A stretch of DNA of 64,000 nucleotides, taken from positions 29,128 through 93,127 of the forward strand of contig CALRKZ020000001.1 in assembly GCA_943368365.1 (NCBI GenBank), written 5' to 3'. This stretch comes from Mesorhizobium carmichaelinearum (GTDB lineage Bacteria > Cyanobacteriota > Cyanobacteriia > PCC-6307 > Cyanobiaceae). How positions within the stretch are numbered: position 1 is the stretch's first letter; each line of letters starts with the position of its first letter. The notes below the pieces were generated by a model. That model searched no databases. It was given only the letters and a program-made list of their open reading frames with translations, and had not been told where the DNA came from. The translations under genes were made by a program, and so were the position numbers. Shown piece after piece: positions 1-64,000 of the stretch.

Positions 1-536
1 CGCTGCTGCACCGGCTGCTGGCCCACCTGGCCGATTCGATCGCCGCCTACGTGAGCTACCAGATCGAGAGCGGCGCCCAGGTGGTGCAGCTGTTCGATTC
101 CTGGGCCGGCCAGCTCAGCCCGATCGACTACGACGTGTTCGCCGCGCCGTATCAGAAGCGGGTGGTGGATCAGGTGAAGGCGAAGCACCCCGACACCCCG
201 CTGATCCTCTACATCTCCGGCAGCGCCGGGGTGCTGGAGCGGATGGCCACCACCGGGGTGGATTTCATCTCGCTCGACTGGACGGTGGACATGGCCGACG
301 GCTGCGCCCGCCTGCCCCAGCACCTGGGGGTGCAGGGCAACGTTGATCCCGGCCTGCTGTTCGGCACCCCCGAGGCGATCCGCGAGCGCATCCTCGACAC
401 GGTGCGCAAGGCCCGTGGCCGGCGCCACATCCTCAACCTGGGCCACGGCATCCTGCCCGGCACCCCCGAGGAGAACGCCCGGGTGTTCTTCGAGGCCGGC
501 AAGGCCGTGAACGAGCTGCTGGGAGCGGCCGTTTGA
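1..536 (+). CDS. hemE: Uroporphyrinogen decarboxylase, C-terminal part (5' end lies outside the window)
   Basis: The frame of ORF 51..536 stays open to base 1. The translation (QLFDSWAG..., ISLDW..., [22 protein letters not shown]) matches the conserved URO-D C-terminal half. Confidence 0.9.
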
Positions 537-1549
537 GGCGCGAGCGGATCCTGATCACCGGCGCCAGCGGCTGCGTCGGCCAGCACATCGCCCGCCGCCT
601 CTACGACGACTCCGATGCCGAGCTGCTGCTCTGGCTCCGCGACCCGGCCAAGCTCACGGCCGTGCCGGCCCGGGATCCCCGCATCACCCTGCTGGTGGGA
701 GACCTGCGCGATCAGGAGCCCCACGCCGCGGCGATCGCCAGCGCCACGCGGCTGATCCACACCGCCACCGCCTGGGGGGATCCGGAGCGCGCCCGCCAGG
801 TGAACGTGGAGGCGGTGAAGGACCTGCTGGCCCGGCTGGACCCGCAGCGGCTGAAGCAGGTGATCTACTTCTCCACCGCCAGCATCCTCGACCGCGATCT
901 CAAGCTGCTGCCGGAGGCGATGGCCCACGGCACCGAATACATCCAGACCAAGGCCCAGTGCCTCGAGCAGCTCGAGCGCCATCCCCTGGCCGGGCGGATC
1001 GTGGCCGTGTTCCCCACCCTGGTGTTCGGCGGGCGGATCGACGGCGGCGGCCCCTTCCCCACCAGCTACCTCACCGGCGGCCTGCGGGAGGCGGTGCGCT
1101 GGCTGTGGCTGGCGCGCTGGCTGCGGGCCGACGCCAGCTTCCACTACATCCATGCCGCCGATATCGCCCTGGTGTGCTGCCACCTGGCACTGGGGCCGCA
1201 GCAGGCCAATCCGGAACCCGGCCAGGGGGCGGTGCGGCGGCTGGTGCTCGGCCAGCCCGTGGTGAGCGTCAACGACACGTTGAGCCGGCTGTGCCGCTGG
1301 CGGCGCTGCTGGCGGCCGCCGCTGGGGCTGGATCTGCGGGGGTGGCTGATCGAGGGCCTGATCCGGCTGCTGCGGATCGAGGTGACGCCATGGGATCGCT
1401 TCAGCATCCGCCAGCGCCACTTCGTGCACGAGCCGGTGAGCCCCCCGGAGCGGTTCGGCCTGGCCAGCCATGCCCCCAGCCTGGAGGCGGTGTTCGCCGA
1501 TGCGGGGCTGCCGCCGGGGAGCAAGCGGCTGCCCGTTCCAGCGCCATAG
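533..1549 (+). CDS. NAD-dependent epimerase/dehydratase family (SDR) protein
   Basis: N-terminal Rossmann motif [18 protein letters not shown]. The TTG start overlaps the hemE stop (TTGA). 338 aa. Confidence 0.7.
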
Positions 1550-1581
1550 ACTTTCTTCCACTTTCTCGGCAGCTTCCCACC

Positions 1582-1965
1582 ATGGCCTCCTCCTTCTCTC
1601 GGCCGGGCTGGTCGCAGCTGGCCGCCCGTTGCTGCGCCGCGGTGCTGGTGCTGCTGCTGGGCCTGGGCCTGGCGGCACCGGCGCAGGCCGCCACGGTGGA
1701 GGTGAAGCTCGGCACCGACGGCGGCATGCTGGCCTTCGAACCCAGCACCGTCACGATCAGCAAGGGCGACACGGTGCGCTTCGTGAACAACAAACTGGCC
1801 CCCCACAACGCCGTGTTCGATGGCCACGAGGAACTCAGCCACTCCGATCTGGCCTTCACACCGGGTGAAAGCTGGGAGGAAACCTTCAGCGAAGCCGGCA
1901 CCTACTCCTACTGGTGCGAGCCCCACCGCGGCGCCGGCATGGTGGGCAAGGTGATCGTGGAATGA
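1582..1965 (+). CDS. petE: Plastocyanin precursor
   Basis: Signal peptide ending APAQA, then [16 protein letters not shown]...[16 protein letters not shown]...[20 protein letters not shown], which carries the type-1 copper ligands H, C, H, M. ATG at 1582 lies inside the long spurious ORF 958..1965. Confidence 0.92.
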
Positions 1966-2090
1966 GGCGGCCTGCCGCAGCGGCGATCACGTTCCGCTGA
2001 CAAGGCGGCGATCCATTGTTTCGATCCCTTTCCGCCGCCCGCGGTGAAACGTGGGCGGCACTTTATTTTGTAGCCGTTGCACGCTCCTCG

Positions 2091-2432
2091 ATGCGCCGCC
2101 TGCTTTCCTTCTTCGCCGTCTGCCTCGCGCTGCTGTTGGGCGCCGCTCCCAGCTTCGCCGCCGATGCCGCCCACGGTGGTCAACTCTTCTCCGCCAACTG
2201 CGCGGCCTGCCACATGGGCGGCGGCAACGTGGTGAACGCCGAGCGCACCCTCAAGGCCGACGCCCTCGAGGCCTACCTGGCCAACTACAGCGCCGGCCAC
2301 GAGGCGGCGATCGCCACCCAGGTCACCAACGGCAAGAACGCGATGCCGGCCTTCGGCGGCAAGCTCAGCGCCGACGACATCGCCGATGTGGCGGCCTATG
2401 TGGAAGAGATGGCCTCGAAGGGCTGGGCCTGA
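2091..2432 (+). CDS. petJ: Cytochrome c6 precursor
   Basis: Signal peptide [23 protein letters not shown], heme motif CAACH, and the downstream NAMPAF Met ligand region. Internal ATG at 2091 of ORF 2016..2432. Confidence 0.9.
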
Positions 2433-2567
2433 TCCACGGCCGCTTTGATCCACGGTTCCTCCAGCCGGGCCCACCCCATCACGGGGTGGGCTTTTCCATT
2501 TGTCTCGGCGCACTGGGCGGCGCCGCCGTGCGGCGCCATGGTGAAGCTCTTCCCCGGAGCGGATGCC

Positions 2568-2849
2568 ATGGCGCTGGAGCAGCTCGAGCGGCTCGTGCAC
2601 GACGCCGAAACCCAGCCGGCCCTGCGGCAGCAGCTGCGGGGCTGCACCACCTGGCAGGCGCTGATCGCCGAGGCCACATTGCTGGGCTACGCAATCACCC
2701 GGGCCGATCTGCAGCAGGCCAGCCAGGAGGAGGCCGCCAGCCGCTTCCTGGAGAACTCGCGGATCGGGGCGGTGAGGGATCTGATGGGAGCGGTGCCGGG
2801 CCGCCGGCCTCAGCTCAGCTGGCGGCGCCTGGCCAGCACCGCCAGGTAG
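2568..2849 (+). CDS. Nif11-domain protein (Nif11-like leader-type helical domain, no obvious GG cleavage site)
   Basis: MALEQLERLVHDAETQPALRQQL...WQALIAEATLLGYAITRADLQ follows the Nif11 N-terminal pattern. ATG at 2568 lies inside ORF 2445..2849. The 3' end overlaps the convergent ORF by 40 nt. Confidence 0.55.
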   Translation: MALEQLERLVHDAETQPALRQQLRGCTTWQALIAEATLLGYAITRADLQQASQEEAASRFLENSRIGAVRDLMGAVPGRRPQLSWRRLASTAR

Positions 2850-3016
2850 AGCTCCTCGGGAACCTCGCGGATGTCGTATTCGCTGGGGAGCACGCCATGG
2901 GCATGGCGATGCACCGCCATCCAGCAGTTGCGCTCCGGGTCCTTGCCGGAGGCATCGAACTGGCGCGATTCTTCAGCCAGCCGTTGCACCAGCTCCTCGT
3001 GGCTTTCGCTCGCCAT
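2810..3016 (-). CDS. Small hypothetical protein (68 aa)
   Basis: Clean ATG ORF with balanced amino-acid composition, unlike the Arg/Ala/Pro-rich spurious frames nearby. No family recognised. Confidence 0.4.
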   Translation of the reverse strand: MASESHEELVQRLAEESRQFDASGKDPERNCWMAVHRHAHGVLPSEYDIREVPEELYLAVLARRRQLS

Positions 3017-3343
3017 GGTTTGTCCCGTTCGATCCGGCCGCCTCGCGCCATCATGGCCGCCGCCCGCGGCTGCGGCGGGGGGGTGCTGCTGGTGCTGATC
3101 AGCGGCGCGGTGGCTCCGGATGGCTGCCCGCTGCTGGTGCCGCGCTCCCAGGCGGTGTTCCAGCCGGTGCGGCTGCCCCCGGAAGCGGTGGCGCGCAAGA
3201 ACGCCGGCGGCTGCCTCTCGGCCGCCGACGCGCTTTACGGCGCCGATGGCTGCCCGAGCAGGCTGTGCCCACCGGCAAGGCCGGACCTGGAACTGTGAGA
3301 CCGGGCGTGAGACCAGGGGCCGGCAGGGCCAGCAGCCCTCGGC

Positions 3344-3817
3344 TCAGCGGCAGCCGGACACCGAGATCGTGTAGCTGAAGCCAGTGGCGTTGGCGTTGTA
3401 GCCGGAGCCCACCTTCACGTTCACCTGGGTCACGAGCTTGCCGGCGGGCGGCTGAAAGGGGCCGAACTGGCGGAACTGGCCGGGCTGGGCATCGAGCGTC
3501 TCGTTGACCACCTGCAGGTTGGTGCCGTCGCTGAATTTCAGGTAGGCCTGGATCGGATAGGGCCCGGCCTTGCTGGAGGTTGACTTGAAGTTCACCTTGT
3601 AGCTGCGGAACGGCTCGGTGACGGTGAAGTCGGTGTTGAAGTTGGTGCGGCCGAAGGGAAACACCAGGGGGCCATCGAGCTGGATGCTCTTGCTCACGCT
3701 CGTGCCGCCGCCCACCGCCGGCAGATAGACGCAACGCTGGGCGTGGGCCGCCGGGGCCAGCACCAGCAGCAGCAGCGGCAGGGCCGCGAGCTGCGCGGTG
3801 CGGGGGCGATGGAGCAT
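3344..3817 (-). CDS. Secreted hypothetical protein
   Basis: Internal ATG at 3817 gives MLHRPRTAQLAALPLLLLVLAPAAHA followed by QRC. This is a signal-peptide-like N-terminus. The mature part is beta-rich with one Cys near each end. Confidence 0.55.
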   Translation of the reverse strand: MLHRPRTAQLAALPLLLLVLAPAAHAQRCVYLPAVGGGTSVSKSIQLDGPLVFPFGRTNFNTDFTVTEPFRSYKVNFKSTSSKAGPYPIQAYLKFSDGTNLQVVNETLDAQPGQFRQFGPFQPPAGKLVTQVNVKVGSGYNANATGFSYTISVSGCR

Positions 3818-3965
3818 GGCGGCAGGCGGGCGAGTGCCCTGAAAGGTAAAGAGTGCACGCACCTTTGGTTCGGTTCATTCGCCCTTTGTTTCGGGCTGGC
3901 CACCCTGGTGGAAGGGGTGGAGCGCCCATAGGGTTTTTCCACAGCCCATCGTCGCGAGATCTCCG

Positions 3966-6599
<2,634 letters not shown>

Positions 6600-6610
6600 G
6601 GACCAACCAA

Positions 6611-6643
6611 GGAAAAACCCCCAACCGGAAATCCGGCTGGGGG
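6611..6643. terminator. Hairpin between convergent clpB and the acidic-protein gene
   Basis: cccccaaccgg-aaat-ccggctggggg (6618..6643, one mismatch) is preceded by an A5 run. On the minus strand this reads as a stem followed by T5. It sits between the stop codons at 6599 and 6678. Confidence 0.5.
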
Positions 6644-6677
6644 TGGAACGGGACGGCCGGGGCCGACGAGCCATTGA

Positions 6678-7190
6678 TCAGGTGCTGCTGCCGCCGGGGA
6701 AGAGGTCGTCGATGAAGCGATCCTCGAAGTCGGAATCGGCACCCAGGGCGTTGAAGTCGCCAGACTTGAAGGCTTCCAGTGTCTTGGGATCGCCGGAGAT
6801 CAGGCCCACCAGATCGGTGAGGCTGAAATCGCCTTCCTCAGCACCGCCGAACACGATGGGATCGAGAACCTCGTAGAGGTCTTCGAGGGAAGGATCCGTT
6901 CCGACGGCGCCTTCGAAGGCCAGCGAGATGGATTCTGGTGGAAGCGTGCCGCCGGCATGGCCGATCACCAAGGTGTCATCTTCGGTGACCTGGCTCTGCA
7001 GGAGATCGATCTTGGTGTCGAAGAGCTCCTGGATGTCGTCGAGAGCTTCGCTGTACTCGGCCCGCTTGACCGGGTCGTTGATCTGCTCGATCAGATCTTC
7101 CTTGGCCTCGAATTCTTTCTCGTAGCGATCTTCGATCTTTTCCAGAAGGCTGGTGAAACCACCACTAACGGACAGTGTTGTTGCGGCCAT
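6678..7190 (-). CDS. Highly acidic Cys-free hypothetical protein (170 aa)
   Basis: ATG ORF rich in D/E, with no Cys and no signal peptide. It is visibly lower in GC than its neighbours. No family recognised. Confidence 0.6.
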   Translation of the reverse strand: MAATTLSVSGGFTSLLEKIEDRYEKEFEAKEDLIEQINDPVKRAEYSEALDDIQELFDTKIDLLQSQVTEDDTLVIGHAGGTLPPESISLAFEGAVGTDPSLEDLYEVLDPIVFGGAEEGDFSLTDLVGLISGDPKTLEAFKSGDFNALGADSDFEDRFIDDLFPGGSST

Positions 7191-7566
7191 GGCTGCAGGT
7201 GAGTTTGGAACTCAGAGTGCAGGAACCCACGAGGAGCCCCCAGTGCGCCAACCATATCAGTGATTTCCAAGGCGTTTCTCCCAGAGCACTCGGCGCAGTG
7301 GGCAAGACCCGTGGGGTCACGTTGGATTCGTATCGACCGGCACGATTGGGGGGGTGACGGCAATACGTTGGCTCAGCGCGGGACACCTTGGGACTGAGCT
7401 GAGCGGGGCGCTTAAATGTTGTCCATGGCACCAAATAACCCGTTCTTCGCCGAATTTCCGGACCCGCCTTAATCATATTTCACTCCGTGTATCAGCATTT
7501 CTTATCAGTGGACGACGGCCGGACTGACCTCTTCCCGGTGATCGGGAATCGCTCACAGAGCCGAGG

Positions 7567-8958
7567 GTGGGAGGCCGCGATCGGTGTGGTCCCCTAGTGC
7601 CATCCCCTGTGCTCCCACCCGTGCCCAGGTCGCTCGGCGACTGCCTGCAGCTGGCCCAACGCTGCGAACGGCGGCACGACTGGATGGGGGCGGCGGCGGC
7701 CTACGGGCAGGCCCTGCCATTGGCTCCTGGCGATCACCGGCTGCTGGTGAACCAGGGCCATGCCCTCTGGATGGCGGATCTGCCCCAGGCCGCGGAGCGC
7801 TGCTACCGCCGGGCGGTGGCCCTTGCCCCCGGGAGCGCCGAGGCCCGCTGCGGCCTGGGCCATTGCCTGCGGGATCTGAACCGGTTCGAGGAGGCCGACG
7901 CGATGTACGCGAGCGCTGAAGGCTGCCAGGCCCGGCTGGGTCGCAGCCAGGTGCTGATCGGTCTGGAGGCCTACGACGAGGGCTTCGCCGCCGCCGAGGC
8001 CCGCCTGGAGGTGGAGCACTGGGAGCCGTTCCGGCCGGCCCCCTTCTGGGGCGGGACATCGCTTGACGGGCTCGAAGCCTCCCAGGATCTGTGGATCTGG
8101 ACGGAGCAGGGCTTCGGCGACACCTTCCAGTTTCTGCGCTGGGTGCCGGTGCTGGCCGAAGCGCGGGCACGGCAGGCGCTGGAGGGTGGTGGGCGGGCCG
8201 GCGAGCTCCATCTGGTGGTGGAGCCCGCCCTGGTGCGGATCCTGCGCGAGGGGCTGGCCTGGATGGAGAGTCCACCCCAGGTGCTCGCCAAGGACGCCCT
8301 GCGGTTCGAACCGCTCAGCTGCCACGGGCCGCTGATGGGCCTGCCCCACCAGCTGGGAGGTGCCCCCCTGCCCGCGCCGGATGCCGCCCTGCTGCGTTCA
8401 CCGCTCTGGAGCGCGGCGGGTCCGTCGCTGCTGCCGGAGCGCCAGGCGGCCGGTGAGCGGGTGGGGATCGTGTGGGCGTCGGGCCGGAAGCTCGAGGACC
8501 CCTTCGCCGAGCGGGAATACCGTAAGCGCAGCCTGCCGGGGGATGCGCTCTGGCGTCTGGTCGCGGGCCTGCAGGCCGCCGGCGCCGACGTGGTGCCGTT
8601 GCAGTTCGGCGACGATGTGGACCTGGCGGCCGCGCTGGGTTTCGAGCTGGCCTGGCCGCGGCTCGAGCTGGGGGATTTCGCCCAGGTGGCCCGGGTGGTG
8701 GCCCAGCTCGACCTGGTGATCAGCGTGGACACGGCGATGGCCCATCTGCTCGGGGCGCTGGGGGCACCGGGCTGGATCCTGCTGCCGTGGAGCGCGGATC
8801 CCCGCTGGCTGCGGCAGCGCGACGACAGCCCCTGGCATCCCAGTCTGCGGCTGTTTCGCCAACCGTCGGGCGGGGCCTGGGCGGAGGCGATCGACGGCCT
8901 GCTCAGGGCCTTCGACGAGCGGACTGGAGCAGAAGGAGGCTCTCGAGCCAGGCCATGA
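7567..8958 (+). CDS. TPR-repeat protein fused to a glycosyltransferase family 9 (heptosyltransferase-like) domain
   Basis: N-terminal TPR-like repeats (YRRAVALAPGSAEARCGLGHCL). The C-terminal part has GFGDTFQFLRWVP and VISVDTAMAHLLGALGAPGWILLP, typical of GT9-type domains. The GTG start is uncertain. Confidence 0.7.
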   Translation: MGGRDRCGPLVPSPVLPPVPRSLGDCLQLAQRCERRHDWMGAAAAYGQALPLAPGDHRLLVNQGHALWMADLPQAAERCYRRAVALAPGSAEARCGLGHCLRDLNRFEEADAMYASAEGCQARLGRSQVLIGLEAYDEGFAAAEARLEVEHWEPFRPAPFWGGTSLDGLEASQDLWIWTEQGFGDTFQFLRWVPVLAEARARQALEGGGRAGELHLVVEPALVRILREGLAWMESPPQVLAKDALRFEPLSCHGPLMGLPHQLGGAPLPAPDAALLRSPLWSAAGPSLLPERQAAGERVGIVWASGRKLEDPFAEREYRKRSLPGDALWRLVAGLQAAGADVVPLQFGDDVDLAAALGFELAWPRLELGDFAQVARVVAQLDLVISVDTAMAHLLGALGAPGWILLPWSADPRWLRQRDDSPWHPSLRLFRQPSGGAWAEAIDGLLRAFDERTGAEGGSRARP

Positions 8959-10141
8959 GCGCCTGGGTGCAGTGGTCACGGCTGAAGCGCTGCCGCACGG
9001 TGGAGCGGGCCGCCGCGCCGAGGTGGTGGTGGGCGGCGGGGTCGCGCAGCACCGCCGAGAGGGTGGAGGCGATCGCCTCCGGATCCTCGAGCGGCACCAG
9101 CAGTCCGTTCTCGCCGTGGTGGATCACCTCCCGCACCGGCGCGGTGTCGGAGGCCACCACCACGGCCCCGCAGGCCATCGCCTCCAGCAGGCTCCACGAG
9201 AGCACATAGGGATAGGAGAGGTAGGCGTGCACGCTGCTCACTTGCAGCAGCGCGGTGAGCTGGTCGCGGGGCAGCGGGCCCACCGCATGGAAGCGCTCGG
9301 GATCGATGGCCGGGCCGAGCCGCTCGCGCATCGCCCCCGCATAGCCGCCGGGGTGGGGGCTGGGGGGGTCGTAGCTGTGGCCCCCATCGCCCACCACCAC
9401 CACCTGGAGGTTGGGGTGCTCGCGGAACAAGGGCGGCAGGCAACGCATGAAGCGGCAGAAGCCGCGCAGGGGCTCCAGGCTGCGGCTCACGAAGGTGAGC
9501 ACCTGATCGTTCCGGCCGAGCGTCAGGCCAGGGGCCAGCTGGATCCGTCGGCCGGGATCCGGGCGGAGCCGAGCCGTGTCGACGCCCTCGTGGATCACCT
9601 GGATCCGGCCCCTCCAGGGGGCCGGGAAGCTGTCGCGCTGGAAGTGGGTGGGTGTGAGGGCCGCGTCGGCGTCGGCCAGGGCGGCGAGGGCGAGCAGGTT
9701 CTGGCGCGCGCTGCGCCGGAGCCGTTCGGTGCTCACGGCGGGCGCGTCCGGATCGCCGGTTTCCAGAAGCCCGGGGCTGCCGTAGAGCTCTGGATAGGCC
9801 ACCAGCAGGGCGTGGGGCCAGAGCCCGCGCAGATGGAGACCCTCGCCCCAGGCGCTGTGGAACAGCACCAGATCGGGCTCGAAGCCCTCGCTCCTGAGCG
9901 CAACAGCCCGATCGGCCACCCGCTCGGCGCGGATCAGGGCCAGCTCGAGGGCCGGATCGCGCAGGCCGGCGGGCAGCTCGCTGATCGGGGGCATCCGGTA
10001 GGGGTGGTGGTGGCAGCCGGGGGGCACGGCCGGGCCCTCCGCCAGGCCGATGGCGTGCACCTGGTGCCCCCGGGCCTGGAGCGCCGCCGCGGCGCCGCCG
10101 AACTGCGCCGGAAAGCTCTGGTGCACGAACAGGATCTGCAT
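8903..10141 (-). CDS. Glycosyltransferase family 4 (GT-B, group 1)
   Basis: MQILFVHQSFPAQFGG N-terminus. The C-terminal part has SYPYVLSWSLLEAMACGAVVVASDTAPVREVIHHGENGLLV, containing the E-x7-E region. ATG at 10141 lies inside ORF 8903..10183. Confidence 0.8.
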   Translation of the reverse strand: MQILFVHQSFPAQFGGAAAALQARGHQVHAIGLAEGPAVPPGCHHHPYRMPPISELPAGLRDPALELALIRAERVADRAVALRSEGFEPDLVLFHSAWGEGLHLRGLWPHALLVAYPELYGSPGLLETGDPDAPAVSTERLRRSARQNLLALAALADADAALTPTHFQRDSFPAPWRGRIQVIHEGVDTARLRPDPGRRIQLAPGLTLGRNDQVLTFVSRSLEPLRGFCRFMRCLPPLFREHPNLQVVVVGDGGHSYDPPSPHPGGYAGAMRERLGPAIDPERFHAVGPLPRDQLTALLQVSSVHAYLSYPYVLSWSLLEAMACGAVVVASDTAPVREVIHHGENGLLVPLEDPEAIASTLSAVLRDPAAHHHLGAAARSTVRQRFSRDHCTQALMAWLESLLLLQSARRRP

Positions 10142-10221
10142 CGGCTGCGGCTGTCTTGGCGACAAAGCCAGCCTGGACGCCATCGGTAAAGTTCACCCAC
10201 TTTTCAGCTCCGGAGCTCCGA

Positions 10222-11361
10222 ATGCCCTCCCTCCGTCGCCTGTTCGGACGTGGCAAGGCGAGCGATCAGCCGAGCAGTCCCCACCCGGCTCCCCAGGTGA
10301 ACCGGCTGGTGAGCACCCTCCCCGACGGGGCGGCCGCCCTGCCGGTGGATCTGGTGCCCTGGTCGGTGAAGCGGCTGCAGGTGATCTTCCAGCAGCTGAA
10401 TCAATCACCCAATCAACAAGCGGTGGAGGATGCCCAGGCGGCGCGGAGCTGCTTCACCAGGTTCTGGCTCACGGCGCCGCTCGACTTCCTGGAACTGCTC
10501 TACACCGGGCCGATCGGGCAGGCCTACCGGCTGATGCTCAACGGGGTGCTGCCGGCGCTGCCCCTGAGCCCGGCCGACGAGCGCTGCAAGGCGGCCCTCA
10601 CCCAGCGGCTGCACAAGGCCATCGGCCACCACGAAACCACCAACTTGCTGCTGGCGGTGATGCCCTACTACGACCACAACGCCATGAAGGTGGCCGATCC
10701 GCTGCGGCAGGTGCCGGAATGGCTGCTGGCCGATTATGCCGAGCGTTGCGACCCGAAGCTGAAGGCGATGCTGCTGAAGCGGGCGCCCCAGGCGAACGGG
10801 GCGGCCGGCCCCGCTCCCACCGCCCTGCTTGGCCCTGCCAGCCAGCCGGCCCTGCGGCCGGTGGGAAGCAGCGGGAATGGGGGCGGGACTGCCCAGCTGC
10901 CGCTGCTCTCACAGCGGCGCGGCCCGGAGGGCCTGGCCCTGATCCAGGACAACGAGTTTCTGGGACGGATGAGCGGCCTGATCAATCTCTATGCGATCGA
11001 CCCGAGCGATGCCGAGCTGAAGCGCGAACTGGCGGGGCTGCGGCGGCAGGTGGGCCAGATCTGGCTGGATGTGGACACCCAGCAGCTGCAGACGCTCTAC
11101 CGGGCGCCGTTCGGACAGCTCAGCCAGAACCTGATCGGATCGGGCTTCTCACGGGAGCCACTGGCCGCCGAGGACGAGGCCGCCCGCCGGCAGCTGGGGG
11201 CGATCGTGGGGTCGATGCAGCACCCGAGGGCCCTCAATGCCCTGATGGCGGCCCTGCTCTACTACCCGGCCGGCCGGGTGAATCTGAGCGCCGCCGAGGG
11301 CACGCTGCCCGAGTGGCTGGTGCAGGAGCTCAACCTGCTGCGCAGCCGGGCTCACTCGTGA
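10222..11361 (+). CDS. Hypothetical protein
   Basis: 380 aa from the ATG at 10222. Non-biased composition except for one Gly/Ala/Pro linker. No family recognised. Confidence 0.5.
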   Translation: MPSLRRLFGRGKASDQPSSPHPAPQVNRLVSTLPDGAAALPVDLVPWSVKRLQVIFQQLNQSPNQQAVEDAQAARSCFTRFWLTAPLDFLELLYTGPIGQAYRLMLNGVLPALPLSPADERCKAALTQRLHKAIGHHETTNLLLAVMPYYDHNAMKVADPLRQVPEWLLADYAERCDPKLKAMLLKRAPQANGAAGPAPTALLGPASQPALRPVGSSGNGGGTAQLPLLSQRRGPEGLALIQDNEFLGRMSGLINLYAIDPSDAELKRELAGLRRQVGQIWLDVDTQQLQTLYRAPFGQLSQNLIGSGFSREPLAAEDEAARRQLGAIVGSMQHPRALNALMAALLYYPAGRVNLSAAEGTLPEWLVQELNLLRSRAHS

Positions 11362-11642
11362 AACTCGCGCCACACGAGCCAGTAGGCCAGGTAGCCCACG
11401 GGAGGGGCTAGGAGCAGGGGTAGGAGGGCCAGCACGCCGATGCTGGCCGAGCTCCAGAGCATCAGGCCCACGCACACGGCGAGATAGGCCAGCAGCAGGG
11501 CCGCCACCAGCACGGGCCGGCTGGAGAGGCGCTGGCGCCAGCGCAGCGCCAGGCGCTCCCGGCGCACGCGGCTGAGCTGGCTCCGCGGCACGAAGGCCGA
11601 CCAGTCGGCGGGCGAGCCGGGCCCGGGGCGGCGGCGGGCCAT
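11352..11642 (-). CDS. Small membrane protein (96 aa, two predicted TM helices)
   Basis: Hydrophobic stretches VLVAALLLAYLAVCVGLMLW and IGVLALLPLLLAPPVGYLAYWLVW. Its ATG shares one base with the HlyD stop (TGATG). Confidence 0.5.
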   Translation of the reverse strand: MARRRPGPGSPADWSAFVPRSQLSRVRRERLALRWRQRLSSRPVLVAALLLAYLAVCVGLMLWSSASIGVLALLPLLLAPPVGYLAYWLVWREFHE

Positions 11643-13123
11643 CAGCGCAGCCGCTCGAGGTCGCGGCGGCGGTCGTTGAGGAAGCCGGTGAACAGGCTCA
11701 GGACGGTGCGCTGGCGGAGCTGGATGTCGGCGGTGAGGGCCATGCCGGGCTTGAGGGGAATCGGCCGGGTGCTGCCCTTGAGGCTCTGGCTCTGGAGCTG
11801 GAGCACGGCCGGGTAGAAGAGACCGGTGGACTCGGTGCGCAGGGTTTCGGCCATCTCCTCGGTGGTGAGCGCATCGGAGCCGATCCGCTCCACGCGGGCC
11901 TTGATGCTGCCGAACTCGCTGGAGGGGAAGGTGTCGATCGAGATCTCGGCCTTCTGGCCGGGCGAGAGGAAGCCGATGGCGTTGTTGGGGATGAACACCT
12001 TGGCCTCGAGGGCATCGCCCGGCACCACGCGCAGCAGGGGCCTGGTGGCCTCCACCACCGAGCCGGGCGACACGTCGATGTCGAACACCGAGCCGGCGCT
12101 CGGGGCGGTGAGCACGCTGTATTGAAGCTGCACCTTGGCCAGGCGGATCTGGCCGTCGAGTTCGGAGATCTGGCGCAGGTTGGCCTCAATGCGGCCGCGC
12201 AGATCGGCTCCGGGAGCCACTTCCGCATTGCGCAGGGAAGCCCGCAGGCCGGCGGCGGTGCGCTCCTCGGTGGCCAGTTCGGCCCGCAGCTGATCGGCGC
12301 GGTTGCGGCTCTCGAGCGCCTGCACCTCGCTCACGGCGCCGGTGCTGGCCAGGCCGGCGTAGCGGGCGGCGATGTTGGTGGCGGTGGCCAGGGTGGTGAT
12401 CAGCCCCTGGATCTTGGCCTCGCTGGCGCGGAGCTGCTCCTCGGCCACCAGGCGCCGGGTGCGCAGATCCTCCGCCTGGTTGCTGAGCTGGAGCTGCTGG
12501 TTGGCGGAGAGGCCGCTGGCCTGGCCATCCCCCAGGGAGGCGGCGAGGATCTGGTTCTCGTTGAGCAGGCGGGCGCGCACGGCCTCGGCGGAGGTGAGGC
12601 GGCTGCGGGCTTCGCGCAGATCGAAGCGCAGCACCACCTGCCCCTGGCGCACCGTTTCGCCATCCTTCACCAGCACGGCCTCGATCACCCCCGGCACCGG
12701 GGCCTGGATCGTTTTCACCTTGCTGCCGGGCTGGAGCTTGCCCTGCACGGCAATCGTTTCACCGAGCGGTGCCACCACGGCCCAGATGCCGAGGGCACCG
12801 AGGCCCCCGAGGGCCGTCCACACGATCAGGCTGGAGGCGCGGCCGCTCTTGCGCAGCATCACCGGCTGGTTGAACTGCCAGTCGGCGGCGGGGGCCAGGG
12901 CACCACCGGGGGCCAAGCCGGTGGTGGCCGGTGCGAGGAAGGGATGCGTGGCGGCCGGATCGGCGGCAGGCGCTTCGGCGCCTTCACCGAGCAGGTCGAC
13001 CCGCACCGGCACCACCCGCTGATCGGGCTGGCGGCGACGGGAGCGGCCGCGGGGCGAACGCAACCAGCCCACGGCCCGCTCGTAGAGGTCGATCAGGAAA
13101 AAGGAAGGATCAGAGTTGGTCAT
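11642..13123 (-). CDS. HlyD-family membrane fusion / secretion protein
   Basis: N-terminal TM segment, a lipoyl-like hairpin (IQAPVPGVIEAVLVKDGETVRQGQVVLRFD), long coiled coils, and a C-terminal beta-barrel region. ATG at 13123 forms an ATGA overlap with the ABC gene stop. Confidence 0.85.
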   Translation of the reverse strand: MTNSDPSFFLIDLYERAVGWLRSPRGRSRRRQPDQRVVPVRVDLLGEGAEAPAADPAATHPFLAPATTGLAPGGALAPAADWQFNQPVMLRKSGRASSLIVWTALGGLGALGIWAVVAPLGETIAVQGKLQPGSKVKTIQAPVPGVIEAVLVKDGETVRQGQVVLRFDLREARSRLTSAEAVRARLLNENQILAASLGDGQASGLSANQQLQLSNQAEDLRTRRLVAEEQLRASEAKIQGLITTLATATNIAARYAGLASTGAVSEVQALESRNRADQLRAELATEERTAAGLRASLRNAEVAPGADLRGRIEANLRQISELDGQIRLAKVQLQYSVLTAPSAGSVFDIDVSPGSVVEATRPLLRVVPGDALEAKVFIPNNAIGFLSPGQKAEISIDTFPSSEFGSIKARVERIGSDALTTEEMAETLRTESTGLFYPAVLQLQSQSLKGSTRPIPLKPGMALTADIQLRQRTVLSLFTGFLNDRRRDLERLR

Positions 13124-16100
13124 GCGAGGCCTCCTTCCTGGCTCTGGCTGGTGTGCAGGGCGTAGTACCAGCCCTGGCGCTGCATCAGTTCGCGGTGGGT
13201 GCCGGTTTCCATGATCGCGCCGCGGTCCATCAGCACGATGGAGTCGGCGGGCTGCACGGTGCTGAGGCGATGGGTGATGAAGAACACGGTGCGACCCCGG
13301 AAGGCCTCGAACAGGTTGATGCACACCTGCCGTTCGGTGCGGGCATCGAGGGCACTGGTGGCCTCGTCGAGGATGAGCAGGCGGGGGTTCTGGAGCACGG
13401 CGCGGGCCAGGGCGAGGCGCTGGCGCTGGCCGCCGGAGAGACCGGCGCCCCGTTCCCCCACATCGGAGTTGTAGCCCTTGGGAAGGTCCATGATGAAGTC
13501 GTGGGCGCAGGCGATGCGGGCGGCGCGGATCATCTCCTCGGCGGTGGCATCGGGCTTCACCAGCAGCAGGTTCTCGCGCACGGTGCCATCGAAGAGCACG
13601 CTGTCTTGCGGAACCACACCGATCTGGCGGCGCAGGGAATAGAGCTCCACCTTGTTGATGTCGAGCCCGTCGATCAGCACCTTGCCCTCGAGGGGGCGGT
13701 AGAAGCGGGGCAGCTGCTTGAGCAGGGTGCTCTTGCCGCTGCCGGATCCCCCCACCATGCCCACGAAGGAACCGGCGGGCACCTCCAGATTCACGCCCTG
13801 CAGGATGAGGGGCCCATCGTCGGCGAAGCGGAAGCTCACGTTCTGGAACTCCACCCGCCCGATCAGGGGGGGCATGGGGATGTTGAGGGCTTCGGCCTCG
13901 CTCTGCTCGGTGGTGCGATCCACCACGTCGGCCACGAGCTGGATGGAGGCGGTGCTCTGCTGGAACTGCTGCCAGGTGGTGGTGAGCTGCACGAGCGGGC
14001 GGGTGATGTAGCCGCTGAGGATGCGGAAGGCGATGAAGGCGCCGAAGGTGAGCTGGTTCTGGATCAGGAGATACACACCCACGCCGGTGACAACCAGGCC
14101 ACTCAGATCATTGATGAACCCGGCCAGGTTGGTGATCGATTCCCTGGTGATCTTGAGCTTGAAGTCTTCACCGATGAAGCGGGAATAGCGATTCTGGAAC
14201 TCCCAGCGGGTCTTGAGTTCGGCGTTCTGGGATTTGATTGTCTGGATGCCGGTGATCGATTCGTTGAGGTAGGAATGGGTTTTAACCGAGGCGCCCATGC
14301 TGCGCTGGATCTGGGAGCGCACCAGCGGATTGCTCACCAGGGTGAGGGCCAGCATGAGCGGCAGGGTGGCCAGGGTGGCCAGGGTGAGGGGAACGCTGAT
14401 CGCGAAGAGGATGAACAGGTAGAGGAAGCTGAAGGCCAGATCCACCACGGTGGTGAGGCTGGTGCCGAGCAGGAAATCGCGCAGCCGATCGAGCTGTCCG
14501 AAGTAGAACATCACCTGGCCCACGGGCCGGCTGTCGAAGAAGCTCTGGGGCAGCCGCACCAGCTGATCGAGGATCGTGCTCTTGGTGGCCTGATCCACCC
14601 GGTTGGCGGTGTCGGTGAAGATGTAGCTGCGCAGGGTCTTGAGAACCGCGCCGGCCAGGGCCGCCAGCAGCAGCACGAAGGAGATGCTGAGCAGGGCGTT
14701 GAAGTTACGGCTTCTCACCACCTGATCGAGCAGCACCTGCATGCCCAGCGGGGTGGCCAGGGCCAGCAGGTTGATCACGAAGGAGAGCGCCAGCACCTCC
14801 ACCAGCTGGCGGCGGTGTTCGCGCAGGAAGGGGAGGAACCAGCCCCAGCTGAAGCGGCTCTCCTTGGCGTCGGGCTTGCGCTGCACCAGCAGCAGCTCCA
14901 CCGGCTCGCCGCCTTCGCCGAGCTGCTCGGCGGGCAGCAGCAGGGGGCCGAGCTCGGGTTCGAGCAGGCGCAGGCGACCGTCGTCGTGCACGCCTTCGAG
15001 GATGGCGAAGTGGCCCTGGGCCTGGAGCAGGGCGGGGGTGGTGGCGCGGGCGAGGCGATCGGCGGGGAGCTTGGTGAGCACCACCCGCAGGCCGAGGGCA
15101 TCGAGGATCTGGCCGAGGTTGATCAGGTTGAGGCTGGCCTGGCGCTCGAGCACGGCCTGCACCTGATCGCGCAGGGCATCGCGGTTGAGCGGCACGCCGA
15201 AGTAGGCGGCGAGGGCCATGCAGATGGCGATCGGGCCATCGCGGGGGCCGGTGGCCCGCTGCAGCCGAAGCTCGGCCTGGCGGTGGGCTTCGGTGCGGGG
15301 GGGCGGTTCGGGGGCGGAGAGGGCGTAGCCGCTGGAGGCGGGGGCGGCCGGCAGGGGCCTGGCCGGCGGGAGAGGGGTGAGGCCGGCATCGCCCACCTGG
15401 AGGGTGGGCGCGGCTTCGGGGCCCGGCGCCGGAATGGCGCCGAGGGGGGGGAGGCCCACCAGGCGCAGCCACGGGCTTCCGGGCGGCGGGGGCTCCGGGG
15501 CGGCGTCGCCGAGCCAGGCCTGGCCGAGCGGCCCACCGCTGCTGTGGAACCAGCTGAGTTCGGGGGCGAGGCCGAGGGGGGTGGCCGGCCCCGGCGGCAG
15601 GCTGCGCACCCGGGCGGGCTGGCGGATCGCCGGCCAGTGGCGCAGGGTGTTCGACCAGGCGGGGTTCCCGCCGGCCAGCTCCACCAGCAGGCGGTGCAGT
15701 TCGCTGGCGGGAAGGGTGGTCTCGAACCACGCACGGAAATCGTCGTGGTGGGGGAGCAGATCGAGAAAGAGGGTGGCGGGCAGGAAGAGCGCCTCGGCCT
15801 CGGCCGAGACGCGCACGTGCTCACAGGGCGAACCGCGCAACAGCCCGCACCAGCCCAGGCAGGCGCCGGGCTCGAGCCGGTCGATCGTGGCCAGGTCGCC
15901 GCGCAGGGGATCGGTGGCCAGCACCCGCAGGGTTCCGGCGCGCAGCAGCCACACCCCCTCGGGCGGCTGCTCGGGGCGGAGGATCGTCTGGCCGAGGCGG
16001 TAGCGGCGGGATTCGAGCAACGGTTCGAGGCCGGCAGCCACCGCGGCGGGAAGCCGGTCGAAGGGCCGGAAGCCGGTGAGCAGTCTCTGCTCGCGGCGAT

Positions 16101-16128
16101 CGGGCGGGCTGGCGGGGGAGGCGCTCAT
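13120..16128 (-). CDS. ABC exporter with an N-terminal cyclic-nucleotide-binding-like domain and a C39 peptidase-like domain
   Basis: 1002 aa. It has a cNMP-like beta-roll (RAGTLRVLATD...RLEPGACLGWCGLL) and a C39-like block (PIAICMALAAYFGVPLN...GHFAILEGV...LLEPELG). The transmembrane domain has six helices. The NBD has Walker A GGSGSGKST, signature LSGGQRQR and Walker B LLILDEATSALD. Confidence 0.9.
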   Translation of the reverse strand: MSASPASPPDRREQRLLTGFRPFDRLPAAVAAGLEPLLESRRYRLGQTILRPEQPPEGVWLLRAGTLRVLATDPLRGDLATIDRLEPGACLGWCGLLRGSPCEHVRVSAEAEALFLPATLFLDLLPHHDDFRAWFETTLPASELHRLLVELAGGNPAWSNTLRHWPAIRQPARVRSLPPGPATPLGLAPELSWFHSSGGPLGQAWLGDAAPEPPPPGSPWLRLVGLPPLGAIPAPGPEAAPTLQVGDAGLTPLPPARPLPAAPASSGYALSAPEPPPRTEAHRQAELRLQRATGPRDGPIAICMALAAYFGVPLNRDALRDQVQAVLERQASLNLINLGQILDALGLRVVLTKLPADRLARATTPALLQAQGHFAILEGVHDDGRLRLLEPELGPLLLPAEQLGEGGEPVELLLVQRKPDAKESRFSWGWFLPFLREHRRQLVEVLALSFVINLLALATPLGMQVLLDQVVRSRNFNALLSISFVLLLAALAGAVLKTLRSYIFTDTANRVDQATKSTILDQLVRLPQSFFDSRPVGQVMFYFGQLDRLRDFLLGTSLTTVVDLAFSFLYLFILFAISVPLTLATLATLPLMLALTLVSNPLVRSQIQRSMGASVKTHSYLNESITGIQTIKSQNAELKTRWEFQNRYSRFIGEDFKLKITRESITNLAGFINDLSGLVVTGVGVYLLIQNQLTFGAFIAFRILSGYITRPLVQLTTTWQQFQQSTASIQLVADVVDRTTEQSEAEALNIPMPPLIGRVEFQNVSFRFADDGPLILQGVNLEVPAGSFVGMVGGSGSGKSTLLKQLPRFYRPLEGKVLIDGLDINKVELYSLRRQIGVVPQDSVLFDGTVRENLLLVKPDATAEEMIRAARIACAHDFIMDLPKGYNSDVGERGAGLSGGQRQRLALARAVLQNPRLLILDEATSALDARTERQVCINLFEAFRGRTVFFITHRLSTVQPADSIVLMDRGAIMETGTHRELMQRQGWYYALHTSQSQEGGLA

Positions 16129-16913
16129 GCTTGGGCGGCAGGGGGCAGAGGCATCGGCTCCTCGCCGGCCATCAGCAGGCTCACCTGCTCCTTGAACCAG
16201 ATCTGGAAGAGTTCGTCCACCATCCGGGCGCGCATGGCGTCATCGAGTTGAGCAGGGAAACGCTCTTCCAGCCGCACCAACAGCCACAGTCCGCCCAGTT
16301 CGAAGGGCGGCCAGAGCTGGCCGGGGGTGCCCACCCGCAGCCGTTCGGCGAGGGCCGGATGGCCGGCACTGAGGGCGATCGGACCGATCAGGCCGCGGGT
16401 GATCCGTTCCTTGCCCTCGGCGTGCTCCGCCACCAGGGCGGCGAACTCGGCCTCCCCCTCCCGAAGCTGGCAATAGAGCTCCTCGGCCTGGTCGCGGTCG
16501 GAGACGCGCAGCAGGGAATAGGTGACCTGATCGAGATCGAGCTTGCGATCGAGGAAACGGATCTCCGCCTCGTGGGCATAGCGGCTCTGGCTGTAGCGCC
16601 GCAGCCGCTCCGACTTGGTGGCGAAGTAGCGCAGGTCGGCGGCCGACCAGCCCTTGCGGGCGAGCCACTGGGCCATGGCCTCCTTGCTGTCGACGCCCTC
16701 CCCTTCGAGATAGGCGCGCATCAGGGCGTTCTCCTCATCGGCGGTGAGGCTGACGCTGCTCACCACCCGATCGAGCACCACGGCCTGGGCGAGGGCGAGG
16801 GCCACGCCCTGCTGGCGCAGCAGGCGGTTGGTGTCGTGCACCGAGAGCAGGGGCTTGCCCGGGGCGATGGCGATCAGCGCCGGAGGGATCACACCGGAGA
16901 GGGGGGTGCTCAT
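16125..16913 (-). CDS. Parvulin/SurA-like peptidyl-prolyl isomerase family protein
   Basis: The C-terminal half (FAALVAEHAEGKERITRGLIGPI...GQLWPPFELGGLWLLVRLEER) resembles a PpiC-type rotamase. ATGA overlaps at both ends. Confidence 0.6.
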   Translation of the reverse strand: MSTPLSGVIPPALIAIAPGKPLLSVHDTNRLLRQQGVALALAQAVVLDRVVSSVSLTADEENALMRAYLEGEGVDSKEAMAQWLARKGWSAADLRYFATKSERLRRYSQSRYAHEAEIRFLDRKLDLDQVTYSLLRVSDRDQAEELYCQLREGEAEFAALVAEHAEGKERITRGLIGPIALSAGHPALAERLRVGTPGQLWPPFELGGLWLLVRLEERFPAQLDDAMRARMVDELFQIWFKEQVSLLMAGEEPMPLPPAAQA

Positions 16914-19789
16914 CGCCGGCAGGGCAGATCGAGGCGGGCCAGGGCGGTGGCCATCAGCGCGAGGCCGCGTTCACGCGAGAAATGGGCACGGGCATGCTGC
17001 AGGGCCGCATCGCTGGTGCGGCTCCAGAGCTCGTCGTCGGTGAGGAGGGCGGCGGTGGCCTCGCACCAGGCCTGGGGGTGGGGGGCGATGAACACCTCCA
17101 CGCCATGGCGAAGCCCGGTGGCTTCGGCGGCCACCGGGCTGAGCACCTGGGGAACACCGTGGGCCAGGGCGGCGATCACCTTGCCCTTGATGCCCGCCCC
17201 GGCCCGCAGCGGGGCGATGAACACCCGGTGGCGCTCGTAGACCACGGCCGCATCGTCCACCCAGCCATGCACGCGAACGCCCGGAACGGCCTGCCAAGCC
17301 TCGTGCAGCTCGGGGCCCAGGCCGCTGCCGTAGAGGTGGAACTCGAGCTCGGGCAAGCGTTCCCGCAACGTGGGCCACACATCGGCCAGGAACGATTCCA
17401 CGGCGTCCCGGTTGGGAGGGTGCTGATAGCTACCGAGAAAGGTGATGCCGTGGCGGCCGGCGAGCGGGGCGGGCTGGTCGACGGTGTCGACCACCCAGGG
17501 GCAGAGGGCGGTGGCGGCCTGGCCGAGGCTCTCGGCGGCGATCACGGCCTGCTCGATCTCGCTGTAGGTGAGGGTGAGGTCGACCGCGGCGATGGCCTCG
17601 AGCTCCTGGCGGCGGGTTTCGCGCACGGCGGCCAGGGCCTGCTCGGCCAGCTCGCCGCTGAGCCCGGCGCTCTGCAGCTGCCGCAGCTCGCGCAGGTAGT
17701 GGAGATCGGCATTGCAGAAGATCAGCCGGGCCTGGGGCGCGTGCTCGCGCAGCAGGGGCAGGCTGTCGCGCACGGTGGTGTAACGCGTGAGATAGATGAG
17801 ATCAAACTCGGCGCCCCGCTCGCGGAGGAAGCGCTCGAGCGAGAGCACGAAGGGGGCATGCACCGCCTCGATCCCCCGGCGTTGCAGCTCCTCGGTGTAG
17901 GAGCCGAGCCAGGCGAGGTTGGCGGGCAGGAAGGTGATCTTGTAGCCCAGCGACTGGATCAGATCCATCTCCACCAGGGCGGCATGGCTGCCGGCGTCGC
18001 GGTCGGGGCGGGGCGTGCCGTGGTCGAGGAAGAGGGCGCGGCCCAGGATGCCGCGGTCCTTGATGCGCTCGGCGGCCTCGAAACTCGGGTCACGCTCCCC
18101 CTCAAAGGCGTGCTGCCACTTGCGCTGGAACTGGGGGGCGTGCAGGGTCTGGAAGCGCTTGAGCCCTTCGCTGGTGGCGGGATCGGCATCGGTGCCGCAG
18201 CTGAGCCCCTCGTGGTGGATCACCCGCGAGAGCGGGGCATAGCGCACCACCAGGCCGGCTTCTCGCACCTTGAAGGCCAGGTCGGTGTCCTCGTAGTAGG
18301 CCGGCGAGAACTCGGGGCTGAACCCCCCCACCCGGTTCCAGAGCTCGCGGCGGATGGCCAGGGCGGCGCCGCTCACGTAATCCACCTGGCGGGTGTAGGC
18401 CACGCCGGGATGGTGCGGGTTGCGCCCACGGCCGTAGTTCCAGGGTTCGCCGTTGCCCCACACGATGCCGCCGGCCTCCTGGAGCCGCCCATCCGGATAG
18501 ATGAGCTGGGAGCCGGTCATGCCGGTGTCCGGCCAGCGCTCGAAGGGGTGGAGCAGCTCCTCGAGCCAGCGGCAGCAGGGCTCGGTGTCGTTGTTGAGCA
18601 GCACCACAAACGTGCCCCGGGCGGCGGCCACGCCGCTGTGGCAGGCCTGGTTGAAGCCGCGGGCGTAGTCGTGGCGGATCACCGGCACCCCCGGGGCCTC
18701 GCGGGCCAGGGCTTCGGCGGTGCCATCGGAGGAGCCGTCGTCCACCACGATCAGCTCGAAGGGCACGCGGGTGGGGGCGTAGGCCAGGGCCGCCAGGCAG
18801 CGCCGCGTGACGGCGTAGTTGTTGTGCACCGGCACCACCACCGACACGAGCGGCTCGGAGCTGAGGGGCAGCCGGATCGGCTGGCGGGGCACCGGCGTGC
18901 CGTGGGGCCCGGCCTCCTCGCCGGCGCCGGCGCTGGCGGGCGGCTGGATCGGGCCGCTGAGCAGCCGCTGCAGCAGCGGCAGGTCGGGCGGCAGGGGGGT
19001 GCCGTGGCTGTCGGCCCAGTGGAGCCAGGTGGTGAGGCTGCGCAGGTGCTCGCGGGCCAGGGGCTGGAGCTGGTCGGGGAAGGGGGCCTGGCCGTGGGCG
19101 TGCAGGGAAGGCCAGGGGGTGAGCTGGAACGGCGTGAACTCGAGGCTTTCCGCCCGCTGCTGGCCCTCGGCGTCGTGGAGGGCGAAGTGGTGGGGCCGGC
19201 CGTCGCAGCTTTCGGGCGGGAGCGGCCAGTGCAGCTGCCCGTCGGGGCCGGCGCCGAGCCGGCCGATGGGACGGCCATCGAGGCGCAGTTCCAGCTCCTG
19301 GCCGGGAGGCGCCCAGCCGATCACGAAGGGGCCGTGCAGCGCATCGAGCCGCACGCCGCTGCCGCCGGCCCGGCTGCAGAGCTGCTCCAGCAGGCGATAG
19401 CGCTCGTCATCGAGGCGCAAGGGGCTGCCGGGGAGCTCCACCGGGGGATCGGCACGCACGACGGCGCGCACCACCAGGCCCGTGGAGCGGGGCGGCAGGG
19501 CGATGCCGCTGCCGCCGAGGAAGGAGAAGCCGCACACCGGGTTGAGGCCCTGGCGGTCGAGATCGGGCCGGGGCAGGGCGGCGCTCACCTCGCCCAGGGG
19601 CCAGGTGGCCCCCGGGCTGAGCAGGTCTTCCACCTCGAGCAGCACGGTGAGCGGGCCCGACGCGGCCGATCCGGCCAGCGGGGAGGCCCAGCCCTCCAGG
19701 GCGCCCTCGCCGCTGAAGCCCTCGAAGGCCCCGATCAGCGAACCGCGCACGAGGGTCTGCAGGGCCGAAGGCTGGTTGAACGGCACCAC
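16910..19789 (-). CDS. Large bifunctional glycosyltransferase (GT2 domain plus C-terminal GT4/GT-B domain)
   Basis: GT2 core VSVVVPVHNNYAVTRRCLAAL...IVVDDGSSDGT...LLNNDTE. The C-terminal GT-B block is FLGSYQHPPNRDAV...FIAPLRAGAGIKGKVIAALAHGVPQV. The start is uncertain: GTG at 19789/19786 is chosen to avoid overlap with the divergent gene, and the maximal ORF reaches 19909. Confidence 0.8.
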   Translation of the reverse strand: MVPFNQPSALQTLVRGSLIGAFEGFSGEGALEGWASPLAGSAASGPLTVLLEVEDLLSPGATWPLGEVSAALPRPDLDRQGLNPVCGFSFLGGSGIALPPRSTGLVVRAVVRADPPVELPGSPLRLDDERYRLLEQLCSRAGGSGVRLDALHGPFVIGWAPPGQELELRLDGRPIGRLGAGPDGQLHWPLPPESCDGRPHHFALHDAEGQQRAESLEFTPFQLTPWPSLHAHGQAPFPDQLQPLAREHLRSLTTWLHWADSHGTPLPPDLPLLQRLLSGPIQPPASAGAGEEAGPHGTPVPRQPIRLPLSSEPLVSVVVPVHNNYAVTRRCLAALAYAPTRVPFELIVVDDGSSDGTAEALAREAPGVPVIRHDYARGFNQACHSGVAAARGTFVVLLNNDTEPCCRWLEELLHPFERWPDTGMTGSQLIYPDGRLQEAGGIVWGNGEPWNYGRGRNPHHPGVAYTRQVDYVSGAALAIRRELWNRVGGFSPEFSPAYYEDTDLAFKVREAGLVVRYAPLSRVIHHEGLSCGTDADPATSEGLKRFQTLHAPQFQRKWQHAFEGERDPSFEAAERIKDRGILGRALFLDHGTPRPDRDAGSHAALVEMDLIQSLGYKITFLPANLAWLGSYTEELQRRGIEAVHAPFVLSLERFLRERGAEFDLIYLTRYTTVRDSLPLLREHAPQARLIFCNADLHYLRELRQLQSAGLSGELAEQALAAVRETRRQELEAIAAVDLTLTYSEIEQAVIAAESLGQAATALCPWVVDTVDQPAPLAGRHGITFLGSYQHPPNRDAVESFLADVWPTLRERLPELEFHLYGSGLGPELHEAWQAVPGVRVHGWVDDAAVVYERHRVFIAPLRAGAGIKGKVIAALAHGVPQVLSPVAAEATGLRHGVEVFIAPHPQAWCEATAALLTDDELWSRTSDAALQHARAHFSRERGLALMATALARLDLPCRR

Positions 19790-19947
19790 TCCACCGCCAG
19801 GGCGATGCCCCGGAAAATAGGCCAGGTGGCACTGGCACGTCGGTGACAACGCCAGCGGGATGGTCGGCGGAGAATGCGGGCGTCGATCGCGAGGCCGCCG
19901 TGCGCCCACTGGAGCCGCCCCTGGAGGCCACGGAACCCTCGGCCGCG

Positions 19948-21888
19948 ATGGAGGAGCTGCTGGAGCGGGCCCGCCGGCTGGTGGTGGACACGATCGCGGC
20001 GCTGACGGAGGGGCACGACGCGGAGGCCATTGCCCACATCCCCGATGTGCTGCGGGCCTACGGCTGGCTGTGGGCGGAGCTGGCGGAGCTGCGCCGGCCG
20101 CTGGAGGCGGAGGAGGGGGAGCTGCTGCTGCAGCTGCTGGCGGCGATCGGCGGGCGCGTCAAAGCCGAAGGCGAACAGGCCGCCACGCCCGAGGCCCGGG
20201 CCGAGCTGTGCTGGCAGGTGCCGGTTCTGCTGCGGCGGCTGCGGGAGCGGGGCGGCGAGCTGCCCCACTGGCTGCCCCCGTTCGAGGAGCAGATGACCCG
20301 CACCGGAGCCCTGCTGTGGCGCGATCTGCACCGGGCCCGGCCCGAGCAGGCCGAAGCCCGGCCGCGGGCGCTCACGTTGCTGCTGCGGCTCTGCGAGCTG
20401 CACCAGCCGCCGAAGGCCTGGGTGGTGGGTTTCGCCAAGGAGCTGCTGGAGGAGGAGGTGACGCAGGAGGAGGTGGCAGCCTCCTCCGCCGGTGGCCACC
20501 TCGATGAAGGGCGCCAGGAGGAGCTGCGGCGCTGGGGCGAGCAGCTCGCGCGGGTGGAACCGCTGGAGCCGGAGCTGCGCCGGCGGCTCGCTGCCCTGGT
20601 GATTCCTGCGGCCAGGCCCCCCCAGCCGAACCCCGTGGATCTGGAGGCGCGGATCCGGCAGAGCGTGGAGCACTGGCTGGAGCAGAACCCGGGCGGTGGC
20701 GTGCCGGCCGAGCTGCGGCTGGTGTGCGTGCCGGGGGCCCGGCCGGTGCCCCACGACCGGCAGCGGCTGGAACTGAATCTGGCCCCCCTGCTGGAGCTGA
20801 ACGATCTCGAGGCGCTGGATCGGCTGGTGCAGGCCTTCTTCGAGCCACTGCGGGCCCAGGGGCGCGGTGCGGACTTCACGCTGCGGGAGCCCACCAGCAG
20901 CCTCTACGAATCGCTGGGTCTGCTCTGGCTGCAGGGGGAGGAACTGAGCGCGGCGGCCTTCTCGCGCCTGGCCTACGCCACGGCGGCCTGGAACCGCTGC
21001 GGCGGGCCGGGGGCCCTGGGCTCCCGCCTGCTCGGCTCCAGCCTGCGGATGGCGGAGCTGCGGGAGGGGGTGTCGGTGCTGCGACCCGAGGCCGTGGAGC
21101 TGGCGGCACTGCAATCGGTGCTGCACCGCCACCGCGAACTGGAGCCGGCGCTGGCCGCCATCCGCCGCCACCACCTGCTGCCGGCCTGGATGGAGCGCCG
21201 GCGGGAGGCGTGGTGGTTCGATCCCAGCGACACCGAGGAGAACCTCTGCCGGCTGCACCTGGAGGCCGGGTTCTATGCCAGCAGCCACGCGCCGCTGGAG
21301 TGCCTCGAGCGCTGGAGCCAGGCCGTGCTGGCGGCCCTGCTGCAGGGGCAGGTGGCGGGCACGGCGGCCAGCACGGGGTTCTATGCCGTGGCCCAGCGGC
21401 TGTTCGGGCAGACGGGGCGGGTGCCGGAGCTGGTGCAATGGCCCGGCGATCCGGCGATCTACGGCTTCTGGGCCGGCAAGGAGGTGGTGCTGGCCACCAC
21501 GCACGCGGCGGAGCTGGAGGCGCACCACCGTTCGGGCCAGGCGTTCCAGCTGTTCTCCGACCTCCGGATCTCCCCCTACGGACTGCGCTGCGTGCAGGCT
21601 CCGCTCTCGCGCTATCCGAACCGGCCGGCGGGCGGCTTCGGCGAGAGCCTGGATGCCTGCCTGGAGCAGATCGACGCGCTGCACCGGCAGCGGCCGTTCC
21701 GCGTGTTCGTGGCCGCCTGCGGGGTGTATGGCCTGCCCCTGTGCGAGGCGGTGCAACGGCGCTACGGGGTGAGCTGCCTCTGCAGCGGCGACCGGATGAA
21801 CGCCTACTTCGGCCTGGAGCAGGCGGCCACGGCCGACTGGCGGGCCGACGGGCGGATCCGGGAGCACTGGCTGAGCCCGGCCGCATGA
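19948..21888 (+). CDS. Hypothetical protein, paralog P1 of the gene at 23737..25437
   Basis: Full-length similarity to P2, for example ELCWQVPVLLRRLRERGGELPHWLPPFEEQMTRTGALLWRDL against TLCWRMQGLLRTHRELPVEAPAWMPVLEGQFVKDGALYWREL. The C-terminal block YGLRCVQAPLSRYPNRPAGGFGESL...ACGVYGLPLCEAVQRRYGVSC is also shared. The start may be 19843. Confidence 0.6.
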   Translation: MEELLERARRLVVDTIAALTEGHDAEAIAHIPDVLRAYGWLWAELAELRRPLEAEEGELLLQLLAAIGGRVKAEGEQAATPEARAELCWQVPVLLRRLRERGGELPHWLPPFEEQMTRTGALLWRDLHRARPEQAEARPRALTLLLRLCELHQPPKAWVVGFAKELLEEEVTQEEVAASSAGGHLDEGRQEELRRWGEQLARVEPLEPELRRRLAALVIPAARPPQPNPVDLEARIRQSVEHWLEQNPGGGVPAELRLVCVPGARPVPHDRQRLELNLAPLLELNDLEALDRLVQAFFEPLRAQGRGADFTLREPTSSLYESLGLLWLQGEELSAAAFSRLAYATAAWNRCGGPGALGSRLLGSSLRMAELREGVSVLRPEAVELAALQSVLHRHRELEPALAAIRRHHLLPAWMERRREAWWFDPSDTEENLCRLHLEAGFYASSHAPLECLERWSQAVLAALLQGQVAGTAASTGFYAVAQRLFGQTGRVPELVQWPGDPAIYGFWAGKEVVLATTHAAELEAHHRSGQAFQLFSDLRISPYGLRCVQAPLSRYPNRPAGGFGESLDACLEQIDALHRQRPFRVFVAACGVYGLPLCEAVQRRYGVSCLCSGDRMNAYFGLEQAATADWRADGRIREHWLSPAA

Positions 21889-22880
21889 TCCACTACGCGA
21901 TCCAGGACCACGGATCGGGCGCGACCCTGCCGGAGCTGGTGGGGCTGCTGGCCGGCGAGGGAGTGTCGGTGGACGTGTCGCTCGATGGGAGCGACGCGGC
22001 GCTGGAGCGGATCCGGCCCGCGCTGAGCGGCCTGGGGGTGCCGGTGGCCCTGCGGCGTTCGGAGGGCGTGTCGTGGGGGGGGCGGGGCATCGCCACGGAG
22101 GCGATCGCGGCGATGCGACGCGCGCTGGACCTGCCGGACTGGCGCTACTTCCTCAATCTCAGTGGCAGCTGCCTGCCGCTGCGCAGCCCGGCGGGGATGG
22201 TGGCGCTGCTGGAGGAGAGGGCAACCGGCGGGGCTCTGGGGTTCTGCCCCTGCTACCGCCTGGCCCGGCCGCTGGAGTGGATCTCCAGCCAGGCGGAGCC
22301 GGCGGCACCGGCCCGCTGCTTCCAGCTCGATCTCTACGGCCGCGTGAGCCTGCGGGTGGATCCGAGCCTGCGGGAGATGGTGGAGCAGGGGCGGCTCGAT
22401 CCAGCGCGCAACATCGGCCAGCGGGTGGGGCTGATGTACAGCGAATCGGCCAAGAACACCTACTGGGTGCGGCCGCTGGGCGCCGAGGAACTGCGGGAGC
22501 GGGCCGGCTTTCTGGCCCGGCAGCCGTTGCAGTACGGAAGGGCCTGGATCGTGCTGCACCGTTCGATCGTGGAATGGCTGGTGGGTTCCCAGGTGCTTGA
22601 GGAGGTGCTGCGCTTCCTGGAGGGGTGCTTCATCGCCGATGAGCTGATCTTCGGGATGACGCTGTTCAGCGCGGAGAATCCCCATCGCGGGGCGATGTGC
22701 GGCAACAATCTGCGCTACCGGGAGGGTGGGCCGCAGCGGATCGCCCTGGCCGAGCTGCCCGGGCTGATCGAGGCCGGGCAGCACCTTCTGGTGCGGAAGA
22801 TCCTGGCGGCCGACTACCCCGCCGCCGCAGAGATGGTGCGGCTGGCCTGGGCCAAGCAGTCCGGTGAGTCCGAGAACTAG
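21885..22880 (+). CDS. Glycosyltransferase family 14-like (core-2/I-branching type)
   Basis: VSWGGRGIATEAIAAMRRALDLPDWRYFLNLSGSCLPL matches the Branch-domain pattern (WGG...A.l.l...al....w.yfinLSg.d.Pl). ATGA overlap with the P1 stop. Confidence 0.65.
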   Translation: MIHYAIQDHGSGATLPELVGLLAGEGVSVDVSLDGSDAALERIRPALSGLGVPVALRRSEGVSWGGRGIATEAIAAMRRALDLPDWRYFLNLSGSCLPLRSPAGMVALLEERATGGALGFCPCYRLARPLEWISSQAEPAAPARCFQLDLYGRVSLRVDPSLREMVEQGRLDPARNIGQRVGLMYSESAKNTYWVRPLGAEELRERAGFLARQPLQYGRAWIVLHRSIVEWLVGSQVLEEVLRFLEGCFIADELIFGMTLFSAENPHRGAMCGNNLRYREGGPQRIALAELPGLIEAGQHLLVRKILAADYPAAAEMVRLAWAKQSGESEN

Positions 22881-22900
22881 GCTCATCTGCGTCGATCACC

Positions 22901-23740
22901 TTGGTGCCGTTGCTCGTCGACGTTCTCCACCTGCACGGCTTCAAGTGCGCCGGTAGCACCTTCATCTGGTCGCTGGAGCGGGCCACGGGCGGAGCACTGG
23001 CCTATCTGGAGTCGCCCAGCTCGGGTGATCGGCTCGACTGGCGGCTGGCGCGCGACTACCTGGCGGCCGCAGCGGAGCCACCACGGGCGGTGACCTCCCA
23101 CCTGATCACGTTGCCGCCACCGGGCGCGATCGCGCGGCTGAAGGTGGCCTTCCTGCGGGAGCCGATGGCCCGCATCGCCTCGGCCCATCGCTTCACCACC
23201 ACGGTGCAGCACTCGGCGCCGCCGGTGCCGTTCCGGCAGTATCTCGATGGGCTGGTGAGCTCCACCCTGGCTAACTTCCAGACGCGGCACCTCTCGCCCC
23301 AGGAACCGGGCGACTGGCTGCTGCGCCGGGGCTGGGCGCTGCGGCCGGAGCTGATCGATCTAAACCGCGAGGATCTGTTCGTGGGCCTGGTGGAGCGCTA
23401 CGACGAATCGATCGTGTTGCTGGAGCATGAGCTGGAGCGGATGGGCATCGCCATGGACCTGGCCTATCCCCACCGGTTCAACACCACGGCCCCCGCGGCG
23501 AAGGCCGATGCGGAGGATCCCCACCGCTTCACGCCCCCCGGCCTGGCGGTGACGGAACTGGATCTGAGCCTCTACCGGCGGGTGGAGCAGCGGCTGGAGG
23601 AACGCCTGGCGGCCCTGCCGCAGCGGGAGGAGCGGCTGGCGGCGTTCCAGCGGCGGCGGCAGGCGCTGGCCGAGCAGCCACCTTTGGTGCGCGTCAAGCC
23701 GCAGGCGGAGTGGGTATCGCTGCCCATGCCCGCCGCGTGA
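22901..23740 (+). CDS. Sulfotransferase family protein (PAPS-dependent type, putative)
   Basis: 5'-PSB-like VLHLHGFKCAGSTF and 3'-PB-like FLREPMARIASAHRF motifs, in the order seen in Sulfotransfer_2-type proteins. Confidence 0.5.
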   Translation: MVPLLVDVLHLHGFKCAGSTFIWSLERATGGALAYLESPSSGDRLDWRLARDYLAAAAEPPRAVTSHLITLPPPGAIARLKVAFLREPMARIASAHRFTTTVQHSAPPVPFRQYLDGLVSSTLANFQTRHLSPQEPGDWLLRRGWALRPELIDLNREDLFVGLVERYDESIVLLEHELERMGIAMDLAYPHRFNTTAPAAKADAEDPHRFTPPGLAVTELDLSLYRRVEQRLEERLAALPQREERLAAFQRRRQALAEQPPLVRVKPQAEWVSLPMPAA

Positions 23741-25437
23741 ACGGCGCGGCCGATCGCGCCACACGGGCCCTGCTCGATGAGGGCCGCTGGAGCGAGGCCC
23801 TCGACCGGCTGGAAGCCATCCTGAGCGGCCTGCGCCACCAGGCCGCGAACGATCCGGCCACGGCCGAACGCGACTGGGCGGCCTACGGCCGACTGGTGAA
23901 TGCCGCCACGGCGGCCATCCATCCCGTGGTGACGAGCATCAGCGAGGATCCACCGCCCCCAGTGGAGCGGGCCACGCTTTGCTGGCGCATGCAGGGGCTG
24001 CTGCGCACCCACCGCGAGCTGCCGGTGGAGGCGCCGGCCTGGATGCCCGTGCTGGAGGGCCAGTTCGTGAAGGACGGGGCCCTCTACTGGAGGGAACTGA
24101 TCGGCCGGGAGCCTGGGGCCGAGGCCAGGGCCCGGGGGCTGTTCGAGCGGCTGGCGCAGCTGCTCGATCCCTGTCCGCCCTGGGTGAAGCAGGCCATCGG
24201 GGAGCTGGGGGCGACGGCGACGACCCGACGGCTGGAACTGGTCTATCGCCCTGAGGAGCCGGAGCGGATCGAAGCCGACGGACGGTTGGCCCTGAACCTG
24301 GCTGCGCTGAGCGGCGGCAGCGATCCAGCAGCGGCGATCGGCCAGTGGGTCGCGGAGGTGGCCAGCGATCCCGGCTCAGCCGCCTGTGAGCTGGTTGAGC
24401 CACGGGAGAGCCTGGGCACCTCCCTGGCGGTGATGACACTGCTTGATGAGCCCATTCCCTGGGAAATGGCGGGCACTTGGGCCGCGGCGGCGGCGGCCTG
24501 GCGAGAGCTGGGCGGAACGGGCGGACCGCTCCGGAGCGCCGACAGGGCAGCGCCCACGCCCGCACCGGATCCCGGTGGCGTGGATCTGCTGCTGGAACTC
24601 GATCCCGTGGAGCTGGCGGTGCTGCGGGGAACCGTGTTCCGCGAGGAGGCGATCACGGCAGCGATCGATCGGCTCCGGCAGGAGGAAGCCCGGCCCGCCT
24701 TCTGGCTCACCGGCCAGCGTGATCCCGGCTGGTGGATGGGAGGTTTCGATGCGGTGGATGCCCTGCGGCGCTTCGTTCGCGACCGGGGCTTCTATGCCGG
24801 CCACGCCGATCCTGCTGCCAGCCTCCGGGCCTGGAGCGAAGCCGCCCTGGGGGTGCTGACGCAGATCTGCCTGTGGGGGGAGGGGGCGCTCTGGAGCGCC
24901 GACGAAGCCAGCCACTGGATGGCTCCTGCGCTCGTGCAGGCGCTGAGCCGGGGCAGCGGACGGCTCACAGCGATCGGCGACTCCCCGGAAGCGACGGCGC
25001 TGCAGCGGGGCATCGGCGGCAGGGACGTGCTCTACGTGGGCGTGGCGGCCGATGCGGTGGAAAGCCAGCACCGAAGCGGCAGGGCCCTGCGGCTGTTCGA
25101 GGATCAGGACACACCGGCCTATGGACTGCGCTGCCTGGAGCCGCCCGAGTCACGCTATCCACACCGGCCCCATGGGGGGTTCGAGCACAGCCTCGAGCAC
25201 TGCCTGAGCAGCATCACGGCGCTGCACGACGATCACCCCTTCGAGCTGGTGGTGCTGGGGGGTGGCGCCTATCGGATGCCCCTGTGCCTGGAGCTGCGGC
25301 GCCGCCATGGGGTGAGCTGCTGGGCCTTCGCCGGAGGGGGGCACCAGGTGTTTGGCGTGGAGCTACCCGGCGACCGGCCGCTACCGGACGGCGCCCCGCG
25401 AACTGAGAAATGGCTGAGGCTGACCCATCAGGCCTGA
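23737..25437 (+). CDS. Hypothetical protein, paralog P2 of the gene at 19948..21888
   Basis: See P1. GTG at 23737 forms a GTGA overlap with the upstream stop. An alternative GTG lies at 23710. The C-terminal block is YGLRCLEPPESRYPHRPHGGFEHSL...GGGAYRMPLCLELRRRHGVSC. Confidence 0.6.
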   Translation: MNGAADRATRALLDEGRWSEALDRLEAILSGLRHQAANDPATAERDWAAYGRLVNAATAAIHPVVTSISEDPPPPVERATLCWRMQGLLRTHRELPVEAPAWMPVLEGQFVKDGALYWRELIGREPGAEARARGLFERLAQLLDPCPPWVKQAIGELGATATTRRLELVYRPEEPERIEADGRLALNLAALSGGSDPAAAIGQWVAEVASDPGSAACELVEPRESLGTSLAVMTLLDEPIPWEMAGTWAAAAAAWRELGGTGGPLRSADRAAPTPAPDPGGVDLLLELDPVELAVLRGTVFREEAITAAIDRLRQEEARPAFWLTGQRDPGWWMGGFDAVDALRRFVRDRGFYAGHADPAASLRAWSEAALGVLTQICLWGEGALWSADEASHWMAPALVQALSRGSGRLTAIGDSPEATALQRGIGGRDVLYVGVAADAVESQHRSGRALRLFEDQDTPAYGLRCLEPPESRYPHRPHGGFEHSLEHCLSSITALHDDHPFELVVLGGGAYRMPLCLELRRRHGVSCWAFAGGGHQVFGVELPGDRPLPDGAPRTEKWLRLTHQA

Positions 25438-25513
25438 ACGCCGCCGTCGCGAACGACACCCTCCCTGCTGAGAACGCCGCGTAGCATCCGCGCCCAGATG
25501 CCAGGCGGGATCG

Positions 25514-26389
25514 TTGCTTGTGAGTTCCGCTCAGGGTGTGATTCCATCGGAGGCCTGCCTGGGCTTTCACCGGTTTCACCGCACGTTCGACTCGTTCGAT
25601 GCTTTTCTCCCCCTGCTCGGCCCCCAGATCGCCCAGGCCGGAATCATCGAGGAATGCCTGCGGGTGATCCGTCTGGTGGGTTGCCTCGAACCGCTCAGCG
25701 GCCGGCATTTCCCTCCCGATGAGATCCTGATCGATTCCGGCAACGTGCGGGAATCGCTCACGGCCCAGGGCTGCCTGAGCCGGAACCGGGCCACGATGCT
25801 GGCGATCGAGCAGGTGTTCGGCCGCCTGGAGCGGCTCTCGGCCGCCAGGGTGTATCTGGCGGAGGCCCTCACTGGCTTTGCGCGGCGGCTGGAGGGCTGG
25901 TGCCCCGGGATCGTGCTGAGCGAATACCTCGACGGCGCGCCCCTCGCGACTGGCGGGTCGTTCGAGCACCAGGATCTCACCGCCCTCTCCTTCGCCGACC
26001 AATCCTTCGATCTGGTGCTGGTGAACGAGATCTTCGAGCATGTGGCGCCGCTCGAAACGGCGATCGCCGAGATCCATCGGGTGCTGTGCCCCGGCGGGCG
26101 GCTGATCAGCACCTTCCCCTTCGCCTACGGACAGCACGAGTCGGTGGTGAAGGCCGTGCGCAATCCAGGCGACGGCAGCGTGGAACATCTGATGGAGATC
26201 GAGCGGCACATGGATCCCCTGCGACCCGACGAGGGATCGATGGTCTTTCAGATTCCGGGCTGGTGCATCCTCGATGAGCTGCGCGCGGTCGGCTTCTCCC
26301 TGGCGCGGATGCACTACATCGCCAGCTGGAAGCATGGCGTGCTCGGAGCCGACATTCCGGGGATCTTCGTGCTGGAGGCGCAACGCTGA
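25514..26389 (+). CDS. Class I SAM-dependent methyltransferase
   Basis: FDLVLVNEIFEHVAPLETAIAEIHRVLCPGGRLISTFPF is a typical Methyltransf_11 post-I/II region. TTG start is uncertain. The stop shares one base with the next ATG (TGATG). Confidence 0.7.
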   Translation: MLVSSAQGVIPSEACLGFHRFHRTFDSFDAFLPLLGPQIAQAGIIEECLRVIRLVGCLEPLSGRHFPPDEILIDSGNVRESLTAQGCLSRNRATMLAIEQVFGRLERLSAARVYLAEALTGFARRLEGWCPGIVLSEYLDGAPLATGGSFEHQDLTALSFADQSFDLVLVNEIFEHVAPLETAIAEIHRVLCPGGRLISTFPFAYGQHESVVKAVRNPGDGSVEHLMEIERHMDPLRPDEGSMVFQIPGWCILDELRAVGFSLARMHYIASWKHGVLGADIPGIFVLEAQR

Positions 26390-28374
26390 TGAGCCGCCAT
26401 GAGATCGCCACACTCCAGCGGCAACTGCTGGAAACCCCGCAGGACCTCCAGGGCTGGGAGCGACTGACCGCCCTGCTGGGCAGCCGCCGGGCCGCGGTGG
26501 TGCCGCCGGAGCCGGAACGAACCGCCGAGCCACCTGCCGAACGGCCGTCGCCGGAGCGGCCGGACATGGCCATCACGCCGCTGGAGCGTGGGGTGTTCGC
26601 CGAACCGGCGATCGAGCGGCTCAGCCCGGAGGCTGTGTTCCGCAAGGCCAAGCAGCGGGTGGATGAGGAGCGCTTCGAGGAGGCGATCGCTTTGGTGGAG
26701 GAGTGGCTGAGCAGGGCAGCCGCTGGGGGAAGCGATCCGATGCTGGCGTTCATTCGCGCCCACGCCTACCGCCAGAGCGGCAAGGCGGAGGAGGCCCTGT
26801 CGATCCTGCAGCCCTTCCGGGAGAAGGCCGACACGCCGTGGATTCCCTTCGAACTGGGCCTGATCCACAAGGCCCTGGGCCAGGCCGACGAGGCCTATCT
26901 GTGCTTCCGCGAGGCCAAGGGAATCCAGCCCGATTTCACCTGGGCCGCGATCGAGGCCAACCGCACCACCGCCGAAGGCGACGTGCCGCTCGGCCGGCTC
27001 GACGCGATCACGGCCCAGGGCGCCGACACCGGCGGAGCCGTGGAGGTGCACCTCGATCGCAGCCTGCGCTGTGGGGGGCTGCTGCTGCTGATCGGTTGGT
27101 GCCGGGAAGCCTTCGGCAACGGCAGCCATTTCCGGCTGAGCGATCCGCTCATGCCCGGTGCCCATGCCGTGGGGTCGGCCACCTTCTACCACCGCCCCGA
27201 CGTGTGCCAGGCCCTCGGGCTGCCGGAGCAGCAGCGCCACGGCTTCGCCACCCTGATCGACTGTTCGGCGTTCCGGCGCTGGTCGGAGCTGGGGCAGCTG
27301 CGTCTGATGGTGGAGCCCGAAGGCGAGGGGAACGCACGCTCCACCTCGGTGGAGCTCTGTCTGGCGGAGGTGCCTGAGGAAAGCAGCACGCCGCGCTTCT
27401 TCGAGGCGGCCTTCGGCGTGTTCCGAGTGTCGATCGACAGCGGGAACCGTTGGCCGGATTCACTGCGGCTGTTCACCCCGCAGGCCGTGCTGGGGGCGTC
27501 GGCCCTGTTCGAGCGCCACGTGGCCGCCGAGCGTCACGACGTGGAGCCGCACTGGCTCACACGCACGCCCCAGGATCAGCCGCCGCTGGCCTCGGTGATC
27601 TTCGTGCAGCTGGGCTCGTTCGTGGCGGCCAAGCCGGCCATCCTGCAGCTGGCGAAATGTGGATTGCCGCTGGAGCTGATCGTGGTGAACAACTCCCCGG
27701 AGCTGTTCTCGGAAACCTTCCACATCCTTGATCGTTTCTCGGACATCCGGCCGGGTCTGCGCATCGGCATCCTGAACCGGGCCACGAATCTCGGCTTCTC
27801 AGCCGGTTGCAATCTCGGGGCGGCGCACGCCTCGGGCGAATGTCTGCTGTTCCACAACAACGATCTGTTCGCCGACTCCGTGGTGGACTACAAGCTGCTG
27901 GTGGCACGGACCCTGAACGAACCGAATGCGATCCACAGCGCCTATCAGTATTTCACCGATGGCACGTTGATGCAGGAGGGCCTCACCGCCACCCGGCTCA
28001 CCACGGCAAAAGCCGGAACAATTCCCCTGTTCAACGGCTTTTCGGTGGGCCGCAACCAGACGCGGGCCGACGTGATCGCCTGCTCGGGATCCCTGATGGC
28101 GATCAGCGCGCCACTGTTCCGCCATCTGGGTGGCTTCAGCGAGGAGATCATCTACGCCCACTTCGAGGATTTCGACCTCTGCCTGAGGGCGCGCCAGGAG
28201 GGCATTCCCGTGCGGGTGTGGGATGACATCAAGTTCTACCACGCGGAAGGCACGGGGTCCGTGGCGCCGTACCACCTCAGTGGTACCACCAGTCACATCA
28301 ATCGGCTGCTGTTTTCGCTGAAATGGCGGCGCGTGCTGGAAGGCATGGATCTGCCGGTGGAGTATTCGCTATGA
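26389..28374 (+). CDS. TPR-repeat protein fused to a glycosyltransferase family 2 domain
   Basis: N-terminal TPR-like helices. GT2 core ASVIFVQLGSF...LELIVVNNSPE...GFSAGCNLGAAHASGECLLFHNNDL and EDFDLCLRARQEG. Confidence 0.8.
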   Translation: MSRHEIATLQRQLLETPQDLQGWERLTALLGSRRAAVVPPEPERTAEPPAERPSPERPDMAITPLERGVFAEPAIERLSPEAVFRKAKQRVDEERFEEAIALVEEWLSRAAAGGSDPMLAFIRAHAYRQSGKAEEALSILQPFREKADTPWIPFELGLIHKALGQADEAYLCFREAKGIQPDFTWAAIEANRTTAEGDVPLGRLDAITAQGADTGGAVEVHLDRSLRCGGLLLLIGWCREAFGNGSHFRLSDPLMPGAHAVGSATFYHRPDVCQALGLPEQQRHGFATLIDCSAFRRWSELGQLRLMVEPEGEGNARSTSVELCLAEVPEESSTPRFFEAAFGVFRVSIDSGNRWPDSLRLFTPQAVLGASALFERHVAAERHDVEPHWLTRTPQDQPPLASVIFVQLGSFVAAKPAILQLAKCGLPLELIVVNNSPELFSETFHILDRFSDIRPGLRIGILNRATNLGFSAGCNLGAAHASGECLLFHNNDLFADSVVDYKLLVARTLNEPNAIHSAYQYFTDGTLMQEGLTATRLTTAKAGTIPLFNGFSVGRNQTRADVIACSGSLMAISAPLFRHLGGFSEEIIYAHFEDFDLCLRARQEGIPVRVWDDIKFYHAEGTGSVAPYHLSGTTSHINRLLFSLKWRRVLEGMDLPVEYSL

Positions 28375-29663
28375 GCCGCTACGATCTGGTGATCCTGAGC
28401 CTGTTCCACCCCAAAGTGGTGCATGGTGGAGCGCAGCAATGCGCCTACGACCTTTTTCTGAATCTGCGCAAGTACTCCGATCTGCGGGTGTGCTTCATCG
28501 GTGCCACATCTCCCCAGACGAATCTTCGCCCCAAGGCCTCAGCCTATCTGCGGAAGGTGCCTGGAGCCGAAGATGAATATTATTTCTTTACCGGCGAATA
28601 TGATTACTTCTGGCACAACTGCGTGGATTCACGGGCGATCAAGGATCTCACGCTATTCATTCGCAGCCTGGAACCCCGTTCGGTGTTCATCTCGCACTAC
28701 ATGCACATCGGCATCGACCTGCTGGCCCTGCTGCGCTTTGCCCTGCCAGATGTTCACATCAGCGTGGGATTGCATGAAATGCTGTTCGCGTGCCTGGCCG
28801 ATGGGCAGATGGTGAAGAAAACGAACGGCGGCCTCTGCAGCAAGGCAGAGCCGGAGTTGTGCGCCATGTGCTTCCCCCACATCACCGCCGACACCTTCAT
28901 GGCCAGACACAAGCACACCGTGGATCTGCTCGAGATGGCCGACAGCTACATCGTGCCGGCCAAACACCTGGGCGGCGTGTTGCAACGGGAAATGGGGATC
29001 GACAGCCAGCGCATCCACGTGATCAACCATCCGATCGATCTGGAGCGCTATCCGGCCACCGCACCGGAGCCAACCCGCCAGAAACCGGTTCGATTCGGTT
29101 TCTTCGGTCAGTTCGTGGACAACAAGGGAATCCATGTGCTGCTGAAGGCCGGTGACCTGCTCAACCGCAGCCAACCGCTGCGGCCCTTCCAGATCGTGAT
29201 CAACGGCGGCAACAAGAACTTCGCCACCGGCGACTACCAGCAGAAAGTGGAAGCCATGATCAGCGAGAGCCACGCCTGGGAGCACGGCGAGGTGGTGGAG
29301 CTGGGCGGCTACACCCACGACGAGCTGCTCAGCCGCATGGCCGGTGTGGATGTGGTGGTGGTGCCCTCCACCTGGCCGGAAGTGTTCGCCCTGGTGGTCA
29401 CCGAGGCGTTCGCCTGCTACAAGCCAGTAATCGCCGCCTTCATCGGCGGGCTGGCGGAGCGAGTGCAGCATGGTGTGGATGGCTTCAATTTCGTGGCCAG
29501 AGATCCTGCCGATCTGGCCGCCAAGATGACGCTCTTCCTGGAGATGGGGGAGGAACGGTATCTGGAGATGGCCCATGCCGCCCATCAAACCGCCAGCCAG
29601 CTGAGCCCACGCCGAGCCCTGGAGAGTTACTACAAAGCCCTCGCCGTGGGAGGGAAGTCATGA
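28371..29663 (+). CDS. Glycosyltransferase family 4 (GT-B)
   Basis: RYDLVILSLFHPKVVHGGAQQ N-terminus. The C-terminal part has VVVVPSTWPEVFALVVTEAFACYKPVIAAFIGGLAERVQHGVDGFNF. ATGA overlaps at both ends. Confidence 0.8.
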   Translation: MSRYDLVILSLFHPKVVHGGAQQCAYDLFLNLRKYSDLRVCFIGATSPQTNLRPKASAYLRKVPGAEDEYYFFTGEYDYFWHNCVDSRAIKDLTLFIRSLEPRSVFISHYMHIGIDLLALLRFALPDVHISVGLHEMLFACLADGQMVKKTNGGLCSKAEPELCAMCFPHITADTFMARHKHTVDLLEMADSYIVPAKHLGGVLQREMGIDSQRIHVINHPIDLERYPATAPEPTRQKPVRFGFFGQFVDNKGIHVLLKAGDLLNRSQPLRPFQIVINGGNKNFATGDYQQKVEAMISESHAWEHGEVVELGGYTHDELLSRMAGVDVVVVPSTWPEVFALVVTEAFACYKPVIAAFIGGLAERVQHGVDGFNFVARDPADLAAKMTLFLEMGEERYLEMAHAAHQTASQLSPRRALESYYKALAVGGKS

Positions 29664-30334
29664 TCCACCTCACTGTGGCCGCACCGATGGGCATCGATTC
29701 GGTGTTCTTCAGCTTCATTGAGCGGCTGGCCGTGCAGAACGGCCATCTCTGCGTGGATCCGCCGGCCCAGCAACTGGATGAACTCGAGCCGGGTGGCTGG
29801 ATCGAGGCGATGAGAAGCAGCAGCCAGCATCATTTCGTGATCGGCTATCGCTATCCACCCGCCTATTGGAAAGTCTTGGCGGAGAGTGCCAGCACCGTGT
29901 GCCTCTTAGCCGACCCTGACGGGATCGCTCGACAGGTTGAGCATATAAATAAGAATAGCACTGATGATCACGTAGATTCCGAACTGCGTTCCAGCGTCGA
30001 GGCTGTACGACATGCCCTCGAAGCCACCATCGAATTGATGGAATTGATCCTTACTGATGACGTATGTCGAGCAGGCATCATTCCTCACGCAGAGGCGTTT
30101 CTCACTTATCCTCACGAAGCATTCCAACGTCTTGAACGCTTTTACAGTCACTGCCGAGTGTCAGTCGACACACCATGCTGGAAGTCATTTAGCGATGAAG
30201 CAATCCCTCTTTTTCACCAGATACGGCCTGCAGATCAATTAGTCCGAAGGGAAATCCATAGGCTTCTCACCTTGGAAGAGGCCACACCGCAACGGCTCAA
30301 GGCAGTATCCGCGCTCTTCAGCGGAAATGCCTGA
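29660..30334 (+). CDS. Hypothetical protein spanning the GC-rich to AT-rich composition break
   Basis: ATGA-coupled to the upstream GT4 gene. The first ~240 nt are GC-rich and the remainder is visibly AT-rich. No family recognised. Confidence 0.4.
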   Translation: MIHLTVAAPMGIDSVFFSFIERLAVQNGHLCVDPPAQQLDELEPGGWIEAMRSSSQHHFVIGYRYPPAYWKVLAESASTVCLLADPDGIARQVEHINKNSTDDHVDSELRSSVEAVRHALEATIELMELILTDDVCRAGIIPHAEAFLTYPHEAFQRLERFYSHCRVSVDTPCWKSFSDEAIPLFHQIRPADQLVRREIHRLLTLEEATPQRLKAVSALFSGNA

Positions 30335-30632
30335 CTTAAGCTCCAGGGGAAATTCAGATTTTAAGACAACGTGCACTCCGCCTGAACCTCCTCTGCAGGA
30401 TATAAAACAAAAGGCTGCTTGCAAAAGCTTACGTCATTCATGATGTAGTGACCAATGCCCAAGTACTCGCCTCCATCAACAATAGAGATCCACACTCATG
30501 GAGACAAGTCAACCAGATCGTTGAGACGAATCACGGATAATGCGCGATCATCAGCGGGCACGACCAACTCAGCATAAAGAGAGATTGGCGTTGTCACCCT
30601 TTCCATGTTCTTACACCTCGACGATCACTGTC

Positions 30633-31700
30633 ATGATCCCTCTCACACTACACATTGGCACGCCGAAGACGGCGACCACAAGCATACAAGAGTCGCTTTG
30701 GCTTAATCGACAAGCACTAGAAGATCAAGGCACAGTCTTTTGCCACAATCTTGGGCAAACGAATAACATTGATCTGTTCCTTGCTTGCCTGCATCACAAT
30801 GAAGGTGGGTTTGGAATACTTGAGAATCGCGGGGTAATTGGACAAGCAGCCAGAGAGGAGTTTCGCCTTGATGTAACCAAGCGCTTGCATGCAAACACAA
30901 TCTCACGCGGGGAGTCGGACAAGACGAAGAGATTGATTGGATCAAGCGAGCACATGTGGTTTATGTGGAGCAACGTACATTTTCGCAACCTGAAGACCAT
31001 ACTTGAAGGTGCCAAAGTGAAGCTCCAGGAAGTCATTGTATACCTGAGACCTCAATCCGAACTCTTATACAGCGCGCTGTCCACAATGGTTAGAGACGGC
31101 TTCTGCATCGATGATATTGACGTAAGCCACCTAGACAATCATGAATTCAAGTATCTTCATTACTATGATCGGCTATCTGCTTGGAAGGTCAACTTTCCAG
31201 ATGCGTTTTTAAAGGTTTATCTCTTCAATGATCACAAGAAACAGATTATAAACCACTTCTATAGTGCATGCTCTCTTCCTAATATCAACACAGTTGATCC
31301 ACCAGTTATGAACGAAAGTCTTTCGGATATGGGAGTAGCCATACTCGCTGAGCTTAATCGCAGATTTTTAGCAGAATTGACACGTCATGAAGTAGTGCGA
31401 TATCTGAAAGAAGACAACACTCGATCTCGGCTGGGCAAGCTGATTGAACTTCATTTTCCCGGCAAACCAACACCCACAATGGAAGTTGTTGAAGCCATTA
31501 ATCAATACTACCAACAAGATAACAAAACTTTGATCGATGAATACTTTCCCGAAAGATCGCTAACTGACCTCTGTCCCAGGCCCACAAGATTTGCCGACAG
31601 GTACGCCAAGAGTGCTTCACGAGATGACGCAAAAGGAGTTATAGAAATGCTGCTTAGCTGCATGGAAGAATCATCTACTAGCATGACTAAACTAAGTTAA
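30633..31700 (+). CDS. Sulfotransferase-like P-loop protein (putative)
   Basis: LHIGTPKTATTSIQ near the N-terminus and VIVYLRPQSELLYSALS later on. This is the HxGxxKTGTTxxQ ... R.q.....S pattern seen in a bacterial sulfotransferase-like family. AT-rich gene. Confidence 0.45.
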   Translation: MIPLTLHIGTPKTATTSIQESLWLNRQALEDQGTVFCHNLGQTNNIDLFLACLHHNEGGFGILENRGVIGQAAREEFRLDVTKRLHANTISRGESDKTKRLIGSSEHMWFMWSNVHFRNLKTILEGAKVKLQEVIVYLRPQSELLYSALSTMVRDGFCIDDIDVSHLDNHEFKYLHYYDRLSAWKVNFPDAFLKVYLFNDHKKQIINHFYSACSLPNINTVDPPVMNESLSDMGVAILAELNRRFLAELTRHEVVRYLKEDNTRSRLGKLIELHFPGKPTPTMEVVEAINQYYQQDNKTLIDEYFPERSLTDLCPRPTRFADRYAKSASRDDAKGVIEMLLSCMEESSTSMTKLS

Positions 31701-31766
31701 CAGCTCAATTGGGGCTACATGTAAGCAATCAATGAGCCACCTTTCAAGCACTACGATCTTGTCTGA

Positions 31767-32303
31767 GAATATCTCTACAAGAAGGCCATTGCGCGCTGCT
31801 ACCAACGCAGCAATTGGCAGCGCTCCCACGTCCATTTCGCCAGGAATCTCCTAGTCAAAGTGCCCAAGGGTAGCCGGGGCATGGTGTCTGCCACTCTGCG
31901 TTTGGTGTTCGTGCAGCCCAATGCGCAAGCCGTTGAGCAGCATTGAGGCTAGGTGATCACGATCCTCAGTGAGAAGTTCCCCGCTGCTTCCACCCTGATG
32001 GAGCAAGGGAGGGTGGTCGTGCTGGCTTGCACAACCATCCCGCCTGAGAACAGGCCAAAGATCTTGAGCACAAATCCACTGGAGCGGCTCAACAGGGAGA
32101 TCAAACGCAGGACCAGCTTGGTGGGGATCTTCCCCCAATGCCGCAACGATATCCGCTTGGTGAGTGCCCTGCTGCTGGAGCAGCAGGAACAATGTCAGCT
32201 CGATGCCCGTCGCGTTTTCTCCGAGCTATCGATGGCCAAGTTGGACAGCACCAGCAAACAGGGCCAAGATAAACCCATAGCTGCACTTGCTGGAGCTGCC
32301 TGA
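31767..32303 (+). pseudogene. IS256-family (Mutator-type) transposase, 3' fragment with two in-frame stops
   Basis: WQRSHVHFARNLLVKVPKGSRGMVSATLRLVF...STNPLERLNREIKRRTSLVGIFP are the conserved IS256 C-terminal motifs. Only about the last 175 codons are present. In-frame TGA at 31944 and TAG at 31950. Confidence 0.85.
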
Positions 32304-32415
32304 ACACTGATCTCAGATCCGGTCACTGACCTCTGGATTTAAAGCACACCATGAGAGGTGACCAATCGGGATCGATCTGCCCTAAATTAAGTGCGCAGCA
32401 AGCTAATGAAAGCTC

Positions 32416-33153
32416 ATGATAGCTGAGCGTGTGACCACTAAGATCATAAGTCTTGATACAGACGAGTCAAGACGCGCCCCTCTTTTGGAGATGCTTCAGG
32501 GAACTTCGCTATTTGATGCTTCAATTCATTCAGCATGCCCAGGGGCAACACTACCTAGAATCGTCCTTGAACAACTGGCGAAAGACAAGGCCTGGGCTGA
32601 ATTGCGGGGTACCATGGGATGCTTTCTATCCCATGTGAGAGCATGGGAGGAGATCGTCGCTAATAAACACGACTTTGCACTGATTCTTGAGGATGACATC
32701 GATCCACGTGATCTCGCACGCATCACAGAGATTTCTCTTCCTCCAGACTTTGACATAGTTTTTGTAAATTCAAGAATGTCCCCCAAGGCCAAAGCTAAAC
32801 CCATAGAAGTCCTAGAGATAACATCAGCACTTGAGCATCTAGAATACAAAACCGAGCGAAAGGGAAGTGGCGGCGATGGCTACATCCTATCATTAAACGG
32901 AGCAAAGTCACTTCTAGCCGCCATCGAGCAAGATGGGTTTTATGGACATGTCGACGGTCGACTCCTACGCTACTCCGTCACCGAAAATGATCTTCGCGTT
33001 TTACCCAGTGACGCAGTTGTTGCATACATAATTAGGTTTCACCACAGCAAGACGAGGCCTCCACTTATGGGAATTCTACGCTCTTTCACCCTTTCTTGGC
33101 CTCTCGTCTGGCCACGAAAGACTCAAAGTCGGCGAGAGCAAATAGACCAGTAA
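32416..33153 (+). CDS. Glycosyltransferase family 25
   Basis: GTMGCFLSHVRAWEEIVANKHDFALILEDDI matches the GT25 core (GC.lSH...w......... .lIlEDD). Followed by GGDGYILSLNGAKSLL. Confidence 0.7.
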   Translation: MIAERVTTKIISLDTDESRRAPLLEMLQGTSLFDASIHSACPGATLPRIVLEQLAKDKAWAELRGTMGCFLSHVRAWEEIVANKHDFALILEDDIDPRDLARITEISLPPDFDIVFVNSRMSPKAKAKPIEVLEITSALEHLEYKTERKGSGGDGYILSLNGAKSLLAAIEQDGFYGHVDGRLLRYSVTENDLRVLPSDAVVAYIIRFHHSKTRPPLMGILRSFTLSWPLVWPRKTQSRREQIDQ

Positions 33154-33613
33154 CACACATTCCAAAGACGCTGAAGAAGGATTCATTATATCCAGCCTAT
33201 ACAATCCCTAAGGCGCCATTGACCTACCCCCCCCTCCCTTTGTTTAGGTGCAGCATGCAAGTTATCACATTAATCCATTGATTCAGATGGCGTGCCTAGC
33301 ATTAAGGAGGCTGTCATTACTCCAGCCCGTCTGCTGGGTAGCAGGCTAGCCTTCTCTGATGGGTAGTGCGAAGACAGCAGGAATGTAGAGGCTTTCACTT
33401 TTCATGCATCTGTCCCGTTCAATGAGGTTGGTGGACAGCGTCAATCTTGTTGACTGGTGGCATGCTCCTGTTTTGCCCTATCGTGACTAGGCCGTCGAGT
33501 GACGTCAATGAAGTTTGCTTTCTGGCGACCATCTCAAGGCTGGTGAACCAGTTTCGTGTCGCAGCCGGGCTTCTAGCGAGGTGGACTGGAGCTGGCCTCG
33601 ATCATCACGTCCT

Positions 33614-34627
33614 TTATGCCTGCATGAATGACGTTTGCCGGTATCTGAAATTGATGGAAGCCCATGCAGCGGCTTGCTTCTGGCGGCAGCTCTCCCCTTG
33701 AATGCCAACGATCTGGCAGTGGTGCACCAGCCGGTCCACCGCGGCCACGCGCATCGATCCGCCGGTGAAGATCTCATCCCACTCCCGGAACGGCTGATTG
33801 GAGGTCACCAGCAGGGAGCGGCGCTCGTAGCGGTGGCAATCAGCTCGAACAGCATCGAGGTCTCCAGCTCGCTGCGGCGCACGTAGCTGACGACATCGAT
33901 CACCAGCAGGGCGTAGCGATCCAGCCTCTGGATCAGGGCCGGCAGCTCGTAGCTGGCCTTGGCCATCTGCAGCAGATGCAGCAAGGAGGTGGCCGGAAAG
34001 AAGCGGCAGGCCTGGTCCTGCTCGATCATGGCCATCGTGATGGCGATGGCCAGGTGGGTCTTGCCCACGCCGCTGGGGCCGTAGCCCTTGGGCTTCTGCG
34101 AAGCAGTACAGCAGCAGATTCTCGGCCTGCAGCAGCCAGGTGTGGCTGCGGGAGAGCACCTGCAGCTCCTGCCAGTGCTTGGGCTCGAGGTGTTGGTGAT
34201 CAAACCCGTCGAGGCCCTTCTGCCATGGGAGATGGGTCTCCCGCAGCAGGCGTTGGCGCCGTGTGATCTGGCGGTGGTCGTCCTCCTGCTCGCAGAGGGC
34301 ATAGAGGAACTGGCCGGGGCTTCAGCCCTGGGCCTCAGCCTGCTGCACGAGAGGCGCCAGTGGCTGCCGAACCGCGCCAGCTTGAGCTGTTTGAGCAGCA
34401 GCGGTAGGGCCGCTTCCACCGCCTGCGAGCGCGGCACCGGGGAGGAGGTGGTCATAGGAGGCCAGCTGGTGTTGGGGAATCACGGGATCAGGCAGGGTGC
34501 TCCGGCGAGGCGGCACCCGGAAGCGCTGCTGCAGGAGCGAGAGAGAGAGGGTTTGGCGCTGCTGGGCCTGCTGTAGAAAGGTGAGCACCAGCTCAAAGGA
34601 CGCCACCCGCACCGCGACATACAGCGC
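33614..34627 (-). pseudogene. IS21-family remnant: IstA C-terminal tail plus frameshifted IstB helper ATPase
   Basis: IstB pieces lie in two frames. One has LLLKQLKLARFGSHW... and YGPSGVGKTHLAIAITMAMIEQDQACRFF. The other has RYERRSLLVTSNQPFREWDEIFTGGSMRVAAVDRLVHHCQIV. Upstream is an IstA-like end (QHQLASYDHLL). Confidence 0.8.
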
Positions 34628-34631
34628 CTAG

Positions 34632-35826
34632 GAGGCTGCTGAACAACCAGCCTCTCCGCGGGAGAATGGTCCAACGGCACTGAGCGGCGGCGCGTCCAGC
34701 AGGAGCGGACCGGTCCCTTGTTCTCGTATATCTCCACCGAGGAGCGGATCCCCAGGTCCCATCCCCTGCGGCAGGTCCGGCGGCTGGCGGATCAAGCCCT
34801 CGATCGGCTCAACCCCACCTTCTGCAGGCCCTACCCCGAGGGTGGCCGCCCCTCGATCCCGCCGGAGCAGCTGCCGCTGGACCTGTTGCTGCAGGCGATC
34901 TGCGGCATTCGCTCGGAGCGGATGCTGATCGAGCAGCTGGATTACATCCTGCTGTTCCGCTGGTTCGTCGCCCTGAACCCGGACGACCCCGTCTGGCATC
35001 CGAGCACGTTCACCAAGAACCGCGACCGGCTGCTCAACGAGGAGCTGATGGTCCGGTTCCTGGAGTTGCCGAGATGGCCTGGCCGGAGGTCAAGCCGCTG
35101 CTGAGTTCCGAAGCGATGGCCAGGCCGGATTCTTCCGCAAGTCGGGCGGCACCGGGGCTTCCCTCAGCCACCTGGGCCATTGCTTCATGGAGAACCGCGT
35201 CGCACCGCAAGGTGCGCCTTCCGGCGCAACGCTCTGGTGGTGGCCAGTGTGGTGACCCCGGCGGACGGATACAGCGAGCGGGCAGCGGCGATCCGGATGG
35301 CCCGGTCGCTCCCAGGCGTCCACCAGAAGACACTGGGTGCCGACAAGGGTTACGACATCAGGGATTGTTTCGCCGACCTGCGAATCAGTGGCATCACGCC
35401 CCATGGGGCGGAGAACATCCAGGCCCGCCGCCGCTCCTCCAAAGATGGCCGCACCGTGCGTCATCCGGGCGACGCCCAATCCATGCACGCCAGGAAGCGG
35501 ATCGAGCACGTGTTTGGCTGGATCAAACAGGCCGCCGGGCTGCGGCAGCTCAAGGCCAGGGGGCGATCACGGGTGGAAGCGGTGTTCCGGCTGCATGGGG
35601 TGCCCTGCAACCTGATCCGCCTGGCGAATCTGCTCAGCCCACGGGAGGTGCTGGCAAGAAACGGGAAGGGCTGCGCCATCAGCAGAGATCAGCACCGGGA
35701 CCACGGCACAACGGCCATGAACAGTCGCTCGATGGATTGAACCGCACTGCCGACCAGGGCTATCCGTGGCCCGCACAACAACAACGGTGGGGTGGGGCTC
35801 GGATTGGCGGCTCTTTCAGCAGCCCC
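34632..35826 (+). mobile_element. IS5-family insertion sequence with imperfect terminal inverted repeats and CTAG flanks
   Basis: Left end gaggctgctgaacaaccagcc against the reverse complement of the right end ggggctgctgaaagagccgcc. That is 17/22 matches when the flanking g is counted. CTAG lies directly outside both ends (34628..34631 and 35827..35830). Confidence 0.8.
34718..35740 (+). pseudogene. IS5-family DDE transposase, frameshifted
   Basis: The N-terminal InsH-like domain (RPSIPPEQLPLDLLLQAICGIRSERMLIEQLDYILLFRWFV) is in one frame. The DDE_Tnp_1 part (LGADKGYD...RKRIEHVFGWIKQ..GLRQLKARG) is in another frame from about 35180. Confidence 0.8.
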
Positions 35827-35870
35827 CTAGACTTGTTATCATTAATGACACGTCCTTAAATGAGAACTCA

Positions 35871-36602
35871 ATGAAATTAGCTCCTCCGACTCCTTTACTT
35901 GTCATTAACCTAGAGAAGAGTGTTGATCGCAGGGCAAGAATGGAGGAGCAACTGTCGCGCCATGAGAATTTTAACTGGAGTTTTGTAAAAGCTGTAGACG
36001 GCAGGCTTTTACCTGATTCTGCAGCGTTCTCTCTTTGCGAGAATACTCACTGGAGCAAGACATCAAAAGGAACTATTGGGTGCTTCCTCAGTCATGTCAA
36101 GTGCTGGGAGCTTGTAAGAAACTCGGGAGCACCATATTCAATCATTCTTGAAGATGATTCGGTTCTTCTCGCGCTTGACCAATTGTACACTCTTGACATT
36201 CCCGAGGACACTGACATTCTTTATATCAATGAAAGAATGTCTCTCCCGATAACTGATTCACACCATACGTGCTATCCCGTTACGCGAGGCATCATCGGTC
36301 ACAGTCAACAATCTCGTTTCTGGGGTCCCGGCACAGACGGCTATCTGCTGGCAGCCGACGGGGCCGCAAAACTGTTACGCGCAATACAGGTCGATAAGTT
36401 TTATGGAAATACAGATGGCAGAGTACTGCGATACTGCACTAATGAAGCGGATGCCAAGAACCTTCCTGAAGGGTCAAAGATCAAACGTATCATTCTTGAA
36501 AATCACAGTAGATCGCCCGTTCCACAAATGAATCTGCTGAATGGTTATGTCGTTTCGCCTCCCCTGGTTCAAGCCGGGGGCTTTCCAAGCGTAAGAGAAT
36601 AG
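35871..36602 (+). CDS. Glycosyltransferase family 25 (divergent paralog of 32416..33153)
   Basis: LLVINLEKSVDRRARMEEQL and GTIGCFLSHVKCWELVRNSGAPYSIILEDDS form the GT25 core. ATG at 35871 lies inside ORF 35766..36602. Confidence 0.7.
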   Translation: MKLAPPTPLLVINLEKSVDRRARMEEQLSRHENFNWSFVKAVDGRLLPDSAAFSLCENTHWSKTSKGTIGCFLSHVKCWELVRNSGAPYSIILEDDSVLLALDQLYTLDIPEDTDILYINERMSLPITDSHHTCYPVTRGIIGHSQQSRFWGPGTDGYLLAADGAAKLLRAIQVDKFYGNTDGRVLRYCTNEADAKNLPEGSKIKRIILENHSRSPVPQMNLLNGYVVSPPLVQAGGFPSVRE

Positions 36603-36799
36603 GTGCGCCTAAGCCCCCGATAAAGCCAGGATTTCTTGAGTGACACAATTAGATCGGACTCAATTAATGCATTTTCAACAATAATCGGCTGAGATGACAG
36701 CCTCCTTCTTCATTTTTTACATGCATTGCACCATGGGCGACAACAAGCTTTTCACTTGAGAATTTCTTTCTCCTATTCCACGAACTGGCCTCTGACTGA

Positions 36800-37035
36800 T
36801 CGGTGATCAGCAAGACCCATTGCGGGAGAACTGCGCAGCCGAGCTGAGCGGATGCACGTCCGGCAAGAGCGGATCTGACCTCTGTTCTTCTAGGACTCCA
36901 CCGACGAGTGGATCCACAAGGCCCATCCTCTGCCGCAGGTCAGACGGCTAGCGGATCGGGACCTCAATCGGCAGCACCCCAGGTGGCCGCCCCTCACTCC
37001 CCAGAGCAGCAACTGGCAGTCCTTTTCTACAGCGG
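36800..37035 (+). repeat. Solo degenerate left end of the same IS5-family element
   Basis: gcgggagaa...ctgagcgg...ctccaccgacgagtggatccacaaggcccatcctctgccgcaggtcagacggctagcggatc aligns to 34655..34900 of the full IS, with an internal deletion. Same orientation. Confidence 0.65.
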
Positions 37036-37701
37036 AAGGCGTGTCCGCCTCCCCATCTGCCTTGAACCAATTCAGGCTAAACAGAGCTCGACGTGACCAG
37101 CTTGTAATGCAATGCCCATAGACGGGGATGGTTTCCTATCCTGGCTTGCAACCTGCTAGTTGTAACGGTGCTGGGAGTTAAGTGCCGTTATCTAAGGAGA
37201 GAAACTAGGTTCGTGTAGCTGTTAATGGTTGCTTGCCGAGCCATGCCACCTGCAGCAGCCTATCTACACGATCCAGCCTGCTCTGTATAGTGCTCCAAGC
37301 TGAGAAAAGGGAGAGAGGTCGATGTTTTTTACTTCGAATACCCTCCTGCAGCCCATGGAAGACACAGCTACCCAACTCGCAAAACCCTAAAGAATAAAGC
37401 TCTTCTCCGAGGCATGCGAGCACTACGAGCGCCTCAATGCTGCCAGCAGTGCGGCGGTTTCTGGATGAGCAGCAGAACATTGATCCCTTCCGCATGGTCT
37501 ATGGCGGAAATGACCGGAAAATCCCGCCCAGGGAATACATGGCAGACAAGCGAGGAGTTCCCCGCACGCTCAGTGGCCGTGAGGGACACCTCAACCCCGG
37601 CAGGATGGAGATGATAGCTATATCCACTAGCATTTTCCTTGTTCTATCGGCGGGCGATCAAAATTCATAGACATCAAAGGCACTGAGGAGCAGACTAAGT
37701 T

Positions 37702-38796
37702 TCACCACTTAGCGATTCTGCCATAGAGGCTTGGTGGATTGAGATTTGGAAGTAGATCCCCACGTTCATCAAGCTGCCCAAGTTTAGGATAGGTTCCAAT
37801 GAACGGATGTGGTGTATTGTCTCCCAGAATAATAGCCACAGAGGCGCTGCCATGGTCAGTGCCTCGTGAATCATTCTCGCGCAGCCTCCGACCGAACTCG
37901 CTGGTGGCCAGCAGCGTGACCTGGGGGCGAGCAGACATCAGCCCGAGGCCCCTCTCGAAGCTGGCCAGTGCGCCAGCCAGATCCGAAAGCACATGCTGAT
38001 GGCGTGTCGCCTGGCCGGCATGGGTGTCATAGCCGCCCTGCGACATCTGAATCACCGGGGGGGCGGCTCCCGATCCAATCAGCTGCAACGCCAGCGACAC
38101 CTGCTGACCGAGCCCACCACGAGGAATCGCCACCCCTTGCGGCAGCGGACGCAGGGCTCGCCTCAGCCGGATCAATTCCCTCCGGCTGTCCGCCTCCAGT
38201 TCGAGGATCCGCCGCAGCAGTGGGTGGTTGCCGGCCTCGGCAGGATCGAGCCCTTCCGACAGACGACCCTGCAACAGTGCCGGGGCCATCTGCAATGACA
38301 CGGCATGCCCCCCCTCCAGGGCCAGCGAACCGGATGGACCCAAGGCCACCAGCGGACCTCTCGACCCGCGGCGGTCGATGGCGGCAGCCAGCCAACCCGG
38401 GCCTGATCCGGTGAGCGAGCCGGTGGCCCACTGGTCGCTGGCCTTGAAATGGCTGCGGTTCGGCTGGGGCCAGCCCACCCCGAGAGCAAAGGCCAGCCGC
38501 CGGGCCTTCCAGATCGGATGCAGGGCAGCCAGGGCCGGATGAAGGATCAGATCCCGACCCAGAGCCGGCCCGTCATCCACCGCCAGGCTCGGGCGGGCCT
38601 GGCGGTAGAGCGGATCTCGGAACGGAATCACGGTGTTGAGGCCATCGTTCCCACCCCGCAGTTCCAGCAGAACCAGCACCCTGTCGCGCTTCGTGCCGGC
38701 ATTCGCGCTCCGCTGGAGCTCAGCCATCCATGCCGACAGGGCCAGACTGGCCGCCAGCGCTTCAGCACTGCGCTGCAGGAAGCCACGACGGTTCAT
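37702..38796 (-). CDS. DUF1501 domain protein with Tat-type signal
   Basis: MNRRGFLQRSAEALAASLAL is a twin-arginine signal. Also present are LELRGGNDGLN, GGYDTHAGQ and TSEFGRRLRENDSRGTDHG. ATGA overlap with the upstream DUF1800 gene. Confidence 0.85.
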   Translation of the reverse strand: MNRRGFLQRSAEALAASLALSAWMAELQRSANAGTKRDRVLVLLELRGGNDGLNTVIPFRDPLYRQARPSLAVDDGPALGRDLILHPALAALHPIWKARRLAFALGVGWPQPNRSHFKASDQWATGSLTGSGPGWLAAAIDRRGSRGPLVALGPSGSLALEGGHAVSLQMAPALLQGRLSEGLDPAEAGNHPLLRRILELEADSRRELIRLRRALRPLPQGVAIPRGGLGQQVSLALQLIGSGAAPPVIQMSQGGYDTHAGQATRHQHVLSDLAGALASFERGLGLMSARPQVTLLATSEFGRRLRENDSRGTDHGSASVAIILGDNTPHPFIGTYPKLGQLDERGDLLPNLNPPSLYGRIAKW

Positions 38797-39995
38797 GTGA
38801 ACTGCCATGCGGGATCGGAGAACAGCCGACCCATGGCCTCCCTCGACGCGGGGATGGGCAACGTCAGCGTCAGTGGCGGGATGGCGGTCAGGCCGGGTTC
38901 GAGAATCCGGGGCAAGCGATGGGAAGCCCACACCTCCTCATCCGCCAGCAGGGCCTGCAGGCCACGTACCCGGGCATGCAGCCAGCGCAGCTTGATCCAC
39001 TCGTCGTTCACTGGCCATCCCTTCACGGATGGTGGATCGAAGGGCTCCTGGCCCATGCGGCCGAGGTGCTCCCGGGCAATCTGAACGGCATCCGGATGGC
39101 GAGTGCCCAGCAACCTCAGGCTGCGCGCCATCATCGTCAACGGATCATCGAGACGCTGGCCCCTGCCGGCCGCCACGGCTGCCCGCCGCAGTTCAGCCAT
39201 CAGCCATGGCAGGGAAAGCCCCTGCTGGCGCCAGCGCTGCGCAACGGACTCAAGCCGTGCCGGAGACGGCAAAGCCCCCACCAGCCTTGGCCAGAGACGA
39301 CGCACCAGGTTCATGGCTGTGGAAGGTTGTTCGCAGAGCCAGGCAACCAGCAGCGGCCCATCGAAACGATCCTGCCGGCCCAGAATCACCTTCGGGCCCG
39401 CATCATGACGACCGGAATCGATGAACAACGTGCCATCGGGCGCCCGACGGTAACCCGTGAGAGCCCTGGCCGCTTCGCTCACATCGCGCTCGCCATAGCG
39501 CCCCTCTCCGATGGAGAACAACTCGAGCAGCTCACGGGCGAGGTTCTCATTCGGGTTGGCTCGATGGCTCTCAAGGCCGTTCAGCGAGATCTGCAGCGCG
39601 GGGTCATTCACCATCGCCTGCAGCAGATCGGTATAGGTGCCCCGCAGGTTGTCGCGGATGGCCGCGATCTGATCGTCCAGCACCCGAACGTCCACCAGCT
39701 GGCGCCATGACACGGGAAAGAGCCCCAGCCAGAGCTGCACCAGCTGGTCTTCGGTGCGGGACTCAGCAAAAGCCAACCGCTCCAGCCAGCGAACCTGCAG
39801 GGCATGGGCCTCGGGGATCTTGCACTCGAATGGCCGTTTCGGCGTCCCGATCGGAGGGCATCCGCTCATCGCCAGCACACCGGGAACACGCCTACTGAAG
39901 CTCGCTTCCATCCCCCTGACGACGACACGGCACCGGAGCATCCATGACTGAATGTGCCCAGCCGTGTTGGCGGCTGCTGCATCATTGATGACCAA
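38793..39995 (-). CDS. DUF1800 domain protein
   Basis: RELLELFSIGEGRYGERDVSEAARALTGY and GRHDAGPKVILG are typical of DUF1800. It is paired with DUF1501, as is usual. The start is uncertain. Confidence 0.75.
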   Translation of the reverse strand: MVINDAAAANTAGHIQSWMLRCRVVVRGMEASFSRRVPGVLAMSGCPPIGTPKRPFECKIPEAHALQVRWLERLAFAESRTEDQLVQLWLGLFPVSWRQLVDVRVLDDQIAAIRDNLRGTYTDLLQAMVNDPALQISLNGLESHRANPNENLARELLELFSIGEGRYGERDVSEAARALTGYRRAPDGTLFIDSGRHDAGPKVILGRQDRFDGPLLVAWLCEQPSTAMNLVRRLWPRLVGALPSPARLESVAQRWRQQGLSLPWLMAELRRAAVAAGRGQRLDDPLTMMARSLRLLGTRHPDAVQIAREHLGRMGQEPFDPPSVKGWPVNDEWIKLRWLHARVRGLQALLADEEVWASHRLPRILEPGLTAIPPLTLTLPIPASREAMGRLFSDPAWQFT

Positions 39996-40385
39996 TAAAC
40001 CATGCCCTCACGAGGCGGCCACGCGGCGAACAGACAGCAGTAGAAGGCAGAACCCCGCTGGGATAACCGCCGCGCTGGCCACAGGCAAGCGATCCGAGGA
40101 CGATCATCGGCGGACAGTCGCGCTCTAAGCCAAGTCTCAGATTCGTCGATTAACGCCTCCATAACCTAGATTTTCACGAACTTCGCTCGAGTTTTTGACT
40201 CATGCCCCTCAGTCATCACTCAGTCACATTCTTGTGACCAGTTGCATTCAGCTGCGTCCAATGAATCCGCACGCCGGATCCACACTGGCTCATTGTTTCC
40301 TAGATGCTGACGAAAAGCCATCATCAACGTGAGCCCAAGTCGAGGTCCAGTTCAAGAACTTTCCCGATCAACACTTCACGAGAGG

Positions 40386-40943
40386 ATGAGACAAGTCATT
40401 TACGTTTGTGGAGCTTCTGGGTCCGGCAAGACAAGTCTTGCTCTTCAGTTTTCAGACGTTGCCTATGTGATTCATACCGATCATTTGGCCTTGGTGGCTG
40501 CCATGCGCCTATGCCCATTCTGCAAGCCAGGCTCAGCGGGCGATTGGGACTTATGGAAAACGCTGTTGACACACACCAGCGCGATTGAAGCCTTGCATGC
40601 CTCCTTCCTTCAGTCCTATCCTGATTGCCTGTCTTCACCAAGACCTGTGATCATTGAAGGCACAATCTTGGTTTGGGATCAATGGAGAGATGCTTTGCGA
40701 ACCGGCCTAATGATGGCGGGCCTCAAGATCATCAAGGAAACCCTCCTATGGCTAGCCCCTCCTCCCGGCAAGGTATACACGAATATACAACAAAGAGGCA
40801 TCAACAACGAACATGCCAAGACATTAGCCCAAGTCGAAGAGTCCTGCCAAGTCTATTCCGCCCTTGCTCACAATCCAAACATTGAGAGGTGCGACAGCTA
40901 TTTTCATGCTGAAGGTAGAATTCAAAGCTTAGTCAACGCCTAA
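40386..40943 (+). CDS. P-loop NTPase / kinase-like protein
   Basis: Walker A motif VCGASGSGKTSL five residues after the ATG at 40386. AT-rich. No closer family recognised. Confidence 0.5.
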   Translation: MRQVIYVCGASGSGKTSLALQFSDVAYVIHTDHLALVAAMRLCPFCKPGSAGDWDLWKTLLTHTSAIEALHASFLQSYPDCLSSPRPVIIEGTILVWDQWRDALRTGLMMAGLKIIKETLLWLAPPPGKVYTNIQQRGINNEHAKTLAQVEESCQVYSALAHNPNIERCDSYFHAEGRIQSLVNA

Positions 40944-41319
40944 GATCACAGCGCCAGCCCGCAAGACGCGAAACGCACTCCAGCACAAGCGCAACAGACG
41001 AAATGATCGTCGTAAATGCTCAATAGAATACCAGGACCGGATTACTCGGTGCTGCATTGCAAGGCTGGACCAAGCCGTCGATCCTGGCCTCTCAGGTCCC
41101 GTGATGAATCGCTCCGCTATTGATTAATGCTGATTCATTGAGAAGGTATCATCAAAGCGGGCACCGCAGCGATGCCGCGCTCTCTACTCAGCTTGAGCTA
41201 TGCAGATTGCGTCTAACCCATAAAGCTCTAAGCCGCGGCTCACCGGATTCAAGAATGGCTCTTTCCGGAATGCAAGTTTCACACCTTACCTTTCATCCGG
41301 GCATGGCCAGTGAGACTGG

Positions 41320-42393
41320 ATGGGAGATCAACATCTGCTGGCCCGCGCCGGCGGAGTTCTTGTCAAACCACGGCCGGGCAGAATTGGCTGGGCATCCTTC
41401 GTCGACAGCAATATGGTCTTTCGGCAGCGGCCGAGATATCTCAAAGCCATGTTCCAGGATCTCTGTCTGCGCAGAATTGGGCCTACGCGTCTGTTGCGAA
41501 CCGGGAAGGGACCGTCCGTGATGCTTGACCCGGGAGGTTCGCCCGTTCTGGCTCATTCTCTTGTCATCGAGCTCAGTCGCAACGCGGAGAAAGCCAAGGC
41601 CCATGTTCGTCAGCTGGCGGACGATGCGCTAAAGGAATCGCCGGAGCCTGAGTTCAGAGTTGAAGGATCTGTCTATTCAGCATGCAATGAAGGGGCAGCC
41701 ACCTGGGGGCATTGGATTGGACATAATCTTCCCCGAGCGATGCTCTTTCTCGAGCACGTTCCTGATGGGCGCATCATTGTGCCTGAAGCTTATATGGCCA
41801 AGGCATCATCATTTCTGGATCTGATGGCTCGAGCAGGCATCGAATCATCCAAGATCGTTGCAGCACCTCACCGCTGCTCCATGCTCCTCGATGACTGCGC
41901 GTTGATTGATCTGCCCTACCACGAAGGGGTTTTCCATCCCATTCTTGCCGAAAAAATACGGCATCTGCAGCCAGCAGCAACCCATGGCAACAATCAACGC
42001 CACTTTGTACCACGAAATTCGTCCGATCGCTCCATCAGCAACGCAGACGACATCGACAGAGTTCATGCTCAGTACAATGTCAGCAAGGCCGCGATTGATG
42101 TGACCAGCCTGGCCAGCCAGGTTGCAGCCTGGTCCAGCTGCAGCACGATGATCGGCATCCTGGGAAGCGATCTGAGCAACATGGCCATCGGCAGACCGGA
42201 GTCAGTCTGCTCGATCACGCCACACTGGTTTGGCGATATCTTCTTCTATGGATTGGCAGCCATTCTTGATGTTGAATGGAATGAATACTATTGCGGCACC
42301 AAGGTTGCGCTTCGGGAGCCTGTTCATCGATCAACGTTCATGGTGAATGCCAATGATTACGGCGCTTTTCTCAAGTGGTGTCTGGGAAATTGA
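41320..42393 (+). CDS. Glycosyltransferase family 61-like (DUF563) protein
   Basis: ATWGHWIGHNLPRAMLF (HW...lpR motif) and RHFVPRNSSDRSISNADDI...LASQVAAWSSCSTMIGILGSDLSNM match the GT61/DUF563 layout. The start is uncertain. Confidence 0.5.
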   Translation: MGDQHLLARAGGVLVKPRPGRIGWASFVDSNMVFRQRPRYLKAMFQDLCLRRIGPTRLLRTGKGPSVMLDPGGSPVLAHSLVIELSRNAEKAKAHVRQLADDALKESPEPEFRVEGSVYSACNEGAATWGHWIGHNLPRAMLFLEHVPDGRIIVPEAYMAKASSFLDLMARAGIESSKIVAAPHRCSMLLDDCALIDLPYHEGVFHPILAEKIRHLQPAATHGNNQRHFVPRNSSDRSISNADDIDRVHAQYNVSKAAIDVTSLASQVAAWSSCSTMIGILGSDLSNMAIGRPESVCSITPHWFGDIFFYGLAAILDVEWNEYYCGTKVALREPVHRSTFMVNANDYGAFLKWCLGN

Positions 42394-42491
42394 TGAGGCG
42401 AGCTGTCTGGGGCGTCACTTCTTCGAGCCCGAGTCGCCTGCCCGCATCTCGCAGCTAAGGTTCGTCCTGCTGGGCGCTGCCAAGGCAGGAC

Positions 42492-45086
42492 GTGTTCTCC
42501 CCTCACCTGCGCAACGAACTCCACAACGCCCTGGACCTCCAGCGCCAGGGACGCCTTGACGCCTGCCTCAACCAACTCAGCGCGATCGCCGAGCATCATC
42601 CAGCTCTGATCGGCATCGCAGTGGCCAGGCTTCAGAGTCTTCGTTCACTCGGTAGGGCCAACGAGGCGGACGCCACCCTCGCCGCGCTCCAGCAGCGCCA
42701 TCCAGGTTCCTTCGAGGTCTCTCTGGTGCTGGCGGATGCCCGCCGAAGGGCCGGGCATTTCACTGAAGCCGCCGCGCTCTGCAGGGGCGTTCTCGAGCAG
42801 GTGCCCGATCACCTGGGTGCCCGCATCGCCCTCGACGCATTGCCGCCGGGTTCGCTTGAAGCCTCTTCGGATCCGCTGGGTCAACTGGATCCGCTGGATG
42901 CACTGATCGAGGCTGGCGAACGGGCCTATGCCAACAACCTGTTCAAGGCTGCCCTGGATCAGTTCCGCCAGGCTGCGGCGATCGCGCCCGATCACCTCGA
43001 TCTCCAGGTGGCCATGGCGCGTTGCTTCCGCCAGTTGTGGGATCTCGAGGCCGCCGCCGCGCTGCTCCATGGCGCGCTGGAGCGCGATGGGTCGTTGTTC
43101 TCGGCCATTCTCGGCATGGCGGAACTCCATGCCTGGAAAGGCGAACACGAGCAGGCCGTTCCCTGGTACCGGAGGGCGCATGAAGCCCAACCCGCCAACC
43201 CGGCGCTGTTCGCGGCTCTGATCGGCACCTTGCGCCAGGCCCAGCGCCATGGGGAGGCCAGCGAGCTGATGGCCGCTCAACTCGAAAAGCATCCAGGCGA
43301 TTCTGGGCTGCTCGCGGCCAAGGTGGAACTCGACAGCGCCTCCGGACGCGATGCCGAGGCCCTGGCAGCCTCGATGCAGCTGATGGGCCTCCCTGAGCCC
43401 ACCATGGCCCAACAACTCCTGCACGCCTCGCTGCTGCAGCGCAATGGCCAGGGTGAAGAAGCGCTGGCCTGGCTGGAGTCCCTGCCCAGCAACGGCGACA
43501 AAACCTGTGAAGCTCGCCTCTGGCAGGCCCGTGGCCAGCTGCACTGGGAAGCCGGCCGCCTCACGGAAGCCGTGGAGGCGCTCCTTCAGGCGGTGAACAG
43601 CAATCCCACGGAGCCGGAGCACGCCGTGGTGCTCGGGAATCTGCTGGCCGATCTGGCGGCACTGGAGGAAGGTCTGGATGTGCTCGCCAACTCCGAGCGG
43701 CTGATCGCCTTGGAGCAGGGATTGAGAACCCAGCCGTGGATCCAGTTCATCAAGGTGCGCTTCTTCCGTGCGGCCGGCGAGATGGAGGCGGCCCTGGCGA
43801 TCGCGGAAGGCCTCTGCAACGACCCCGGCGTGGGGTTTGCCGCCCGCTTGCAACGGTTCGAACTGCTCTGCCTCTCCGCAGATGAACGGGCGGAGCTGGC
43901 ACTCGAAGGCCTTGACCCCATCGAGCCAGCCCAGAAGCGTCTGGCCCTGTTCGCTCGTTGCGACTGGCTTTCGAGCCACTATCGCTTCGATGAAGCACTC
44001 AAGACTCTCCTGCCCCTGCTTGAAGCGGAATCCCTCGATCTGGTGGCCGCCGAACGGGCCTGCCTGCTGCAGACCCTGGTGATGGACATCGAGGCGGCCC
44101 AGGACCTCTTCTTCCAACTCCGCCGCGCCAAGCAATCGAGCGGCAATCCCCGCCTAGCGGAAACTGCATGGCATGGCCTGCACCGCTGCCTGATCGAGGA
44201 GTTCCACACCAATCAGTTCGCCCTTGCGCGGATCCGCGCCCTGGCAGCCGAGCTGCCTGATCAGCGCCTTCGCCGGCTGGCGACGCTGTTGGCCGAGGAA
44301 CCCTCCTGCTCGGCAGCCGCGCTGAGCCTGCTCATCGCCGCGCGGCAAGCCGGCCGGCTGTCGTCGTGGAGCACTGCGCCGGTGGCCGCCGATGGTGGTG
44401 AGCGCATCCCCCATCGCGTCTTCCAGTACTGGGACACCACGACCGTTCCGAACGGCGTGCGCTCCCTGATGCAGAGCTGGCCACAAGCGAACCCCTCCTT
44501 CGAACATCAGGTCCTTGACCGCGCTGCAGCCGCCGCCTTTCTGGCCGAACACACGCCACCGCTGGTGCAGAAGGCTTTCGCCGCGGCGATTAGCCCCGTG
44601 CTGCAGTCCCATCTCTTCCGCTACGCCTGGCTCCTCCACCACGGTGGCCTCTATGCCGACGCCGACACCCGCTGCCGGCAGTCCCTATCGAACCTCATGA
44701 ACCAGGGAGTCAACCTCCTGTTGCACCAGGAGGAGCACGGCGCGATCGGCAACACCCTGATCGCCGCTGTTCCTGGCCATCCCTTCCTGGCGGAAGTCCT
44801 GGAAACGGCCGCACGCCTGGTGCTGGAGGAACAGGCCAGCAACCCCTGGTTTCTGAGCGGATGCGGGGTGCTGACCCAGGTGTTCACCAGGCACTACGGG
44901 CACCTCATCGCTGATCCCCAGGCACTACAGCCTGCAGGGATGCGGCTGCTGACCAGCTACCAGCTCAGCCGTCACGTGAGCCTCCACCTCAAGGCACCGG
45001 TGCGCGTGAGCGAGGCGGGCTGGTCGTCGCCGCTGGGGGCCGAGAAAGCAGCAAAACGGCTGGTTCAGGTGCGGCGCTCGGGCTGA
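42492..45086 (+). CDS. TPR-repeat protein fused to a GT32-type (DXD sugar-binding) glycosyltransferase domain
   Basis: About 600 aa of TPR-like repeats. They are followed by [18 protein letters not shown]...[23 protein letters not shown], which fits the Gly_transf_sug pattern with DAD as the DXD motif. Confidence 0.75.
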
Positions 45087-45175
45087 TCACCCCCGGACTC
45101 AGCCGCAACCGGGGTGGGGAGCACCAAGCCCTTCGGCGATTCGTGGTACAAGAGCCGCGCAACCGTTGGTCTCGC

Positions 45176-46084
45176 ATGGTCCCCGACCCCCTCCCGGTGA
45201 ACACACGCCGGGGCATCATCCTGGCCGGGGGTTCGGGCACGCGGCTGCATCCGATCACCCAGGCGGTGAGCAAGCAGCTGCTGCCCGTCTACGACAAGCC
45301 GATGATCTACTACCCGCTCAGCACCCTGATGCTGGCGGGCCTGCGCGAGATCCTGGTGATCTCCACCCCCCGCGACCTGCCCCAGTTCCAGGCCCTGCTC
45401 GGCGACGGTTCCGCCTGGGGGATCTCCCTGGCCTACGCCGAGCAGCCCAGCCCCGATGGCCTCGCCCAGGCCTTCCTGATCGGCGCCGAGTTCCTCGCCG
45501 GTCGCCCCGCCGCCCTGATCCTCGGCGACAACCTCTTCTACGGCGGCGATCTCTCGCGCAACCTCCAGGCCGCCAATGCCCAGGCCACGGGCGCCTCGGT
45601 GTTCGCCTACCGGGTGGCCGATCCCCAGCGCTACGGCGTGGTGGGCTTCGATGAGCAGCGGCGGGTGGTGTCGCTGGAGGAGAAGCCCGAGCGGCCCGCC
45701 TCCAACTACGCCGTGACCGGCCTCTACTTCTACGACGCCGATGTGGTGGAGCTGGCCCGGCAGGTGAAGCCCTCCGCCCGCGGCGAACTGGAGATCACCA
45801 CCCTCAACCAGCTCTACCTGGATCGCGACGACCTGCGCGTGGAGCTGCTCGGCCGCGGCATGGCCTGGCTTGACACCGGCACCTGCGACTCCCTGCACGA
45901 GGCCGGCAGCTACATCCGCACCCTCGAGCACCGCCAGGGCCTCAAGATCGGCTGCCCCGAGGAGGTGGCCTGGCGCCAGGGTTGGATCACCGATGCCCAC
46001 CTCGAGGTCCTGGCCGCACCGCTGCGCAAGTCGGGCTATGGGGCCTACCTGGAGAACCTGCTGCAGGAGGGCCGCACCCCATGA
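45176..46084 (+). CDS. rfbA: Glucose-1-phosphate thymidylyltransferase
   Basis: [53 protein letters not shown] is a near-canonical RmlA N-terminus. Confidence 0.93.
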
Positions 46085-47040
46085 CCCTGCCTTCCGCCCC
46101 CCTGCTCGTGATCGGATCCCAGGGCCAGGTGGCCCGGGCCCTGCAGCGACTGGCTCCCCACCGGCTACCCGGCCGGCCGCTGATCGCCGTGGGCCGGCCC
46201 GCGCTCGATCTGGCCGCCACCCCCGCCACACTCGAGCCGCAGATCGAGGCCCTGCTCCACGAGCACGAGCCCGCCCTGGTGCTCAACGCCGCCGCCTACA
46301 CCGCCGTCGACCGGGCCGAAAGCGAGCCGGAGCTGGCCCAGGCCGTGAACGGCACCGCCGTGGGCGTGCTGGCCCGCTGCTGCGCACACCGCCAGCTGCC
46401 CCTCTTCCACCTCTCCACCGACTACGTCTTCGACGGCGGCGGCGAGCAGCCCTGGCGCGAAACCGATCCCACCGGCCCGCTGGGGGTGTACGGCGCCAGC
46501 AAGCTGGCTGGCGAGCACGCCCTTGGCGAGGCGGGCGGCCCCCATCTGCTGCTGCGGGTGAGCTGGGTGTTCGGCCAGGAGGGCGCCAACTTCGTGCGCA
46601 CCATGCTGCGGCTGGGCGCGCAGCGGCCGGCCCTCTCGATCGTGGCCGATCAGATCGGCGGCCCCACCAGCGCCGAAGCGATCGCCGCCACCTGGCTGGC
46701 CCTGGCCGAGGCGGCGGTCACCGATCGCTCCCCGCTCGACCCCAAGGCCCCCTTCCCCTGGGGCACCTATCACTTCGCCGGCACTCCCGCCGTGAGCTGG
46801 TTCGCCTTCGCCACGGCGATCTTCGAAGACGCCGTGGCCCTGGGCCTGATCGAGCAGGCCCCCACCCTCACCCCCATCCCCACCAGCGCCTATCCCACCC
46901 CGGCGGCCCGCCCCGCCAATTCCCGCCTCGACGGCACCCGCTTCCAGCAGGCCTTCGGCCTGCCCCTGCCCGACTGGCGCAGCGACTTGCACACCTGCCT
47001 CCAGTCCTGGTCCACCACCCCCACCAACCCCGCCGCCTGA
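46081..47040 (+). CDS. rfbD: dTDP-4-dehydrorhamnose reductase
   Basis: [11 protein letters not shown]...[13 protein letters not shown] are RmlD catalytic-region motifs. ATGA overlap with rfbA. Confidence 0.88.
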
Positions 47041-48122
47041 TGTCCGCCCCCACCCGCCATCTGCTGATCACCGGCGGTGCCGGCTTCATCGCCGGCAACC
47101 TGGTGCACCACTGGGCCGCCACCCACCCCGGCGATCGGATCGTGGTGCTCGATGCCCTCACCTACGCCGGCAACCGGGCCACCATCGCGCCGTTGATCGA
47201 GGCCGGCCGCATCCACTTCGTGCACGGCGACATCGGCGATCGGCCCCTGGTGGATGCCCTGCTGGCCGAGCACGCCATCACCCACGTGGCCCATCTGGCG
47301 GCCGAATCCCACGTGGATCGCTCGATCACCGGCCCCGGCGCCTTCCTCGCCACCAACGTGAACGGCAGCTTCACCCTGCTGGAGGCCTTCCGTGCCCACT
47401 GGCTCGCCGCCGGCTCCCCCGACGCCTGGCGCTTCCTGCACGTGAGCACCGACGAGGTGTTCGGCAGCCTCGAACCGAACGATCCGCCCTTCTGCGAAAC
47501 CACCCCCTACAGCCCCCGCTCCCCCTACGCCGCCAGCAAGGCCTCCAGCGATCACCTGGCCCGCGCCTGGCAGCACACCTACGGCCTGCCGGTGCTGGTG
47601 AGCAACTGCTCCAACAACTACGGGCCCTATCACTTCCCCGAGAAGCTGATCCCGCTCACGCTGATCAACATCCTGCTGGGCCGGCCCATCCCCGTGTACG
47701 GCGACGGCTCCAACGTGCGCGACTGGCTCTACGTGGAGGATCACTGCCGGGCGCTGGAGCGCATCCTGCTGGCCGGCGACGTGGGCCGCACCTACTGCAT
47801 CGGCGGCTGCAACGAGGTGGCCAACCTCGATCTGGTGCACCTGCTCTGCGATCTGATGGACGAACTGGCGCCCGAGCTGCCGGTGCGGCCCAGCCGGGAG
47901 CTGATCCGCTTCGTGGCCGACCGCCCCGGCCACGACCGCCGCTACGCCATCGACGCCGGCCGCATCCGCACCGAACTTGGCTGGGAGCCCCAGGTGACCG
48001 TGCAGGAAGGCCTGCGCCGCACCGTGCAGTGGTATCTCGCCAACCGCGCCTGGTGGGAGCCGCTGCTCTCAGCCGAATACGCCAGCTATCTCGAAACCCA
48101 GTACGCCGCCCGCCTCGCCTGA
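47040..48122 (+). CDS. rfbB: dTDP-glucose 4,6-dehydratase
   Basis: LLITGGAGFIAGN, HVSTDEVFG, PYAASKASSDHL and NCSNNYGPYHFPEKLIP. The start shares one base with the rfbD stop. Confidence 0.93.
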   Translation: MSAPTRHLLITGGAGFIAGNLVHHWAATHPGDRIVVLDALTYAGNRATIAPLIEAGRIHFVHGDIGDRPLVDALLAEHAITHVAHLAAESHVDRSITGPGAFLATNVNGSFTLLEAFRAHWLAAGSPDAWRFLHVSTDEVFGSLEPNDPPFCETTPYSPRSPYAASKASSDHLARAWQHTYGLPVLVSNCSNNYGPYHFPEKLIPLTLINILLGRPIPVYGDGSNVRDWLYVEDHCRALERILLAGDVGRTYCIGGCNEVANLDLVHLLCDLMDELAPELPVRPSRELIRFVADRPGHDRRYAIDAGRIRTELGWEPQVTVQEGLRRTVQWYLANRAWWEPLLSAEYASYLETQYAARLA

Positions 48123-48123
48123 G

Positions 48124-48693
48124 ATGCAGATCGTTCCCCAGTCCATTCCCGAGGTGCTGCTGCTGCAGCCGAAGGTGTTCGGCGACGCCCGCGGCTTCTT
48201 CGTGGAAACCGCGCGCCAGAGCGTGCTGGAGGAGGCCGGTATCCCGCCGCTGGTGCAGCACAACCAGAGCCGCTCCGGCCAGGGGGTGCTGCGCGGCCTC
48301 CACTACCAGCTGGTGCAGCCCCAGGGCAAACTGGTGCGCTGCTCCAGGGGCAGCGTCTTCGATGTGGCCGTGGATGTGCGCCGCGGCTCAGCCACGTTCG
48401 GCCAGTGGGTGGGCGCCATCCTCGATGACGTGAACCACCACCAGCTCTGGGTGCCACCGGGCTTTGCCCACGGCTTCCTGGTGCTCTCGGAAACGGCCGA
48501 CTTCTGCTACCTCTGCTCGAACTACTACCACCCCCCCTCCGAGCAGGGGATCGCCTGGGATGATCCCGAGCTGGGGATCCAGTGGCCCCCCCTGCCGGAG
48601 GGGGTGACGCCCCAGCTCTCCACCAAGGACCTGGCCAACCCCACCCTTGCCAACCAGGAACCTCAGCGGCTGCCGACCATCTCAGCCTCCTGA
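48124..48693 (+). CDS. rfbC: dTDP-4-dehydrorhamnose 3,5-epimerase
   Basis: VFGDARGFFVE, VLRGLHYQ, KLVRCSRGSVFDVAVDVRRGSATFGQW and PPGFAHGF. Confidence 0.93.
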   Translation: MQIVPQSIPEVLLLQPKVFGDARGFFVETARQSVLEEAGIPPLVQHNQSRSGQGVLRGLHYQLVQPQGKLVRCSRGSVFDVAVDVRRGSATFGQWVGAILDDVNHHQLWVPPGFAHGFLVLSETADFCYLCSNYYHPPSEQGIAWDDPELGIQWPPLPEGVTPQLSTKDLANPTLANQEPQRLPTISAS

Positions 48694-49625
48694 ACGGCCG
48701 CCCTGCGCATGAGCGCTTCGAGGGCCGTGCGCAGGGGAGAAGGCAGCTGGCGACGGAATTTGATCCTCGGCAGCGCCATCTCGGCCATCACCGGCTCGCT
48801 GCCGTATAGCTGGAGATAATCGGCATGGTTGTCCCATACCTGCCTGGGCACGTTGTCGACGAACGATTCAACCGGCAGCCCCTCAGCCCAAAGGATCGTG
48901 TGGGAGTTCAGTTCGATGTTGTAGTAAACCAGGCACGGTTGATCGATCCACTCTTCGAGTTTGGTGTAGGTGATCGTGCGTCCATTCACCAGCGCCGAGG
49001 CCTGCACCAGATGCCCCTCGAACAGCACGGCATGGTCGGGGCTGAGCATCAGATCACGTTCGGGCAAACGCTGGCCAAGGGCACCGGCCGTGATCCGGAT
49101 CGGCAGCCCACCAGACCAGCTCAGCGGCATGGGGTGGTGCCGGGTGATTGACACGAACCGCACGCTCTCGATCCCATTGGCCGTGATCACCCGTTCACCA
49201 GGCTTGAGGGATTCGATCGGGCGTGGCCCTTCAGGGGTGGCGATCAGAGTTCCCGCCAGCATGCAGATGGTGAGATCTTGCTCCAGGAGTCGGCCTAAAA
49301 CAGTATCTTTCTTAAACTCTGTATTGCTAGCAAGAAAGAACTTATCATCTATCTCAAGAACAATCGCACCACTAGAAGGGAAGAATCCCACATATTCCAG
49401 TTTCGATTTGTCATCGAGATCAAATGGCAAGTCATCATCATCATTCAACTTCGGAAGTGAAATCCTAACATCTTCATCGACTGTAAATATTTTGTCTTCT
49501 CCCTTTTTCCTTTCCGTAATACGAACTGATTCGGATTTTGTAATGTCTTGACTGGCGACTTGGTAAACCTCTGATTTGGGATCATACTTCAACAGATAGA
49601 AATAGTCGTAAGTAGCGGTGGCCAT
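48663..49625 (-). CDS. Hint_2 / bacterial intein-like domain protein, copy A (intact)
   Basis: A 120 aa AT-rich N-terminal module comes first. It is followed by CMLAGTLIATPEGPRPIESLKPGERV..., AGALGQRLPERDLMLSPDHAVLF and HTILWAEGLPVESF. The 3' end overlaps rfbC by 31 nt. Confidence 0.8.
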   Translation of the reverse strand: MATATYDYFYLLKYDPKSEVYQVASQDITKSESVRITERKKGEDKIFTVDEDVRISLPKLNDDDDLPFDLDDKSKLEYVGFFPSSGAIVLEIDDKFFLASNTEFKKDTVLGRLLEQDLTICMLAGTLIATPEGPRPIESLKPGERVITANGIESVRFVSITRHHPMPLSWSGGLPIRITAGALGQRLPERDLMLSPDHAVLFEGHLVQASALVNGRTITYTKLEEWIDQPCLVYYNIELNSHTILWAEGLPVESFVDNVPRQVWDNHADYLQLYGSEPVMAEMALPRIKFRRQLPSPLRTALEALMRRAAVQEAEMVGSR

Positions 49626-49760
49626 GGCCTAGGTCGACTCGAGAGGAGTGCAACCTTTCTAAACAAGGTGAAGAGCGGCGCACCTAGGGATAAGGATGAG
49701 ATCCCTGAGCAGGTCATAGGAATCACTCGTTTACACCATAAGCAAGTTTTCACGATATTA

Positions 49761-49800
49761 AAAGACACAAGAAAGCCCAGACCCTCGTAAAGAGTCTGGG
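49761..49800 (-). terminator. Rho-independent terminator-like hairpin after Hint copy B
   Basis: The minus strand reads cccagac-tctttacgagg-gtctggg followed by ctttcttgtgtctttt. It lies 30 nt downstream of the stop at 49830. Confidence 0.45.
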
Positions 49801-49829
49801 AGTTCAATCGGAGCAAGGTGATCACTTCA

Positions 49830-50746
49830 TCACCTGAGCGCCAGCTCACGCTCACGGCTGGTCTGCTGAGGGATCTGAAGAACCAGCCGAAGAGCGGCAG
49901 GCAACTGCCGGCTGAACTTGATGCGAGGGAGGGCAAGATCCTGGATCGGTAGATGAGCACCGCAAAGGGAAAGATACTCCTCGTAGTTGTCCCAAGTGGA
50001 TCGGGGCACATTGTCGGCAAACGTCTCAACCTCAAGCCCCTCGGCCTTGATGATGGAATGCGCCTCCAACTCGATGTTGTAATTCACGATCCTCTGATCC
50101 TTGGGCTACTCTTCGAGCTGAGATCGCTGGATGGTGGATCCGTTGATCAGCGTAGAAGCATGGACGAGATGACCATCGATCACGATGGCATGGTCACCGG
50201 AAACGAGGAGATCGCGCTCAGGCCCAGCGGCGCCCAGGGCACCACCGAAATCCGAACGGGCAGGCGATCCCCCAGGGCCAGCATGAAGGGGAGGTGAACG
50301 GTCTGGCTGACGAAGTGCACCGGCAGGGCCCCGGCCTGGGTGATCACTAGATCCCCCACAGCCAGAGTTTCGTCGGGCCGTGAGCCCTCGGGAGTGGCAA
50401 TCCGTGTGCCAGCAAGGAAACAAACTTCGATATGAGTTCTGCTGGTTGTTCCCGATAGGTCATTTTGGAGAGTTGTATCATCGGATAGCAGGTAGTAGGT
50501 GCCAGGAGGACACTCAACAACAATCCCTTGAGCACTGGCACCGTCATACTGAATGGCGCCGGAAAGTTGCCCGGTTACCGTAAGAGACTCTCCTGGAGTT
50601 GCTATTTCGGGAGAGCTGACATCCCCCGATTCGATGATGGTGGTAGGTTTGTCGCGATTAGCCCTGTCAAAGACCTGCCAAGTGTTAGTAGAGGTGTTGC
50701 AAGTTATATCGTTAGTTCCGCCGTAGGCATCCGAAAGGGCGGCCAT
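49830..50746 (-). pseudogene. Hint_2 domain gene, copy B (one frameshift, one in-frame TAG)
   Basis: The N-terminal module plus EVCFLAGTRIATPEG is in one frame. GALGAAGPERDLLVSGDHAIVIDGHLVHAS is in another, with the shift near 50247..50251. TAG at 50106..50108 sits where copy D has Trp. Downstream comes NYNIELEAHSIIKAEGLEVETF. Confidence 0.75.
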
Positions 50747-51027
50747 GAGAAGGATGGGCGCTTGTGGATGAGGAAGCATGAGGAAATTATAAGTAATGAT
50801 TGAGCAATCACTCGAAAACCGAATTCGGGGCTAGCTGAATCGAGAAAGATGACAAAATGCCGACGCTAAAATCCGTTCTCTCAGCTCTTTTGTTCATGAG
50901 GATGAAAGCAAGTTGACTGGAAAGCAGGCGTCGCCAAACTTCCCTGCGACTGCAAGGCGAGGTCAGCTGGGTCTCTGCACCCAGCAAGGAAAACCTCACC
51001 TTGTGGCTGGCCTGCCTCACTCATCCA

Positions 51028-51164
51028 CCTCCCGATGCCGCCTCTCACCCTCTGTGTGCTTCCGGGGCTCGAGGAGCAGCCTGGCGGCATCACGGCATTG
51101 CTGCGGCTGAACCTGCCCCTGCTGCTCACCGGGGAGTGAGTTGTGGGCCCGGAACTGGCGGCGG
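51028..51164 (+). repeat. Duplicated 5' fragment of the gene at 55557
   Basis: atgccgcctctcaccctctgtgtgcttccggggctcgaggagcag... aligns to 55551..55686. I count about 11 mismatches by hand. It contains a premature TGA. Confidence 0.85.
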
Positions 51165-51256
51165 GGGTGACGCCCCCGCTCTCCGCCAAAGACCTGGCCA
51201 ATCCCACCCTCGCCAACCAGTAGCCTCAACGGCTGCCCACCATGTCCGCCTCCTGA
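51165..51256 (+). repeat. Duplicated 3' fragment of rfbC
   Basis: ggggtgacgcccccgctctccgccaaagacctggccaatcccaccctcgccaaccag... aligns to 48601..48693, including the TGA. It contains an in-frame TAG. Confidence 0.85.
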
Positions 51257-52186
51257 ACGGCCGCCCCTCGCACAAGCGATTCGAGGGCCGTGCGCAGGGC
51301 AGAAGGCAACTGACAACGGAACTTGATCCTCGGCAGCGCCATCTCGGCCATCACGGTCTCGCTGCCATAGAGCTGGAGATACTCCGCATGGTTGTCCCAC
51401 ACCTGCCTCGTCACGTTGTCGACGAACGATTCAATGGGCAGACCCTCGGCACAGAGGATCCCGTGGGAGTTCAGTTCGATGTTGTAGTAAACCAGGCAGG
51501 TTTGATCGATCCACTCCTCGAGTTCGGTAGAGATGATCGTGCGTCCATTCACCAGCGCCGAAGCCGGCACAAGATACCCCTTGAACAGCACGGCATGGTC
51601 GGGGCTGAGCAGCAGATCCCGTTCGGGCAACCTCTGGCCAAGGGCACCGGCCATATCCGGATGGGCAGCCCGTTCGACCAGCTCAGCGGCAAGGGATGAT
51701 GCCGCGTGATCGACACGAACCTCACGCTCTCGATCCCGTTGGCCGTGATCACCCGGTCACCAGGCTTGAGTGATTCGATCGGGCGGGGGCCTTCCGGGGT
51801 GGCGATTCGGGTTCCCGTCAGCAGGCAGATGGTGAGGTTCTCTTGCTTGGGGCTGCCGAGATTGGTGCCCTGACTGTAGTGAGTGTTGTTGGCGAGATAG
51901 AAATTCCCACCCCTCTTCAGAACGATCGCTCCTGTAGCCGAATAAAACCCTTCATACACATAGTTGGTCTTGCCGTCGAGGTCACTGGGCAATCCATCAC
52001 CACACTCCGGCCTTGAATCAACCCTGACATGCTCATCAGCCGGATACCTGACAAATGTTTTGTCATTGGTCGACTCTGTGATCAGAACCGAATCGGACTT
52101 GGACTCATTTTGACTATCAACCTGATAGGATCCAGGATTACGCTCATCCTTCAGGCGATAAAAAAGGCGTAGGTGGCGTCAGACAT
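51226..52186 (-). pseudogene. Hint_2 domain gene, copy C (two frameshifts)
   Basis: The start reads MSDATYAFF, then the frame is lost at a six-base homopolymer run (52160..52165). Restoring one base gives FYRLKDERNPGSYQVDSQ..., parallel to copy A. A second shift lies near 51650. The Hint part is ICLLTGTRIATPEGPRPIESLKPGDRV...HGILCAEGLPIESF. Confidence 0.75.
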
Positions 52187-52380
52187 AGCGGAAGCCTGTG
52201 AACAGGAGTTATATTCACTTTAACCAGCACTCGTCCCGCTTGAGCCATGAGAATCCAAACGAGTCACTGAATCTCTGCCGATAGGTGGCTGAGCCTGCAA
52301 GAGAGATTCGCTGGAAGTGCCTAAGGCTCACCACCACGCCCCTTCGCAAGGAAGATGTCGCTTCGGAGACTCAGGGCCTC

Positions 52381-52417
52381 ACAACACAAAAGCCTTGCCC
52401 CATGAATGGGACAAGGC
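52381..52417 (-). terminator. Rho-independent terminator-like hairpin after Hint copy D
   Basis: The minus strand reads gccttgtccc-attcat-ggggcaaggc (one mismatch) followed by ttttgtgttgt. It lies 43 nt downstream of the stop at 52460. Confidence 0.5.
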
Positions 52418-52459
52418 CATGGAAGAAAGTGAGTTGGTTGCCTGAGCGGCACTCAGATG

Positions 52460-53380
52460 TCAGACAGTTGCCAATTCACGCTGGACAGCGGACTGATCCA
52501 TCGATTGGAGCTTAAGTCGGAGCGGGGCGGGAATCTGACGGGAGAACTTGATCCGGGGCAGAGGCAGTTCACGGATTGGCGCCTCACTTCCATAGAGCGC
52601 CAGATACTCTTCGTAGTTGTCCCAGGTTTTCCGGGGCACGTTGTCGACATACGACTCCACCTCGAGACCTTCGGCGCGAATGATGGCGTGCTCCTCAAGC
52701 TCCACGTTGTAGTAGGTGATGGAGGGGGTGTCTTGCCAATCTTCTGCTGAGGTGCGAACGATGGTCGTGCCGTTGATCAGCGCTGAAGCGTGGATGAGAT
52801 GACCATCCACCACGATGGCGTGATCGCCGGTAACGAACAGGTCACGCTCGGGGCCCGCCTGCCCGAAAGCACCAGCGCTGATGCGAATCGGGAGAGCGCC
52901 CGAGAGGCTCAGCACCAAGGGATGACTCACGGTTTGCGAGATGAATCGTACGGGCCGGAGGCCGTCCAAGCATCGAATCATCTGACCAGGCTGGAGGGCC
53001 TCAACCTCGATGGGACCCTCAACGGTACCGATCAACGTGCCAGCAAGGAAGCAAACAAATGTGCCTTGGCTAGCATTGGTGCTGAAGTTGACCTCAGTCC
53101 CTGCGGGAATGGCAGTATTTGAAGCTACATAGAAAGTAGATCCGGATTGAAAAATGAGAGCATTACCACTACTTTTTCCGAGATAGATCACTGAGACTGC
53201 CGTGCCTCCGTTGATGCTAAGCGTCACAGCCTCGCCCGGGGCCAGCGATGAATTGGAGCTGGTTGTCTCGGTGACAACAGCATTGCCACCACCGGACAGA
53301 TCGGGGCCACTTGTTGTCGTCTTGGTGCTAGTACCAGGAGCCGAAGAAAGATAGATGTTATTGAACCCGAAAGAAGCCAT
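52460..53380 (-). CDS. Hint_2 / bacterial intein-like domain protein, copy D (intact)
   Basis: A 109 aa Ser/Thr/Gly-rich N-terminal module comes first. It is followed by CFLAGTLIGTVEGPIEVEALQPGQMI, AGAFGQAGPERDLFVTGDHAIVV and HAIIRAEGLEVESY. Confidence 0.8.
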   Translation of the reverse strand: MASFGFNNIYLSSAPGTSTKTTTSGPDLSGGGNAVVTETTSSNSSLAPGEAVTLSINGGTAVSVIYLGKSSGNALIFQSGSTFYVASNTAIPAGTEVNFSTNASQGTFVCFLAGTLIGTVEGPIEVEALQPGQMIRCLDGLRPVRFISQTVSHPLVLSLSGALPIRISAGAFGQAGPERDLFVTGDHAIVVDGHLIHASALINGTTIVRTSAEDWQDTPSITYYNVELEEHAIIRAEGLEVESYVDNVPRKTWDNYEEYLALYGSEAPIRELPLPRIKFSRQIPAPLRLKLQSMDQSAVQRELATV

Positions 53381-54014
53381 GAGAAACGAAAAAACGGTTG
53401 CCGTTGGACCCGGGGAAGACAGGCCTACACGACAGAATACTGACGAATCCTAAGGGGATTTCAAGGATCAGGACAGGCGGGCCTGGTGTTGTCTGCTACC
53501 AAAGGTCGTGGTTTTCTTGATTTGCAGACCTTCTCAAGCAAGAGGACAGCGGGATGACCCAGGAATCCTTCCCTTGATCCCGTGACGCGCTCCGTTCCGC
53601 TGCAGGCAGCCGCCGTCACGGATGGGCCGGCCATCGACTGCTTGGTCGCCTGGGCAACTTCCCCGGCACCTCCAATTCCAGGCTCCGGAACTGGACCCCA
53701 TCAAGGCTGTCCAACCCTTGTGGACAACAGTGGGTGAGGCGATCGAAATCAGCTCCAGCGATGCGCTTGGGCTGGGGCATCGCCGCATGGTGGTGATGTG
53801 GCACGGGTCGCCGCCTCGGATTAGTCGCTGGGCATCGCTCTCAAGTCCCGGTGGGCAGCAGCTTGGCCACCTGGGCACTCACGCCAGCCGCTCATCGAGA
53901 CTGAACAGCTTGAAGCACACCAGACAGGGTTGGGGCAGACCTGCGGCCTTGAGATCGTGGAGGGGCCAATCGAGGAACCAGGAGGATGGCGCGCTGAGGT
54001 GATCTCGAAGTCGC

Positions 54015-54239
54015 TCACAGATCGCGGAACGCCGACTCATCCACCGGGCTGCTCCACTCGCTCAGGCCGCTCTCCAGCCCATGGAGATAGGCCAGATCCA
54101 ACGGCGTCTCCGCCCGCACTCGCTCCGAGCCGTCCTCCAGCTCCCAGCTGAGCTGGTCGCCCTGCATCAATCCCAGGGCCTCACGCACGGCCTTCGGCAC
54201 CGTGACCTGCCCCTTGGCAGTGAGTGTGGCGACGTCCAT
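54015..54239 (-). CDS. AbrB/MazE/SpoVT-family antitoxin-like DNA-binding protein
   Basis: MDVATLTAKGQVTVPKAVREALGLMQGDQLSWEL is the swapped-hairpin beta-barrel motif (kGQvTiPk.iR..lgl..Gd.l). Confidence 0.7.
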   Translation of the reverse strand: MDVATLTAKGQVTVPKAVREALGLMQGDQLSWELEDGSERVRAETPLDLAYLHGLESGLSEWSSPVDESAFRDL

Positions 54240-54334
54240 CCGTGGCCAACCCATCCGATCGCCACCCTAGAGCCAAGGCCGCCTTGCTTTAGGGCGTCCT
54301 TACGCGCTTGCCCCCCGCCGTTTCCACCCAGCTG

Positions 54335-54464
54335 GGCACCACCGTGTCGGAGCTGGAGGATCGGCTTCGCATCCTCGATGCCCTCGACATCCCCACCCGC
54401 CACCCGGATAGCTCTTCGCCAAGCCCGTGCGCTCGTCGACGCAATCCGTGATGCGCTGGCCTGA
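54335..54464 (+). pseudogene. HEPN-domain C-terminal remnant (frameshifted)
   Basis: LEDRLRILDALDIPTRHPD is in one frame and ALRQARALVDAIRDALA in the next. Together they resemble the RYPD...A..l...v end of HEPN toxins. No N-terminal part is present. Confidence 0.35.
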
Positions 54465-54798
54465 TCCCGTCGAAGTGATGCTCCAGCTCGACGCCTGGGT
54501 GGGGGAGCAGGCGACCCGTGTGCCGTCCCTGGAGCAAGTGGCCATCTTCGGCAGTGATGGCCGGGGCACCGCTGGAGTCGGCAGCGACCTCAACCTCCTG
54601 CTGATCGATGCACAAGCCAACGGACCCCAGCACATGAGACAGGTGAGCTGGCCTCTGGAGCGGCTGCCCCTCAGTGGCGACGCGCTCGTGCTCAAACCCG
54701 ACGGGTACGAGGCCCTGATGACGGGCGGATCACGGTTCGCCGCGGAGCTGCAGCGTGATTCCCGCTGGCTGTGGTCACGCCCCAGCTCCGTCCCCTAG
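54451..54798 (+). CDS. Nucleotidyltransferase-domain (MNT-type) protein
   Basis: VAIFGSDGRGTAGVGSDLNLLLI matches the GS..RG.....SD.DLL pattern of minimal nucleotidyltransferases. Confidence 0.6.
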   Translation: MRWPDPVEVMLQLDAWVGEQATRVPSLEQVAIFGSDGRGTAGVGSDLNLLLIDAQANGPQHMRQVSWPLERLPLSGDALVLKPDGYEALMTGGSRFAAELQRDSRWLWSRPSSVP

Positions 54799-55433
54799 AC
54801 CTGCCAGATTTCCCTCAGGCGGAGAACCAGCCCGGGGAACAGGGGCCCCGCCTCCAGCTCGGATGGGGCCTCCAGGCGTTGGGGGGTGCCGCTAGGGCTG
54901 CCGCCAGCGGGCCAGATCTCCACAGCCTGCTGTTCGGGGATCAACAGCCAGCCCAGTTGGACCCCATTGGCCTGGTAGGGGCCATCTTGCGGCGCAGGGC
55001 GGAGAGGCCGCGGGGGCCTTCGTCGCCGGCACTGGCCAGCTCCACCACCAGATCGGGGCAGAGCGGGGGAAAGCCGCGCCGCTGCTCGGCAGTGAGCGCC
55101 TGCCAGCGCTTCTGGCTCACCAGCGCGGTATCGAGGCTCAACACCGAACCATCGGGCAGGCGGAAGCCCGTGGAGCTGTCGAACAGCTGGTAGGGGAAGC
55201 CCGCTGGAGCGCACCGCGATCCAGAGCAGGGCGCCGAGGGTCTGGTTCCTGGCGCCGGTTTCACCACCGGTGGGCGTGATGTGGATGAGATGACCATCGG
55301 CGGAGAGTTCGAGCACCGCCTCGGGGTTCGCAGTGCACACCGCCGCGAATTGCTCGGTGCTGAGCCGCAGATCAGCGGGCAGGTGCAGAGGCGCCAGAGC
55401 ATCGGCCCGGGTGGCTGGAGATGCAGGCGCCAT
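54795..55433 (-). pseudogene. Uma2-family (DUF820) endonuclease, two frameshifts
   Basis: Three frame pieces read consecutively: LSTEQFAAVCTANPEAVLELSADGHLIHITPTGGETGARN, then YQLFDSSTGFRLPDGSVLSLDTALVSQKRW...PDLVVELAS, then ANGVQLGWLLIPEQQAVEIW. Confidence 0.75.
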
Positions 55434-55556
55434 GGCCCCAGCGAGCTTGGTTTTCAGGCTAGACGGCTTCCTGGTGCCCGCAGAACCGGCAGTCATCACG
55501 TGGCGAGTGCCTGGAAGGCAGCTACCACTACGGTCACCGTCGCCCGCAGCTCCTCC

Positions 55557-56717
55557 ATGCCCGCCCTCACCCTCTGTGTGCTTCCGGGGCTCGAGGAGCA
55601 GCCGGGCGGCATCCCGGACTTGCTGCGGCTGAACCTGCCCCTGCTGCTCTTCGGGGAGTGGGTGGTGGGCCCGGAACTGGCGGCGGCGCTCGTGCCCGAA
55701 CTGCGCACCACCGACGCCGACCGCCCCCGCCTCGACGACCTGCTGCGTCAGGCCACGGTGCGCACCAGCAGCGCCGCCCTCGTGCTGCTCAGCGGCGCCG
55801 TCGCACCCACGGCGGCCTGGGCCGACGGGGTGGGCGAACTGGCCCTGCGCGATCCGCCCGTGCTCGCCTGGGGCCGCGCCTGGAGCCGCAGCGGGCCCGA
55901 GGCCGGGCTCCGGCTGGATCCACCCGCCGAGCCCAGCTGGATCCTGCTGCCCCGTGGCGCCTGGACGCCGCCGCCCGCCCTGGCCGATGCCCTCGCTGCC
56001 GATCCGCCCGCCGCCCTCCCCTGGCTGCTGGAACTCGCCGCTGAACGCGGCTGGCCCGCGCTCGACGCCACCGAGGCGGTCCCGCTGGATCGGCGCGGGC
56101 CCCACCCCATCGCCACACCGCAGCCCGCTCCGGCGCCGGCGGGGCCGCAGGCCGGGATCCAGCGGTTGCCCATCACCCCGGCCGACGCGCCCCGCCTCAC
56201 CCTGCTGCTCCAGGGCTCCGGCGCCGATCAGCGGCGCTGGCGCGACGCGCTGGAGGGGTCCTCCGAGCTGGGCATCGAGCTGCTCCCCACCGAGGCGGGC
56301 GACTGGAGCCAGGCCAGGGGGGAGTGGATCGGCTGCCTGCCGGCGGCCGCCGACCCGCCACCCCTGGCGCTGCTCTCCGCCCTGGTGCGGACCTTCCGAA
56401 ATCCCTGGATCGATGGGGTGGTGCCGCAGGACTGGCCACCGGTGCTCCGCCGCGGCGTGCTGGAGCGGCTTGGCCCCGCCGCCTTCGAGGAGCCGGCGGC
56501 CCGGGCCGCCGGCCTGCAGCTGCTCCAGCTGCCGCTGCTGGCGGCCAGCCCCCCGGAGGAACCCGATCCCCTCTGGCAGGCGGCCGCCCTCCAGCTGGAG
56601 CGGGCCGAAGCCCTGCTGCTCGCCCAGCAGCGCCGCATCGCCCAGCTGGAAGCCCAGCTGGGCCAGTCGCGCCAGGGGCTCACACCACCGGAAACTTCCA
56701 GGCCAGCAGCCAGCTGA
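55557..56717 (+). CDS. Hypothetical Pro/Ala-rich protein (source gene of the 51028..51164 fragment)
   Basis: ATG at 55557 lies inside ORF 55281..56717. The duplicated copy begins at the same ATG, which supports this start. C-terminal coiled-coil-like LQLERAEALLLAQQRRIAQLEAQL. Confidence 0.5.
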   Translation: MPALTLCVLPGLEEQPGGIPDLLRLNLPLLLFGEWVVGPELAAALVPELRTTDADRPRLDDLLRQATVRTSSAALVLLSGAVAPTAAWADGVGELALRDPPVLAWGRAWSRSGPEAGLRLDPPAEPSWILLPRGAWTPPPALADALAADPPAALPWLLELAAERGWPALDATEAVPLDRRGPHPIATPQPAPAPAGPQAGIQRLPITPADAPRLTLLLQGSGADQRRWRDALEGSSELGIELLPTEAGDWSQARGEWIGCLPAAADPPPLALLSALVRTFRNPWIDGVVPQDWPPVLRRGVLERLGPAAFEEPAARAAGLQLLQLPLLAASPPEEPDPLWQAAALQLERAEALLLAQQRRIAQLEAQLGQSRQGLTPPETSRPAAS

Positions 56718-56913
56718 GCAGGCCCGCCACCAGCAGCTGCCCCAGCACGAACGGCCCCAGATTGGCCGCAGTGAGGATCGGCGGCGCAAAGAGGCTCACG
56801 GCCCAGGAGATCGCCACGAGCCCCGCCAGCGGGATCCCGAAGAACACCAGCAGCAGCAGGGCCGTGGAGCGCAGCCGGCCCAGCAGGGCGGCCCGGCCCG
56901 GTTCAGGGGCCAT
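56680..56913 (-). CDS. Small membrane protein (putative)
   Basis: Two hydrophobic helices (ALLLLVFFGIPLAGLVAISWAV and LGPFVLGQLLVAGLLSWLLAW). Weak call in GC-rich DNA. Confidence 0.3.
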   Translation of the reverse strand: MAPEPGRAALLGRLRSTALLLLVFFGIPLAGLVAISWAVSLFAPPILTAANLGPFVLGQLLVAGLLSWLLAWKFPVV

Positions 56914-57169
56914 CGGAACCGCTCTCCCGCCGGCTGCGGCCGACGCTCCAGCCCACCACATAACCCACCAGGCCGCCGGCAAGGGCCCCCTGCAGCTGCC
57001 AGATCTCCTTGCGGAACCGCCAGGGCATGGCCCCCAGCTGCAGCCCCACCACCACCGCCAGCGTCAGCCCCACCGCCAGCCCGCCGCCGCCGAGGAACCC
57101 CAGCGCGCCGCCCCGGGCGGGCGCGGTGGAGCCCCCGGGCGCGCGCGGCGGACTGGTCAGCTTCGACAC
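56903..57169 (-). CDS. Small glycine-zipper membrane protein (putative)
   Basis: GALGFLGGGGLAVGLTLAVVVGL and GALAGGLVGYVVGW segments. GTG start. Weak call. Confidence 0.3.
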   Translation of the reverse strand: MSKLTSPPRAPGGSTAPARGGALGFLGGGGLAVGLTLAVVVGLQLGAMPWRFRKEIWQLQGALAGGLVGYVVGWSVGRSRRESGSDGP

Positions 57170-57176
57170 GCCGAAC

Positions 57177-57566
57177 CTACGGATCGGCGCATTCTGGCGG
57201 GAATGCCGCGATCCGCTCCTCCACCAGGGTCTGCAGGGCTGCCAGGGCCCTCAGCAGCTCCGCACGGCTGGTGGCCAGCGGAAATGGCCCGGCTTCGTAG
57301 CGCGCCTCCACCGCGTAGGTCTGCAGCGCCAGCAGGGAGGTCTCGAGTGGCACCTCCGCCAACCGGGCCAGGACCCGCAGATCGTGGCTGAGGGGCGGCC
57401 GGCGGTCGTCGAGCACGATCAGTGCCTTGAGCAGCTTCTCCACGGCCTGCTGGGCGGCGAAACCCCATTCCTCGTCGGGATAGGCCGGATCCAGATTGAG
57501 TTCCAGCCCCCGCCGATGCCGCGCCACGATCTGGAGCAGCAAGGCCGCATCCTCACTCGGCGACAT
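57177..57566 (-). CDS. HEPN-domain protein (toxin-type)
   Basis: AAQQAVEKLLKALIV...HDL..L....., then YAVEARYEAGPFP, which contains the R-x4-6-H-like HEPN region. It lies directly downstream of, and overlaps, an MNT gene. Confidence 0.7.
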   Translation of the reverse strand: MSPSEDAALLLQIVARHRRGLELNLDPAYPDEEWGFAAQQAVEKLLKALIVLDDRRPPLSHDLRVLARLAEVPLETSLLALQTYAVEARYEAGPFPLATSRAELLRALAALQTLVEERIAAFPPECADP

Positions 57567-57954
57567 ACAGCACCTGCCCTTCCCGTGCCGCATGGCTGAT
57601 CACGTGCCAGCGCGATCCGGCCAGGCGATCGGCATCGGCACTGCCCGCCACCACCAGATCCAGCGGCAGCGGCAGATCTTCCAGCAACTGATACGCCCTC
57701 CACCACGCCTGCCGCAGGGCTTCACCCTCCAGATGGGGCTGGCGCTCCAGCACCAGCAGATCGAGATCCGAATCGGCACGGGCCTCGCGGCGTGCCCGCG
57801 AACCGAACAGCACCAGACCGCGCACGTTGGGCTGGCGAGCCAGCCGTCCCAGGGCGGCCTCGATCCGCTCAGCCCCATCCCCCTCGATCCCAGGGCCAAG
57901 GGAAGGCAGCCTGAGGGGGTGGGGTCGATGCCAGTCGCAGAGCGTGGACTCCAT
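57553..57954 (-). CDS. Nucleotidyltransferase-domain (MNT-type antitoxin) protein
   Basis: LVLFGSRARREARADSDLDLLVL is the canonical GS.ArG....SDlDLlv motif. Confidence 0.75.
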   Translation of the reverse strand: MESTLCDWHRPHPLRLPSLGPGIEGDGAERIEAALGRLARQPNVRGLVLFGSRARREARADSDLDLLVLERQPHLEGEALRQAWWRAYQLLEDLPLPLDLVVAGSADADRLAGSRWHVISHAAREGQVLYVAE

Positions 57955-57963
57955 CCCCCAAGG

Positions 57964-58845
57964 CTAGGGGCCATCTCCGGCTGGCTCCCCGGCGGCTTCC
58001 AACCGATCGAGCAGTCGGCCGAACCGCTCCAGCCGCTCCCGCGCCTGGGCCCGCCACTCGGCTGGGCTCTCCAGGCCGGGGGTGGGCGCCAGGGTGAGCT
58101 GGGCCGGATCGAGGCGCGCCAGCAGCTCCAGCCGCTCGCCCGCCGGCCCATGGCCGGGCTCCAGCTCGCGCAGGGCGCCGAAGGCCCGCGCCGCACCTCG
58201 CCAGTCTTCGGCGGCCATGCACGCCTCACCCCGCTGCCACAGCGCCTCCAGCTGCAGCTCCGCCAGCTCCCGGTGCAGCTCGTCGCGCTCGGGTGCCAGG
58301 GCCAGGGCGCGGCCCTGCTCGGCGAGCGCCTCCTCCCAGCGCCGCAGCCGCCGCAGCCGCCGCGCCAGCTCCAGCCGCAGCTCCAGCGCCAGCGGATCGT
58401 GGCCGAGCCCCTGCCGCAGGATCTCCAGGGCGTCCTCCTCCCGCCCCTGCACGTCCACGGCCCGCGCCAGGGCCAGCAGGTGAGCGGGCTCGGCCTGCCC
58501 CCGCGCCCGCAGCCGCCGCAGCAGCGGCTCGGCCTCCGCCCAGCGCTCCAGCCGCAGCAGCGCCTCCAGCAGCACCGCCTCCACCGGCTCCCGGTCCTGC
58601 TCCGAACCCAGGCCCTCCCCGAAGGCCAGCCGTTGCCGCAGCAGCCTCGCCGCCCCCTCGGCATCGCCGTGCTCCAGCCGCAGCCCCGCCAGCTCCAGCT
58701 CCACCGCCACCAGATGGGGCCGGGCCTGCAGCACAAGCCCATAGGCGGCCTCGGCGGCCTCGAGCCGCCCGGCATCCCGCTCCTGCCGGGCCCGCTGCAG
58801 CGCCGTGGCCACCTCCAGGGCCGAGGCCTGCCGGATCAGGTCCAT
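57964..58845 (-). CDS. TPR-repeat protein
   Basis: Repeated A/L/E/R-rich 34-residue helical pairs, for example GRLEAAEAAYGLVLQARPH and WEEALAEQGRALALAPE. Confidence 0.6.
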   Translation of the reverse strand: MDLIRQASALEVATALQRARQERDAGRLEAAEAAYGLVLQARPHLVAVELELAGLRLEHGDAEGAARLLRQRLAFGEGLGSEQDREPVEAVLLEALLRLERWAEAEPLLRRLRARGQAEPAHLLALARAVDVQGREEDALEILRQGLGHDPLALELRLELARRLRRLRRWEEALAEQGRALALAPERDELHRELAELQLEALWQRGEACMAAEDWRGAARAFGALRELEPGHGPAGERLELLARLDPAQLTLAPTPGLESPAEWRAQARERLERFGRLLDRLEAAGEPAGDGP

Positions 58846-58874
58846 CGATCACGCTCCATCACGGGCTTGAGCAC

Positions 58875-59741
58875 TCAGGTCCAGCCGGCCAGCCAGCGGC
58901 GGCGCCAGTGGCCCCGGCCGCCCACCGGCGGCCGCCGACGGTAGAGATACCAGAGACGGTTGAGCTGAAAGGTTCGCCGGTTGGCGCGCTCCAGGGCCGG
59001 ATCGCTGCCGATCGTGGCGCTGCGCTCCGGGTTCAGCGCCGCCATCGCCCCATGGGCGAAGCCACCGTCGAGCCACGCCACCTCCGGGCAGCCCTGCAGC
59101 CGGTCGCGGTAGTCGAGGTCTTCGCAGTAGGCGGGATGGAAGCTGGCATCGAACAGGCCCAGCCGGTCCCAGGCCAGGGCGGTGATCAGGAAGGCGGAGA
59201 AGGCATCGCCCCCCGGCAGCAGGCTCAGGAACTGGGGCCGCTCAGGATCCAGCCGCTCCAGCGCCTGCGCCAGCACCCCCGGCGCCAGCACCACGTCGTT
59301 GCCCACGATCAGCGCCAGCGCCGCCTCCGGAAACCCCAGCAGGATCTGGTTCCAGGCCGCCGCCACCCCGCCGTTGCCGAAGGCCCGCGCCACCCGCACC
59401 CGCCCCACGCCCCGGCAGCCCTCCCGCTCCAGCCGCTCCAGCAGCCGCCGCAGCTCCAGGGCGTCGGCGTCGTGGCGGCCGCCGCTGTTGTCCACGATCG
59501 CCAGCGTGCCCACGGGCACATCCAGGCTGGCCAGCAGCCGCTCCAGCAGGTCGGGACGGTTCAGCACCGGCACCCCCACCAGCGGCAGCACCCCGGCCGG
59601 CGGCAGCGGCGGCGCCAGCCGCTCCAGGCCCTGCCACAGCAGCTCCAGCAGCACCTGATCGCCGCTCCGCTCCACCACCTCCGCCAGGCAGCGCAGCAGT
59701 TCCACCGGCAGCACCTCCTCGGGGCGGCCCCGCCGCGGCAT
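58875..59741 (-). CDS. Glycosyltransferase family 2-like protein
   Basis: LVGVPVLNRPDLLERLLASL...LAIVDNSG...FGNGGVAAAWNQ...ALIVGNDVV...AYCEDLDY. The start is uncertain: ATG at 59741, or possibly an upstream TTG near 59966. Confidence 0.55.
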   Translation of the reverse strand: MPRRGRPEEVLPVELLRCLAEVVERSGDQVLLELLWQGLERLAPPLPPAGVLPLVGVPVLNRPDLLERLLASLDVPVGTLAIVDNSGGRHDADALELRRLLERLEREGCRGVGRVRVARAFGNGGVAAAWNQILLGFPEAALALIVGNDVVLAPGVLAQALERLDPERPQFLSLLPGGDAFSAFLITALAWDRLGLFDASFHPAYCEDLDYRDRLQGCPEVAWLDGGFAHGAMAALNPERSATIGSDPALERANRRTFQLNRLWYLYRRRPPVGGRGHWRRRWLAGWT

Positions 59742-60026
59742 CGCCTTCAGGGCCTGGCCCAGCCACGCCAGGGCGGCCTGCCAGGCCCCCTGGCGATCGC
59801 CGAGCTCCAGCAGCAGATCGATGGCGGCGGCCCGTTCCGCCACCGCACGCCCCTCCCCGGCGCCGGACTCCAGGGCCCGCAGCTGCTCGCCGTAGCGCGC
59901 CCCCAGCTCCCGCCAGCTCCCCACCGCCGCCCGCAGGGCCGCGAGCTCCGGAGGCAGATCCAGGCCAGCGTCGTCCAACCCGTGCCGCCGGCGCCGAGAG
60001 TGGGCCCAGCCTAGGCAGCCCGTTCT

Positions 60027-61637
60027 GTGCCCTCCCCGGATCCGGCCAGCCTGATCGCCGCGCTCAGCCGCCCGCAGGCCTACCCCGAGACCGCCTGGGA
60101 GGGCGTGGCCCCCGCGGCGCGCCGGGTGGCGTGCATCCAGACCCACATCAGCGTGGTGTTCCTCACCGCCGGGCTGGCCCTCAAGTGGAAGAAGCCCCTG
60201 CAGCTCTGGGGCCTGCTCGACTACGGCAGCCCGGAGCGCCGCCTGCACTGGTGCCGCGAGGAGGTGCGGCTCAACCGGCGCCTGGCGCCCAATCTCTACC
60301 TGGGCATCGCCCCCCTGCTGCCCGATGGCGAGGGGGCCCTGCGGCTCGGGCCGCTGCACGCCGAATCCCCCGGCGCCGAGCACGTGGTGGTGATGCGCCG
60401 CTTCGCGGCCGAGCACACCCTGCGTGAGCGGCTGGCCCAGGGCGGCGTGGGCGCGGGCGAGCTGCGGGCGCTGGGGGAGCGGATCGGCCGCTTCCACCAC
60501 GCCCATCGGCTCGATCCGGCGGCGGCGGCCAAGGTGCTCCCCGATTTCACCGCCGTGCTGCGCAACAACGTGCGGGCCACCCGCACCTTCGTGCCCGCCC
60601 TCTTCCCGGCTCCGGTGCACCGGCTGCTGGAGCGGCAGCTGGCCATCGCCCTCTGGCAAAACCGGCAAGCCCTGCGGCGGCGGATCGCCGCCGGCCGCGG
60701 TGTCGACGGCCACGGTGATCTGCGGCTCGAGCACGTGCTGCTGGAGACACCGATTGCGATCGTGGATGCCGTGGAGTTCAACCCATCGCTGCGGCGGGTG
60801 GACGGCGCCTCCGACCTCGCCTTCCTGGTGATGGAGCTGCAGGCGACGGGGCACGGCCACCGCGTGGCGGAGCTGCTGGCGGGCTACGGCGAACCGATCG
60901 AGCCCGCCGTGCTGGCGCTCTTCGGCGCCTACCGCGCCCATGTGCGCGCCAAGGTGGGAGCCGTGACCGGCGCCGAAACGGTGATCCCGCCGGAGCAGCG
61001 GCGCAGCGCCCGGCGGGAGGCCCGTGCCCACCTCAGCCTGGCCCTGGCCTACGCCCGCGCGGGGCTGGCGGCGCCGCTGCTGATCCTGCTGCACGGGCCC
61101 TCCGGATCCGGCAAGAGCCACCTGGCCGCCCGCCTCGCCCCCTGGCTCCTGGCCGACCTGCACCGCAGCGACCTGATCCGCAAGCGGCTGCATGGCCTCG
61201 ATCCCCTCGCCCGGCCCGAAGGCTCCGAGCGGGAGCGCCTCTATGGCGAGGAGGCCCACCGGCGCACCGAGGCGGCCCTGCTGGCGGCGGCGCGCGCCAG
61301 CCTCGCCCTGGGCCGCAGCGTGCTGCTCGATGCCACCCACCTTCAGTCCGCCAGCCGCCGCCGCGCCTTCGAGCTGGCGGCAGAGGCCGGGGCCCGGCCG
61401 CTGCTGCTCGAGCTGCGCCTCGGCGAACAGCAGCTGCGGGCGCGGCTCGACGCCCGCGCCCGGCGGAACGACGATCCCAGCGATGCGGACCAGGCCGTGC
61501 TGGCGGAACAGCTGCGCCGGATCGAACCCCTCTCCCCGGCGGAACGCCGCCTCAGCGTGCCGCTCGGCGAGGACGACACCCTCGACCACGGCCGGGTGCT
61601 GATGGCGCTGTGGGAGCGGCTGGCCGCCCTGGCCTGA
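60027..61637 (+). CDS. Bifunctional phosphotransferase-like / P-loop ATPase protein (AAA_33-type C-terminus)
   Basis: The N-terminal part is kinase-like (IQTHISVVFLTAGLALKWKKP...GHGDLRLEHVLL). The C-terminal part has Walker A LLHGPSGSGKSHLA. Confidence 0.7.
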   Translation: MPSPDPASLIAALSRPQAYPETAWEGVAPAARRVACIQTHISVVFLTAGLALKWKKPLQLWGLLDYGSPERRLHWCREEVRLNRRLAPNLYLGIAPLLPDGEGALRLGPLHAESPGAEHVVVMRRFAAEHTLRERLAQGGVGAGELRALGERIGRFHHAHRLDPAAAAKVLPDFTAVLRNNVRATRTFVPALFPAPVHRLLERQLAIALWQNRQALRRRIAAGRGVDGHGDLRLEHVLLETPIAIVDAVEFNPSLRRVDGASDLAFLVMELQATGHGHRVAELLAGYGEPIEPAVLALFGAYRAHVRAKVGAVTGAETVIPPEQRRSARREARAHLSLALAYARAGLAAPLLILLHGPSGSGKSHLAARLAPWLLADLHRSDLIRKRLHGLDPLARPEGSERERLYGEEAHRRTEAALLAAARASLALGRSVLLDATHLQSASRRRAFELAAEAGARPLLLELRLGEQQLRARLDARARRNDDPSDADQAVLAEQLRRIEPLSPAERRLSVPLGEDDTLDHGRVLMALWERLAALA

Positions 61638-61639
61638 GC

Positions 61640-61930
61640 TCAGCCCACCAGCAGGGCATCGATCCGCCGGGCCAGCTCCAGGTCCAGATCGGAGAGGCCG
61701 CCGGTGTCATGGGTGGTGAGATCGATCACCACCCGGCTCCACACGTTCGACCACTCGGGGTGATGGCCGAGCGACTCCGCCACGAGCGCCACCCGCACCA
61801 TGAAGCCGAAGGCGGCGGAGAAGTCGGCGAAGGAGAGCTCACGGTGCAGCTTCCCCTCCACCAGCTGCCACTGGGGCAGCAGGGAGGGGAGATCGGCGAT
61901 CTCGGCGGCGCTGAGCGATCGGGCGGGCAT
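61640..61930 (-). CDS. phhB: 4a-hydroxytetrahydrobiopterin (pterin-4-alpha-carbinolamine) dehydratase
   Basis: WQLVEGKLHRELSFADFSAAFGFMVRVALVAESLGHHPEWSNVWSRVVIDLTTHD is the canonical PCD motif. Confidence 0.85.
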   Translation of the reverse strand: MPARSLSAAEIADLPSLLPQWQLVEGKLHRELSFADFSAAFGFMVRVALVAESLGHHPEWSNVWSRVVIDLTTHDTGGLSDLDLELARRIDALLVG

Positions 61931-61983
61931 GGGGGCAGGGAGCCGGAGAACTCCAGGATGGCAACGCGGGCCGGCCTGGGGCC

Positions 61984-62436
61984 TCAGGCTCCGACCAGAT
62001 GCAGGCACAGCTGGCGCCGGTGCCCCCGCGCCCGGTGCTCCCAGAGATACACCGCCTGCCAGGTGCCGAGCACCAGCCTGGCGGCGTCGAACGAGAGGGT
62101 GAGGCTGGTGGCGGTGAGGGCCGTGCGGATGTGGGCCGGCATGTCGTCGGGGCCCTCGTCGTCATGCAGCCAGGGCCGCAGGGGCCCGGCGCCGCTGAGC
62201 GGACGCACGCCGGCGGCGGGCACCAGGGCTCGCAGGAAGGCGGCCAGATCCTGGAGCACCCGCGGATCGGCGTTTTCGTTCACGGTGACGCTGCAGCTGG
62301 TGTGCAGCACGCTCAGGTGCAGCACCCCCTGGCGGAGCCCGCTCCGCTCCACCTCCTTCGCCAGCAGGCCGGTGATGTCGGTGAATCCCTCGCCGTCGGT
62401 CGCCACCTCAACCGTTCGCAGTGTCTGGCGGAGCAT
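61984..62436 (-). CDS. yjbQ: YjbQ/UPF0047 family (secondary thiamine-phosphate synthase) protein
   Basis: GVLHLSVLHTSCSVTVNENADPRVLQDL, DDMPAHIRTALT and LVLGTWQAVYLWEHR. Confidence 0.85.
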   Translation of the reverse strand: MLRQTLRTVEVATDGEGFTDITGLLAKEVERSGLRQGVLHLSVLHTSCSVTVNENADPRVLQDLAAFLRALVPAAGVRPLSGAGPLRPWLHDDEGPDDMPAHIRTALTATSLTLSFDAARLVLGTWQAVYLWEHRARGHRRQLCLHLVGA

Positions 62437-62530
62437 CCCTGTCGCGTCTGGTCGCACACCGGCGCCGCCGAACCGGCCCCGTCCCGATTCCGCAAACCTA
62501 GGCTCACGGCGTGCGTGCCGCACCCACCGA

Positions 62531-62800
62531 ATGCCCAGCGATCACCCACTCCGCCTGCGGCTCGCCGTGCTGATGCTCACGCTGCCGCTGGCCCTCGGCG
62601 GCCTGGGGTTGCCCTCCCCGGCCCAGGCCCAGCAGGTGATCCCCAAGATCGAGAGCATGTGCCCCCTGGGTTACGTGGATCTGTTCAACGGCTTCTGCAG
62701 CACGCTGGGTGAACCCAGTCCGAACCTCGCCCGCCGCGGCAGCGATGGCTGCCCCTCGGGATGGACGAACGTGGGCGGCGGCTACTGCCGCAGGAAGTGA
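62531..62800 (+). CDS. Small secreted Cys-repeat protein (89 aa)
   Basis: Signal peptide LRLAVLMLTLPLALGGLGLPSPAQA. The mature part has two similar units, CPLGYVDLFNGFC and CPSGWTNVGGGYC. Confidence 0.5.
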   Translation: MPSDHPLRLRLAVLMLTLPLALGGLGLPSPAQAQQVIPKIESMCPLGYVDLFNGFCSTLGEPSPNLARRGSDGCPSGWTNVGGGYCRRK

Positions 62801-62804
62801 GCCG

Positions 62805-63569
62805 ATGCCCGAACTCCTGGTGCTGCAGCACTTCGGCAGCGAAGGGTCGGGGCGCATCGGCGATCGGGCCCGGGATCGCGGCTGGAGCGTCACCACCCTG
62901 CGCCCCCCCGAGGGTGATCCCCTGCCGCCGCATGAGGCGGCGGATCAGATCCTGCTGGTGATGGGAGGCCCGATGGGCCTGGCGGATCGCCACCGGCCGG
63001 AGTTCGGCTGGATGCGGGAGGAGCTGGGCCTGATCAAGGCACGGCTGCGCCAGCGGGCCCCCGTGCTCGGGATCTGTCTCGGCGCCCAGCTGCTGGCCCA
63101 GGCCGCCGGGGGTGCCGTGGTGCCGCTGGAGGTGGGGGAGCCGCCCCGGCCGCTGCGGGAGGTGGGCTGGGGCGCCGTGACCTGGACGGCGGACGCCGGG
63201 GCCGAACCCGTGCTCGCCGGCCTGGAATCGAGCCAGCTGGTGCTGCACTGGCACGGGGATCGGATCCAGCTGCCGCCCGGGGCCACCCTGCTCGGCTCCA
63301 GCCTCCACTGCCCGGAGCAGTTCTTCCGCCTGGACCGCCACGCCTGGGGGCTCCAGTTCCACGTGGAGGTCACGCCCCCGATGGTGACGGAGTGGCTGCG
63401 CGGCGATGCCGACTACGTGATCGGGGCGCTCGGCCCCGACGGACCCCGGCGGATCGCCGCCGACACCGGGCGCTGGGGCGCACGGGCCGGCGCGGCGGGC
63501 GATCGCCTGATCGCGAACCTGCTCGATGCCCTCGCGGCAGCGCTGCCTCAGGGCAAGGGATCCTCGTAG
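62805..63569 (+). CDS. Type 1 glutamine amidotransferase-like protein
   Basis: LLVLQH N-terminus, nucleophile elbow PVLGICLGAQLLA, and the later WGLQFHVE His-Glu region. Confidence 0.8.
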   Translation: MPELLVLQHFGSEGSGRIGDRARDRGWSVTTLRPPEGDPLPPHEAADQILLVMGGPMGLADRHRPEFGWMREELGLIKARLRQRAPVLGICLGAQLLAQAAGGAVVPLEVGEPPRPLREVGWGAVTWTADAGAEPVLAGLESSQLVLHWHGDRIQLPPGATLLGSSLHCPEQFFRLDRHAWGLQFHVEVTPPMVTEWLRGDADYVIGALGPDGPRRIAADTGRWGARAGAAGDRLIANLLDALAAALPQGKGSS

Positions 63570-64000
63570 CGCACCAGCCCCAGGGCCAGGGCGATCGCCG
63601 CCGCCTGGGTGCGGTCACGGGCGTTCAGCTTGCGCCGCAGCGTCCGCATGTGGGAGCGCACCGTCTCCACCGAGAGATGCAGCCGCCGGGCGATCTCGCC
63701 GTTGGAGAACCCCCGCGCCGCCAGCGTCAGCACCTCCCGTTCGCGACGGGTGAGCTCCGGTGGTGCCGGAGCGGCCACCCCTCCCGCCTGGCGAAGCAGG
63801 CTGACGCCCGGCGGATCCAGGTAGAAGCCGCCCTGCAGAACGGCCTTGCCGGCCGCCACCAGCTCCTCCAGCTCCAGACGCCGCTCCAGGCAGACCCCGT
63901 CGCAACCGGCCTGCAGCGCGGCCCGCACCTGCGCGGGGGTGTCGTTGCGGAGCACCAGCAGCACGGGCAGGTGGGGATGGAGCCGCTTGGCCTCCCGCAC
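63548..64000 (-). CDS. LuxR/NarL-family response regulator (N-terminus outside the window)
   Basis: Receiver-domain end (PVLLVLRNDTPAQVRAALQAGCDGVCL) plus a LuxR HTH (LTRREREVLTLAARGFSNGEIARRLHLSVETVRSHMRTLRRKL). Confidence 0.85.
   Translation of the reverse strand: MREAKRLHPHLPVLLVLRNDTPAQVRAALQAGCDGVCLERRLELEELVAAGKAVLQGGFYLDPPGVSLLRQAGGVAAPAPPELTRREREVLTLAARGFSNGEIARRLHLSVETVRSHMRTLRRKLNARDRTQAAAIALALGLVRYEDPLP

What the first reader, a model, noticed from the sequence alone, without database searches (positions are those of the whole stretch)
11352..19789. Five-gene overlap-coupled operon joining a GT2-GT4 fusion to a parvulin-like protein and a C39/cNMP ABC-HlyD exporter, with no substrate gene in view
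On the minus strand the genes are chained by start/stop overlaps: tcat at 16910..16913, 16125..16128 and 13120..13123, and TGATG at 11640..11644. The transcription order is the large glycosyltransferase, the SurA/parvulin-like protein, the ABC exporter with cNMP-like and C39-like domains, the HlyD adaptor, and a 96 aa two-TM protein. Tight coupling of a glycosyltransferase to a peptidase-type ABC exporter recalls glycocin-type logic, where a GT2 enzyme works with a C39 exporter. It could also reflect export of a glycosylated surface protein. As I recall, published transposon work on swimming motility in marine Synechococcus implicated ABC-transporter and glycosyltransferase clusters in surface-protein localisation. 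No small double-glycine precursor, RTX-type substrate or TolC-like gene is visible within the operon. The foldase is a prolyl isomerase rather than a thiol-disulfide enzyme.
Basis: partly seen in the sequence, partly recalled or inferred. Interest (0 to 1): 0.7.

Follow-up and report, generated by a model that had tools for sequence, protein, structure and literature searches.

The report
Cyanobacterial protein-secretion operon with glycosyltransferase
This is a real, widely conserved operon of small freshwater and marine cyanobacteria that most likely pushes an unknown surface protein out of the cell through a hemolysin-type pump, helped by a private chaperone and tied to sugar-adding enzymes; it is a new variant of a known secretion system rather than a new kind of machine.

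Summary
Five minus-strand genes (11352-19789) are chained by ATGA/TGATG overlaps, and those overlaps recur in about 45 related loci. The window comes from a 70% GC picocyanobacterium (Cyanobium/Synechococcus 5.2).

The glycocin reading fails:
- The ABC exporter's C39 domain has no catalytic Cys in any of 62 homologues.
- Its closest single-chain solved relative is E. coli HlyB.

The "parvulin" models confidently as a PrsA/SurA-type chaperone. Its catalytic residues are replaced (Ser/Gly/Trp) and it has no signal peptide, so it is cytoplasmic.

Parvulin-like gene, cNMP/C39-like ABC and HlyD form a cassette found across cyanobacteria: 64 of 69 evaluable loci. Paralogous cassettes sit beside RTX proteins or giant ORFs. 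The GT2-GT4 fusion is a lineage-specific add-on, present in 33 of 45 orthologous loci.

My best reading is a HlyB-type type I secretion system for an uncleaved surface protein, with a dedicated cytoplasmic chaperone, coupled to glycosylation of the cargo or of its anchoring glycan.

The cargo is unproven. About 4 kb beyond the operon, a 170-aa acidic Cys-free ORF (6678-7190) fills the slot where 19 related loci carry a 255-aa RTX-like Gly/Asp-repeat protein.

Verdict: new variant of a known kind, moderate interest.

The parts
19790..19899 (.). 110-bp divergent intergenic region between the GT start (19789, minus) and the start of the conserved divergent 662-aa gene. This is the presumed promoter region of the operon.
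   Evidence: The sigma-70 consensus scan finds no promoter-like site in 11000-20200 and no internal terminator above chance. This is uninformative in a 70% GC cyanobacterium.
16910..19789 (-). Soluble 959-aa bifunctional glycosyltransferase. It has an unknown N-terminal 300 aa, a GT2 (GT-A) domain at about aa 315-526, an unknown middle region, and a GT4-type (GT-B C-terminal) domain at about aa 781-939.
   Evidence: Pfam and NCBIfam. No TM segment. The nearest solved sequences for the GT2 domain are chondroitin polymerase K4CP and polypeptide GalNAc-transferases. It lies directly upstream of the parvulin-like gene, with a 4-bp overlap, in 33 of 45 orthologous loci.
16125..16913 (-). 262-aa PrsA/SurA-like chaperone. 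It is a helical N/C domain with an inserted parvulin domain, lacks the parvulin catalytic residues, and is cytoplasmic.
   Evidence: Rotamase_2 32 bits. AlphaFold model pLDDT 91.8. The top Foldseek hits are PrsA, SurA, PEB4 and HP0175. Pin1 C113/H157/H59 align to near-invariant Gly/Trp/Ser. No TM segment or signal peptide.
13120..16128 (-). 1002-aa HlyB-type ABC exporter: cNMP-binding domain, linker, degenerate C39-like domain, 6-TM exporter domain and NBD.
   Evidence: best family TIGR01846, HlyB type, 604.8 bits. Its best single-chain match among solved structures (5th overall, behind two-stretch eukaryotic ABCB transporters) is E. coli HlyB 7sgr, with the alignment reaching into the C39-like domain.
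15751..16008 (-). cNMP-binding-like regulatory domain of the ABC protein (aa 41-126).
   Evidence: PF00027, 37.4 bits. The same N-terminal domain in Nostoc HetC binds ppGpp in vitro (PMC10986499).
14869..15258 (-). C39-like domain (aa ~291-420) without a catalytic Cys. It is the presumed cargo-docking domain.
   Evidence: PF03412, 20.7 bits. A profile of 18 homologues aligns to the PCAT1 peptidase domain, with Cys21 falling on Gly of 'RDGPIA'. That column is never Cys in 62 homologues.
11642..13123 (-). 493-aa HlyD-family membrane fusion protein with a ~95-aa cytoplasmic N-terminal extension and one TM segment.
   Evidence: TIGR01843, 189 bits, and HlyD_3. TM at about aa 98-126.
11352..11642 (-). 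96-aa two-TM protein with a basic N-terminus and an invariant C-terminal YWLxWxEFH motif. It is a conserved fourth component of the cassette.
   Evidence: It is present after HlyD in freshwater and marine loci.
10222..11361 (+). Convergent 379-aa all-alpha protein of unknown function. It lies next to the cassette in 45 of 50 orthologous loci, whatever the gene order.
   Evidence: The family is known only from picocyanobacteria. The model has pLDDT 83 and two helical lobes, with no significant fold match.
8903..10141 (-). GT4 glycosyltransferase (412 aa), a syntenic neighbour in freshwater and marine relatives.
   Evidence: The same position is occupied in WH 5701, RS9902 and a marine contig.
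7684..8958 (+). 424-aa protein with N-terminal TPR repeats and a weak GT9 (heptosyltransferase-like) C-terminal match. It is a syntenic neighbour and a possible protein glycosyltransferase.
   Evidence: GT9 19.2 bits, below the cut-off; RfaC E=3e-4. A syntenic TPR gene of similar size follows the GT4 gene in WH 5701 (L082/L083) and one marine contig (L084); RS9902 (L087) has no such gene after its GT4 gene.
6678..7190 (-). 170-aa acidic (pI 4.1), Cys-free ORF with no signal peptide. It is a positional candidate for the cargo.
   Evidence: The same slot and strand hold a 255-aa RTX-like Gly/Asp-repeat protein in 19 related loci (a 20th, marine-type locus L034 has a weak match elsewhere). No detectable homology links the two families (hhalign probability 9.7%).
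19900..21888 (+). Divergently transcribed 662-aa protein of unknown function. It co-occurs with the GT fusion in related loci.
   Evidence: 30-66% identity, at the same divergent position in loci that carry the GT fusion.

Best explanation
The five genes form one translationally coupled operon. It encodes the inner-membrane part of a HlyB-type type I secretion system (T1SS) together with its accessory proteins.

**Proposed mechanism**
- The ABC protein (cNMP-like sensor domain, non-catalytic C39-like docking domain, exporter core) and the HlyD adaptor would join an unlinked TolC-like outer-membrane channel.
- Together they would export an unfolded protein that is not cleaved at a double-glycine site.
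- The 262-aa protein is a cytoplasmic PrsA/SurA-type chaperone built on a catalytically dead parvulin fold. I infer that it keeps the cargo secretion-competent and hands it to the C39-like domain.
- The 96-aa two-TM protein is a conserved membrane subunit of unknown role.
- The soluble GT2-GT4 fusion is a lineage-specific first gene of the operon. I infer that it builds a short glycan, either on the cargo in the cytoplasm before export (favoured) or as the surface glycan that the cargo binds to.

**Shown versus inferred**
- Shown: the gene structure, the conservation, the domain identities, the loss of catalytic residues, and the linkage of paralogous cassettes to RTX proteins.
- Inferred: that the cargo is a protein (about 0.7), that the chaperone acts on it, that the GT acts on the cargo (about 0.4), and the identity of the cargo. 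The 170-aa acidic ORF at 6678-7190 is only a positional candidate (about 0.25).
For: **Operon**
- The overlaps are confirmed and conserved in about 45 loci.
- Independent gene calls give the same products and junctions.

**Exporter type**
- The best family is TIGR01846, HlyB type, at 604.8 bits.
- The best single-chain solved relative is E. coli HlyB, aligned from its C39-like domain onward.
- The catalytic Cys is absent in all 62 homologues and the His is not conserved.
- HlyD is adjacent.

**Chaperone**
- The model is confident, with PrsA/SurA as top structural matches.
- The catalytic residues are replaced by conserved Ser/Gly/Trp.
- There is no signal peptide.

**Cassette**
- The parvulin-like gene is adjacent to this type of ABC gene in 64 of 69 evaluable loci across cyanobacteria.

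**Protein cargo**
- Related cassettes lie next to RTX proteins (L066, L075, L077, L080; L064).
- Others lie next to a giant ORF of at least 3290 aa (L071, L073) or a TolC-like OEP gene (L085).
- 19 orthologous loci carry an acidic, Cys-free, 255-aa Gly/Asp-repeat protein in the same slot. A 20th, marine-type locus (L034) has a weak match about 4.3 kb from the parvulin-like gene. The profile also hits an RTX protein weakly.

**Literature**
- Sll1180/Sll1181/Slr1270 export the S-layer protein Sll1951 in Synechocystis (Agarwal 2018, as cited in PMC11594277).
- Cyanobacterial RTX surface proteins such as SwmA and oscillin are glycosylated (PMC3034196).
- Degenerate C39-like domains bind substrate without cleaving it (PMC10986499).

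**Glycosylation context**
- The GT is soluble.
- Neighbours include GT4, a TPR protein with a weak GT9-like match, TPR-GT2 and rhamnose-pathway genes.
Against: - No RTX protein or other recognisable T1SS substrate lies in the operon, and none is recognisable in the parts of the 64-kb window that were checked.
- The 170-aa ORF shows no detectable homology to the 255-aa repeat family. It is conserved only in the two closest relatives.
- No TolC-like gene was seen among the window proteins scanned; not every ORF was scanned.
- PrsA and SurA normally act outside the cytoplasm, so a cytoplasmic role is an inference.
- A two-fold GT fusion is typical of glycan polymerases. HlyB/MsbA-like ABC exporters also move glycans, for example ChvA/NdvA (TIGR01192 scores 262 bits here).
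- Picocyanobacteria reportedly lack many canonical polysaccharide export genes (PMC4594306). A glycan substrate is therefore not excluded.
- The GT fusion is absent from 12 of 45 orthologous loci, so it is not essential to the cassette.
Confidence: 0.6

Rival explanations
1. This is a protein T1SS as above, but the GT2-GT4 fusion does not touch the cargo. It helps build a cell-surface polysaccharide or LPS-like glycan to which the secreted protein attaches. The genes are co-transcribed only so that anchor and cargo are made together. The parallel is Caulobacter, where the S-layer T1SS genes lie beside the O-antigen genes needed for S-layer attachment (from my own knowledge of that system).
For: - The operon sits at the edge of a ~40-kb surface-glycan island with many GTs and the dTDP-rhamnose pathway.
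- In loci without this GT, another large GT (GT47/GT7-type, ~1400 aa) lies upstream of the cassette, on the opposite strand.
- Marine loci have GDP-mannose genes and capsule-type genes nearby.
- A bifunctional GT-A plus GT-B enzyme resembles glycan polymerases such as K4CP.
Against: - Translational coupling of the GT stop to the chaperone start is conserved in 33 loci. That suggests stoichiometric co-production rather than loose co-regulation.
- The GT has no membrane segment.
- Cyanobacterial T1SS surface proteins are themselves glycosylated.
Confidence: 0.25
2. The ABC-HlyD pair exports a glycan or glycolipid made by the GT fusion at the cytoplasmic face, as an unusual ABC-transporter-dependent polysaccharide pathway. 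The C39-like and parvulin-like proteins would be recruited for a non-protein role or for enzyme assembly.
For: - The operon logic is GT first, then exporter.
- HlyB/MsbA-fold exporters for glycans exist (ChvA TIGR01192 262 bits, HepA family 318 bits).
- Picocyanobacteria lack obvious Wzx/KpsM candidates (PMC4594306).
- No cargo gene lies in the operon.
Against: - Known glycan exporters of this fold lack a C39-like domain. Here that domain is retained with invariant residues in all homologues.
- A polypeptide-chaperone fold is coupled to the ABC gene phylum-wide, even where no GT is present.
- Paralogous cassettes are linked to RTX proteins, giant proteins and TolC.
- The solved-structure and family matches are best for HlyB.
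Confidence: 0.15
3. This is a glycocin- or RiPP-type system. A small double-glycine or Nif11-leader peptide, encoded elsewhere, is glycosylated by the GT, cleaved by the C39 domain and exported.
For: - GT2 plus a C39-family ABC plus HlyD resembles such clusters.
- The parvulin-like protein has a weak match to TIGR04500, 'putative peptide maturation system protein' (43.7 bits against a cut-off of 180).
- A 93-aa Nif11-domain ORF lies at 2568-2849.
Against: - The catalytic Cys is absent in all homologues and the His is variable.
- NHLP and bacteriocin exporter families score far below the HlyB type (397 and 328 bits against 605).
- The Nif11 ORF scores just under its cut-off, lacks the Gly-Gly end of the leader model, and sits among housekeeping genes 8.5 kb away on the other strand.
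- There are no thiol-disulfide enzymes and no small Cys-rich ORF.
Confidence: 0.04

Closest known systems
E. coli HlyB-HlyD-TolC type I secretion system (the class of T1SS whose ABC protein has a C39-like domain)
   Same: - ABC exporter with an N-terminal C39-like domain that lacks the catalytic Cys.
- Adjacent HlyD-family adaptor with a cytoplasmic N-terminal extension.
- It is the best family match and the best single-chain solved-structure match.
   Different: - An extra N-terminal cNMP-binding-like domain.
- A co-translated cytoplasmic PrsA-like chaperone.
- A conserved 96-aa two-TM protein.
- A bifunctional GT in the operon.
- No RTX substrate or acyltransferase gene in the operon, and no TolC gene nearby.
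Synechocystis PCC 6803 Sll1180 (ABC), Sll1181 (HlyD) and Slr1270 (TolC), which export the S-layer protein Sll1951
   Same: It is a cyanobacterial HlyB/HlyD-type T1SS for a glycosylated RTX surface protein (literature). This is the most plausible functional analogue.
   Different: I could not obtain the Sll1180 sequence. Whether it shares the cNMP plus C39-like architecture, or has a parvulin-like neighbour, was not tested. No S-layer gene was identified here.
HetC of Nostoc PCC 7120 (cNMP-binding, C39 peptidase and ABC exporter)
   Same: The four-part domain order is the same. The cNMP-like domain of HetC binds ppGpp in vitro, which suggests nucleotide-regulated export (PMC10986499).
   Different: HetC is reported to have active Cys347/His420 and to be a peptidase-containing exporter. 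The window protein and its orthologues lack the Cys. No HlyD or parvulin-like partner is mentioned for HetC: those terms do not occur in that paper.
PrsA / SurA / PEB4 family of parvulin-containing chaperones
   Same: The predicted two-domain fold is the same: a helical N/C chaperone domain with an inserted parvulin domain. As in SurA domain 1 and PpiD (my own knowledge), the parvulin active site is not canonical.
   Different: Those proteins work outside the cytoplasmic membrane and carry signal peptides or lipid anchors. This one has neither, and it is encoded inside a T1SS operon.
Glycocin clusters (SunS/SunT type) and peptidase-containing ABC transporters such as PCAT1
   Same: A GT2-family enzyme lies next to a C39-family ABC exporter. 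The C39-like domain aligns weakly to the PCAT1 peptidase domain (E=0.009).
   Different: There is no catalytic Cys, no double-glycine precursor and no disulfide-forming enzymes. The exporter core is much closer to HlyB than to PCAT1 (450 against 308 bits).

Membership tests
HlyB-type T1SS (ABC protein with a non-catalytic C39-like domain) | Half-size ABC exporter (6-TM domain plus NBD) of the HlyB subfamily | tested here: met
   TIGR01846 at 604.8 bits is the best family, although below its cut-off of 725. E. coli HlyB 7sgr is the best single-chain solved match, at 450 bits.
HlyB-type T1SS (ABC protein with a non-catalytic C39-like domain) | N-terminal C39-like domain that lacks the catalytic Cys | tested here: met
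   PF03412, 20.7 bits. The profile alignment to PCAT1 puts Cys21 on Gly. The column is never Cys in 62 homologues.
HlyB-type T1SS (ABC protein with a non-catalytic C39-like domain) | Adjacent HlyD-family membrane fusion protein | tested here: met
   TIGR01843, 189 bits, with a 4-bp overlap with the ABC stop codon.
HlyB-type T1SS (ABC protein with a non-catalytic C39-like domain) | TolC-like outer-membrane partner | tested here: inconclusive
   No OEP-domain protein was found among the window proteins scanned; not every ORF in the window was scanned. TolC genes are often unlinked. A paralogous cassette has one next door (L085). The rest of the genome is not available.
HlyB-type T1SS (ABC protein with a non-catalytic C39-like domain) | Substrate with RTX or Gly-Asp repeats and an uncleaved C-terminal signal | tested here: inconclusive
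   None is present in the operon or window. RTX or RTX-like proteins lie next to related cassettes. The window has only an acidic Cys-free 170-aa positional candidate.
Peptidase-containing ABC transporters (PCAT, bacteriocin and NHLP exporters) | Catalytic Cys and His in the C39 domain | tested here: not met
   The Cys position is Gly. The His is present in the window protein but is Q/R/S/L in orthologues.
Peptidase-containing ABC transporters (PCAT, bacteriocin and NHLP exporters) | Double-glycine-leader precursor gene(s) in the neighbourhood | tested here: not met
   None is adjacent. The Nif11-domain ORF at 2568-2849 scores 31.9 against a cut-off of 32.3, matches leader-model positions 1-63 of 68, and has no GG end.
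Glycocin biosynthetic clusters | Small Cys-containing precursor, SunS-type GT, active C39 exporter and thiol-disulfide oxidoreductases | tested here: not met
   Only a GT2 domain (inside a 959-aa fusion) is present. The exporter lacks the catalytic Cys. No precursor or oxidoreductase genes are present.
Parvulin-type peptidyl-prolyl isomerases | Parvulin fold | tested here: met
   Rotamase_2 32.2 bits and Rotamase 22.4 bits. The model superposes on parvulin domains at 1.5-2.2 A.
Parvulin-type peptidyl-prolyl isomerases | Catalytic His / Cys (or Asp) / His residues (Pin1 H59, C113, H157) | tested here: not met
   Pin1 C113 and H157 align to near-invariant Gly167 and Trp210 in the profile alignment; Ser133 for H59 was placed by eye, as the printed alignment does not reach that residue. 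Enzyme activity itself is not testable here.
PrsA/SurA-type chaperones | Helical N/C chaperone domain with an inserted parvulin domain | tested here: met
   pLDDT 91.8. The top Foldseek hits are PrsA, SurA, PEB4 and HP0175, with E-values down to 4e-9. The profile hits PrsA 6vj6 over residues 13-213.
PrsA/SurA-type chaperones | Extracytoplasmic location (signal peptide or lipoprotein anchor) | tested here: not met
   There is no hydrophobic N-terminal segment. The N-termini of homologues are variable and uncharged.
HetC-like cNMP-C39-ABC exporters of cyanobacteria | cNMP-binding-like domain N-terminal to the C39 domain and ABC core | tested here: met
   PF00027, 37.4 bits, at aa 41-126. The architecture matches that described for HetC.
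HetC-like cNMP-C39-ABC exporters of cyanobacteria | Active peptidase residues (HetC C347/H420) | tested here: not met
   The HetC sequence itself was not available for direct alignment.
ABC-transporter-dependent polysaccharide export (Wzm/Wzt, KpsMT) | ABC-2 type transporter with separate permease and ATPase, plus PCP and OPX partners | tested here: not met
   The exporter is a fused HlyB/MsbA-fold half transporter with an HlyD adaptor. An OPX-like gene is seen only near marine relatives.

The most novel reading that the evidence does not exclude
The cassette is a dedicated glycoprotein secretion line. A cytoplasmic, catalytically dead PrsA-like chaperone holds an unfolded surface protein while soluble glycosyltransferases decorate it. 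These would be the GT2-GT4 fusion and the neighbouring enzymes (the GT4 and the TPR protein with a weak GT9-like match). The chaperone then passes the cargo to the C39-like domain of a nucleotide-gated (cNMP/ppGpp-type) HlyB-like exporter. This would be the first dedicated cytoplasmic chaperone and the first hard-wired glycosylation step described for a type I secretion system. It would be conserved across cyanobacteria and placed at the border of the hypervariable surface-glycan island of picocyanobacteria.
Probability: 0.25. Interest if true: 0.75.

Novelty: new variant of a known kind. Interest (0 to 1): 0.5.

Why it matters
Picocyanobacteria are among the most abundant phototrophs in lakes and oceans. 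Their cell surface decides who can infect or eat them.

If this operon secretes a glycosylated surface protein, three things follow:
- It gives a concrete genetic handle on how such proteins are glycosylated, even though T1SS cargo never sees the periplasm.
- It explains why a secretion system is fixed at the edge of the variable glycosylation island.
- It adds a new accessory, a private cytoplasmic chaperone of the PrsA/SurA fold, to a secretion system that textbooks describe as having three components.

The cNMP-like domain also suggests that export is gated by a nucleotide signal, as proposed for HetC.

Tried and rejected
- **C39-like region versus solved structures.** A single-sequence search found nothing meaningful. 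A profile of homologues and a longer query were needed.
- **Unknown neighbours.** Pfam and NCBIfam gave no family for the 379-aa convergent gene, the 662-aa divergent gene, the 278- and 566-aa genes, the GT N-terminal 300 aa, the 170-aa acidic ORF or the 255-aa repeat family.
- **The 379-aa protein.** Structure prediction plus Foldseek gave a confident all-helical model but no significant match.
- **The 170-aa family versus the 255-aa repeat family.** hhalign gave probability 9.7%, so homology is rejected.
- **Promoter and terminator scan** was uninformative. The **Rfam scan** of the whole window found nothing.
- **Marine Synechococcus motility work.** The McCarren and Brahamsha papers are not held, and SYNW0192-0195 occur in no searchable paper. 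Orthology to those genes is therefore left open.
- **A18-46.1 homologue.** The locus tag of its 379-aa homologue (SynA18461_00455) hints that the orthologous marine cassette may not be the SYNW0193 cluster. This rests on my memory of gene numbering, so I do not use it.
- **Extending the view.** Going 10 kb to the left showed only housekeeping genes. The look-up to the right failed.
- **Source organism.** The exact-sequence look-up gave no name.

Full report
**What is there**

The window is 70% G+C outside a lower-GC stretch at 28-54 kb. Homologues of its proteins come from freshwater and euryhaline picocyanobacteria: Synechococcus/Cyanobium subcluster 5.2 types, including Synechococcus sp. WH 5701.

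Five ORFs lie on the minus strand:

| Coordinates | Length | Product |
|---|---|---|
| 16910-19789 | 959 aa | glycosyltransferase fusion |
| 16125-16913 | 262 aa | parvulin-like protein |
| 13120-16128 | 1002 aa | ABC exporter |
| 11642-13123 | 493 aa | HlyD adaptor |
| 11352-11642 | 96 aa | small membrane protein |

An independent gene call on a public contig of the same organism gives identical products and junctions.

**Domain content**
- GT: a GT2 domain at about aa 315-526 and a GT4-type C-terminal domain at about aa 781-939. There is no membrane segment.
- Parvulin-like protein: weak PpiC-type rotamase matches.
- ABC protein: cNMP-binding domain (aa 41-126), a weak C39 match (aa 300-403, 20.7 bits), then a 6-TM exporter domain and NBD.
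- HlyD adaptor: one TM segment after a ~95-aa cytoplasmic extension.
- Small protein: very basic N-terminus and two hydrophobic spans.

**Is it more than chance?**

A degenerate-pattern scan of one genome per species found relatives of the parvulin-like protein in at least 592 species, and the best 80 loci were fetched.

- In 64 of 69 loci with enough flanking DNA, a cNMP/C39-like ABC gene is adjacent on the same strand, usually followed by HlyD. These include Moorena, Symploca, Hormoscilla, Microcoleaceae and Elainellaceae as well as picocyanobacteria.
- Fifty loci carry close orthologues (ABC core at least 60% identical).
  - In 33 of the 45 with room upstream, the GT2-GT4 fusion lies directly upstream of the parvulin-like gene.
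  - The -4 or -1 overlaps at GT/parvulin, parvulin/ABC, ABC/HlyD and HlyD/small protein recur almost everywhere.
- In marine-type loci the order is ABC, HlyD, small protein, parvulin-like gene.
- The small protein keeps an invariant YWLxWxEFH C-terminus from freshwater to marine strains.

The operon is therefore real and under selection. Its core is the four-gene cassette. The GT fusion is a lineage-specific first gene.

**The exporter is HlyB-like, not a peptidase exporter**
- The best family is the HlyB-type T1SS permease/ATPase (TIGR01846, 604.8 bits). NHLP and bacteriocin peptidase exporters score 397 and 328 bits.
- The best single-chain solved relative is E. coli HlyB (450 bits). The alignment runs from HlyB residue 41, inside its C39-like domain, to the C-terminus. 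PCAT1 aligns only from the membrane domain.
- A profile of 18 homologous N-terminal regions aligns to the PCAT1 peptidase domain at E=0.009. It places the catalytic Cys21 on the Gly of 'RDGPIA'.
- In 62 orthologues and paralogues that column is G, A, I, V, S, E or T, never Cys. The His position is H here but Q/R/S/L in orthologues.
- As the HetC paper summarises, such degenerate C39-like domains cannot cleave but are needed to bind the substrate (PMC10986499).
- This removes the basis for a glycocin or double-glycine-peptide reading.

**The 'prolyl isomerase' is a chaperone-type protein**
- With 24 homologues the AlphaFold model is confident: pLDDT 91.8.
- Its best structural matches are PrsA from several Gram-positive bacteria, SurA, PEB4/Cj1289 and HP0175. 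All share a helical N/C chaperone domain with an inserted parvulin domain.
- In the profile alignment to Pin1, C113 aligns with a near-invariant Gly and H157 with a near-invariant Trp. By inspection, H59 corresponds to a near-invariant Ser.
- The protein has no signal peptide or membrane anchor.
- It is best described as a cytoplasmic PrsA/SurA-like pseudo-isomerase.

**Evidence that such cassettes move proteins**

More distant cassettes with the same three genes lie beside likely T1SS substrates:
- RTX proteins with 7-15 HemolysinCabind matches in L066, L075, L077 and L080.
- An RTX protein directly after HlyD in a marine Synechococcus (L064).
- An ORF of at least 3290 aa that ends about 120 bp before the parvulin-like gene (L071, L073).
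- An acidic Cys-free ORF upstream, plus a TolC-like OEP gene downstream (L085).

Picocyanobacteria thus have at least two paralogous cassettes. The window carries the one I call type A.

The literature agrees with this pattern. In Synechocystis the HlyB/HlyD homologues Sll1180/Sll1181, with the TolC homologue Slr1270, export the S-layer protein. Cyanobacterial RTX surface proteins such as SwmA and oscillin are glycoproteins.

**A cargo lead outside the stated coordinates**

In 19 type-A loci from one Cyanobium clade, the same slot is occupied. The slot lies after the convergent 379-aa gene, the GT4 gene and the TPR gene, on the operon strand, about 8.6-9.8 kb from the parvulin-like start. A 20th locus, the marine-type L034, has a weak match about 4.3 kb from that start. 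The slot holds a ~255-aa protein with these properties:
- It is acidic (pI 4.1) and has no Cys.
- It is rich in Ser/Thr and in Gly/Asp/Asn.
- It has GxG(D/N)(D/N) motifs every 19-20 residues.
- It ends in a conserved ...DSITFG.

Its profile also weakly hits the L064 RTX protein (E=1e-4). GT-less type-A loci have a related 281-aa protein on the other strand.

In the window, and in its two closest relatives, the slot holds a 170-aa acidic Cys-free ORF at 6678-7190 that ends in DDLFPGG. It shows no detectable homology to the 255-aa family (hhalign probability 9.7%). Other relatives, including WH 5701, have nothing comparable there. This ORF is a positional candidate only.

**Context**

The cassette is flanked by glycan genes:
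- On one side: the conserved unknown 379-aa gene, a GT4, a TPR protein with a weak GT9-like match, and then ClpB.
- On the other side: a conserved unknown 662-aa gene, a GT14 Branch-like enzyme, a methyltransferase, TPR-GT2, GT4, GT61 and a TPR protein with a DXD sugar-binding GT domain, plus RmlA/RmlD/RmlC.

Where the GT2-GT4 fusion is missing, a ~1400-aa GT47/GT7-type enzyme lies upstream of the cassette on the opposite strand. Marine relatives have GDP-mannose genes, another GT2-GT4 fusion and capsule-type genes nearby.

The secretion cassette is therefore anchored at the border of the variable surface-glycan island.

**Interpretation**

The best-supported mechanism is a HlyB-type T1SS for an uncleaved protein with a dedicated cytoplasmic chaperone. 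It is co-translated in this lineage with a soluble bifunctional glycosyltransferase.

T1SS cargo passes from the cytoplasm to the outside without a periplasmic stage. Any glycosylation of such cargo should therefore happen in the cytoplasm, which fits soluble GTs and TPR-bearing GTs next to the exporter. This step is inference.

The main alternatives are:
- The GT builds a separate anchoring glycan.
- The exporter moves a glycan. A two-fold GT fusion looks like a polymerase, HlyB/MsbA-fold glycan exporters exist, and picocyanobacteria lack many canonical polysaccharide exporters.

Against glycan export stand the retained C39-like domain, the polypeptide-chaperone fold, and the RTX linkage of the paralogues.

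**Novelty**

All the parts belong to known families. Cyanobacterial cNMP-C39-ABC exporters (HetC) and HlyB/HlyD S-layer exporters are published.

I did not find three features described in the searchable literature:
- the phylum-wide pairing of this exporter with a cytoplasmic PrsA-like pseudo-parvulin;
- the conserved 96-aa membrane protein;
- the translational coupling to a bifunctional GT.

I rate it a new variant of a known kind, of moderate interest.

Noticed in passing
window 6678-7190 (-): A 170-aa acidic (pI 4.1, 24% Asp+Glu), Cys-free ORF with no signal peptide and lower GC (0.58). It is weakly conserved only in the two closest relatives. It sits in the syntenic slot where related genomes carry an RTX-like repeat protein, so it is a possible T1SS cargo.
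   Followed up: partly
L030 19447-20214 (+), and the same slot in 18 other loci (e.g. L018, L020, L036, L053); weak match elsewhere in L034: An unannotated family of ~255-aa acidic, Cys-free proteins with GxG(D/N)(D/N) motifs every 19-20 residues and a conserved C-terminal ...DSITFG. It has no Pfam or NCBIfam match. It is syntenic with the secretion cassette in one Cyanobium clade and weakly related to an RTX protein.
   Followed up: partly
window 2568-2849 (+): A 93-aa Nif11-domain ORF (Pfam 40.6 bits; TIGR03798 31.9 against a cut-off of 32.3, without the Gly-Gly end). It lies next to the plastocyanin and cytochrome c6 genes. It is probably unrelated to the exporter, which lacks a catalytic Cys.
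   Followed up: partly
L071 3-9878 and L073 3-9872 (+): A giant ORF (at least 3290 aa, cut by the locus end, no Pfam match) ends about 120 bp before the parvulin-like gene of a paralogous cassette in a Cyanobium MAG and in a marine Synechococcus single-cell genome. It is reminiscent of giant surface proteins such as SwmB.
   Followed up: no
window 28000-54000: GC drops from about 0.70 to 0.47-0.60. The stretch holds further glycosyltransferases (GT4, GT61, a TPR protein with a DXD sugar-binding GT domain), a DUF1800/DUF1501 pair (37.7-40 kb) and the dTDP-rhamnose genes. It looks like a horizontally variable surface-glycan island.
   Followed up: partly
window 21311-21398 (+): ARAGORN calls a tRNA-Leu(CAG) inside the 662-aa ORF. 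The Rfam gathering-threshold scan finds no tRNA there, so it is probably a false positive of a high-GC sequence.
   Followed up: partly
window 10222-11361 (+): The conserved 379-aa neighbour has two similar helical lobes, each containing an L-x-x-LY-x-x-P-x-GQ motif. This suggests an internal duplication. It has no fold match in the PDB, and the family is restricted to picocyanobacteria.
   Followed up: partly
L082 7150-10004 versus L083 7149-10004: In the draft WH 5701 assembly the GT2-GT4 fusion is called as two genes (785 and 166 aa). A complete genome carrying an identical parvulin-like protein (CP114977) has one 951-aa gene. A frameshift or sequencing error in the draft is likely.
   Followed up: no
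L015, L031, L043, L046: Several MAG records are titled Chitinophaga pinensis, Rhizobium sp., Candidatus Sulfopaludibacter and Bordetella parapertussis. The loci they carry are clearly picocyanobacterial, so the organism names are wrong.
   Followed up: no

Follow-up and report, generated by a model that had tools for sequence, protein, structure and literature searches.

Genes A–D, arranged in tandem on the minus strand of the window (the whole 64,000-nucleotide stretch that was analysed), are four short-form paralogues, two intact and two recently inactivated, of the B-type bacterial intein-like (BIL)/Hint_2 family. Their sequences fit B-type BIL domains, as judged from the descriptions of BILs in reviews, and the most likely mechanism, by analogy, is that a thioester formed at the first Hint residue (Cys-1) would release or transfer the N-terminal domain (N-domain), probably outside the cell. 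The family has been known since 2003, and corresponds to Pfam PF13403 and to the NCBI name “Hint domain-containing protein”. A preliminary description of the array took the family to be without assigned function; this holds for the biological role only, the family itself being a known one.

Table 1. Features of the Hint gene array and its surroundings (positions in the window).
Feature	Position	Strand	Description
Gene A	48663-49625	-	Intact ORF, 320 aa: N-domain, Hint_2, tail
A N-domain (aa 1-120)	49266-49625	-	All-beta; GC 0.40; 36.6 bits against family N-domain profile
A Hint domain (aa 121-254)	48864-49265	-	From alignment columns, Pfam and fold search; Cys121 nucleophile; S195-x-x-H198 (block B); E238, H242, E253 (C-terminal blocks)
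A tail (aa 255-320)	48666-48863	-	Conserved segment of ~40 aa, then variable C-terminal helix (aa 296-319)
Gene B	49830-50746	-	Pseudogene, D-like; from tblastn and frame translations, Hint_2 on fragments
Gene C	51226-52186	-	Pseudogene, A-like
Gene D	52460-53380	-	Intact ORF, 306 aa: N-domain, Hint, tail
D N-domain	53054-53380	-	Profile score 40.1 bits
D Hint domain	52652-53053	-	Nucleophile Cys110
D tail	52463-52651	-	
Terminator-like hairpin	49776-49800	-	11-bp stem, directly downstream of B
Terminator-like hairpin	52391-52418	-	12-bp stem, directly downstream of D
Duplicated rmlC 3'-end remnant	51155-51225	+	Downstream of C; homologous to 48592-48662
rmlA-D-B-C	45143-48693	+	Convergent on gene A
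rmlC	48124-48693	+	dTDP-4-dehydrorhamnose 3,5-epimerase; Pfam dTDP_sugar_isom 2.4e-67
MazE-like gene	54015-54254		
Uma2 fragment	54941-55402		
HlyB/HlyD-like pair	11642-16128		

Pfam, structure prediction and Foldseek agree on the Hint_2/BIL identity that had been proposed for all four genes. Hint_2 matches both intact proteins far above the cutoff (A, 3.2e-32, residues 120–257; D, 2.8e-28) and fragments of B and C at 2.9e-10 to 1.5e-15, with a fourth, 85-aa fragment of B at 0.029. The AF2 model of gene A (pLDDT 91.4, pTM 0.73) has the Hint fold, its top Foldseek matches in the PDB being BIL domains, mini-inteins, Vint and Hedgehog (TM ~0.6–0.7 on the target). The three motif blocks quoted in the preliminary description are present in every copy, and Cys-1 lies at the residues it named in A and D. 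In an alignment of 55 homologues C121, G125, T126, D191, H198, E238 and E253 (A numbering) are invariant, a set that contains both Cys-1, the catalytic residue, and the histidine of (S/T)xxH, and the invariance of catalytic and tail residues extends to 25 Hint+tail modules of the Cyanobium clade. Residue -1 is Ile or Val. The splicing-type C-terminus is missing, as had been noted: A–D have no His-Asn at the end of the Hint domain, the Asn of VDN-V varies across the family (N/T/D/Y/S), and the next residue is Val. Since both the His-Asn end and the +1 nucleophile of inteins are missing, splicing is impossible.

B-type BILs, whose original reports (Amitai 2003; Dassa 2004) are represented here by the accounts of two reviews, have kept the N-terminal intein motifs and lost the C-terminal motif, occur in the variable parts of bacterial proteins that are not conserved, and cleave themselves in vitro at their N-terminus, C-terminus or both (PMC7765530; PMC5874633). 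Set against these descriptions, A–D show no essential difference, having in common with B-type BILs the Hint fold, N-terminal Cys and block-B histidine without a C-terminal His-Asn; a setting in extracellular-type bacterial proteins that are variable and not conserved; and a family found mostly in Alphaproteobacteria, including Rhodobacterales. The likeness would extend to N- and/or C-terminal autocleavage without splicing, which we extrapolate to A–D from other B-type BILs, and the chemistry first expected of the Cys (cleavage or ester formation, without splicing) agrees with both reviews. To this picture the array adds the ~110-aa N-domain of the short form, a conserved tail in which an Asn and an Arg are invariant, a recombination boundary at Cys-1, and conservation of the place beside rml in the Cyanobium/Synechococcus 5.2 clade. 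Canonical inteins and A-type BILs, such as the C. thermocellum BIL (PDB 2lwy), share the Hint fold and an N-terminal block recognisable in sequence, whereas A–D lack their C-terminal His-Asn and +1 nucleophile, a conserved host protein to re-ligate, and a homing endonuclease. The best structural match of the gene A model is Tetrahymena BUBL BIL2 (PDB 6y75, 6tmm), which dispenses its N-terminal Ubl domain onto other molecules, at lysines, via a thioester (PMC8616854). In contrast to A–D it is eukaryotic, has an A-type-BIL-like C-terminal Asn (crystallised construct C1A-N143A), and carries a ubiquitin-like passenger; sequence identity is ~10%.

By this analogy, once the protein has folded, the peptide bond before Cys-1 (Ile/Val-Cys) would undergo an N-to-S acyl shift assisted by the block-B histidine, and the thioester would be resolved by water or another nucleophile. 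The N-domain would be severed and perhaps passed on, Hint and tail staying behind; the biological role may include surface decoration or that of an effector.

Judged by sequence, the N-modules of the array are fast-diverging paralogues of one dedicated all-beta domain of ~110 aa. Against a family profile built without the window sequences they score 28–40 bits, compared with at most 10.5 bits for shuffled controls, and their pairwise identity is 18–47%; the identity of A and C (46%), with the shared profile scores, rules out four unrelated modules. The stand-alone AF2 model of the A N-domain (pLDDT 91.3, pTM 0.83) has eight strands and no fold match in the PDB or BFVD. Met1 is invariant and Gly80 near-invariant, with no other invariant residues and no conserved catalytic residues in the domain. 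Only 58 matches were found among 1.84 billion representatives, mostly ~300-aa proteins in which the domain spans residues 1–100, and Hint_2 directly follows in all six such matches checked with Pfam. As had been observed, the domain begins at Met1 without a signal peptide in A–D and is AT-rich (GC 0.40–0.51, against 0.59–0.63 for Hint+tail; rml, 0.71). The idea of exchangeable cargo survives in part: all four modules belong to one family, but modular exchange is real, given the boundary between A and C at Cys-1 and the different passengers of other family members.

Hint domains are releasing peptidases in polymorphic toxin systems, and the tandem copies, pseudogenes, atypical GC and variable island could accordingly mark an array of toxins or effectors, its variable N-modules released by Hint and used in competition. 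Enzyme-like N-regions do occur at other loci (DUF6973 matches in L015; HExxH by eye in L004 and L009). We nevertheless consider this highly improbable: the polarity, correctly described at the outset (the N-terminal part varies, the C-terminal processing module is constant), is opposite to that of polymorphic toxins, the intergenic gaps of ~200–480 nt hold no immunity-sized ORFs, toxin, PADLOC and PHROG searches gave no match, and the four N-modules belong to a single structural domain family without conserved catalytic residues.

The division of the array into intact A and D and decayed B and C also stands, with whole ORFs in the former and defined lesions in the latter. Gene B carries a single frameshift near 50240–50250 and an in-frame stop at 50106–50108; gene C lacks one nucleotide in a T-run at 52160–52165 (T6, where the frame requires T7) and another at ~51654. 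Positions 48906–51073 and 51469–55595 of the window are 100% identical to Logan contigs from runs ERR9580662 and ERR9580664, with the lesions of B recurring in contig L026 and those of C in L024 and L025 (each 100% identical), and the exact D protein recurs in two Logan assemblies. As independent assemblies show the same lesions, B and C are real pseudogenes rather than assembly errors, and with two of four copies dead, selection on the array is not uniform. Positions 48592–49274 and 51155–51836 are 88% identical over 683 nt (blastn). When A and C are compared, the N-domain has reached synonymous saturation (pS 0.79), against dS 0.30 and dN 0.07 in Hint and dS 0.39 and dN 0.06 in the tail, which marks a recombination boundary exactly at Cys-1. 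The array probably evolves by duplication and recombination at the Cys-1 codon, with the N-domain diverging fast, in a strain-variable glycan island.

Hint+tail is under purifying selection (A vs C dN/dS ~0.16–0.25), which bears on whether A–D are cytoplasmic autoprocessing proteins or a decaying selfish relic, an intein-derived remnant that is non-functional or has no extracellular role. The two pseudogenes, the lack of a signal peptide or identifiable secretion signal in A–D, and the -AA ending of many alphaproteobacterial homologues, resembling by eye an ssrA-type degradation tag, would suit such an origin. It is unlikely, however, in view of the selection, of catalytic residues invariant across phyla, of the absence of a homing endonuclease and a host extein, and of the extracellular domain types that serve as passengers family-wide.

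Other Cyanobium proteins end in the same Hint+tail module behind FG-GAP, cadherin, Calx-beta and LTD passengers, and RTX and Big passengers are capped by it within the family. As these extracellular-type passengers lack signal peptides, action outside the cytoplasm is suggested, with export most plausibly along a type I-like pathway that needs no signal peptide. In RTX proteins the secretion signal is located at the very C-terminus, and in five family members RTX repeats (PF00353) are combined with a C-terminal Hint_2 and nothing else downstream (P0047, P0064, P0069, P0080, P0096). RTX-like repeats in a Fuscovulum member and a twin-arginine-like leader in an S. meliloti member also speak for action outside the cytoplasm. 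A possible refinement of the thioester mechanism, rather than a replacement, is a self-removing export cassette, in which tail and C-terminal helix would form a type I-like signal, and Hint, folding after export, would cut the signal part off, the whole function being release of the mature N-domain. A conceptual likeness exists in FrpC and ApxIVA, type I-secreted RTX proteins whose module self-cleaves after export and can cross-link the N-terminal fragment, although its Ca-dependent Asp-Pro cleavage and its fold are unrelated to Hint.

The cassette would explain why giant cadherin, Calx-beta, Big and LTD proteins end in the same module, and why the tail matches the active site in conservation (invariant or near-invariant D257, R261, D265, N266, E282, P286, R287, R292 and P295 in A, with N266 and R292 invariant in the 55 homologues) and is helical in its last 25 residues, its secondary structure being predicted at pLDDT 89–96. 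Such strong sequence conservation is nonetheless atypical of T1SS signals, and the tail matches no Pfam or NCBIfam model, including the NCBIfam type I secretion target domains. A–D themselves show no RTX repeats, and the S. meliloti member has its Tat-type leader instead. An HlyB/HlyD-like pair does occur in the window, but this only candidate ABC/HlyD pair is 32–37 kb from the array, and none of 33 loci inspected has T1SS genes linked to its Hint genes (no ABC or HlyD gene within 10 kb in 23 related loci, and none annotated in 10 sampled plasmid neighbourhoods).

The array lies, as first described, in a variable surface-polysaccharide island, between rmlA-D-B-C and a MazE-like gene with a Uma2 fragment. 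The convergent rmlC and gene A overlap by 31 nt, and this junction, the syntenic anchor of the array, recurs at three further loci (L002, L003, L007), making four Cyanobium-clade genomes in which it is kept. Such proximity raises the question of Hedgehog-like transfer, in which a specific envelope acceptor (glycan hydroxyl, lipid or protein amine), not water, would resolve the thioester, the tail acting as an adduct-recognition region and the N-domains becoming covalent surface decorations tied to the rhamnose-glycan pathway. The order of N-terminal “signal” domain, Hint and conserved C-terminal region of ~60 aa resembles the layout of Hedge, Hint and sterol-recognition region (PMC7765530), the domain-junction thioester is open to a non-water nucleophile, N266 and R292 are invariant polar tail residues, and Tetrahymena BUBL is a precedent for BIL-mediated transfer. 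In addition, S. meliloti pSymB and a Methylosinus plasmid both carry Hint_2 genes no further than 12 kb from rml genes (2 of 10 sampled lineages; binomial P 0.004–0.09 for a 1–5% background), and an Aureimonas Hint_2 gene is flanked by a GT2 on one side and a TPR protein on the other. This transfer is nevertheless unlikely, as A–D have no signal peptide, residue -1 is Ile/Val where Hedgehog has Gly, no similarity could be detected between the tail and the sterol-recognition region or other known adduct-recognition regions, and the Foldseek match to Hedgehog (6tyy) is weaker than those to inteins and BILs. The rml-proximal proteobacterial proteins differ from A–D in architecture, glycan genes are absent from 7 of the 10 sampled neighbourhoods, and, because variable genes generally accumulate in glycan islands, rml proximity may not be functional.

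Comparison across relatives shows that the rml-adjacent position is conserved in the Cyanobium/Synechococcus 5.2 clade. Hint genes convergent to rmlC occur in Synechococcus WH 5701 (two copies), Cruz-7E5 and a Cyanobium MAG, all with the same N-domain, so the turnover of N-terminal modules anticipated in the preliminary description is partly contradicted by these three genomes, where the domain is conserved and syntenic. It is seen in C. gracile UHCC 0139, where the same island slot is occupied by an 802-aa Hint protein with a different N-terminal region of ~600 aa, in which a HExxH motif is visible by eye and which has no Pfam match.

Genes A–D, the four minus-strand genes between the rml cluster and a MazE-like antitoxin gene, are new members of the B-type bacterial intein-like (BIL)/Hint_2 family (Pfam PF13403), a known family of which the biochemistry is understood in outline but the biology is not. 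B-type BILs carry the intein motifs save the C-terminal one, are found in variable regions of non-conserved bacterial proteins, and self-cleave at the N- and/or C-terminus instead of splicing (PMC7765530 and PMC5874633, citing Amitai 2003 and Dassa 2004). A–D match this definition, and their assignment is by that description, as read from sequence: they likewise keep the intein N-terminal motifs and lack the C-terminal His-Asn, and their Hint_2 module likewise occurs in variable proteins, alongside the N-terminal domain (N-domain) described below or RTX, FG-GAP, cadherin, Calx-beta, Big, LTD and Exo_endo_phos domains. As it stands, the locus is a well-documented case of a known family and not a new system; its details are incremental, and comprise an N-domain without structural relative, an invariant tail, a recombination boundary at Cys-1, and a conserved rml-adjacent slot.

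Searched against Pfam, A (112.4 bits, 3.2e-32) and D (99.6 bits, 2.8e-28) score far above the Hint_2 gathering cutoff of 28.4, which bears out the family identity proposed in the preliminary description. Three of the four fragments of B and C score 41–58 bits (~1e-10 to 1e-15), and an 85-aa B fragment falls under the cutoff (15.2 bits, 0.029). Cys-1 falls at residue 121 of A and 110 of D, as first read, and the three motif blocks then recognised are present in all four copies. In an alignment of 55 homologs, C121, G125, T126, E138, G143, P188, D191, H198, L212, G215, E238, A247 and E253 (residue numbers of A) are invariant, with the C121/H198 pattern likewise kept in 25 Hint+tail modules from Cyanobium-clade genomes. 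At residue 195, in block B, the window copies carry Ser or Thr: SPDH in A and C, SGDH in B and TGDH in D. The Hint domain ends in ...AEGLPVES-FVDNV, where the Asn of ‘VDN’ varies across the family (N/T/D/Y/S) and is followed by Val. His-Asn is absent from all four copies and across the family alignment, so splicing is not expected, in agreement with the preliminary description. Canonical inteins and A-type BILs, in contrast, end in His-Asn (with a +1 Cys/Ser/Thr in inteins); a canonical intein also interrupts a conserved host protein, with re-ligation of the flanks, whereas A–D have no host protein and their C-flank is a tail of their own.

An AlphaFold2 model of A (55-sequence alignment; pLDDT 91.4, pTM 0.73) comprises three parts: an all-beta N-domain with its strands within residues 3–100, a Hint core at 121–254, and a tail with a short helix (267–274) and a long C-terminal helix (296–319). 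Foldseek matches in the PDB with probability 1.00 were Tetrahymena BUBL BIL2, the gp41-1 and DnaB mini-inteins, Vint, a Clostridium thermocellum A-type BIL and Hedgehog. With all top matches of Hint type, A is predicted to have the Hint (horseshoe beta) fold, as had been anticipated. No B-type BIL structure is found in the PDB, where sequence searching recovers no more than the N-terminal block of 2lwy.

Features of the A–D locus and of the type I secretion-like genes, in window coordinates
Feature	Position (nt)	Strand	Remarks
Gene A	48663–49625	minus	intact ORF, 320 aa
Gene B	49830–50746	minus	broken; frameshift near 50240–50250, in-frame stop at 50106–50108
Gene C	51226–52186	minus	broken; ATG at 52186; 1-nt deletions in the T-run 52160–52165 (frame lost after codon 8) and at ~51654 (frame lost again)
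Gene D	52460–53380	minus	intact ORF, 306 aa
rmlA, rmlD, rmlB, rmlC	45143–48693	plus	converge on gene A
MazE-like antitoxin gene	54015–54254	minus	other flank of the array
Uma2 fragment	54941–55402		same flank as the MazE-like gene
ABC exporter gene, HlyB-like	13120–16128	minus	N-terminal cNMP-binding domain; TIGR01846, 605 bits (cutoff 726)
HlyD-family adaptor gene	11642–13324	minus	TIGR01843, 188 bits (cutoff 209)
PpiC-type rotamase-like gene	16125–16913	minus	weak match to TIGR04500 (peptide maturation)

The ORFs, the lesions and independent contigs agree with the gene positions, and with the integrity of A and D and decay of B and C, reported from the sequence at the outset; the flanks are also as then described, with the rml cluster on one side and the MazE-like gene and Uma2 fragment on the other. 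Assemblies of two public sequencing runs (Logan, ERR9580662 and ERR9580664) agree with the window at 100% identity over 48906–51073 and 51469–55595. As these ranges cover every lesion, B and C are real pseudogenes, and sequencing or assembly error is ruled out as the source of their lesions. A search for contigs encoding the exact A protein recovered none, and the same was true of the 199-aa B ORF, but B was recovered when read from the start given in the preliminary description. The N-terminal parts have a GC content of 0.40 in A and ~0.50 in B–D, against 0.59–0.63 for Hint+tail and 0.71 for the rml genes, consistent with the AT-rich N-terminal modules noted earlier. NCBI holds gene D as an N-terminally truncated 152-aa protein (P0122), whose start, the Leu of ‘LVLSLSG’, falls within the Hint domain, so that both N-domain and Cys-1 are missing; only the Logan assemblies provide a record of all 306 aa. 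D is probably under-called in public annotation, perhaps through its low-GC 5′ half. An Rfam scan of 47000–56000 gave no match, and a promoter scan nothing above background.

The preliminary description had seen four different, exchangeable N-terminal cargoes. Pairwise identity among the N-terminal modules is indeed low, at 18–24% save for A/C (46%), against 52–57% for Hint (A/C 86%) and 44–63% for the tail (A/C 86%), but the modules form one domain family: a profile built from database homologs only scores A at 36.6, B at 33.2, C at 28.3 and D at 40.1 bits, compared with a maximum of 10.5 bits among 1,000 shuffled sequences. The domain starts at Met1 with ‘MA.[FY]...[FY].Y’, has F..GE.I.V and Y.G...G segments, and ends in an F.L.SN motif, to which the loose motif shared by the modules in the preliminary description corresponds. 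Modelled alone, it gives eight strands with a pLDDT of 91.3 and pTM of 0.83, and neither the PDB (best E 0.24) nor BFVD contains a significant structural match. Among 1.84 billion representative proteins the profile found 58 matches, most of ~300 aa with the domain at residues 1–100, and in all the ~300-aa matches checked Hint_2 follows immediately. This scarcity and constant adjacency indicate that the N-domain is a dedicated, fast-diverging partner of Hint_2, and not a free-standing cargo. Four multi-repeat matches (P0131, P0141, P0150 and P0164) were set aside, as they consist of Calx-beta/Ig/PKD/OB repeats without Hint_2 and are likely low-specificity beta-repeat matches.

That A–D form a toxin/immunity array is unlikely. 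There are no immunity-sized ORFs, no toxin or defence family is matched (A and D gave no match in NCBIfam, PADLOC or PHROGs), and the N-domain has no conserved catalytic residues. Polymorphic toxins, moreover, carry the variable toxin part at the C-terminus next to an immunity gene, whereas the variable part of A–D is N-terminal, the reversed polarity to which attention had already been drawn.

The main unexplained feature of the A–D proteins is the conserved tail, a 63–66-aa C-flank that co-occurs with Hint. Within the 55-homolog alignment, N266 and R292 are also invariant and D257, R261, D265, E282, P286, R287 and P295 show conservation of 90% or more, a constraint equal to that of the active site; the same pattern is found in the 25 Cyanobium-clade modules. 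No Pfam or NCBIfam family matched the tail, type I secretion (T1SS) target-domain models included. Many alphaproteobacterial homologs in the family alignment end in -AA (...AAA, ...VAA, ...RAA), an ending that recalls an ssrA-type degradation tag or a determinant of secretion. The ends of A–D are not -AA (…GSR, …ALR, …ATV), and …LCL or …CLTL endings occur in some Cyanobium members.

Comparison of A with C places a recombination boundary at the junction of N-domain and Hint. Their DNA is 88% identical over 683 nt (48592–49274 and 51155–51836), a tract that begins in a duplicated rmlC 3′ remnant and stops three codons upstream of Cys-1. By the Nei-Gojobori method, the N-domains are saturated at synonymous sites (pS 0.79, dN 0.39), compared with a dS of 0.30 and dN of 0.07 for Hint, and 0.39 and 0.06 for the tail. 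The front and back halves therefore differ in age, implying that recombination or gene conversion has occurred, with its breakpoint where the modules meet. The ~70-nt remnant of the rmlC 3′ end (51155–51225) lies downstream of pseudogene C, from which it follows that an A-type 3′ segment was copied along with its rmlC flank. Hint+tail has been under purifying selection (dN/dS ~0.16–0.25, A vs C); this, together with conservation across phyla, contradicts a reading of the array as a decaying selfish relic.

Modularity extends beyond the window. A genome scan with an 8-sequence alignment located 23 loci in Cyanobium, Synechococcus and Prochlorococcaceae genomes, where Hint+tail ends very different proteins: some with FG-GAP/VCBS repeats or DUF6973-type small domains, some whose passengers show an HExxH motif (by eye) and no Pfam match, and giants of 1,300–2,600 aa with Big_9, cadherin-like, He_PIG, Calx-beta, LTD, Exo_endo_phos and Big_12 domains. 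All of the Hint+tail proteins with these passengers lack an N-terminal signal peptide. RTX+Hint_2 and LTD+Hint_2 fusions are found in the Alphaproteobacteria. The modular exchange first proposed is upheld, within the array by the breakpoint and elsewhere by the variety of passengers, but the N-modules of the array belong to a single domain family and are not unrelated cargoes.

The rml-adjacent position is itself conserved. Hint genes convergent to rmlC, at the end of rmlA-D-B-C, are found in Synechococcus sp. WH 5701 (two in tandem), Cruz-7E5 and a Cyanobium MAG; the rml cluster proteins of these genomes are 74–92% identical to those of the window (67% for RmlD of the Cyanobium MAG), and all of these rmlC-adjacent Hint genes carry the N-domain (22–33 bits). 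The wider order of TPR-glycosyltransferase, (rml), Hint gene(s) and MazE-like gene recurs in further genomes, and in Cyanobium gracile UHCC 0139 the slot is occupied by an 802-aa protein with a long passenger. Mean identity among nine syntenic short-form genes is 28% for the N-domain and 52% for Hint+tail, and there are no clear one-to-one orthologs between genomes among them. Variability of the N-modules across strains, as expected in the preliminary description, therefore holds for their sequences and copy number, but not for the domain family or its address, which are conserved.

The MazE/AbrB-type antitoxin gene forms the far edge of this variable slot; it is intact, and a product with 70–86% amino acid identity is kept a few kb from Hint genes in at least four related genomes, including WH 5701. 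No Pfam-recognisable toxin was found near it in the ORFs scanned (54427–54798, without a match, and the Uma2 fragment). WH 5701 also has a second rmlC-like sequence (locus L002, 4023–4558), with 78% amino acid identity to window RmlC and split in two frames, ~5.4 kb beyond the tandem Hint genes; these adjoin an intact rmlC.

By analogy with the chemistry reviewed for the family (PMC7765530, PMC5874633), the Ile/Val-Cys bond of A–D would undergo an N-S acyl shift, and resolution of the thioester by water or another nucleophile would detach the N-domain from Hint+tail. This autoprocessing probably takes place outside the cytoplasm, as classic extracellular domains serve as passengers in sister proteins, where signal peptides are lacking, and a twin-arginine-type leader is present in the Sinorhizobium meliloti member and RTX-like repeats in that of Fuscovulum. 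A plausible refinement of this explanation is that a self-removing secretion cassette releases the N-domain. Type I-like export is the obvious candidate route for A–D. Genes for HlyB-like and HlyD-like proteins lie 32–37 kb from the array, and none of 33 neighbourhoods (the 23 related loci and 10 on plasmids) has an ABC or HlyD gene linked to the Hint genes. Type I secretion substrates have RTX repeats or a C-terminal signal with linked ABC/MFP genes; A–D have no RTX and no T1SS target-domain match, and RTX+Hint_2 fusions occur in the family. If the N-domain is released or transferred at the surface, this would explain the maturation of a class of adhesin-like proteins without signal peptides, and would give picocyanobacteria a further variable surface component, of relevance to their interactions with phages and grazers.

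Transfer instead of hydrolysis would make the proteins Hog-like, with the tail (Asn266, Arg292) recruiting an envelope acceptor, possibly a rhamnose-containing glycan from the adjacent rml genes, and the Cys-1 thioester transferring the hypervariable N-domain onto it. BIL transfer has a precedent in Tetrahymena (PMC8616854) and the architecture resembles Hog, although Hedgehog/Hog proteins have a Gly-Cys junction, a signal peptide, and an adduct (sterol) recognition region after Hint, where A–D have an Ile/Val-Cys junction, no signal peptide, and the conserved tail without a Pfam or NCBIfam match. Glycan genes recur near the family in a sample of 10 plasmid lineages and one cyanobacterial clade: on S. 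meliloti pSymB and on a Methylosinus plasmid, Hint_2 and rml genes are no more than 12 kb apart, and an Aureimonas Hint gene lies between a GT2 and a TPR protein gene. These proteins, however, differ in architecture from A–D; seven of the 10 sampled neighbourhoods contain nothing glycan-related; the binomial P for rml proximity ranges from 0.004 to 0.09 with the background assumed; and variable genes gather in glycan islands anyway. The Hog-like reading is considered improbable. Were it true, the cyanobacterial surface would bear covalent, strain-specific protein decorations whose export needs no signal peptide, and short N-domain proteins would share with giant adhesins a sortase-independent, ATP-independent mode of anchoring.

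More than 20 years after B-type BIL/Hint_2 domains were described, neither the papers found nor current annotation gives them a biological role: the literature also lists Hint_2 as a family of unknown function, NCBI annotates the homologs plainly as ‘Hint domain-containing protein’, and PF13403 is reported as over-represented, together with RTX, in fast-responding Rhodobacteraceae (PMC12487129). The domain is abundant in Alphaproteobacteria and, as found here, in freshwater and estuarine picocyanobacteria. The family includes Rhodobacterales such as Fuscovulum (formerly Rhodobacter) blasticum, Paracoccus and Ruegeria, and A–D are presumably kin to the Rhodobacter BILs used in the B-type BIL experiments, as judged from the reviews. 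With two small intact genes, clear Cys-to-Ala controls and a conserved rml-adjacent address, the locus is a compact and tractable case, and its N-domain, with a confidently predicted fold and no known structural relative, makes it a convenient system in which to test the role of the family.

Several further features were observed. On S. meliloti pSymB the Hint_2 gene (L027, CP140937.1 1145411–1146253) encodes a twin-arginine-like leader, RRHFIGLAAAAG, before Cys70. This gene and that on Methylosinus sp. C49 pMSC49b (L035) lie 6–7 kb from rfbA/C/B or rfbB/C/D/A, and the Methylosinus plasmid also has a GT61 gene nearby, as does the window at 41320–42393. Antarctobacter heliothermus pSMS3-3 (L028, 6016–8588) bears two tandem Hint-domain genes with two IS6 transposase copies upstream, so tandem arrays of the family are also found in Roseobacteraceae plasmids. 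Within the window, the GT61 glycosyltransferase gene lies just upstream of the TPR+glycosyltransferase gene (42492–45086), and GC content falls to 0.52–0.55 over 40000–42500, against 0.66–0.78 elsewhere, consistent with a horizontally acquired glycan island. The type I secretion-like gene set (11642–16913, minus strand) is followed by large glycosyltransferase genes (16910–19909 and others), and a housekeeping ClpB-type AAA+ chaperone gene (3966–6599, plus strand; Clp_N, AAA, AAA_2 and ClpB_D2-small) lies at the island edge.

Follow-up and report, generated by a model that had tools for sequence, protein, structure and literature searches.

The slot between rfbC and a downstream gene, here termed X, is present twice and head-to-tail in the window (the whole 64,000-nucleotide stretch that was analysed, on contig CALRKZ020000001.1 of a Cyanobium-like cyanobacterium), with one preserved novel junction between the copies, and the two units most likely are slot alleles from different lineages that became joined. 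The joint separates units with two strata of divergence and with intact as well as decayed genes, and the slot itself is ancestral. The foreign origin of one unit is inferred solely from within-genome statistics on ~190 fragment sites, and its route of entry is a proposal.

Organisation of the doubled slot

The left flank of the slot is rfbC (48124..48693, plus strand), which encodes dTDP-4-dehydrorhamnose 3,5-epimerase, is intact (PF00908, E = 2.4e-67) and, by synteny with relatives, is the final gene of rfbA-D-B-C. The right flank is gene X (55557..56717, plus strand), which encodes a protein of 386 aa without a Pfam family. Self-blastn of positions 47500-57500 identified three collinear direct matches, i.e. 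48592-49274 with 51155-51836 (88.3% over 683 nt, one 1-nt gap, E = 0), 49885-50228 with 52515-52858 (69.6% over 345 nt, E = 2e-35) and 51028-51164 with 55552-55686 (90.5% over 137 nt, E = 5e-49). In its first copy (48592..49274), the left block takes in the end of rfbC and, from Hint A, the Hint domain along with the C-terminal tail, while the second copy of the right block (55552-55686) is the 5' end of X. Unit 1 (48592-51164, 2573 nt) holds Hint A and Hint B, and unit 2 (51165-55686, 4522 nt) holds Hint C and Hint D, limits that agree with those given in an earlier note on this DNA (~48598..51164 and 51165..~55686). Across the units, A pairs with C, B with D and a fragment of X with X; the fragment matches are collinear with the Hint gene matches, a collinearity on which the earlier note had made its proposed duplication depend. 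The repeat sequences have no further occurrence anywhere else in the whole genome.

Each unit carries two Hint_2 genes, of which A and D are intact and B and C are broken. Hint A (48663..49625, minus strand; 320 aa; PF13403, E = 3.2e-32), the 3' end of which overlaps the last 31 nt of rfbC on the opposite strand, is composed of an AT-rich N-terminal domain (39% GC), a Hint_2 domain starting at LTIC and a tail of ~60 aa. Hint D (52460..53380, minus strand) encodes 306 aa (PF13403, E = 2.8e-28). Hint B (49830..50779, minus strand) is a pseudogene with a frameshift near 50244-50246 and a TGG to TAG change at 50106-50108; a profile search and three-frame translation divided its Hint_2 matches over two frames with one TAG. 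Hint C (51226..52186, minus strand) is a pseudogene with at least two frameshifts, the first near 52160-52178, right after the start MSDATYAFF, and the second being a 1-nt deletion near 51652-51654 within the Hint domain. A and D match PF13403 profile positions 1-145, B and C give matches split into two pieces, and the nucleophilic Cys at the start of Hint_2 is present in all four.

The remainder of each unit is without a counterpart in the other, as assessed by self-blastn. This holds for the spacer upstream of Hint B (50780..51027, 50% GC) and for a region of unit 2 (53381..55551, 66% GC) in which Pfam and weak PADLOC hits identified a MazE/AbrB-like gene (54015-54254, minus strand), a weak MNT-like ORF (54427-54798, plus strand) and a Uma2 nuclease-like gene (54941-55402, minus strand). 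The 2.2 kb of extra DNA previously ascribed to unit 2 belongs to the non-homologous interior. Additionally, of the hallmarks of a site-specific mobile element such as an integron, integrase island or transposon (an integrase or transposase, terminal repeats, or a tRNA or att target), none was found: the ORFs contain no integrase or transposase Pfam domains, and searches for tRNAs, Rfam matches and meaningful inverted repeats were negative.

The junction and the dead flank fragments

The initial 130 nt of X, along with ~7 nt of upstream sequence, recur as a dead copy at 51028..51164 (plus strand). This copy retains the ATG, at 51035, and carries a TGA at 51137-51139, reading MPPLTLCVLPGLEEQPGGITALLRLNLPLLLTGE up to a stop where X reads MPALTLCVLPGLEEQPGGIPDLLRLNLPLLLFGEW and continues. 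This X-like fragment abuts, with zero gap, a likewise dead copy of the final 92 nt of rfbC (51165..51256, plus strand), which bears a TAG at 51221-51223. Both elements had been described in the earlier note, which reported the start of X, ATG included, running straight into the end of rfbC, and both were recovered here (90.5% identity by self-blastn in the case of the X copy). Each fragment differs from its parent by 11 substitutions, distributed over codon positions as 3/2/6 for the X-like fragment and 2/1/8 for the rfbC-tail fragment.

A three-way alignment of the X 5'/rfbC 3' junction (51155..51166) placed the crossover within a GG at 51163-51164, in the short G-rich stretch where the breakpoint had been proposed to lie. 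The joint reads CTGGCGGCGG followed directly by GGGTGACG, X giving CTGGCGGCGG and rfbC giving (CTGCCGGAGG)GGGTGACG. Exact microhomology is confined to these 2 nt, while an extended imperfect match covers 8/10 positions. The resulting fusion is in frame and links X codons 1-44 to approximately the last 30 rfbC codons, although it is now interrupted by the two stops mentioned above.

The slot in related genomes

Synteny in relatives indicates that the adjacency of rfbC and X is ancestral and that the slot elsewhere contains 0, 1 or 2 Hint_2 genes, or other cargo. Gene X has eleven homologues (best 58-61%) and is conserved in the Cyanobium / Synechococcus 5.2 clade only, while the best homologue of Hint A is 55% identical. 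Searches of 5.8 billion proteins and of JGI metagenomes identified no close relative, donor, sister lineage or single-copy allele, and a 29-mer spanning the junction was absent from the JGI metagenomes.

The slot alleles of two separate relatives, G194 and G943, form the same mosaic when compared with each other as do the units described here: rfbC and the Hint domain align, the N-terminal domain of the Hint protein is ~50% identical, and identity rises again to 88% near X. Furthermore, a genome of another genus, G072, carries a parallel doubled slot, in the order intact rfbC, two Hint genes, fragments of the right-flank gene, 2 kb, a frameshifted second rfbC and an intact right flank. Its second rfbC is separated from the resident one by a dS of 0.75 (omega 0.185), whereas orthologues from other species are closer (dS 0.46-0.54); the AU test does not reject monophyly of the two copies (p = 0.167).

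Two divergence strata and the age of the joint

A tandem duplication in place is expected to leave a single divergence age along the unit, whereas two strata were found. The ends are young, the Hint block of A/C with the rfbC tail and the 5' end of X being 88-90% identical, and the coding part of the A/C Hint block has a dS of 0.32, a dN of 0.069 and an omega of 0.215. Conversely, the interior from the Hint Cys codon to the X ATG is synonymously saturated: the N-terminal domains of A and C are 56% identical (pS 0.80), B and D have a dS of 1.6-2.1, and the unit spacers and the 2.2 kb of unit 2 are unalignable by self-blastn. Identity switches sharply, exactly at the LTIC codons and ~5-7 nt before the X ATG. 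In a tree of the Hint domains A and C are sisters (100/100), as are B and D (90/80), B being the nearest relative of D despite its great distance, so that the earlier proposal of a two-Hint-gene unit predating the junction appears reasonable. The junction cannot serve as the relative clock that was claimed for it with respect to the B/D split or the split between the N-terminal domains of A and C.

Comparison of the two dead fragments with their parents revealed differences at 8 of 129 first and second positions of codons, as well as at 10 of 63 third positions; in this they resemble the functional pair A/C (6.9% and 20.8%, respectively), including the third-position bias. With the A/C synonymous distance as calibrator, 19-22 changes would be expected at first and second positions had neutral decay run since a duplication in place, against the 8 observed, a deficit of ~2.5-fold (posterior-predictive P = 0.002-0.009). 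The likelihood ratio is 2dlnL = 12.3, and the best fit assigns 21% of the divergence to the time after the joint and ~79% to the time before it. Calibration on the fragments' own third positions renders the deficit non-significant (an estimated ~12 expected versus 8). By this fit to within-genome statistics, the added DNA and the resident copy would already have differed at the time of joining. Branch lengths in the tree (C 0.13, A 0.035) and polarised changes (8 C-derived, 3 A-derived) reveal a surplus of change on the C branch, which fits the same short time since the joint.

The main rival to the joining of two alleles is a tandem duplication in place, through illegitimate exchange between sister chromosomes, and a subsequent import of a diverged allele that would have replaced the interior of one unit by homologous replacement from the Hint Cys codon to the X ATG, with the 2.2 kb either brought in or removed. 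This scenario deserves to be kept in view, if tentatively: the topology, the collinearity and the single joint are exactly as it would predict, bacteria frequently undergo tandem duplications where homology is short or absent, A+C and B+D pair in the tree, and the codon-position pattern of the fragments does not by itself reject it. It would, however, call for two or more events and an indel, whereas for the joining of two alleles a single event is enough, and the first- and second-position divergence of the fragments is too low for the A/C clock by the factor given above. In addition, the first differences between fragment and parent are situated 13 nt from the joint, where they could not stem from homologous replacement at a later time, and identical copies are unstable, yet would have persisted to ~10% divergence. 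A recent in-place duplication with import of a foreign allele over most of unit 2 is only weakly disfavoured. Of the head-to-tail duplication put forward in the earlier note, which would span from the 3' end of rfbC to the 5' end of X, the structure and its one novel junction hold, as seen by self-blastn and in the alignment of the joint, while the copying of one resident segment in place with subsequent divergence does not agree with the two strata or with the excessive similarity of the fragments to their parents on the A/C clock.

A duplication dating back to the B/D split, with ends that stayed alike because the functional rfbC, Hint A and X served as donors for gene conversion, would account for an old interior with young ends, but is considered improbable. 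Two independent tracts would have to chance on the same identity (88% and 90%), one of them on a 137-nt dead fragment situated 4.5 kb from its parent; the stop codons would have been erased; and divergence is largely uniform across each young block, without converted sub-tracts. Moreover, the rfbC fragment passes without a break into the A/C block (dS 0.32), so that the clock problem would remain.

Least probable of all is an artefact of assembly or library preparation, in which two strain variants were joined as a chimera or a chimeric read was incorporated, since, even though the units resemble two strain alleles and the databases hold a single assembly of this genome, X and rfbC lack the k-mer-length identity at the joint that a de Bruijn graph would need to link them, copies 10-12% diverged pose no issue of repeat collapse or expansion, both fragments bear stops and substitutions of their own, as expected of genuine DNA in decay, completeness and contamination of the genome are 99.97% and 0.36%, respectively, the joint lies deep within a 383-kb contig, and G072 displays a parallel structure.

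Proposed stacking of a diverged allele and known recombination systems

In the reading that we favour, to which we would give roughly even odds, the resident slot gained a diverged allelic copy at its side, through homology-facilitated illegitimate recombination (HFIR) or a similar process. The two slot copies would never have been identical; instead, the slot version of a related lineage, at a synonymous distance of ~0.25, would have been placed adjoining the resident version. One end would be anchored through homology, in rfbC/Hint or in X, for which the rfbC+Hint block (683 nt at 88%) and X (~90%) are candidates, while the other would be an illegitimate joint at the level of microhomology, running in frame from X codon 44 into rfbC. 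Either HFIR or single-crossover integration of a circularised allelic fragment could provide the route. Subsequent pruning of the redundancy would have removed B, C and the chimeric X/rfbC fusion, leaving a new combination of A and D. The genome contains an intact ComEC (E = 1.8e-52) and two DprA genes, which is permissive only, these families also occurring in non-transformable control genomes.

On this reading, the locus is a clear natural example of a known recombination process rather than a new system. HFIR has been reported in natural transformation (de Vries & Wackernagel 2002; Prudhomme et al. 2002; Meier & Wackernagel 2003, as cited in PMC6382021), with joints at 3-10 bp microhomologies demonstrated experimentally (PMC6382021). 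The present case resembles it in that one side may be anchored by homology and the other joined at a short GC-rich microhomology, that foreign DNA appears to have been added with truncated copies of the flanking genes left at the seam, and that the units were apparently already diverged at joining. It differs in host, a picocyanobacterium as opposed to the Acinetobacter, Streptococcus and Pseudomonas of the experiments, in its shorter exact microhomology, and in that the DNA gained would itself be a slot allele, so that the outcome mimics a tandem duplication. We know of no experimental demonstration of HFIR in picocyanobacteria. RecA-independent tandem duplications at microhomologies (join-point duplications) are known from Salmonella and E. 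coli genetics; they start with identical copies and are quickly lost. The head-to-tail units, single novel join point and short G-rich microhomology described here are shared with these, unlike the two-layered divergence and the dead join-point fragments that are too young for the A/C clock.

The cargo genes are similar to BIL/Hint_2 proteins in that they match Pfam Hint_2 and keep the first Cys (LTIC / VCFLAGT) and the DH motif. Their N-terminal parts are variable, a trait described for BILs of hypervariable secreted proteins (Amitai et al. 2003; Dassa et al. 2004, as cited in PMC5874633). Unlike BIL proteins, the predicted cargo proteins are short (~300-320 aa) and end in a conserved tail of ~60 aa. 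It is conceivable, if rather speculative, that the doubled slot is a working intermediate in an add-then-prune process through which hypervariable Hint/BIL cargo beside the rfb cell-surface cluster is exchanged by picocyanobacteria, one that would also have operated, independently, on this slot in G072. A whole-slot allele would be stacked by means of one homologous flank, and the redundant genes of each type would then decay, which in the present case would leave A and D, each derived from a different lineage.

With regard to annotation, the two Hint pseudogenes and the two gene fragments should not be called genes. The locus provides a well-resolved natural record of a hypervariable slot, adjoining cell-envelope sugar genes in a picocyanobacterium, that changed its content without mobile-element machinery: the seam provides a date for the joining, the dead fragments of the flanks serve as a neutral clock, and the intact and broken Hint genes show what stayed. 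If the heterologous reading is true, the locus would constitute genomic evidence for illegitimate gene acquisition with one-sided homology in the Cyanobium clade, in which transformation is, to our knowledge, hardly documented, and it would demonstrate that a seeming tandem duplication can be two stacked alleles.

Structure of the doubled slot

The slot, i.e. the variable interval between rfbC (48124-48693, PF00908) and gene X (55557-56717), is preceded by rfbA, rfbD, rfbB and rfbC in that order, and four genes with a bacterial intein-like Hint_2 domain (PF13403) lie 3' of rfbC on the opposite strand. Hint A (48663-49625, 320 aa) and Hint D (52460-53380, 306 aa) are intact; Hint B (49830-50779) carries a frameshift near 50245 and a TGG to TAG change at 50106-50108, and Hint C (51226-52186) carries at least two frameshifts, one of which is a 1-nt deletion near 51653. 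Self-comparison of positions 47500-57500 by blastn returned three direct, collinear matches: 48592-49274 with 51155-51836 (88.3% over 683 nt, with one 1-nt gap), 49885-50228 with 52515-52858 (69.6% over 345 nt) and 51028-51164 with 55552-55686 (90.5% over 137 nt). The last of these begins about 5-7 nt 5' of the ATG of X and ends where a copy of the terminal 92 nt of rfbC starts, the joint (51164/51165) reading CTGGCGGCGG followed directly by GGGTGACG. Alignment of the joint to both parents placed the crossover inside a GG common to X and rfbC, with 8/10 of the surrounding bases matching between the parents. The slot occurs as two head-to-tail units, unit 1 (48592-51164) holding Hint A and B and unit 2 (51165-55686) holding Hint C and D, with a single illegitimate, in-frame joint between them. 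The earlier note had described the repeat and its junction correctly, coordinates included, and in the self-BLAST that it had proposed the X and rfbC fragment matches are collinear with those of the Hint genes.

At the joint, X codons 1-44 are connected in frame to the final 30 or so codons of rfbC; as the chance of an in-frame fusion is one in three, this state is probably meaningless. The chimeric ORF (51035-51256, + strand) originally comprised ~74 codons and is now broken by TGA (51137-51139) and TAG (51221-51223). The fusion has decayed, as has one Hint gene of either type. No further copies of the repeat or joint sequences were found elsewhere in the 3.05-Mb genome. A second local direct repeat, comparable in identity (87.7% over 261 nt), is present outside the window on contig C1 of this genome, at G000:C1:110474-110734 and 117809-118069, with its copies 7.3 kb apart.

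Unit 2 alone contains a further 2.2 kb (53381-55551) with a MazE-like gene, a weak MNT-like ORF and a Uma2-like gene. This segment was considered as the conserved small-ORF pair found 5' of X in relatives and rejected, since that pair (membrane proteins of 77 aa and about 80 aa, - strand) sits 3' of X here, at 56683-57058. A mobile-element origin was likewise ruled out, as neither integrase, transposase, tRNA, Rfam family nor terminal repeats occur in or near the repeat. Despite having no Pfam family, X is a genuine gene; its homologues (n=11) all belong to the Cyanobium / Synechococcus 5.2 clade, with 58-61% identity at best.

Hint_2 cargo

Within the Hint superfamily, the Hint_2 genes fall into the bacterial intein-like branch (PMC5874633), and proteins of about 300 aa of this kind are frequent in the Cyanobium clade and in Alphaproteobacteria. 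The first Cys and the DH motif are retained in the Hint_2 genes of the locus, and the chemistry to be expected is a predicted autoprocessing that would free the N-terminal part of the protein. The N-terminal domains at the locus are AT-rich and hypervariable. The GC content is 39% in the N-terminal domain of Hint A (49275-49625), 50% in that of Hint C (51837-52186) and about 68-70% in the genome, which suggests that the cargo domains are foreign in composition or under unusual constraint. A close relative of Hint A was not found in the protein database, where the best match reached 55%. Its top two database relatives, P0013 (51%) and P0014 (43%), are encoded on the same 1768-nt contig of a Prochlorococcaceae MAG, and tandem Hint_2 pairs therefore exist elsewhere. 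A fifth Hint_2 gene of this genome, outside the window (G000:C17:38098-40207), lies within a 995-aa open frame, and tandem repeats of about 170 nt (78-84% identity) make up the portion 5' of its Hint domain.

Two strata of divergence

The divergence between the units is two-layered. Between the stop codon and the LTIC codons, among them that of the Hint nucleophile Cys, Hint A and C are 85-93% identical, and within a few bases beyond this point identity falls to 53-62%. The A/C Hint block gives dS 0.32, dN 0.069 and omega 0.215, and the N-terminal domains give 56% nucleotide identity, pS 0.80 and dN 0.45. For B/D, dS is 1.6-2.1 and dN 0.30-0.79, and the spacers and the 2.2 kb yielded no alignment at all between the units by self-blastn. 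A tree built from 30 Hint domains places A and C as sisters with 100/100 support (branches of 0.035 for A and 0.13 for C); it also pairs B with D as sisters, though support is moderate (90/80) and their branches are long (0.53 and 0.40). The young stratum comprises the unit ends, namely the rfbC tail with the A/C Hint block and the X head, while the old stratum is the interior, from the Hint Cys codon to the ATG of X.

A single duplication should give copies of one age, which these are not, and the doubled slot is not a simple duplication. The earlier note had proposed a tandem duplication, of which the head-to-tail doubling and the single joint stand, but not copies of one age, given the difference in dS between the ends and B/D. 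Nor does the joint date the splits of B/D and of the A/C N-terminal domains, since the interior is far older than the ends.

Timing of the joint from the dead fragments

The two gene pieces that meet at the seam, the head of X and the tail of rfbC, have been nonfunctional ever since the joint formed. With the 31 nt overlapping Hint C left out, they differ from their parents at 8/129 first and second codon positions (6.2%) and 10/63 third positions (15.9%), and are indistinguishable from the functional pair A/C (6.9% and 20.8%, respectively). Under a null model in which the units were identical at the joint and A/C synonymous divergence represents the time since, about 0.16 neutral substitutions per site are predicted for each fragment, with 19-22 changes expected at first and second positions, and finding eight or fewer has a posterior-predictive probability of 0.002-0.009. 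A likelihood fit, covering about 190 sites only and with a calibrator borrowed from A/C, was best when 21% of the divergence arose after the joint (2dlnL = 12.3 versus 100%), and the deficit was not significant when calibrated by the fragments' own third positions. Near-invariant residues have been lost in C, and polarised changes number 8 C-derived and 3 A-derived; this excess on the C branch is consistent with the same short time since the joint. Outgroup polarising showed the fragment to be derived at A3P, F32T, W35* and a Q to P change and functional rfbC at one site (A to T), sites too few to separate the models.

The slot in relatives

The slot is ancestral: relatives have the rfb operon followed by X, with a variable slot in between. 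It contains only two small membrane ORFs in Synechococcus sp. CBW1107, one convergent Hint_2 gene each in GCA_943369655 and the relative G194, a DUF6165 gene in GCA_046498125, TPR, GNAT and IS debris in the relative G024, and two Hint_2 genes in G072, a member of another genus. rfbC and X are thus the conserved flanks of a cargo slot, in which Hint genes convergent on rfbC recur. The small membrane ORF pair lies between rfbC/Hint and X in CBW1107, J7-Johnson and GCA_943369655 and 3' of X here and in G024, indicating that X and the pair swapped order between clades. The junction was absent from the 41 relatives' genomes searched, its 29-mer was not found in JGI metagenomes, and an index of other scanned DNA stretches contained nothing resembling the locus. 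A search for a close relative of X returned at best 61% family-wide and 58% in the protein database.

When the single-Hint slots of the relatives G194 and G943 are compared, alignment extends over rfbC, the Hint domain and the tail (78% overall). Going upstream from the Cys codon, identity is only about 50% in the Hint N-terminal domain, and similarity returns to 88% near X. The comparison of unit 1 with unit 2 therefore resembles that of two lineages' alleles. Between rfbC and X, alignment of the G194 locus (L057) with that of GCA_943369655 (L061) is lost exactly 5' of the Hint Cys codon. The sequences of these two genomes point to an exchange of N-terminal modules at the Cys boundary across lineages.

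A parallel head-to-tail doubled slot occupies the orthologous locus of G072 (L054, G072:C32:9000-28900, positions 7517-19897). There, intact rfbC is followed by two Hint genes, a 371-aa gene, fragments of right-flank genes (Exo_endo_phos, 106-aa ORF) and HepT and gmd debris spanning about 2 kb; after these come a second rfbC, frameshifted but nearly full-length, a partial 371-aa gene and the intact right flank. The second rfbC (L054 15346-15881) has 81% nucleotide identity, dS 0.75 and omega 0.185 against the resident copy, to which orthologues of other species are nearer (dS 0.46-0.54), and in the tree it is excluded from the clade, supported at 95%, that unites the resident copy with its congeners; an AU test did not reject monophyly of the two copies (p = 0.167). 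These data are suggestive only of a foreign second rfbC. The dehydratase fragments look like gmd debris; their identity as an rfbB relic was rejected, as tblastn gave no match to the RfbB of the genome under study at E < 1e-5. The locus also carries a three-copy repeat of about 125 nt derived from the Exo_endo_phos 3' end.

Origin of the doubled slot

The reading that we favour, with moderate confidence, is that a diverged allele of the same slot was added beside the resident one, either unit being a candidate newcomer. One end of the incoming allele would have been anchored by homology, in the rfbC/Hint block or in X, and the other joined at microhomology; homology-facilitated illegitimate recombination yields one homology-anchored end and one microhomology joint (PMC6382021). 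Single-crossover integration of a circularised allelic fragment would give the same product. The genome has intact ComEC and DprA genes, which are permissive only. In the main rival model the slot was duplicated in place and a foreign allele later entered its interior; this is possible but rather doubtful, since it requires more events and fits the fragment clock poorly. Under either of these models the claim of the earlier note that the two-gene unit is older than the joint holds. An ancient duplication whose ends were later converted is improbable, and an artefact is unlikely, as no k-mer is common to X and rfbC where they meet, divergence between the copies is 10-12% and the fragments carry decay of their own.

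An illegitimate-recombination seam with duplicated flank pieces, and two stacked alleles of one slot, represent a process already known. What the locus adds is the quantitative case that an apparent tandem duplication may be heterologous, the reciprocal gene loss from which a new A and D pair has emerged, and the independent parallel in G072.

Follow-up and report, generated by a model that had tools for sequence, protein, structure and literature searches.

Genes A and C, two paralogs in the 64,000-nt stretch of DNA analyzed here (the window), raise the question of why their similarity begins so abruptly inside the coding sequence. A preliminary description of this DNA had placed the onset close to the codon for a Cys residue at the start of a Hint domain and had offered three causes: cassette recombination at the Hint boundary, diversifying selection on the N-terminal part (the cargo), or gene conversion that homogenizes only the Hint part. 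The reading that we consider probable is that anciently diverged cargo cassettes were recombined onto a conserved Hint_2 module, within an island that is present in tandem.

The step between cargo and Hint part in genes A and C

Four genes, A to D, lie between rmlC and a gene that we call X (Table 1). Each of them matched the Hint_2 family (PF13403, cut-off 28.4 bits), with scores of 112 bits for A, 99.6 bits for D, and 99.6 and 114.6 bits for B and C after repair of their reading frames. All four matches started at a Cys, approximately 110-120 residues into the protein; its codon was found at 49263-49265 in A and 51825-51827 in C, exactly where the preliminary description had placed it. No Hint genes other than A-D were found within the window. 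The 3' end of A overlaps the last 31 nt of rmlC. B is disrupted by a 1-nt deletion after the residues LPVRIS and by an in-frame TAG, and C by two 1-nt deletions. Programmed frameshifting was considered for B and C and rejected, since no convincing slippery site was seen except a run of six T residues in C. A terminator-like hairpin was detected directly downstream of B (49776-49800), and A and B are therefore probably transcribed as separate units. We detected no motif shared by the regions upstream of the four genes, Rfam and tRNA scans of the island found nothing, no NCBIfam model matched A or D, and gene X matched no Pfam family.

Table 1. Features of the island between rmlC and gene X (window positions).
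Feature	Position	Strand	Remarks
rmlC (dTDP-4-dehydrorhamnose 3,5-epimerase), conserved left flank of island	48124..48693	+	Pfam PF00908, E = 2.4e-67
High-identity block, copy 1	48592..49274		rmlC tail and Hint part of A, with 9 nt ahead of the Cys codon
Gene A, intact	48663..49625	-	320 residues
Gene A, constant part (Hint_2 from Cys121 plus C-terminal extension)	48663..49265	-	Pfam match to residues 120-257; GC3 0.775
Gene A, cargo	49266..49625	-	120 codons; low GC (0.40); GC3 0.40
Terminator-like hairpin directly 3' of gene B	49776..49800	-	consensus scan; 11-pair stem, T-rich tail; pattern match
Gene B, Hint_2 paralog, pseudogene	49830..50779	-	three-frame translation; Hint_2 E = 2.8e-28 (repaired)
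X-head copy, non-functional	51026..51164	+	first ~42 codons of X and 13 upstream nt; TGA stop
rmlC 3'-tail copy, non-functional	51155..51225	+	62/71 identical to 48592-48662; TAG stop
High-identity block, copy 2	51155..51836		blastn match to 48592-49274
Gene C, paralog of A, pseudogene	51226..52186	-	Hint part 51226-51827, cargo 51828-52186; Hint_2 E = 6.5e-33 (repaired)
Terminator-like hairpin directly 3' of gene D	52391..52418	-	consensus scan; 12-pair stem; pattern match
Gene D, intact Hint_2 paralog, B/D type	52460..53380	-	306 residues; Hint_2 E = 2.8e-28
Gene X, conserved right flank of island	55557..56717	+	386 residues; orthologs in Cyanobium/Synechococcus genomes

We compared A and C by blastn and obtained a single match of 683 nt (48592-49274 against 51155-51836) with one gap and 88.3% identity, close to the nine positions in ten estimated earlier by eye. 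As had also been noted, the block did not end at the stop codons; it ran 71 nt further into the copy of the rmlC tail. No match was obtained upstream of it, in agreement with the earlier view that this DNA is practically impossible to align. A sliding-window profile had been proposed as a check on whether the change is abrupt or gradual. With a 30-nt window, identity rose from ~0.5-0.6 upstream to 0.8-1.0 downstream of the boundary, and the change was located between positions 49297 and 49282 of A, i.e. within ~15 nt; the profile was thus step-like and not gradual. In a codon-guided alignment, position 49275 was the maximum chi-square change point. It lies 10 nt from the Cys codon on the upstream side, compared with the ~12 nt estimated earlier. 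Mismatches amounted to 40.1% to the left of this point versus 11.7% to the right (chi-square 103), and the statistic was equalled in none of 300 permutations. Within the Hint block the mismatches were evenly spread, at 9-15 per 100 nt, with no internal gradient. At third codon positions 59.5% of the sites differed in the cargo versus 21.5% in the Hint part. Both genes encode the tetrapeptide LTIC at the boundary, which falls between Ile and Cys. The Hint parts of the two proteins were 86.5% identical; the cargo parts, equal in length, were 47% identical (55/116), considerably more than the scattered identities described before. The step between A and C is real and statistically solid.

Substitutions were then counted for each part separately by the Nei-Gojobori method, a calculation that the preliminary description had recommended. 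The A/C cargo had a pS of 0.79, which is saturated, and a pN of 0.30, and the Hint part had a pS of 0.27, corresponding to a dS of 0.33, with a dN of 0.069. Base composition also changed at the boundary. GC3 was 0.40 in the cargo of A and 0.58 in that of C, 0.78-0.79 in their Hint parts and 0.90 in host genes. B and D had the same step between cargo and Hint part, and GC3 of the Hint parts overall was 0.69-0.79. Each Hint_2 gene of the window is a compositional chimera, and the cluster as a whole stands out as a low-GC island (0.37-0.65) against a genomic GC of ~0.70.

These values bear directly on the proposal that the genes were recently duplicated in tandem and that strong diversifying selection then acted on the cargo halves, the Hint halves being constrained, which we regard as highly improbable. 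It is true that the cargo evolves faster than the Hint part throughout the family (the cargo-to-Hint dN ratio was ~3 in A/B and in B/D), and that the cargos of A and C have remained homologous and of the same length. However, the silent sites of the cargo are saturated while pN is just 0.30, so that amino acid change is not in excess, and diversifying selection on a recent duplicate cannot yield the step. GC3 differs between the two cargos as well as between the cargos and the Hint part. Moreover, the Hint parts of B and D, which such an event would have duplicated as well, had a dS of 1.7, and nucleotide similarity between them was confined to 49972-50225 and 52602-52856 (73%). A pair of loci with almost identical flanks, L024 and L025, had a similar pattern (see below). 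The saturated cargo pS and the GC3 step, together with the occurrence of unrelated cargos on the same module, exclude diversifying selection alone.

Two versions of the island between rmlC and gene X

The DNA between B and C contains a copy of the beginning of X and a copy of the end of rmlC, both of them non-functional. The X-head copy (51026-51164) matched 55547-55686 with 128 identities in 140 positions, and the 31-nt segment in which rmlC overlaps A was identical at 27 positions between its copies; together with the rmlC tail (Table 1), these counts agree with the mismatch numbers obtained by hand earlier. The two plus-strand fragments meet at a novel joint at which the X head, ending at 51164, passes into the rmlC tail, which begins at 51155 and leads on into C. 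Around 5-8 nt are common to both sides (microhomology GGCGG/GGGG). The joint connects the distal end of the repeated segment to its proximal end. The joint shows that the locus contains two versions of the rmlC-X island in tandem, one composed of rmlC tail, A, B and X head, and the other of rmlC tail, C, D, further DNA and X. The duplication assumed in the preliminary description was thus borne out as far as the X-head/rmlC-tail junction is concerned, and the additive integration of a foreign allele would fit the same junction equally well.

Homology-facilitated illegitimate recombination reportedly occurs in bacteria. The joint described here resembles those of this process, and those of tandem duplications, in its novel connection of a far to a near end, its microhomology of a few nt and the adjoining homologous anchor (gene X). 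It differs from the documented cases of illegitimate recombination in that the mechanism is read here from the junction sequence and not with the help of a donor genome. The tandem could have arisen in either of two ways: a tandem duplication whose interior was later replaced, or the addition of a divergent allele through one homologous and one illegitimate crossover.

The layout of flank, first allele, partial flanks, second allele and flank also resembles an unresolved bubble, as if the assembler had laid two strain variants of the island end to end. We hold such an artefact to be most improbable, because the overlap of ~5-8 nt at the joint is too short for an assembler, the TGA of the X head and the TAG of the rmlC tail are stops not to be expected in the functional genes of a second strain, and a divergence of 9-13% far exceeds that of strain variants that assemble together.

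A tandem of two island versions whose cargo cassettes were exchanged by recombination, the reading that we favor, implies parts of different age. The young parts of the island copies were the rmlC tail, the Hint parts of A and C and the X head, with a divergence of 9-13%, similar to that of the rml genes relative to their nearest relatives (12-18%). The A/C cargo, the intergenic DNA and B/D were saturated or unalignable between the copies. A and C would accordingly be counterparts whose Hint_2 modules and flank fragments share a fairly recent common ancestry (~9-13% divergence), and the cargo parts and the island interior would derive from much older lineages with saturated silent sites. Since the two parts are of different age, the step at the Cys codon was not produced by divergence in place. 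The best match to the Hint part was only 55% identical, so that any order of events proposed for the rmlC-X locus would be tentative. Similarity to the rmlC genes of relatives stopped at ~48659.

We examined the corresponding region in other Cyanobium/Synechococcus genomes and found that orthologs of X (46-58% identity) lie downstream of rmlABCD across a variable gap. In L016 and L018 the gap between rmlABCD and X was short and variable and contained toxin-antitoxin genes and no Hint genes. In L020 and L021, from two other MAGs, the rmlC-X gap contained a Hint_2 gene with an Ig-like cargo and a decayed extra copy of X. By these gap contents, the region between rmlC and X is a recurrent variable spot at which alleles have been stacked more than once.

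Recurrence of the step and exchange of cassettes and modules

A scan of species-representative genomes yielded 14 loci, mostly in freshwater Prochlorococcaceae/Cyanobium MAGs. The Cys codon was fixed as position 601 in every extracted gene, and an all-against-all comparison gave more than 15 pairs in which similarity set in at positions 590-601, with an identity of 87-94%; many pairs with the step have a history in common, so the independent events are fewer than the pairs. Just one pair, consisting of positional orthologs, could be aligned upstream of the Cys codon. Homology began at the TGC codon or at most 12 nt before it, and four genes encode NVVC at this point, with the boundary before the Cys. 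The GC3 step was also found in L003, L005, L006, L008a, L009 and L010. Cargos of 24, 56, 110, 143, 212, 255, 304, 408 and 2611 residues were found on Hint modules. The module type of L003-L007 carried cargos of 408, 2611, 255 and 56 residues, and one of 24 residues in the shorter ortholog L007, and the type of L008-L010 carried seemingly unrelated cargos of 110, 143, 304 and 212 residues. Pfam matches were obtained in a few cargos and comprised DUF6973, DUF4347 with FG-GAP repeats, and Ig-like domains.

Two sets of syntenic loci bear on recombination at the boundary. L008, L009 and L010 lie between the same glycosyltransferase and methyltransferase genes, and the identity of their flanks is 92-95% (92-94% for L009 and L010). 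Among them the cargo was replaced together with 0.3-1.5 kb of upstream DNA, and similarity returned at nt 10000-10001, which is the Cys codon. L024 and L025 are on almost identical contigs from separate sequencing runs, with 0-2% mismatches in the flanks. They differed in a hyperdivergent block of ~630 nt that extended from ~240 nt upstream of the start codon to the Cys codon. Here the cargo had a pS of 0.81 and a pN of 0.20, and the Hint part a pS of 0.09 and a pN of 0.002. This pair is direct evidence that recombination has replaced a cargo cassette whose downstream edge lies at the Hint boundary. Of the causes first offered, recombination at this boundary gains direct support from both sets of loci. 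The step is a property of the Hint_2 family and is present even at syntenic loci with near-identical flanks. A diversity-generating retroelement or a site-specific shufflon was considered as well and rejected, as neither repeats nor recombinase genes were found and entire unrelated cargos are swapped.

A metagenome search for the same module on other cargos had also been suggested, and a scan with the 5' Hint DNA pattern returned only two loci, both non-cyanobacterial, which left the sample no larger and instead revealed the strong conservation of this 5' segment. Members from outside the cyanobacteria shared 35-61 nt with the cyanobacterial ones at 87-100% identity, counted from the Cys codon on. 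Hint coding sequences were nearly invariant over their first 35-60 nt (CFLAGTLIATP...).

We also looked at the history of the Hint modules themselves. About half of the pairs of informative sites were incompatible among the five modules of group 1, and identical site patterns were clustered, with 14 adjacent matches versus 6.6 expected (p = 0.0026). Recombination tests had been called for at the outset; the test of adjacent site patterns was positive for group 1, and neither Hint group gave a significant result in a PHI-type test with a window of 20 sites. The clustering indicates a mosaic ancestry of the group-1 modules, including exchange between two paralogs of one genome. In L001, a tandem pair in another MAG, we found a tract of 535 nt with 92.7% identity that lay wholly inside the gene. 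It began 2 nt ahead of the Cys codon and stopped at the conserved LPRIKFARQLP block. Gene conversion that homogenizes the Hint part, as envisaged in the preliminary description, is supported by this intragenic tract and by the group-1 mosaicism.

Conversion of this kind could in principle have produced the A/C block as well, if A-D were an old tandem array and a recent event had copied the Hint part and the 3' flank between A and C. We consider this unlikely, even though exchange limited to the Hint part is known from L001 and from the mosaic group-1 modules and the upstream edge of the A/C block coincides with the start of paralog homology. The block passes the stop codon by 71 nt into the rmlC-tail copy and ends at the illegitimate junction. 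The X-head copy, which is neutral, is 91% identical to X at a distance of 4.5 kb and would be unrecognizable if it were as old as the cargo. To rescue an old junction, a second independent conversion of similar age would be required. The uniform distribution of mismatches across the A/C block also argues against the conversion of an old array.

The age of the A/C block itself may be composite. Silent divergence was 43/200 in the Hint part versus 21/211 in the duplicated flank fragments, a difference of about twofold (p = 0.0016). Hint modules were consistently ~2-fold more diverged at silent sites than the surrounding DNA at several loci. Candidate causes of this excess are exchange with paralogs, compositional disequilibrium, and partial hitch-hiking with old cargo alleles.

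Under recombination of old cargo cassettes onto a conserved module, which we continue to favor, the step would mark the border of a constant module, one that is freely recombined within the gene family. Homologous recombination and gene conversion would hold the Hint modules alike across alleles and paralogs, and the cargo, usually with its upstream DNA, would be a hypervariable cassette that is swapped as a block. The breakpoint would lie 0-12 nt before the Cys codon because the homology of the family starts there. The near-invariant 5' Hint block may serve as a recombination anchor, and a crossover in it would be visible as a boundary where the block begins. With repeated recombination, linked divergence would be worn down as far as the limit of the region in which diversity is kept, and cargo diversity may be maintained by balancing selection. 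For annotation, the warning is that identity profiles inside Hint_2-type genes would mirror recombination and not the age of a duplication.

Protein architecture, putative cleavage and comparison with known systems

We predicted the structure of A with AlphaFold2 (AF2; pLDDT 91). The model consists of an eight-strand beta cargo domain (pLDDT 87.5), a Hint fold and an extension of ~60 residues that closes in a long helix (residues 296-319). When the Hint part was searched with Foldseek, it matched BIL2, the gp41-1, DnaB and RecA inteins and the BIL of C. thermocellum with a probability of 1.0 and target-normalized TM-scores (TMt) of 0.55-0.70; the BIL structures matched by the predicted fold were 6Y75/6TMM and 2LWY. 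Cys121 and His198, the latter in an SPDH motif, were invariant in an alignment of 60 sequences, so that A has both the N-terminal nucleophile and the block-B (T/S)xxH histidine expected of the Hint superfamily. Asn258 was conserved just among the four paralogs of the window and not across the family. A C-terminal His-Asn motif and a C-extein were absent from A, which therefore does not have the makeup of an intein. On the predicted fold, the two invariant residues and the absence of these C-terminal elements, and by analogy with known Hint proteins, Hedgehog/BIL-like N-terminal cleavage is the likely chemistry of A-type proteins. The Hint part would cleave the cargo off between Ile120 and Cys121 by an N-to-S acyl shift.

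Searches with the cargo of A were mostly negative. Its predicted fold had no significant match in the PDB (best E = 0.22), a PDB sequence search with A returned no match, and phmmer against 1.84 billion representative proteins returned two weak matches to long repetitive proteins and no detectable homolog. Family members of ~300 residues have in common an N-terminal domain that evolves fast, and the cargo of A is an instance of it.

Reviews of the work of Amitai et al. (2003) and Dassa et al. (2004) place the bacterial intein-like (BIL) domains in the hypervariable parts of bacterial proteins that are not conserved (PMC5874633, PMC7765530). They may add to protein variability along with genetic rearrangements (PMC5874633, PMC7765530). 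The proteins described here resemble those with BIL types A and B, as the reviews describe them, in having a Hint fold within hypervariable, non-conserved proteins, and the location typical of B-type BIL domains was found here too, the same Hint module occurring on cargos of 24-2611 residues. They differ in that the Hint part is always C-terminal and is followed by the conserved extension of ~60 residues.

A second parallel is provided by Hog proteins, in which a C-terminal Hint domain that starts with Cys and carries an extra region of ~60-70 residues is combined with diverse N-termini, as in nematode warthog and groundhog and in protist proteins (PMC2362128). Their N-terminal domains are freed by an N-to-S acyl shift, and the occurrence of one Hog domain with differing N-termini is known (PMC2362128). 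The Hint_2 proteins are like Hedgehog and Hog proteins in their C-terminal, Cys-first Hint domain, their C-terminal extension and their diverse N-terminal domains. However, Hog proteins are eukaryotic, are secreted by means of a signal peptide and use cholesterol as the nucleophile, whereas A has no signal peptide and is similar at the level of the fold only. Unlike for the Hint_2 genes, no population-level exchange of cassettes has been described for Hog genes.

Polymorphic toxins such as CDI, Rhs and MafB have a constant N-terminal trafficking part, a HINT domain before a variable C-terminal toxin, and an immunity gene (PMC3482391). Shared with the Hint_2 genes are a border between constant and variable parts at a sharp motif, recombinational swapping, tandem or decayed copies, and a location in variable islands. 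The polarity is reversed, in that the variable part of the Hint_2 proteins is N-terminal and the Hint domain itself is constant. We found no immunity-like ORF beside A or C, and neither the 204 nt between A and B nor the 273 nt between C and D contained an ORF of more than 44 codons. At L024/L025 the varying DNA before the start codon extended over only ~240 nt, and a Pfam scan of the cargos identified no named toxin.

In the limited literature searched, we found no work on Hint_2 proteins in cyanobacteria or roseobacters. Within the same scope, no paper was found that describes a step in nucleotide similarity at the Cys codon, the replacement of cassettes between alleles at syntenic loci or synonymous saturation of the cargo.

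We tentatively put forward a further interpretation, which is possible although on balance doubtful: the Hint_2 proteins of picocyanobacteria and alphaproteobacteria could be polymorphic effectors of reversed polarity, with a portable C-terminal handle, a cargo diversity that is frequency-dependent and a 5' anchor for exchange. The constant C-terminal module might export the protein and then release the cargo, or ligate it elsewhere as Hedgehog does. Cargo alleles might be kept diverse by frequency-dependent selection, for example by phage, grazers or neighboring cells, and the near-invariant anchor of 35-60 nt would permit in-frame exchange of any cargo at the Cys codon. If the recombination of cassettes onto a constant module, which we favor, holds true, a widespread and unstudied family that is annotated just as 'Hint domain-containing protein' would gain an evolutionary logic of a constant self-cleaving module with interchangeable fronts. 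The front ends would act like old balanced alleles, as is typical of loci for interaction with phage, grazers or neighbors, and such loci are poorly understood in freshwater picocyanobacteria. The Hint_2 module would then be a natural modular self-cleaving tag.

Regarding export, A ends in the long helix described above, the proteins of the window contained no RTX repeats, and a Pfam scan of 10 neighboring ORFs detected no T1SS components; nothing seen in the window supports type I secretion. Some other family members do carry HemolysinCabind (RTX) repeats before Hint_2, which hints at type I secretion in these relatives.

Boundaries of the exchanged segment and of the island

We found that in L024 and L025, two near-identical contigs carrying Hint_2 loci, ~240 nt 5' of the start codon fall inside the hyperdivergent block (L024 640-1281), so that the promoter and 5' UTR move together with the cargo, the variable part upstream of the Hint Cys codon. 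At the left flank of the Hint_2 island in the window, the similarity of rmlC to its relatives ends at ~48659, so the island seems to have altered the final rmlC codons. The rmlC gene and gene A are convergent and overlap by 31 nt (48663-48693).

Hint_2 loci in other genomes

The same gap between rmlC and the right-flank gene X was found in two MAGs (L020 1089-2113; L021 4521-7234), where it holds a Hint_2 gene with Big_12/Big_13 cargo. Beside this gene lies a decayed copy of X with 59% amino-acid identity to the X of the window, together with a second, intact X of a different type (45%). L004 (2171-10639) encodes a 2822-residue protein ending in the Hint module that follows cargos of 56-408 residues elsewhere (91-93% nucleotide identity). 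In L010 (7976-9027 and 9365-10000), the variable segment contains IS630-like transposase ORFs and the cargo has long Asp-Pro / Thr-Asp repeats. Hint_2 genes were also present on contigs titled Chitinophaga pinensis or Sulfopaludibacter (L006, L009, L012 and L015). These bins are probably mislabelled; Prochlorococcaceae MAG contigs are syntenic with L006 and L009 at 90-97%.

Frameshifts and other features of the window

The pseudogenes B and C share a homologous LP[IV]RI motif, and each has a 1-nt deletion no more than two codons after it. This pattern could be a coincidence, a mutational hot spot or a sequencing error. At the T6 run of C (GCC TTT TTT ATC), the frame would be regained by a -1 slip. 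The terminator-like hairpins after B and D have no homology to one another, and judging from sequence they probably cause the two genes of each unit to be transcribed separately. A second and larger low-GC mosaic (28000-44000; GC 0.46-0.62 vs 0.70), located upstream of the rml operon, shows host-like GC3 in few ORFs and is probably a cell-envelope glycan island.

Deletions, hairpins and genes located in and around the Hint_2 island (window positions)
Feature	Position	Strand	Location
B, 1-nt deletion after LP[IV]RI	50240-50260		
C, 1-nt deletion after LP[IV]RI	51650-51665		
C, other deletion	52155-52170		T6 run
Terminator-like hairpin	49776-49800	-	after B
Terminator-like hairpin	52391-52418	-	after D
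MazE/AbrB-like antitoxin gene	54015-54254	-	between D and X
Uma2-family nuclease remnant, frameshifted	54941-55402	-	between D and X
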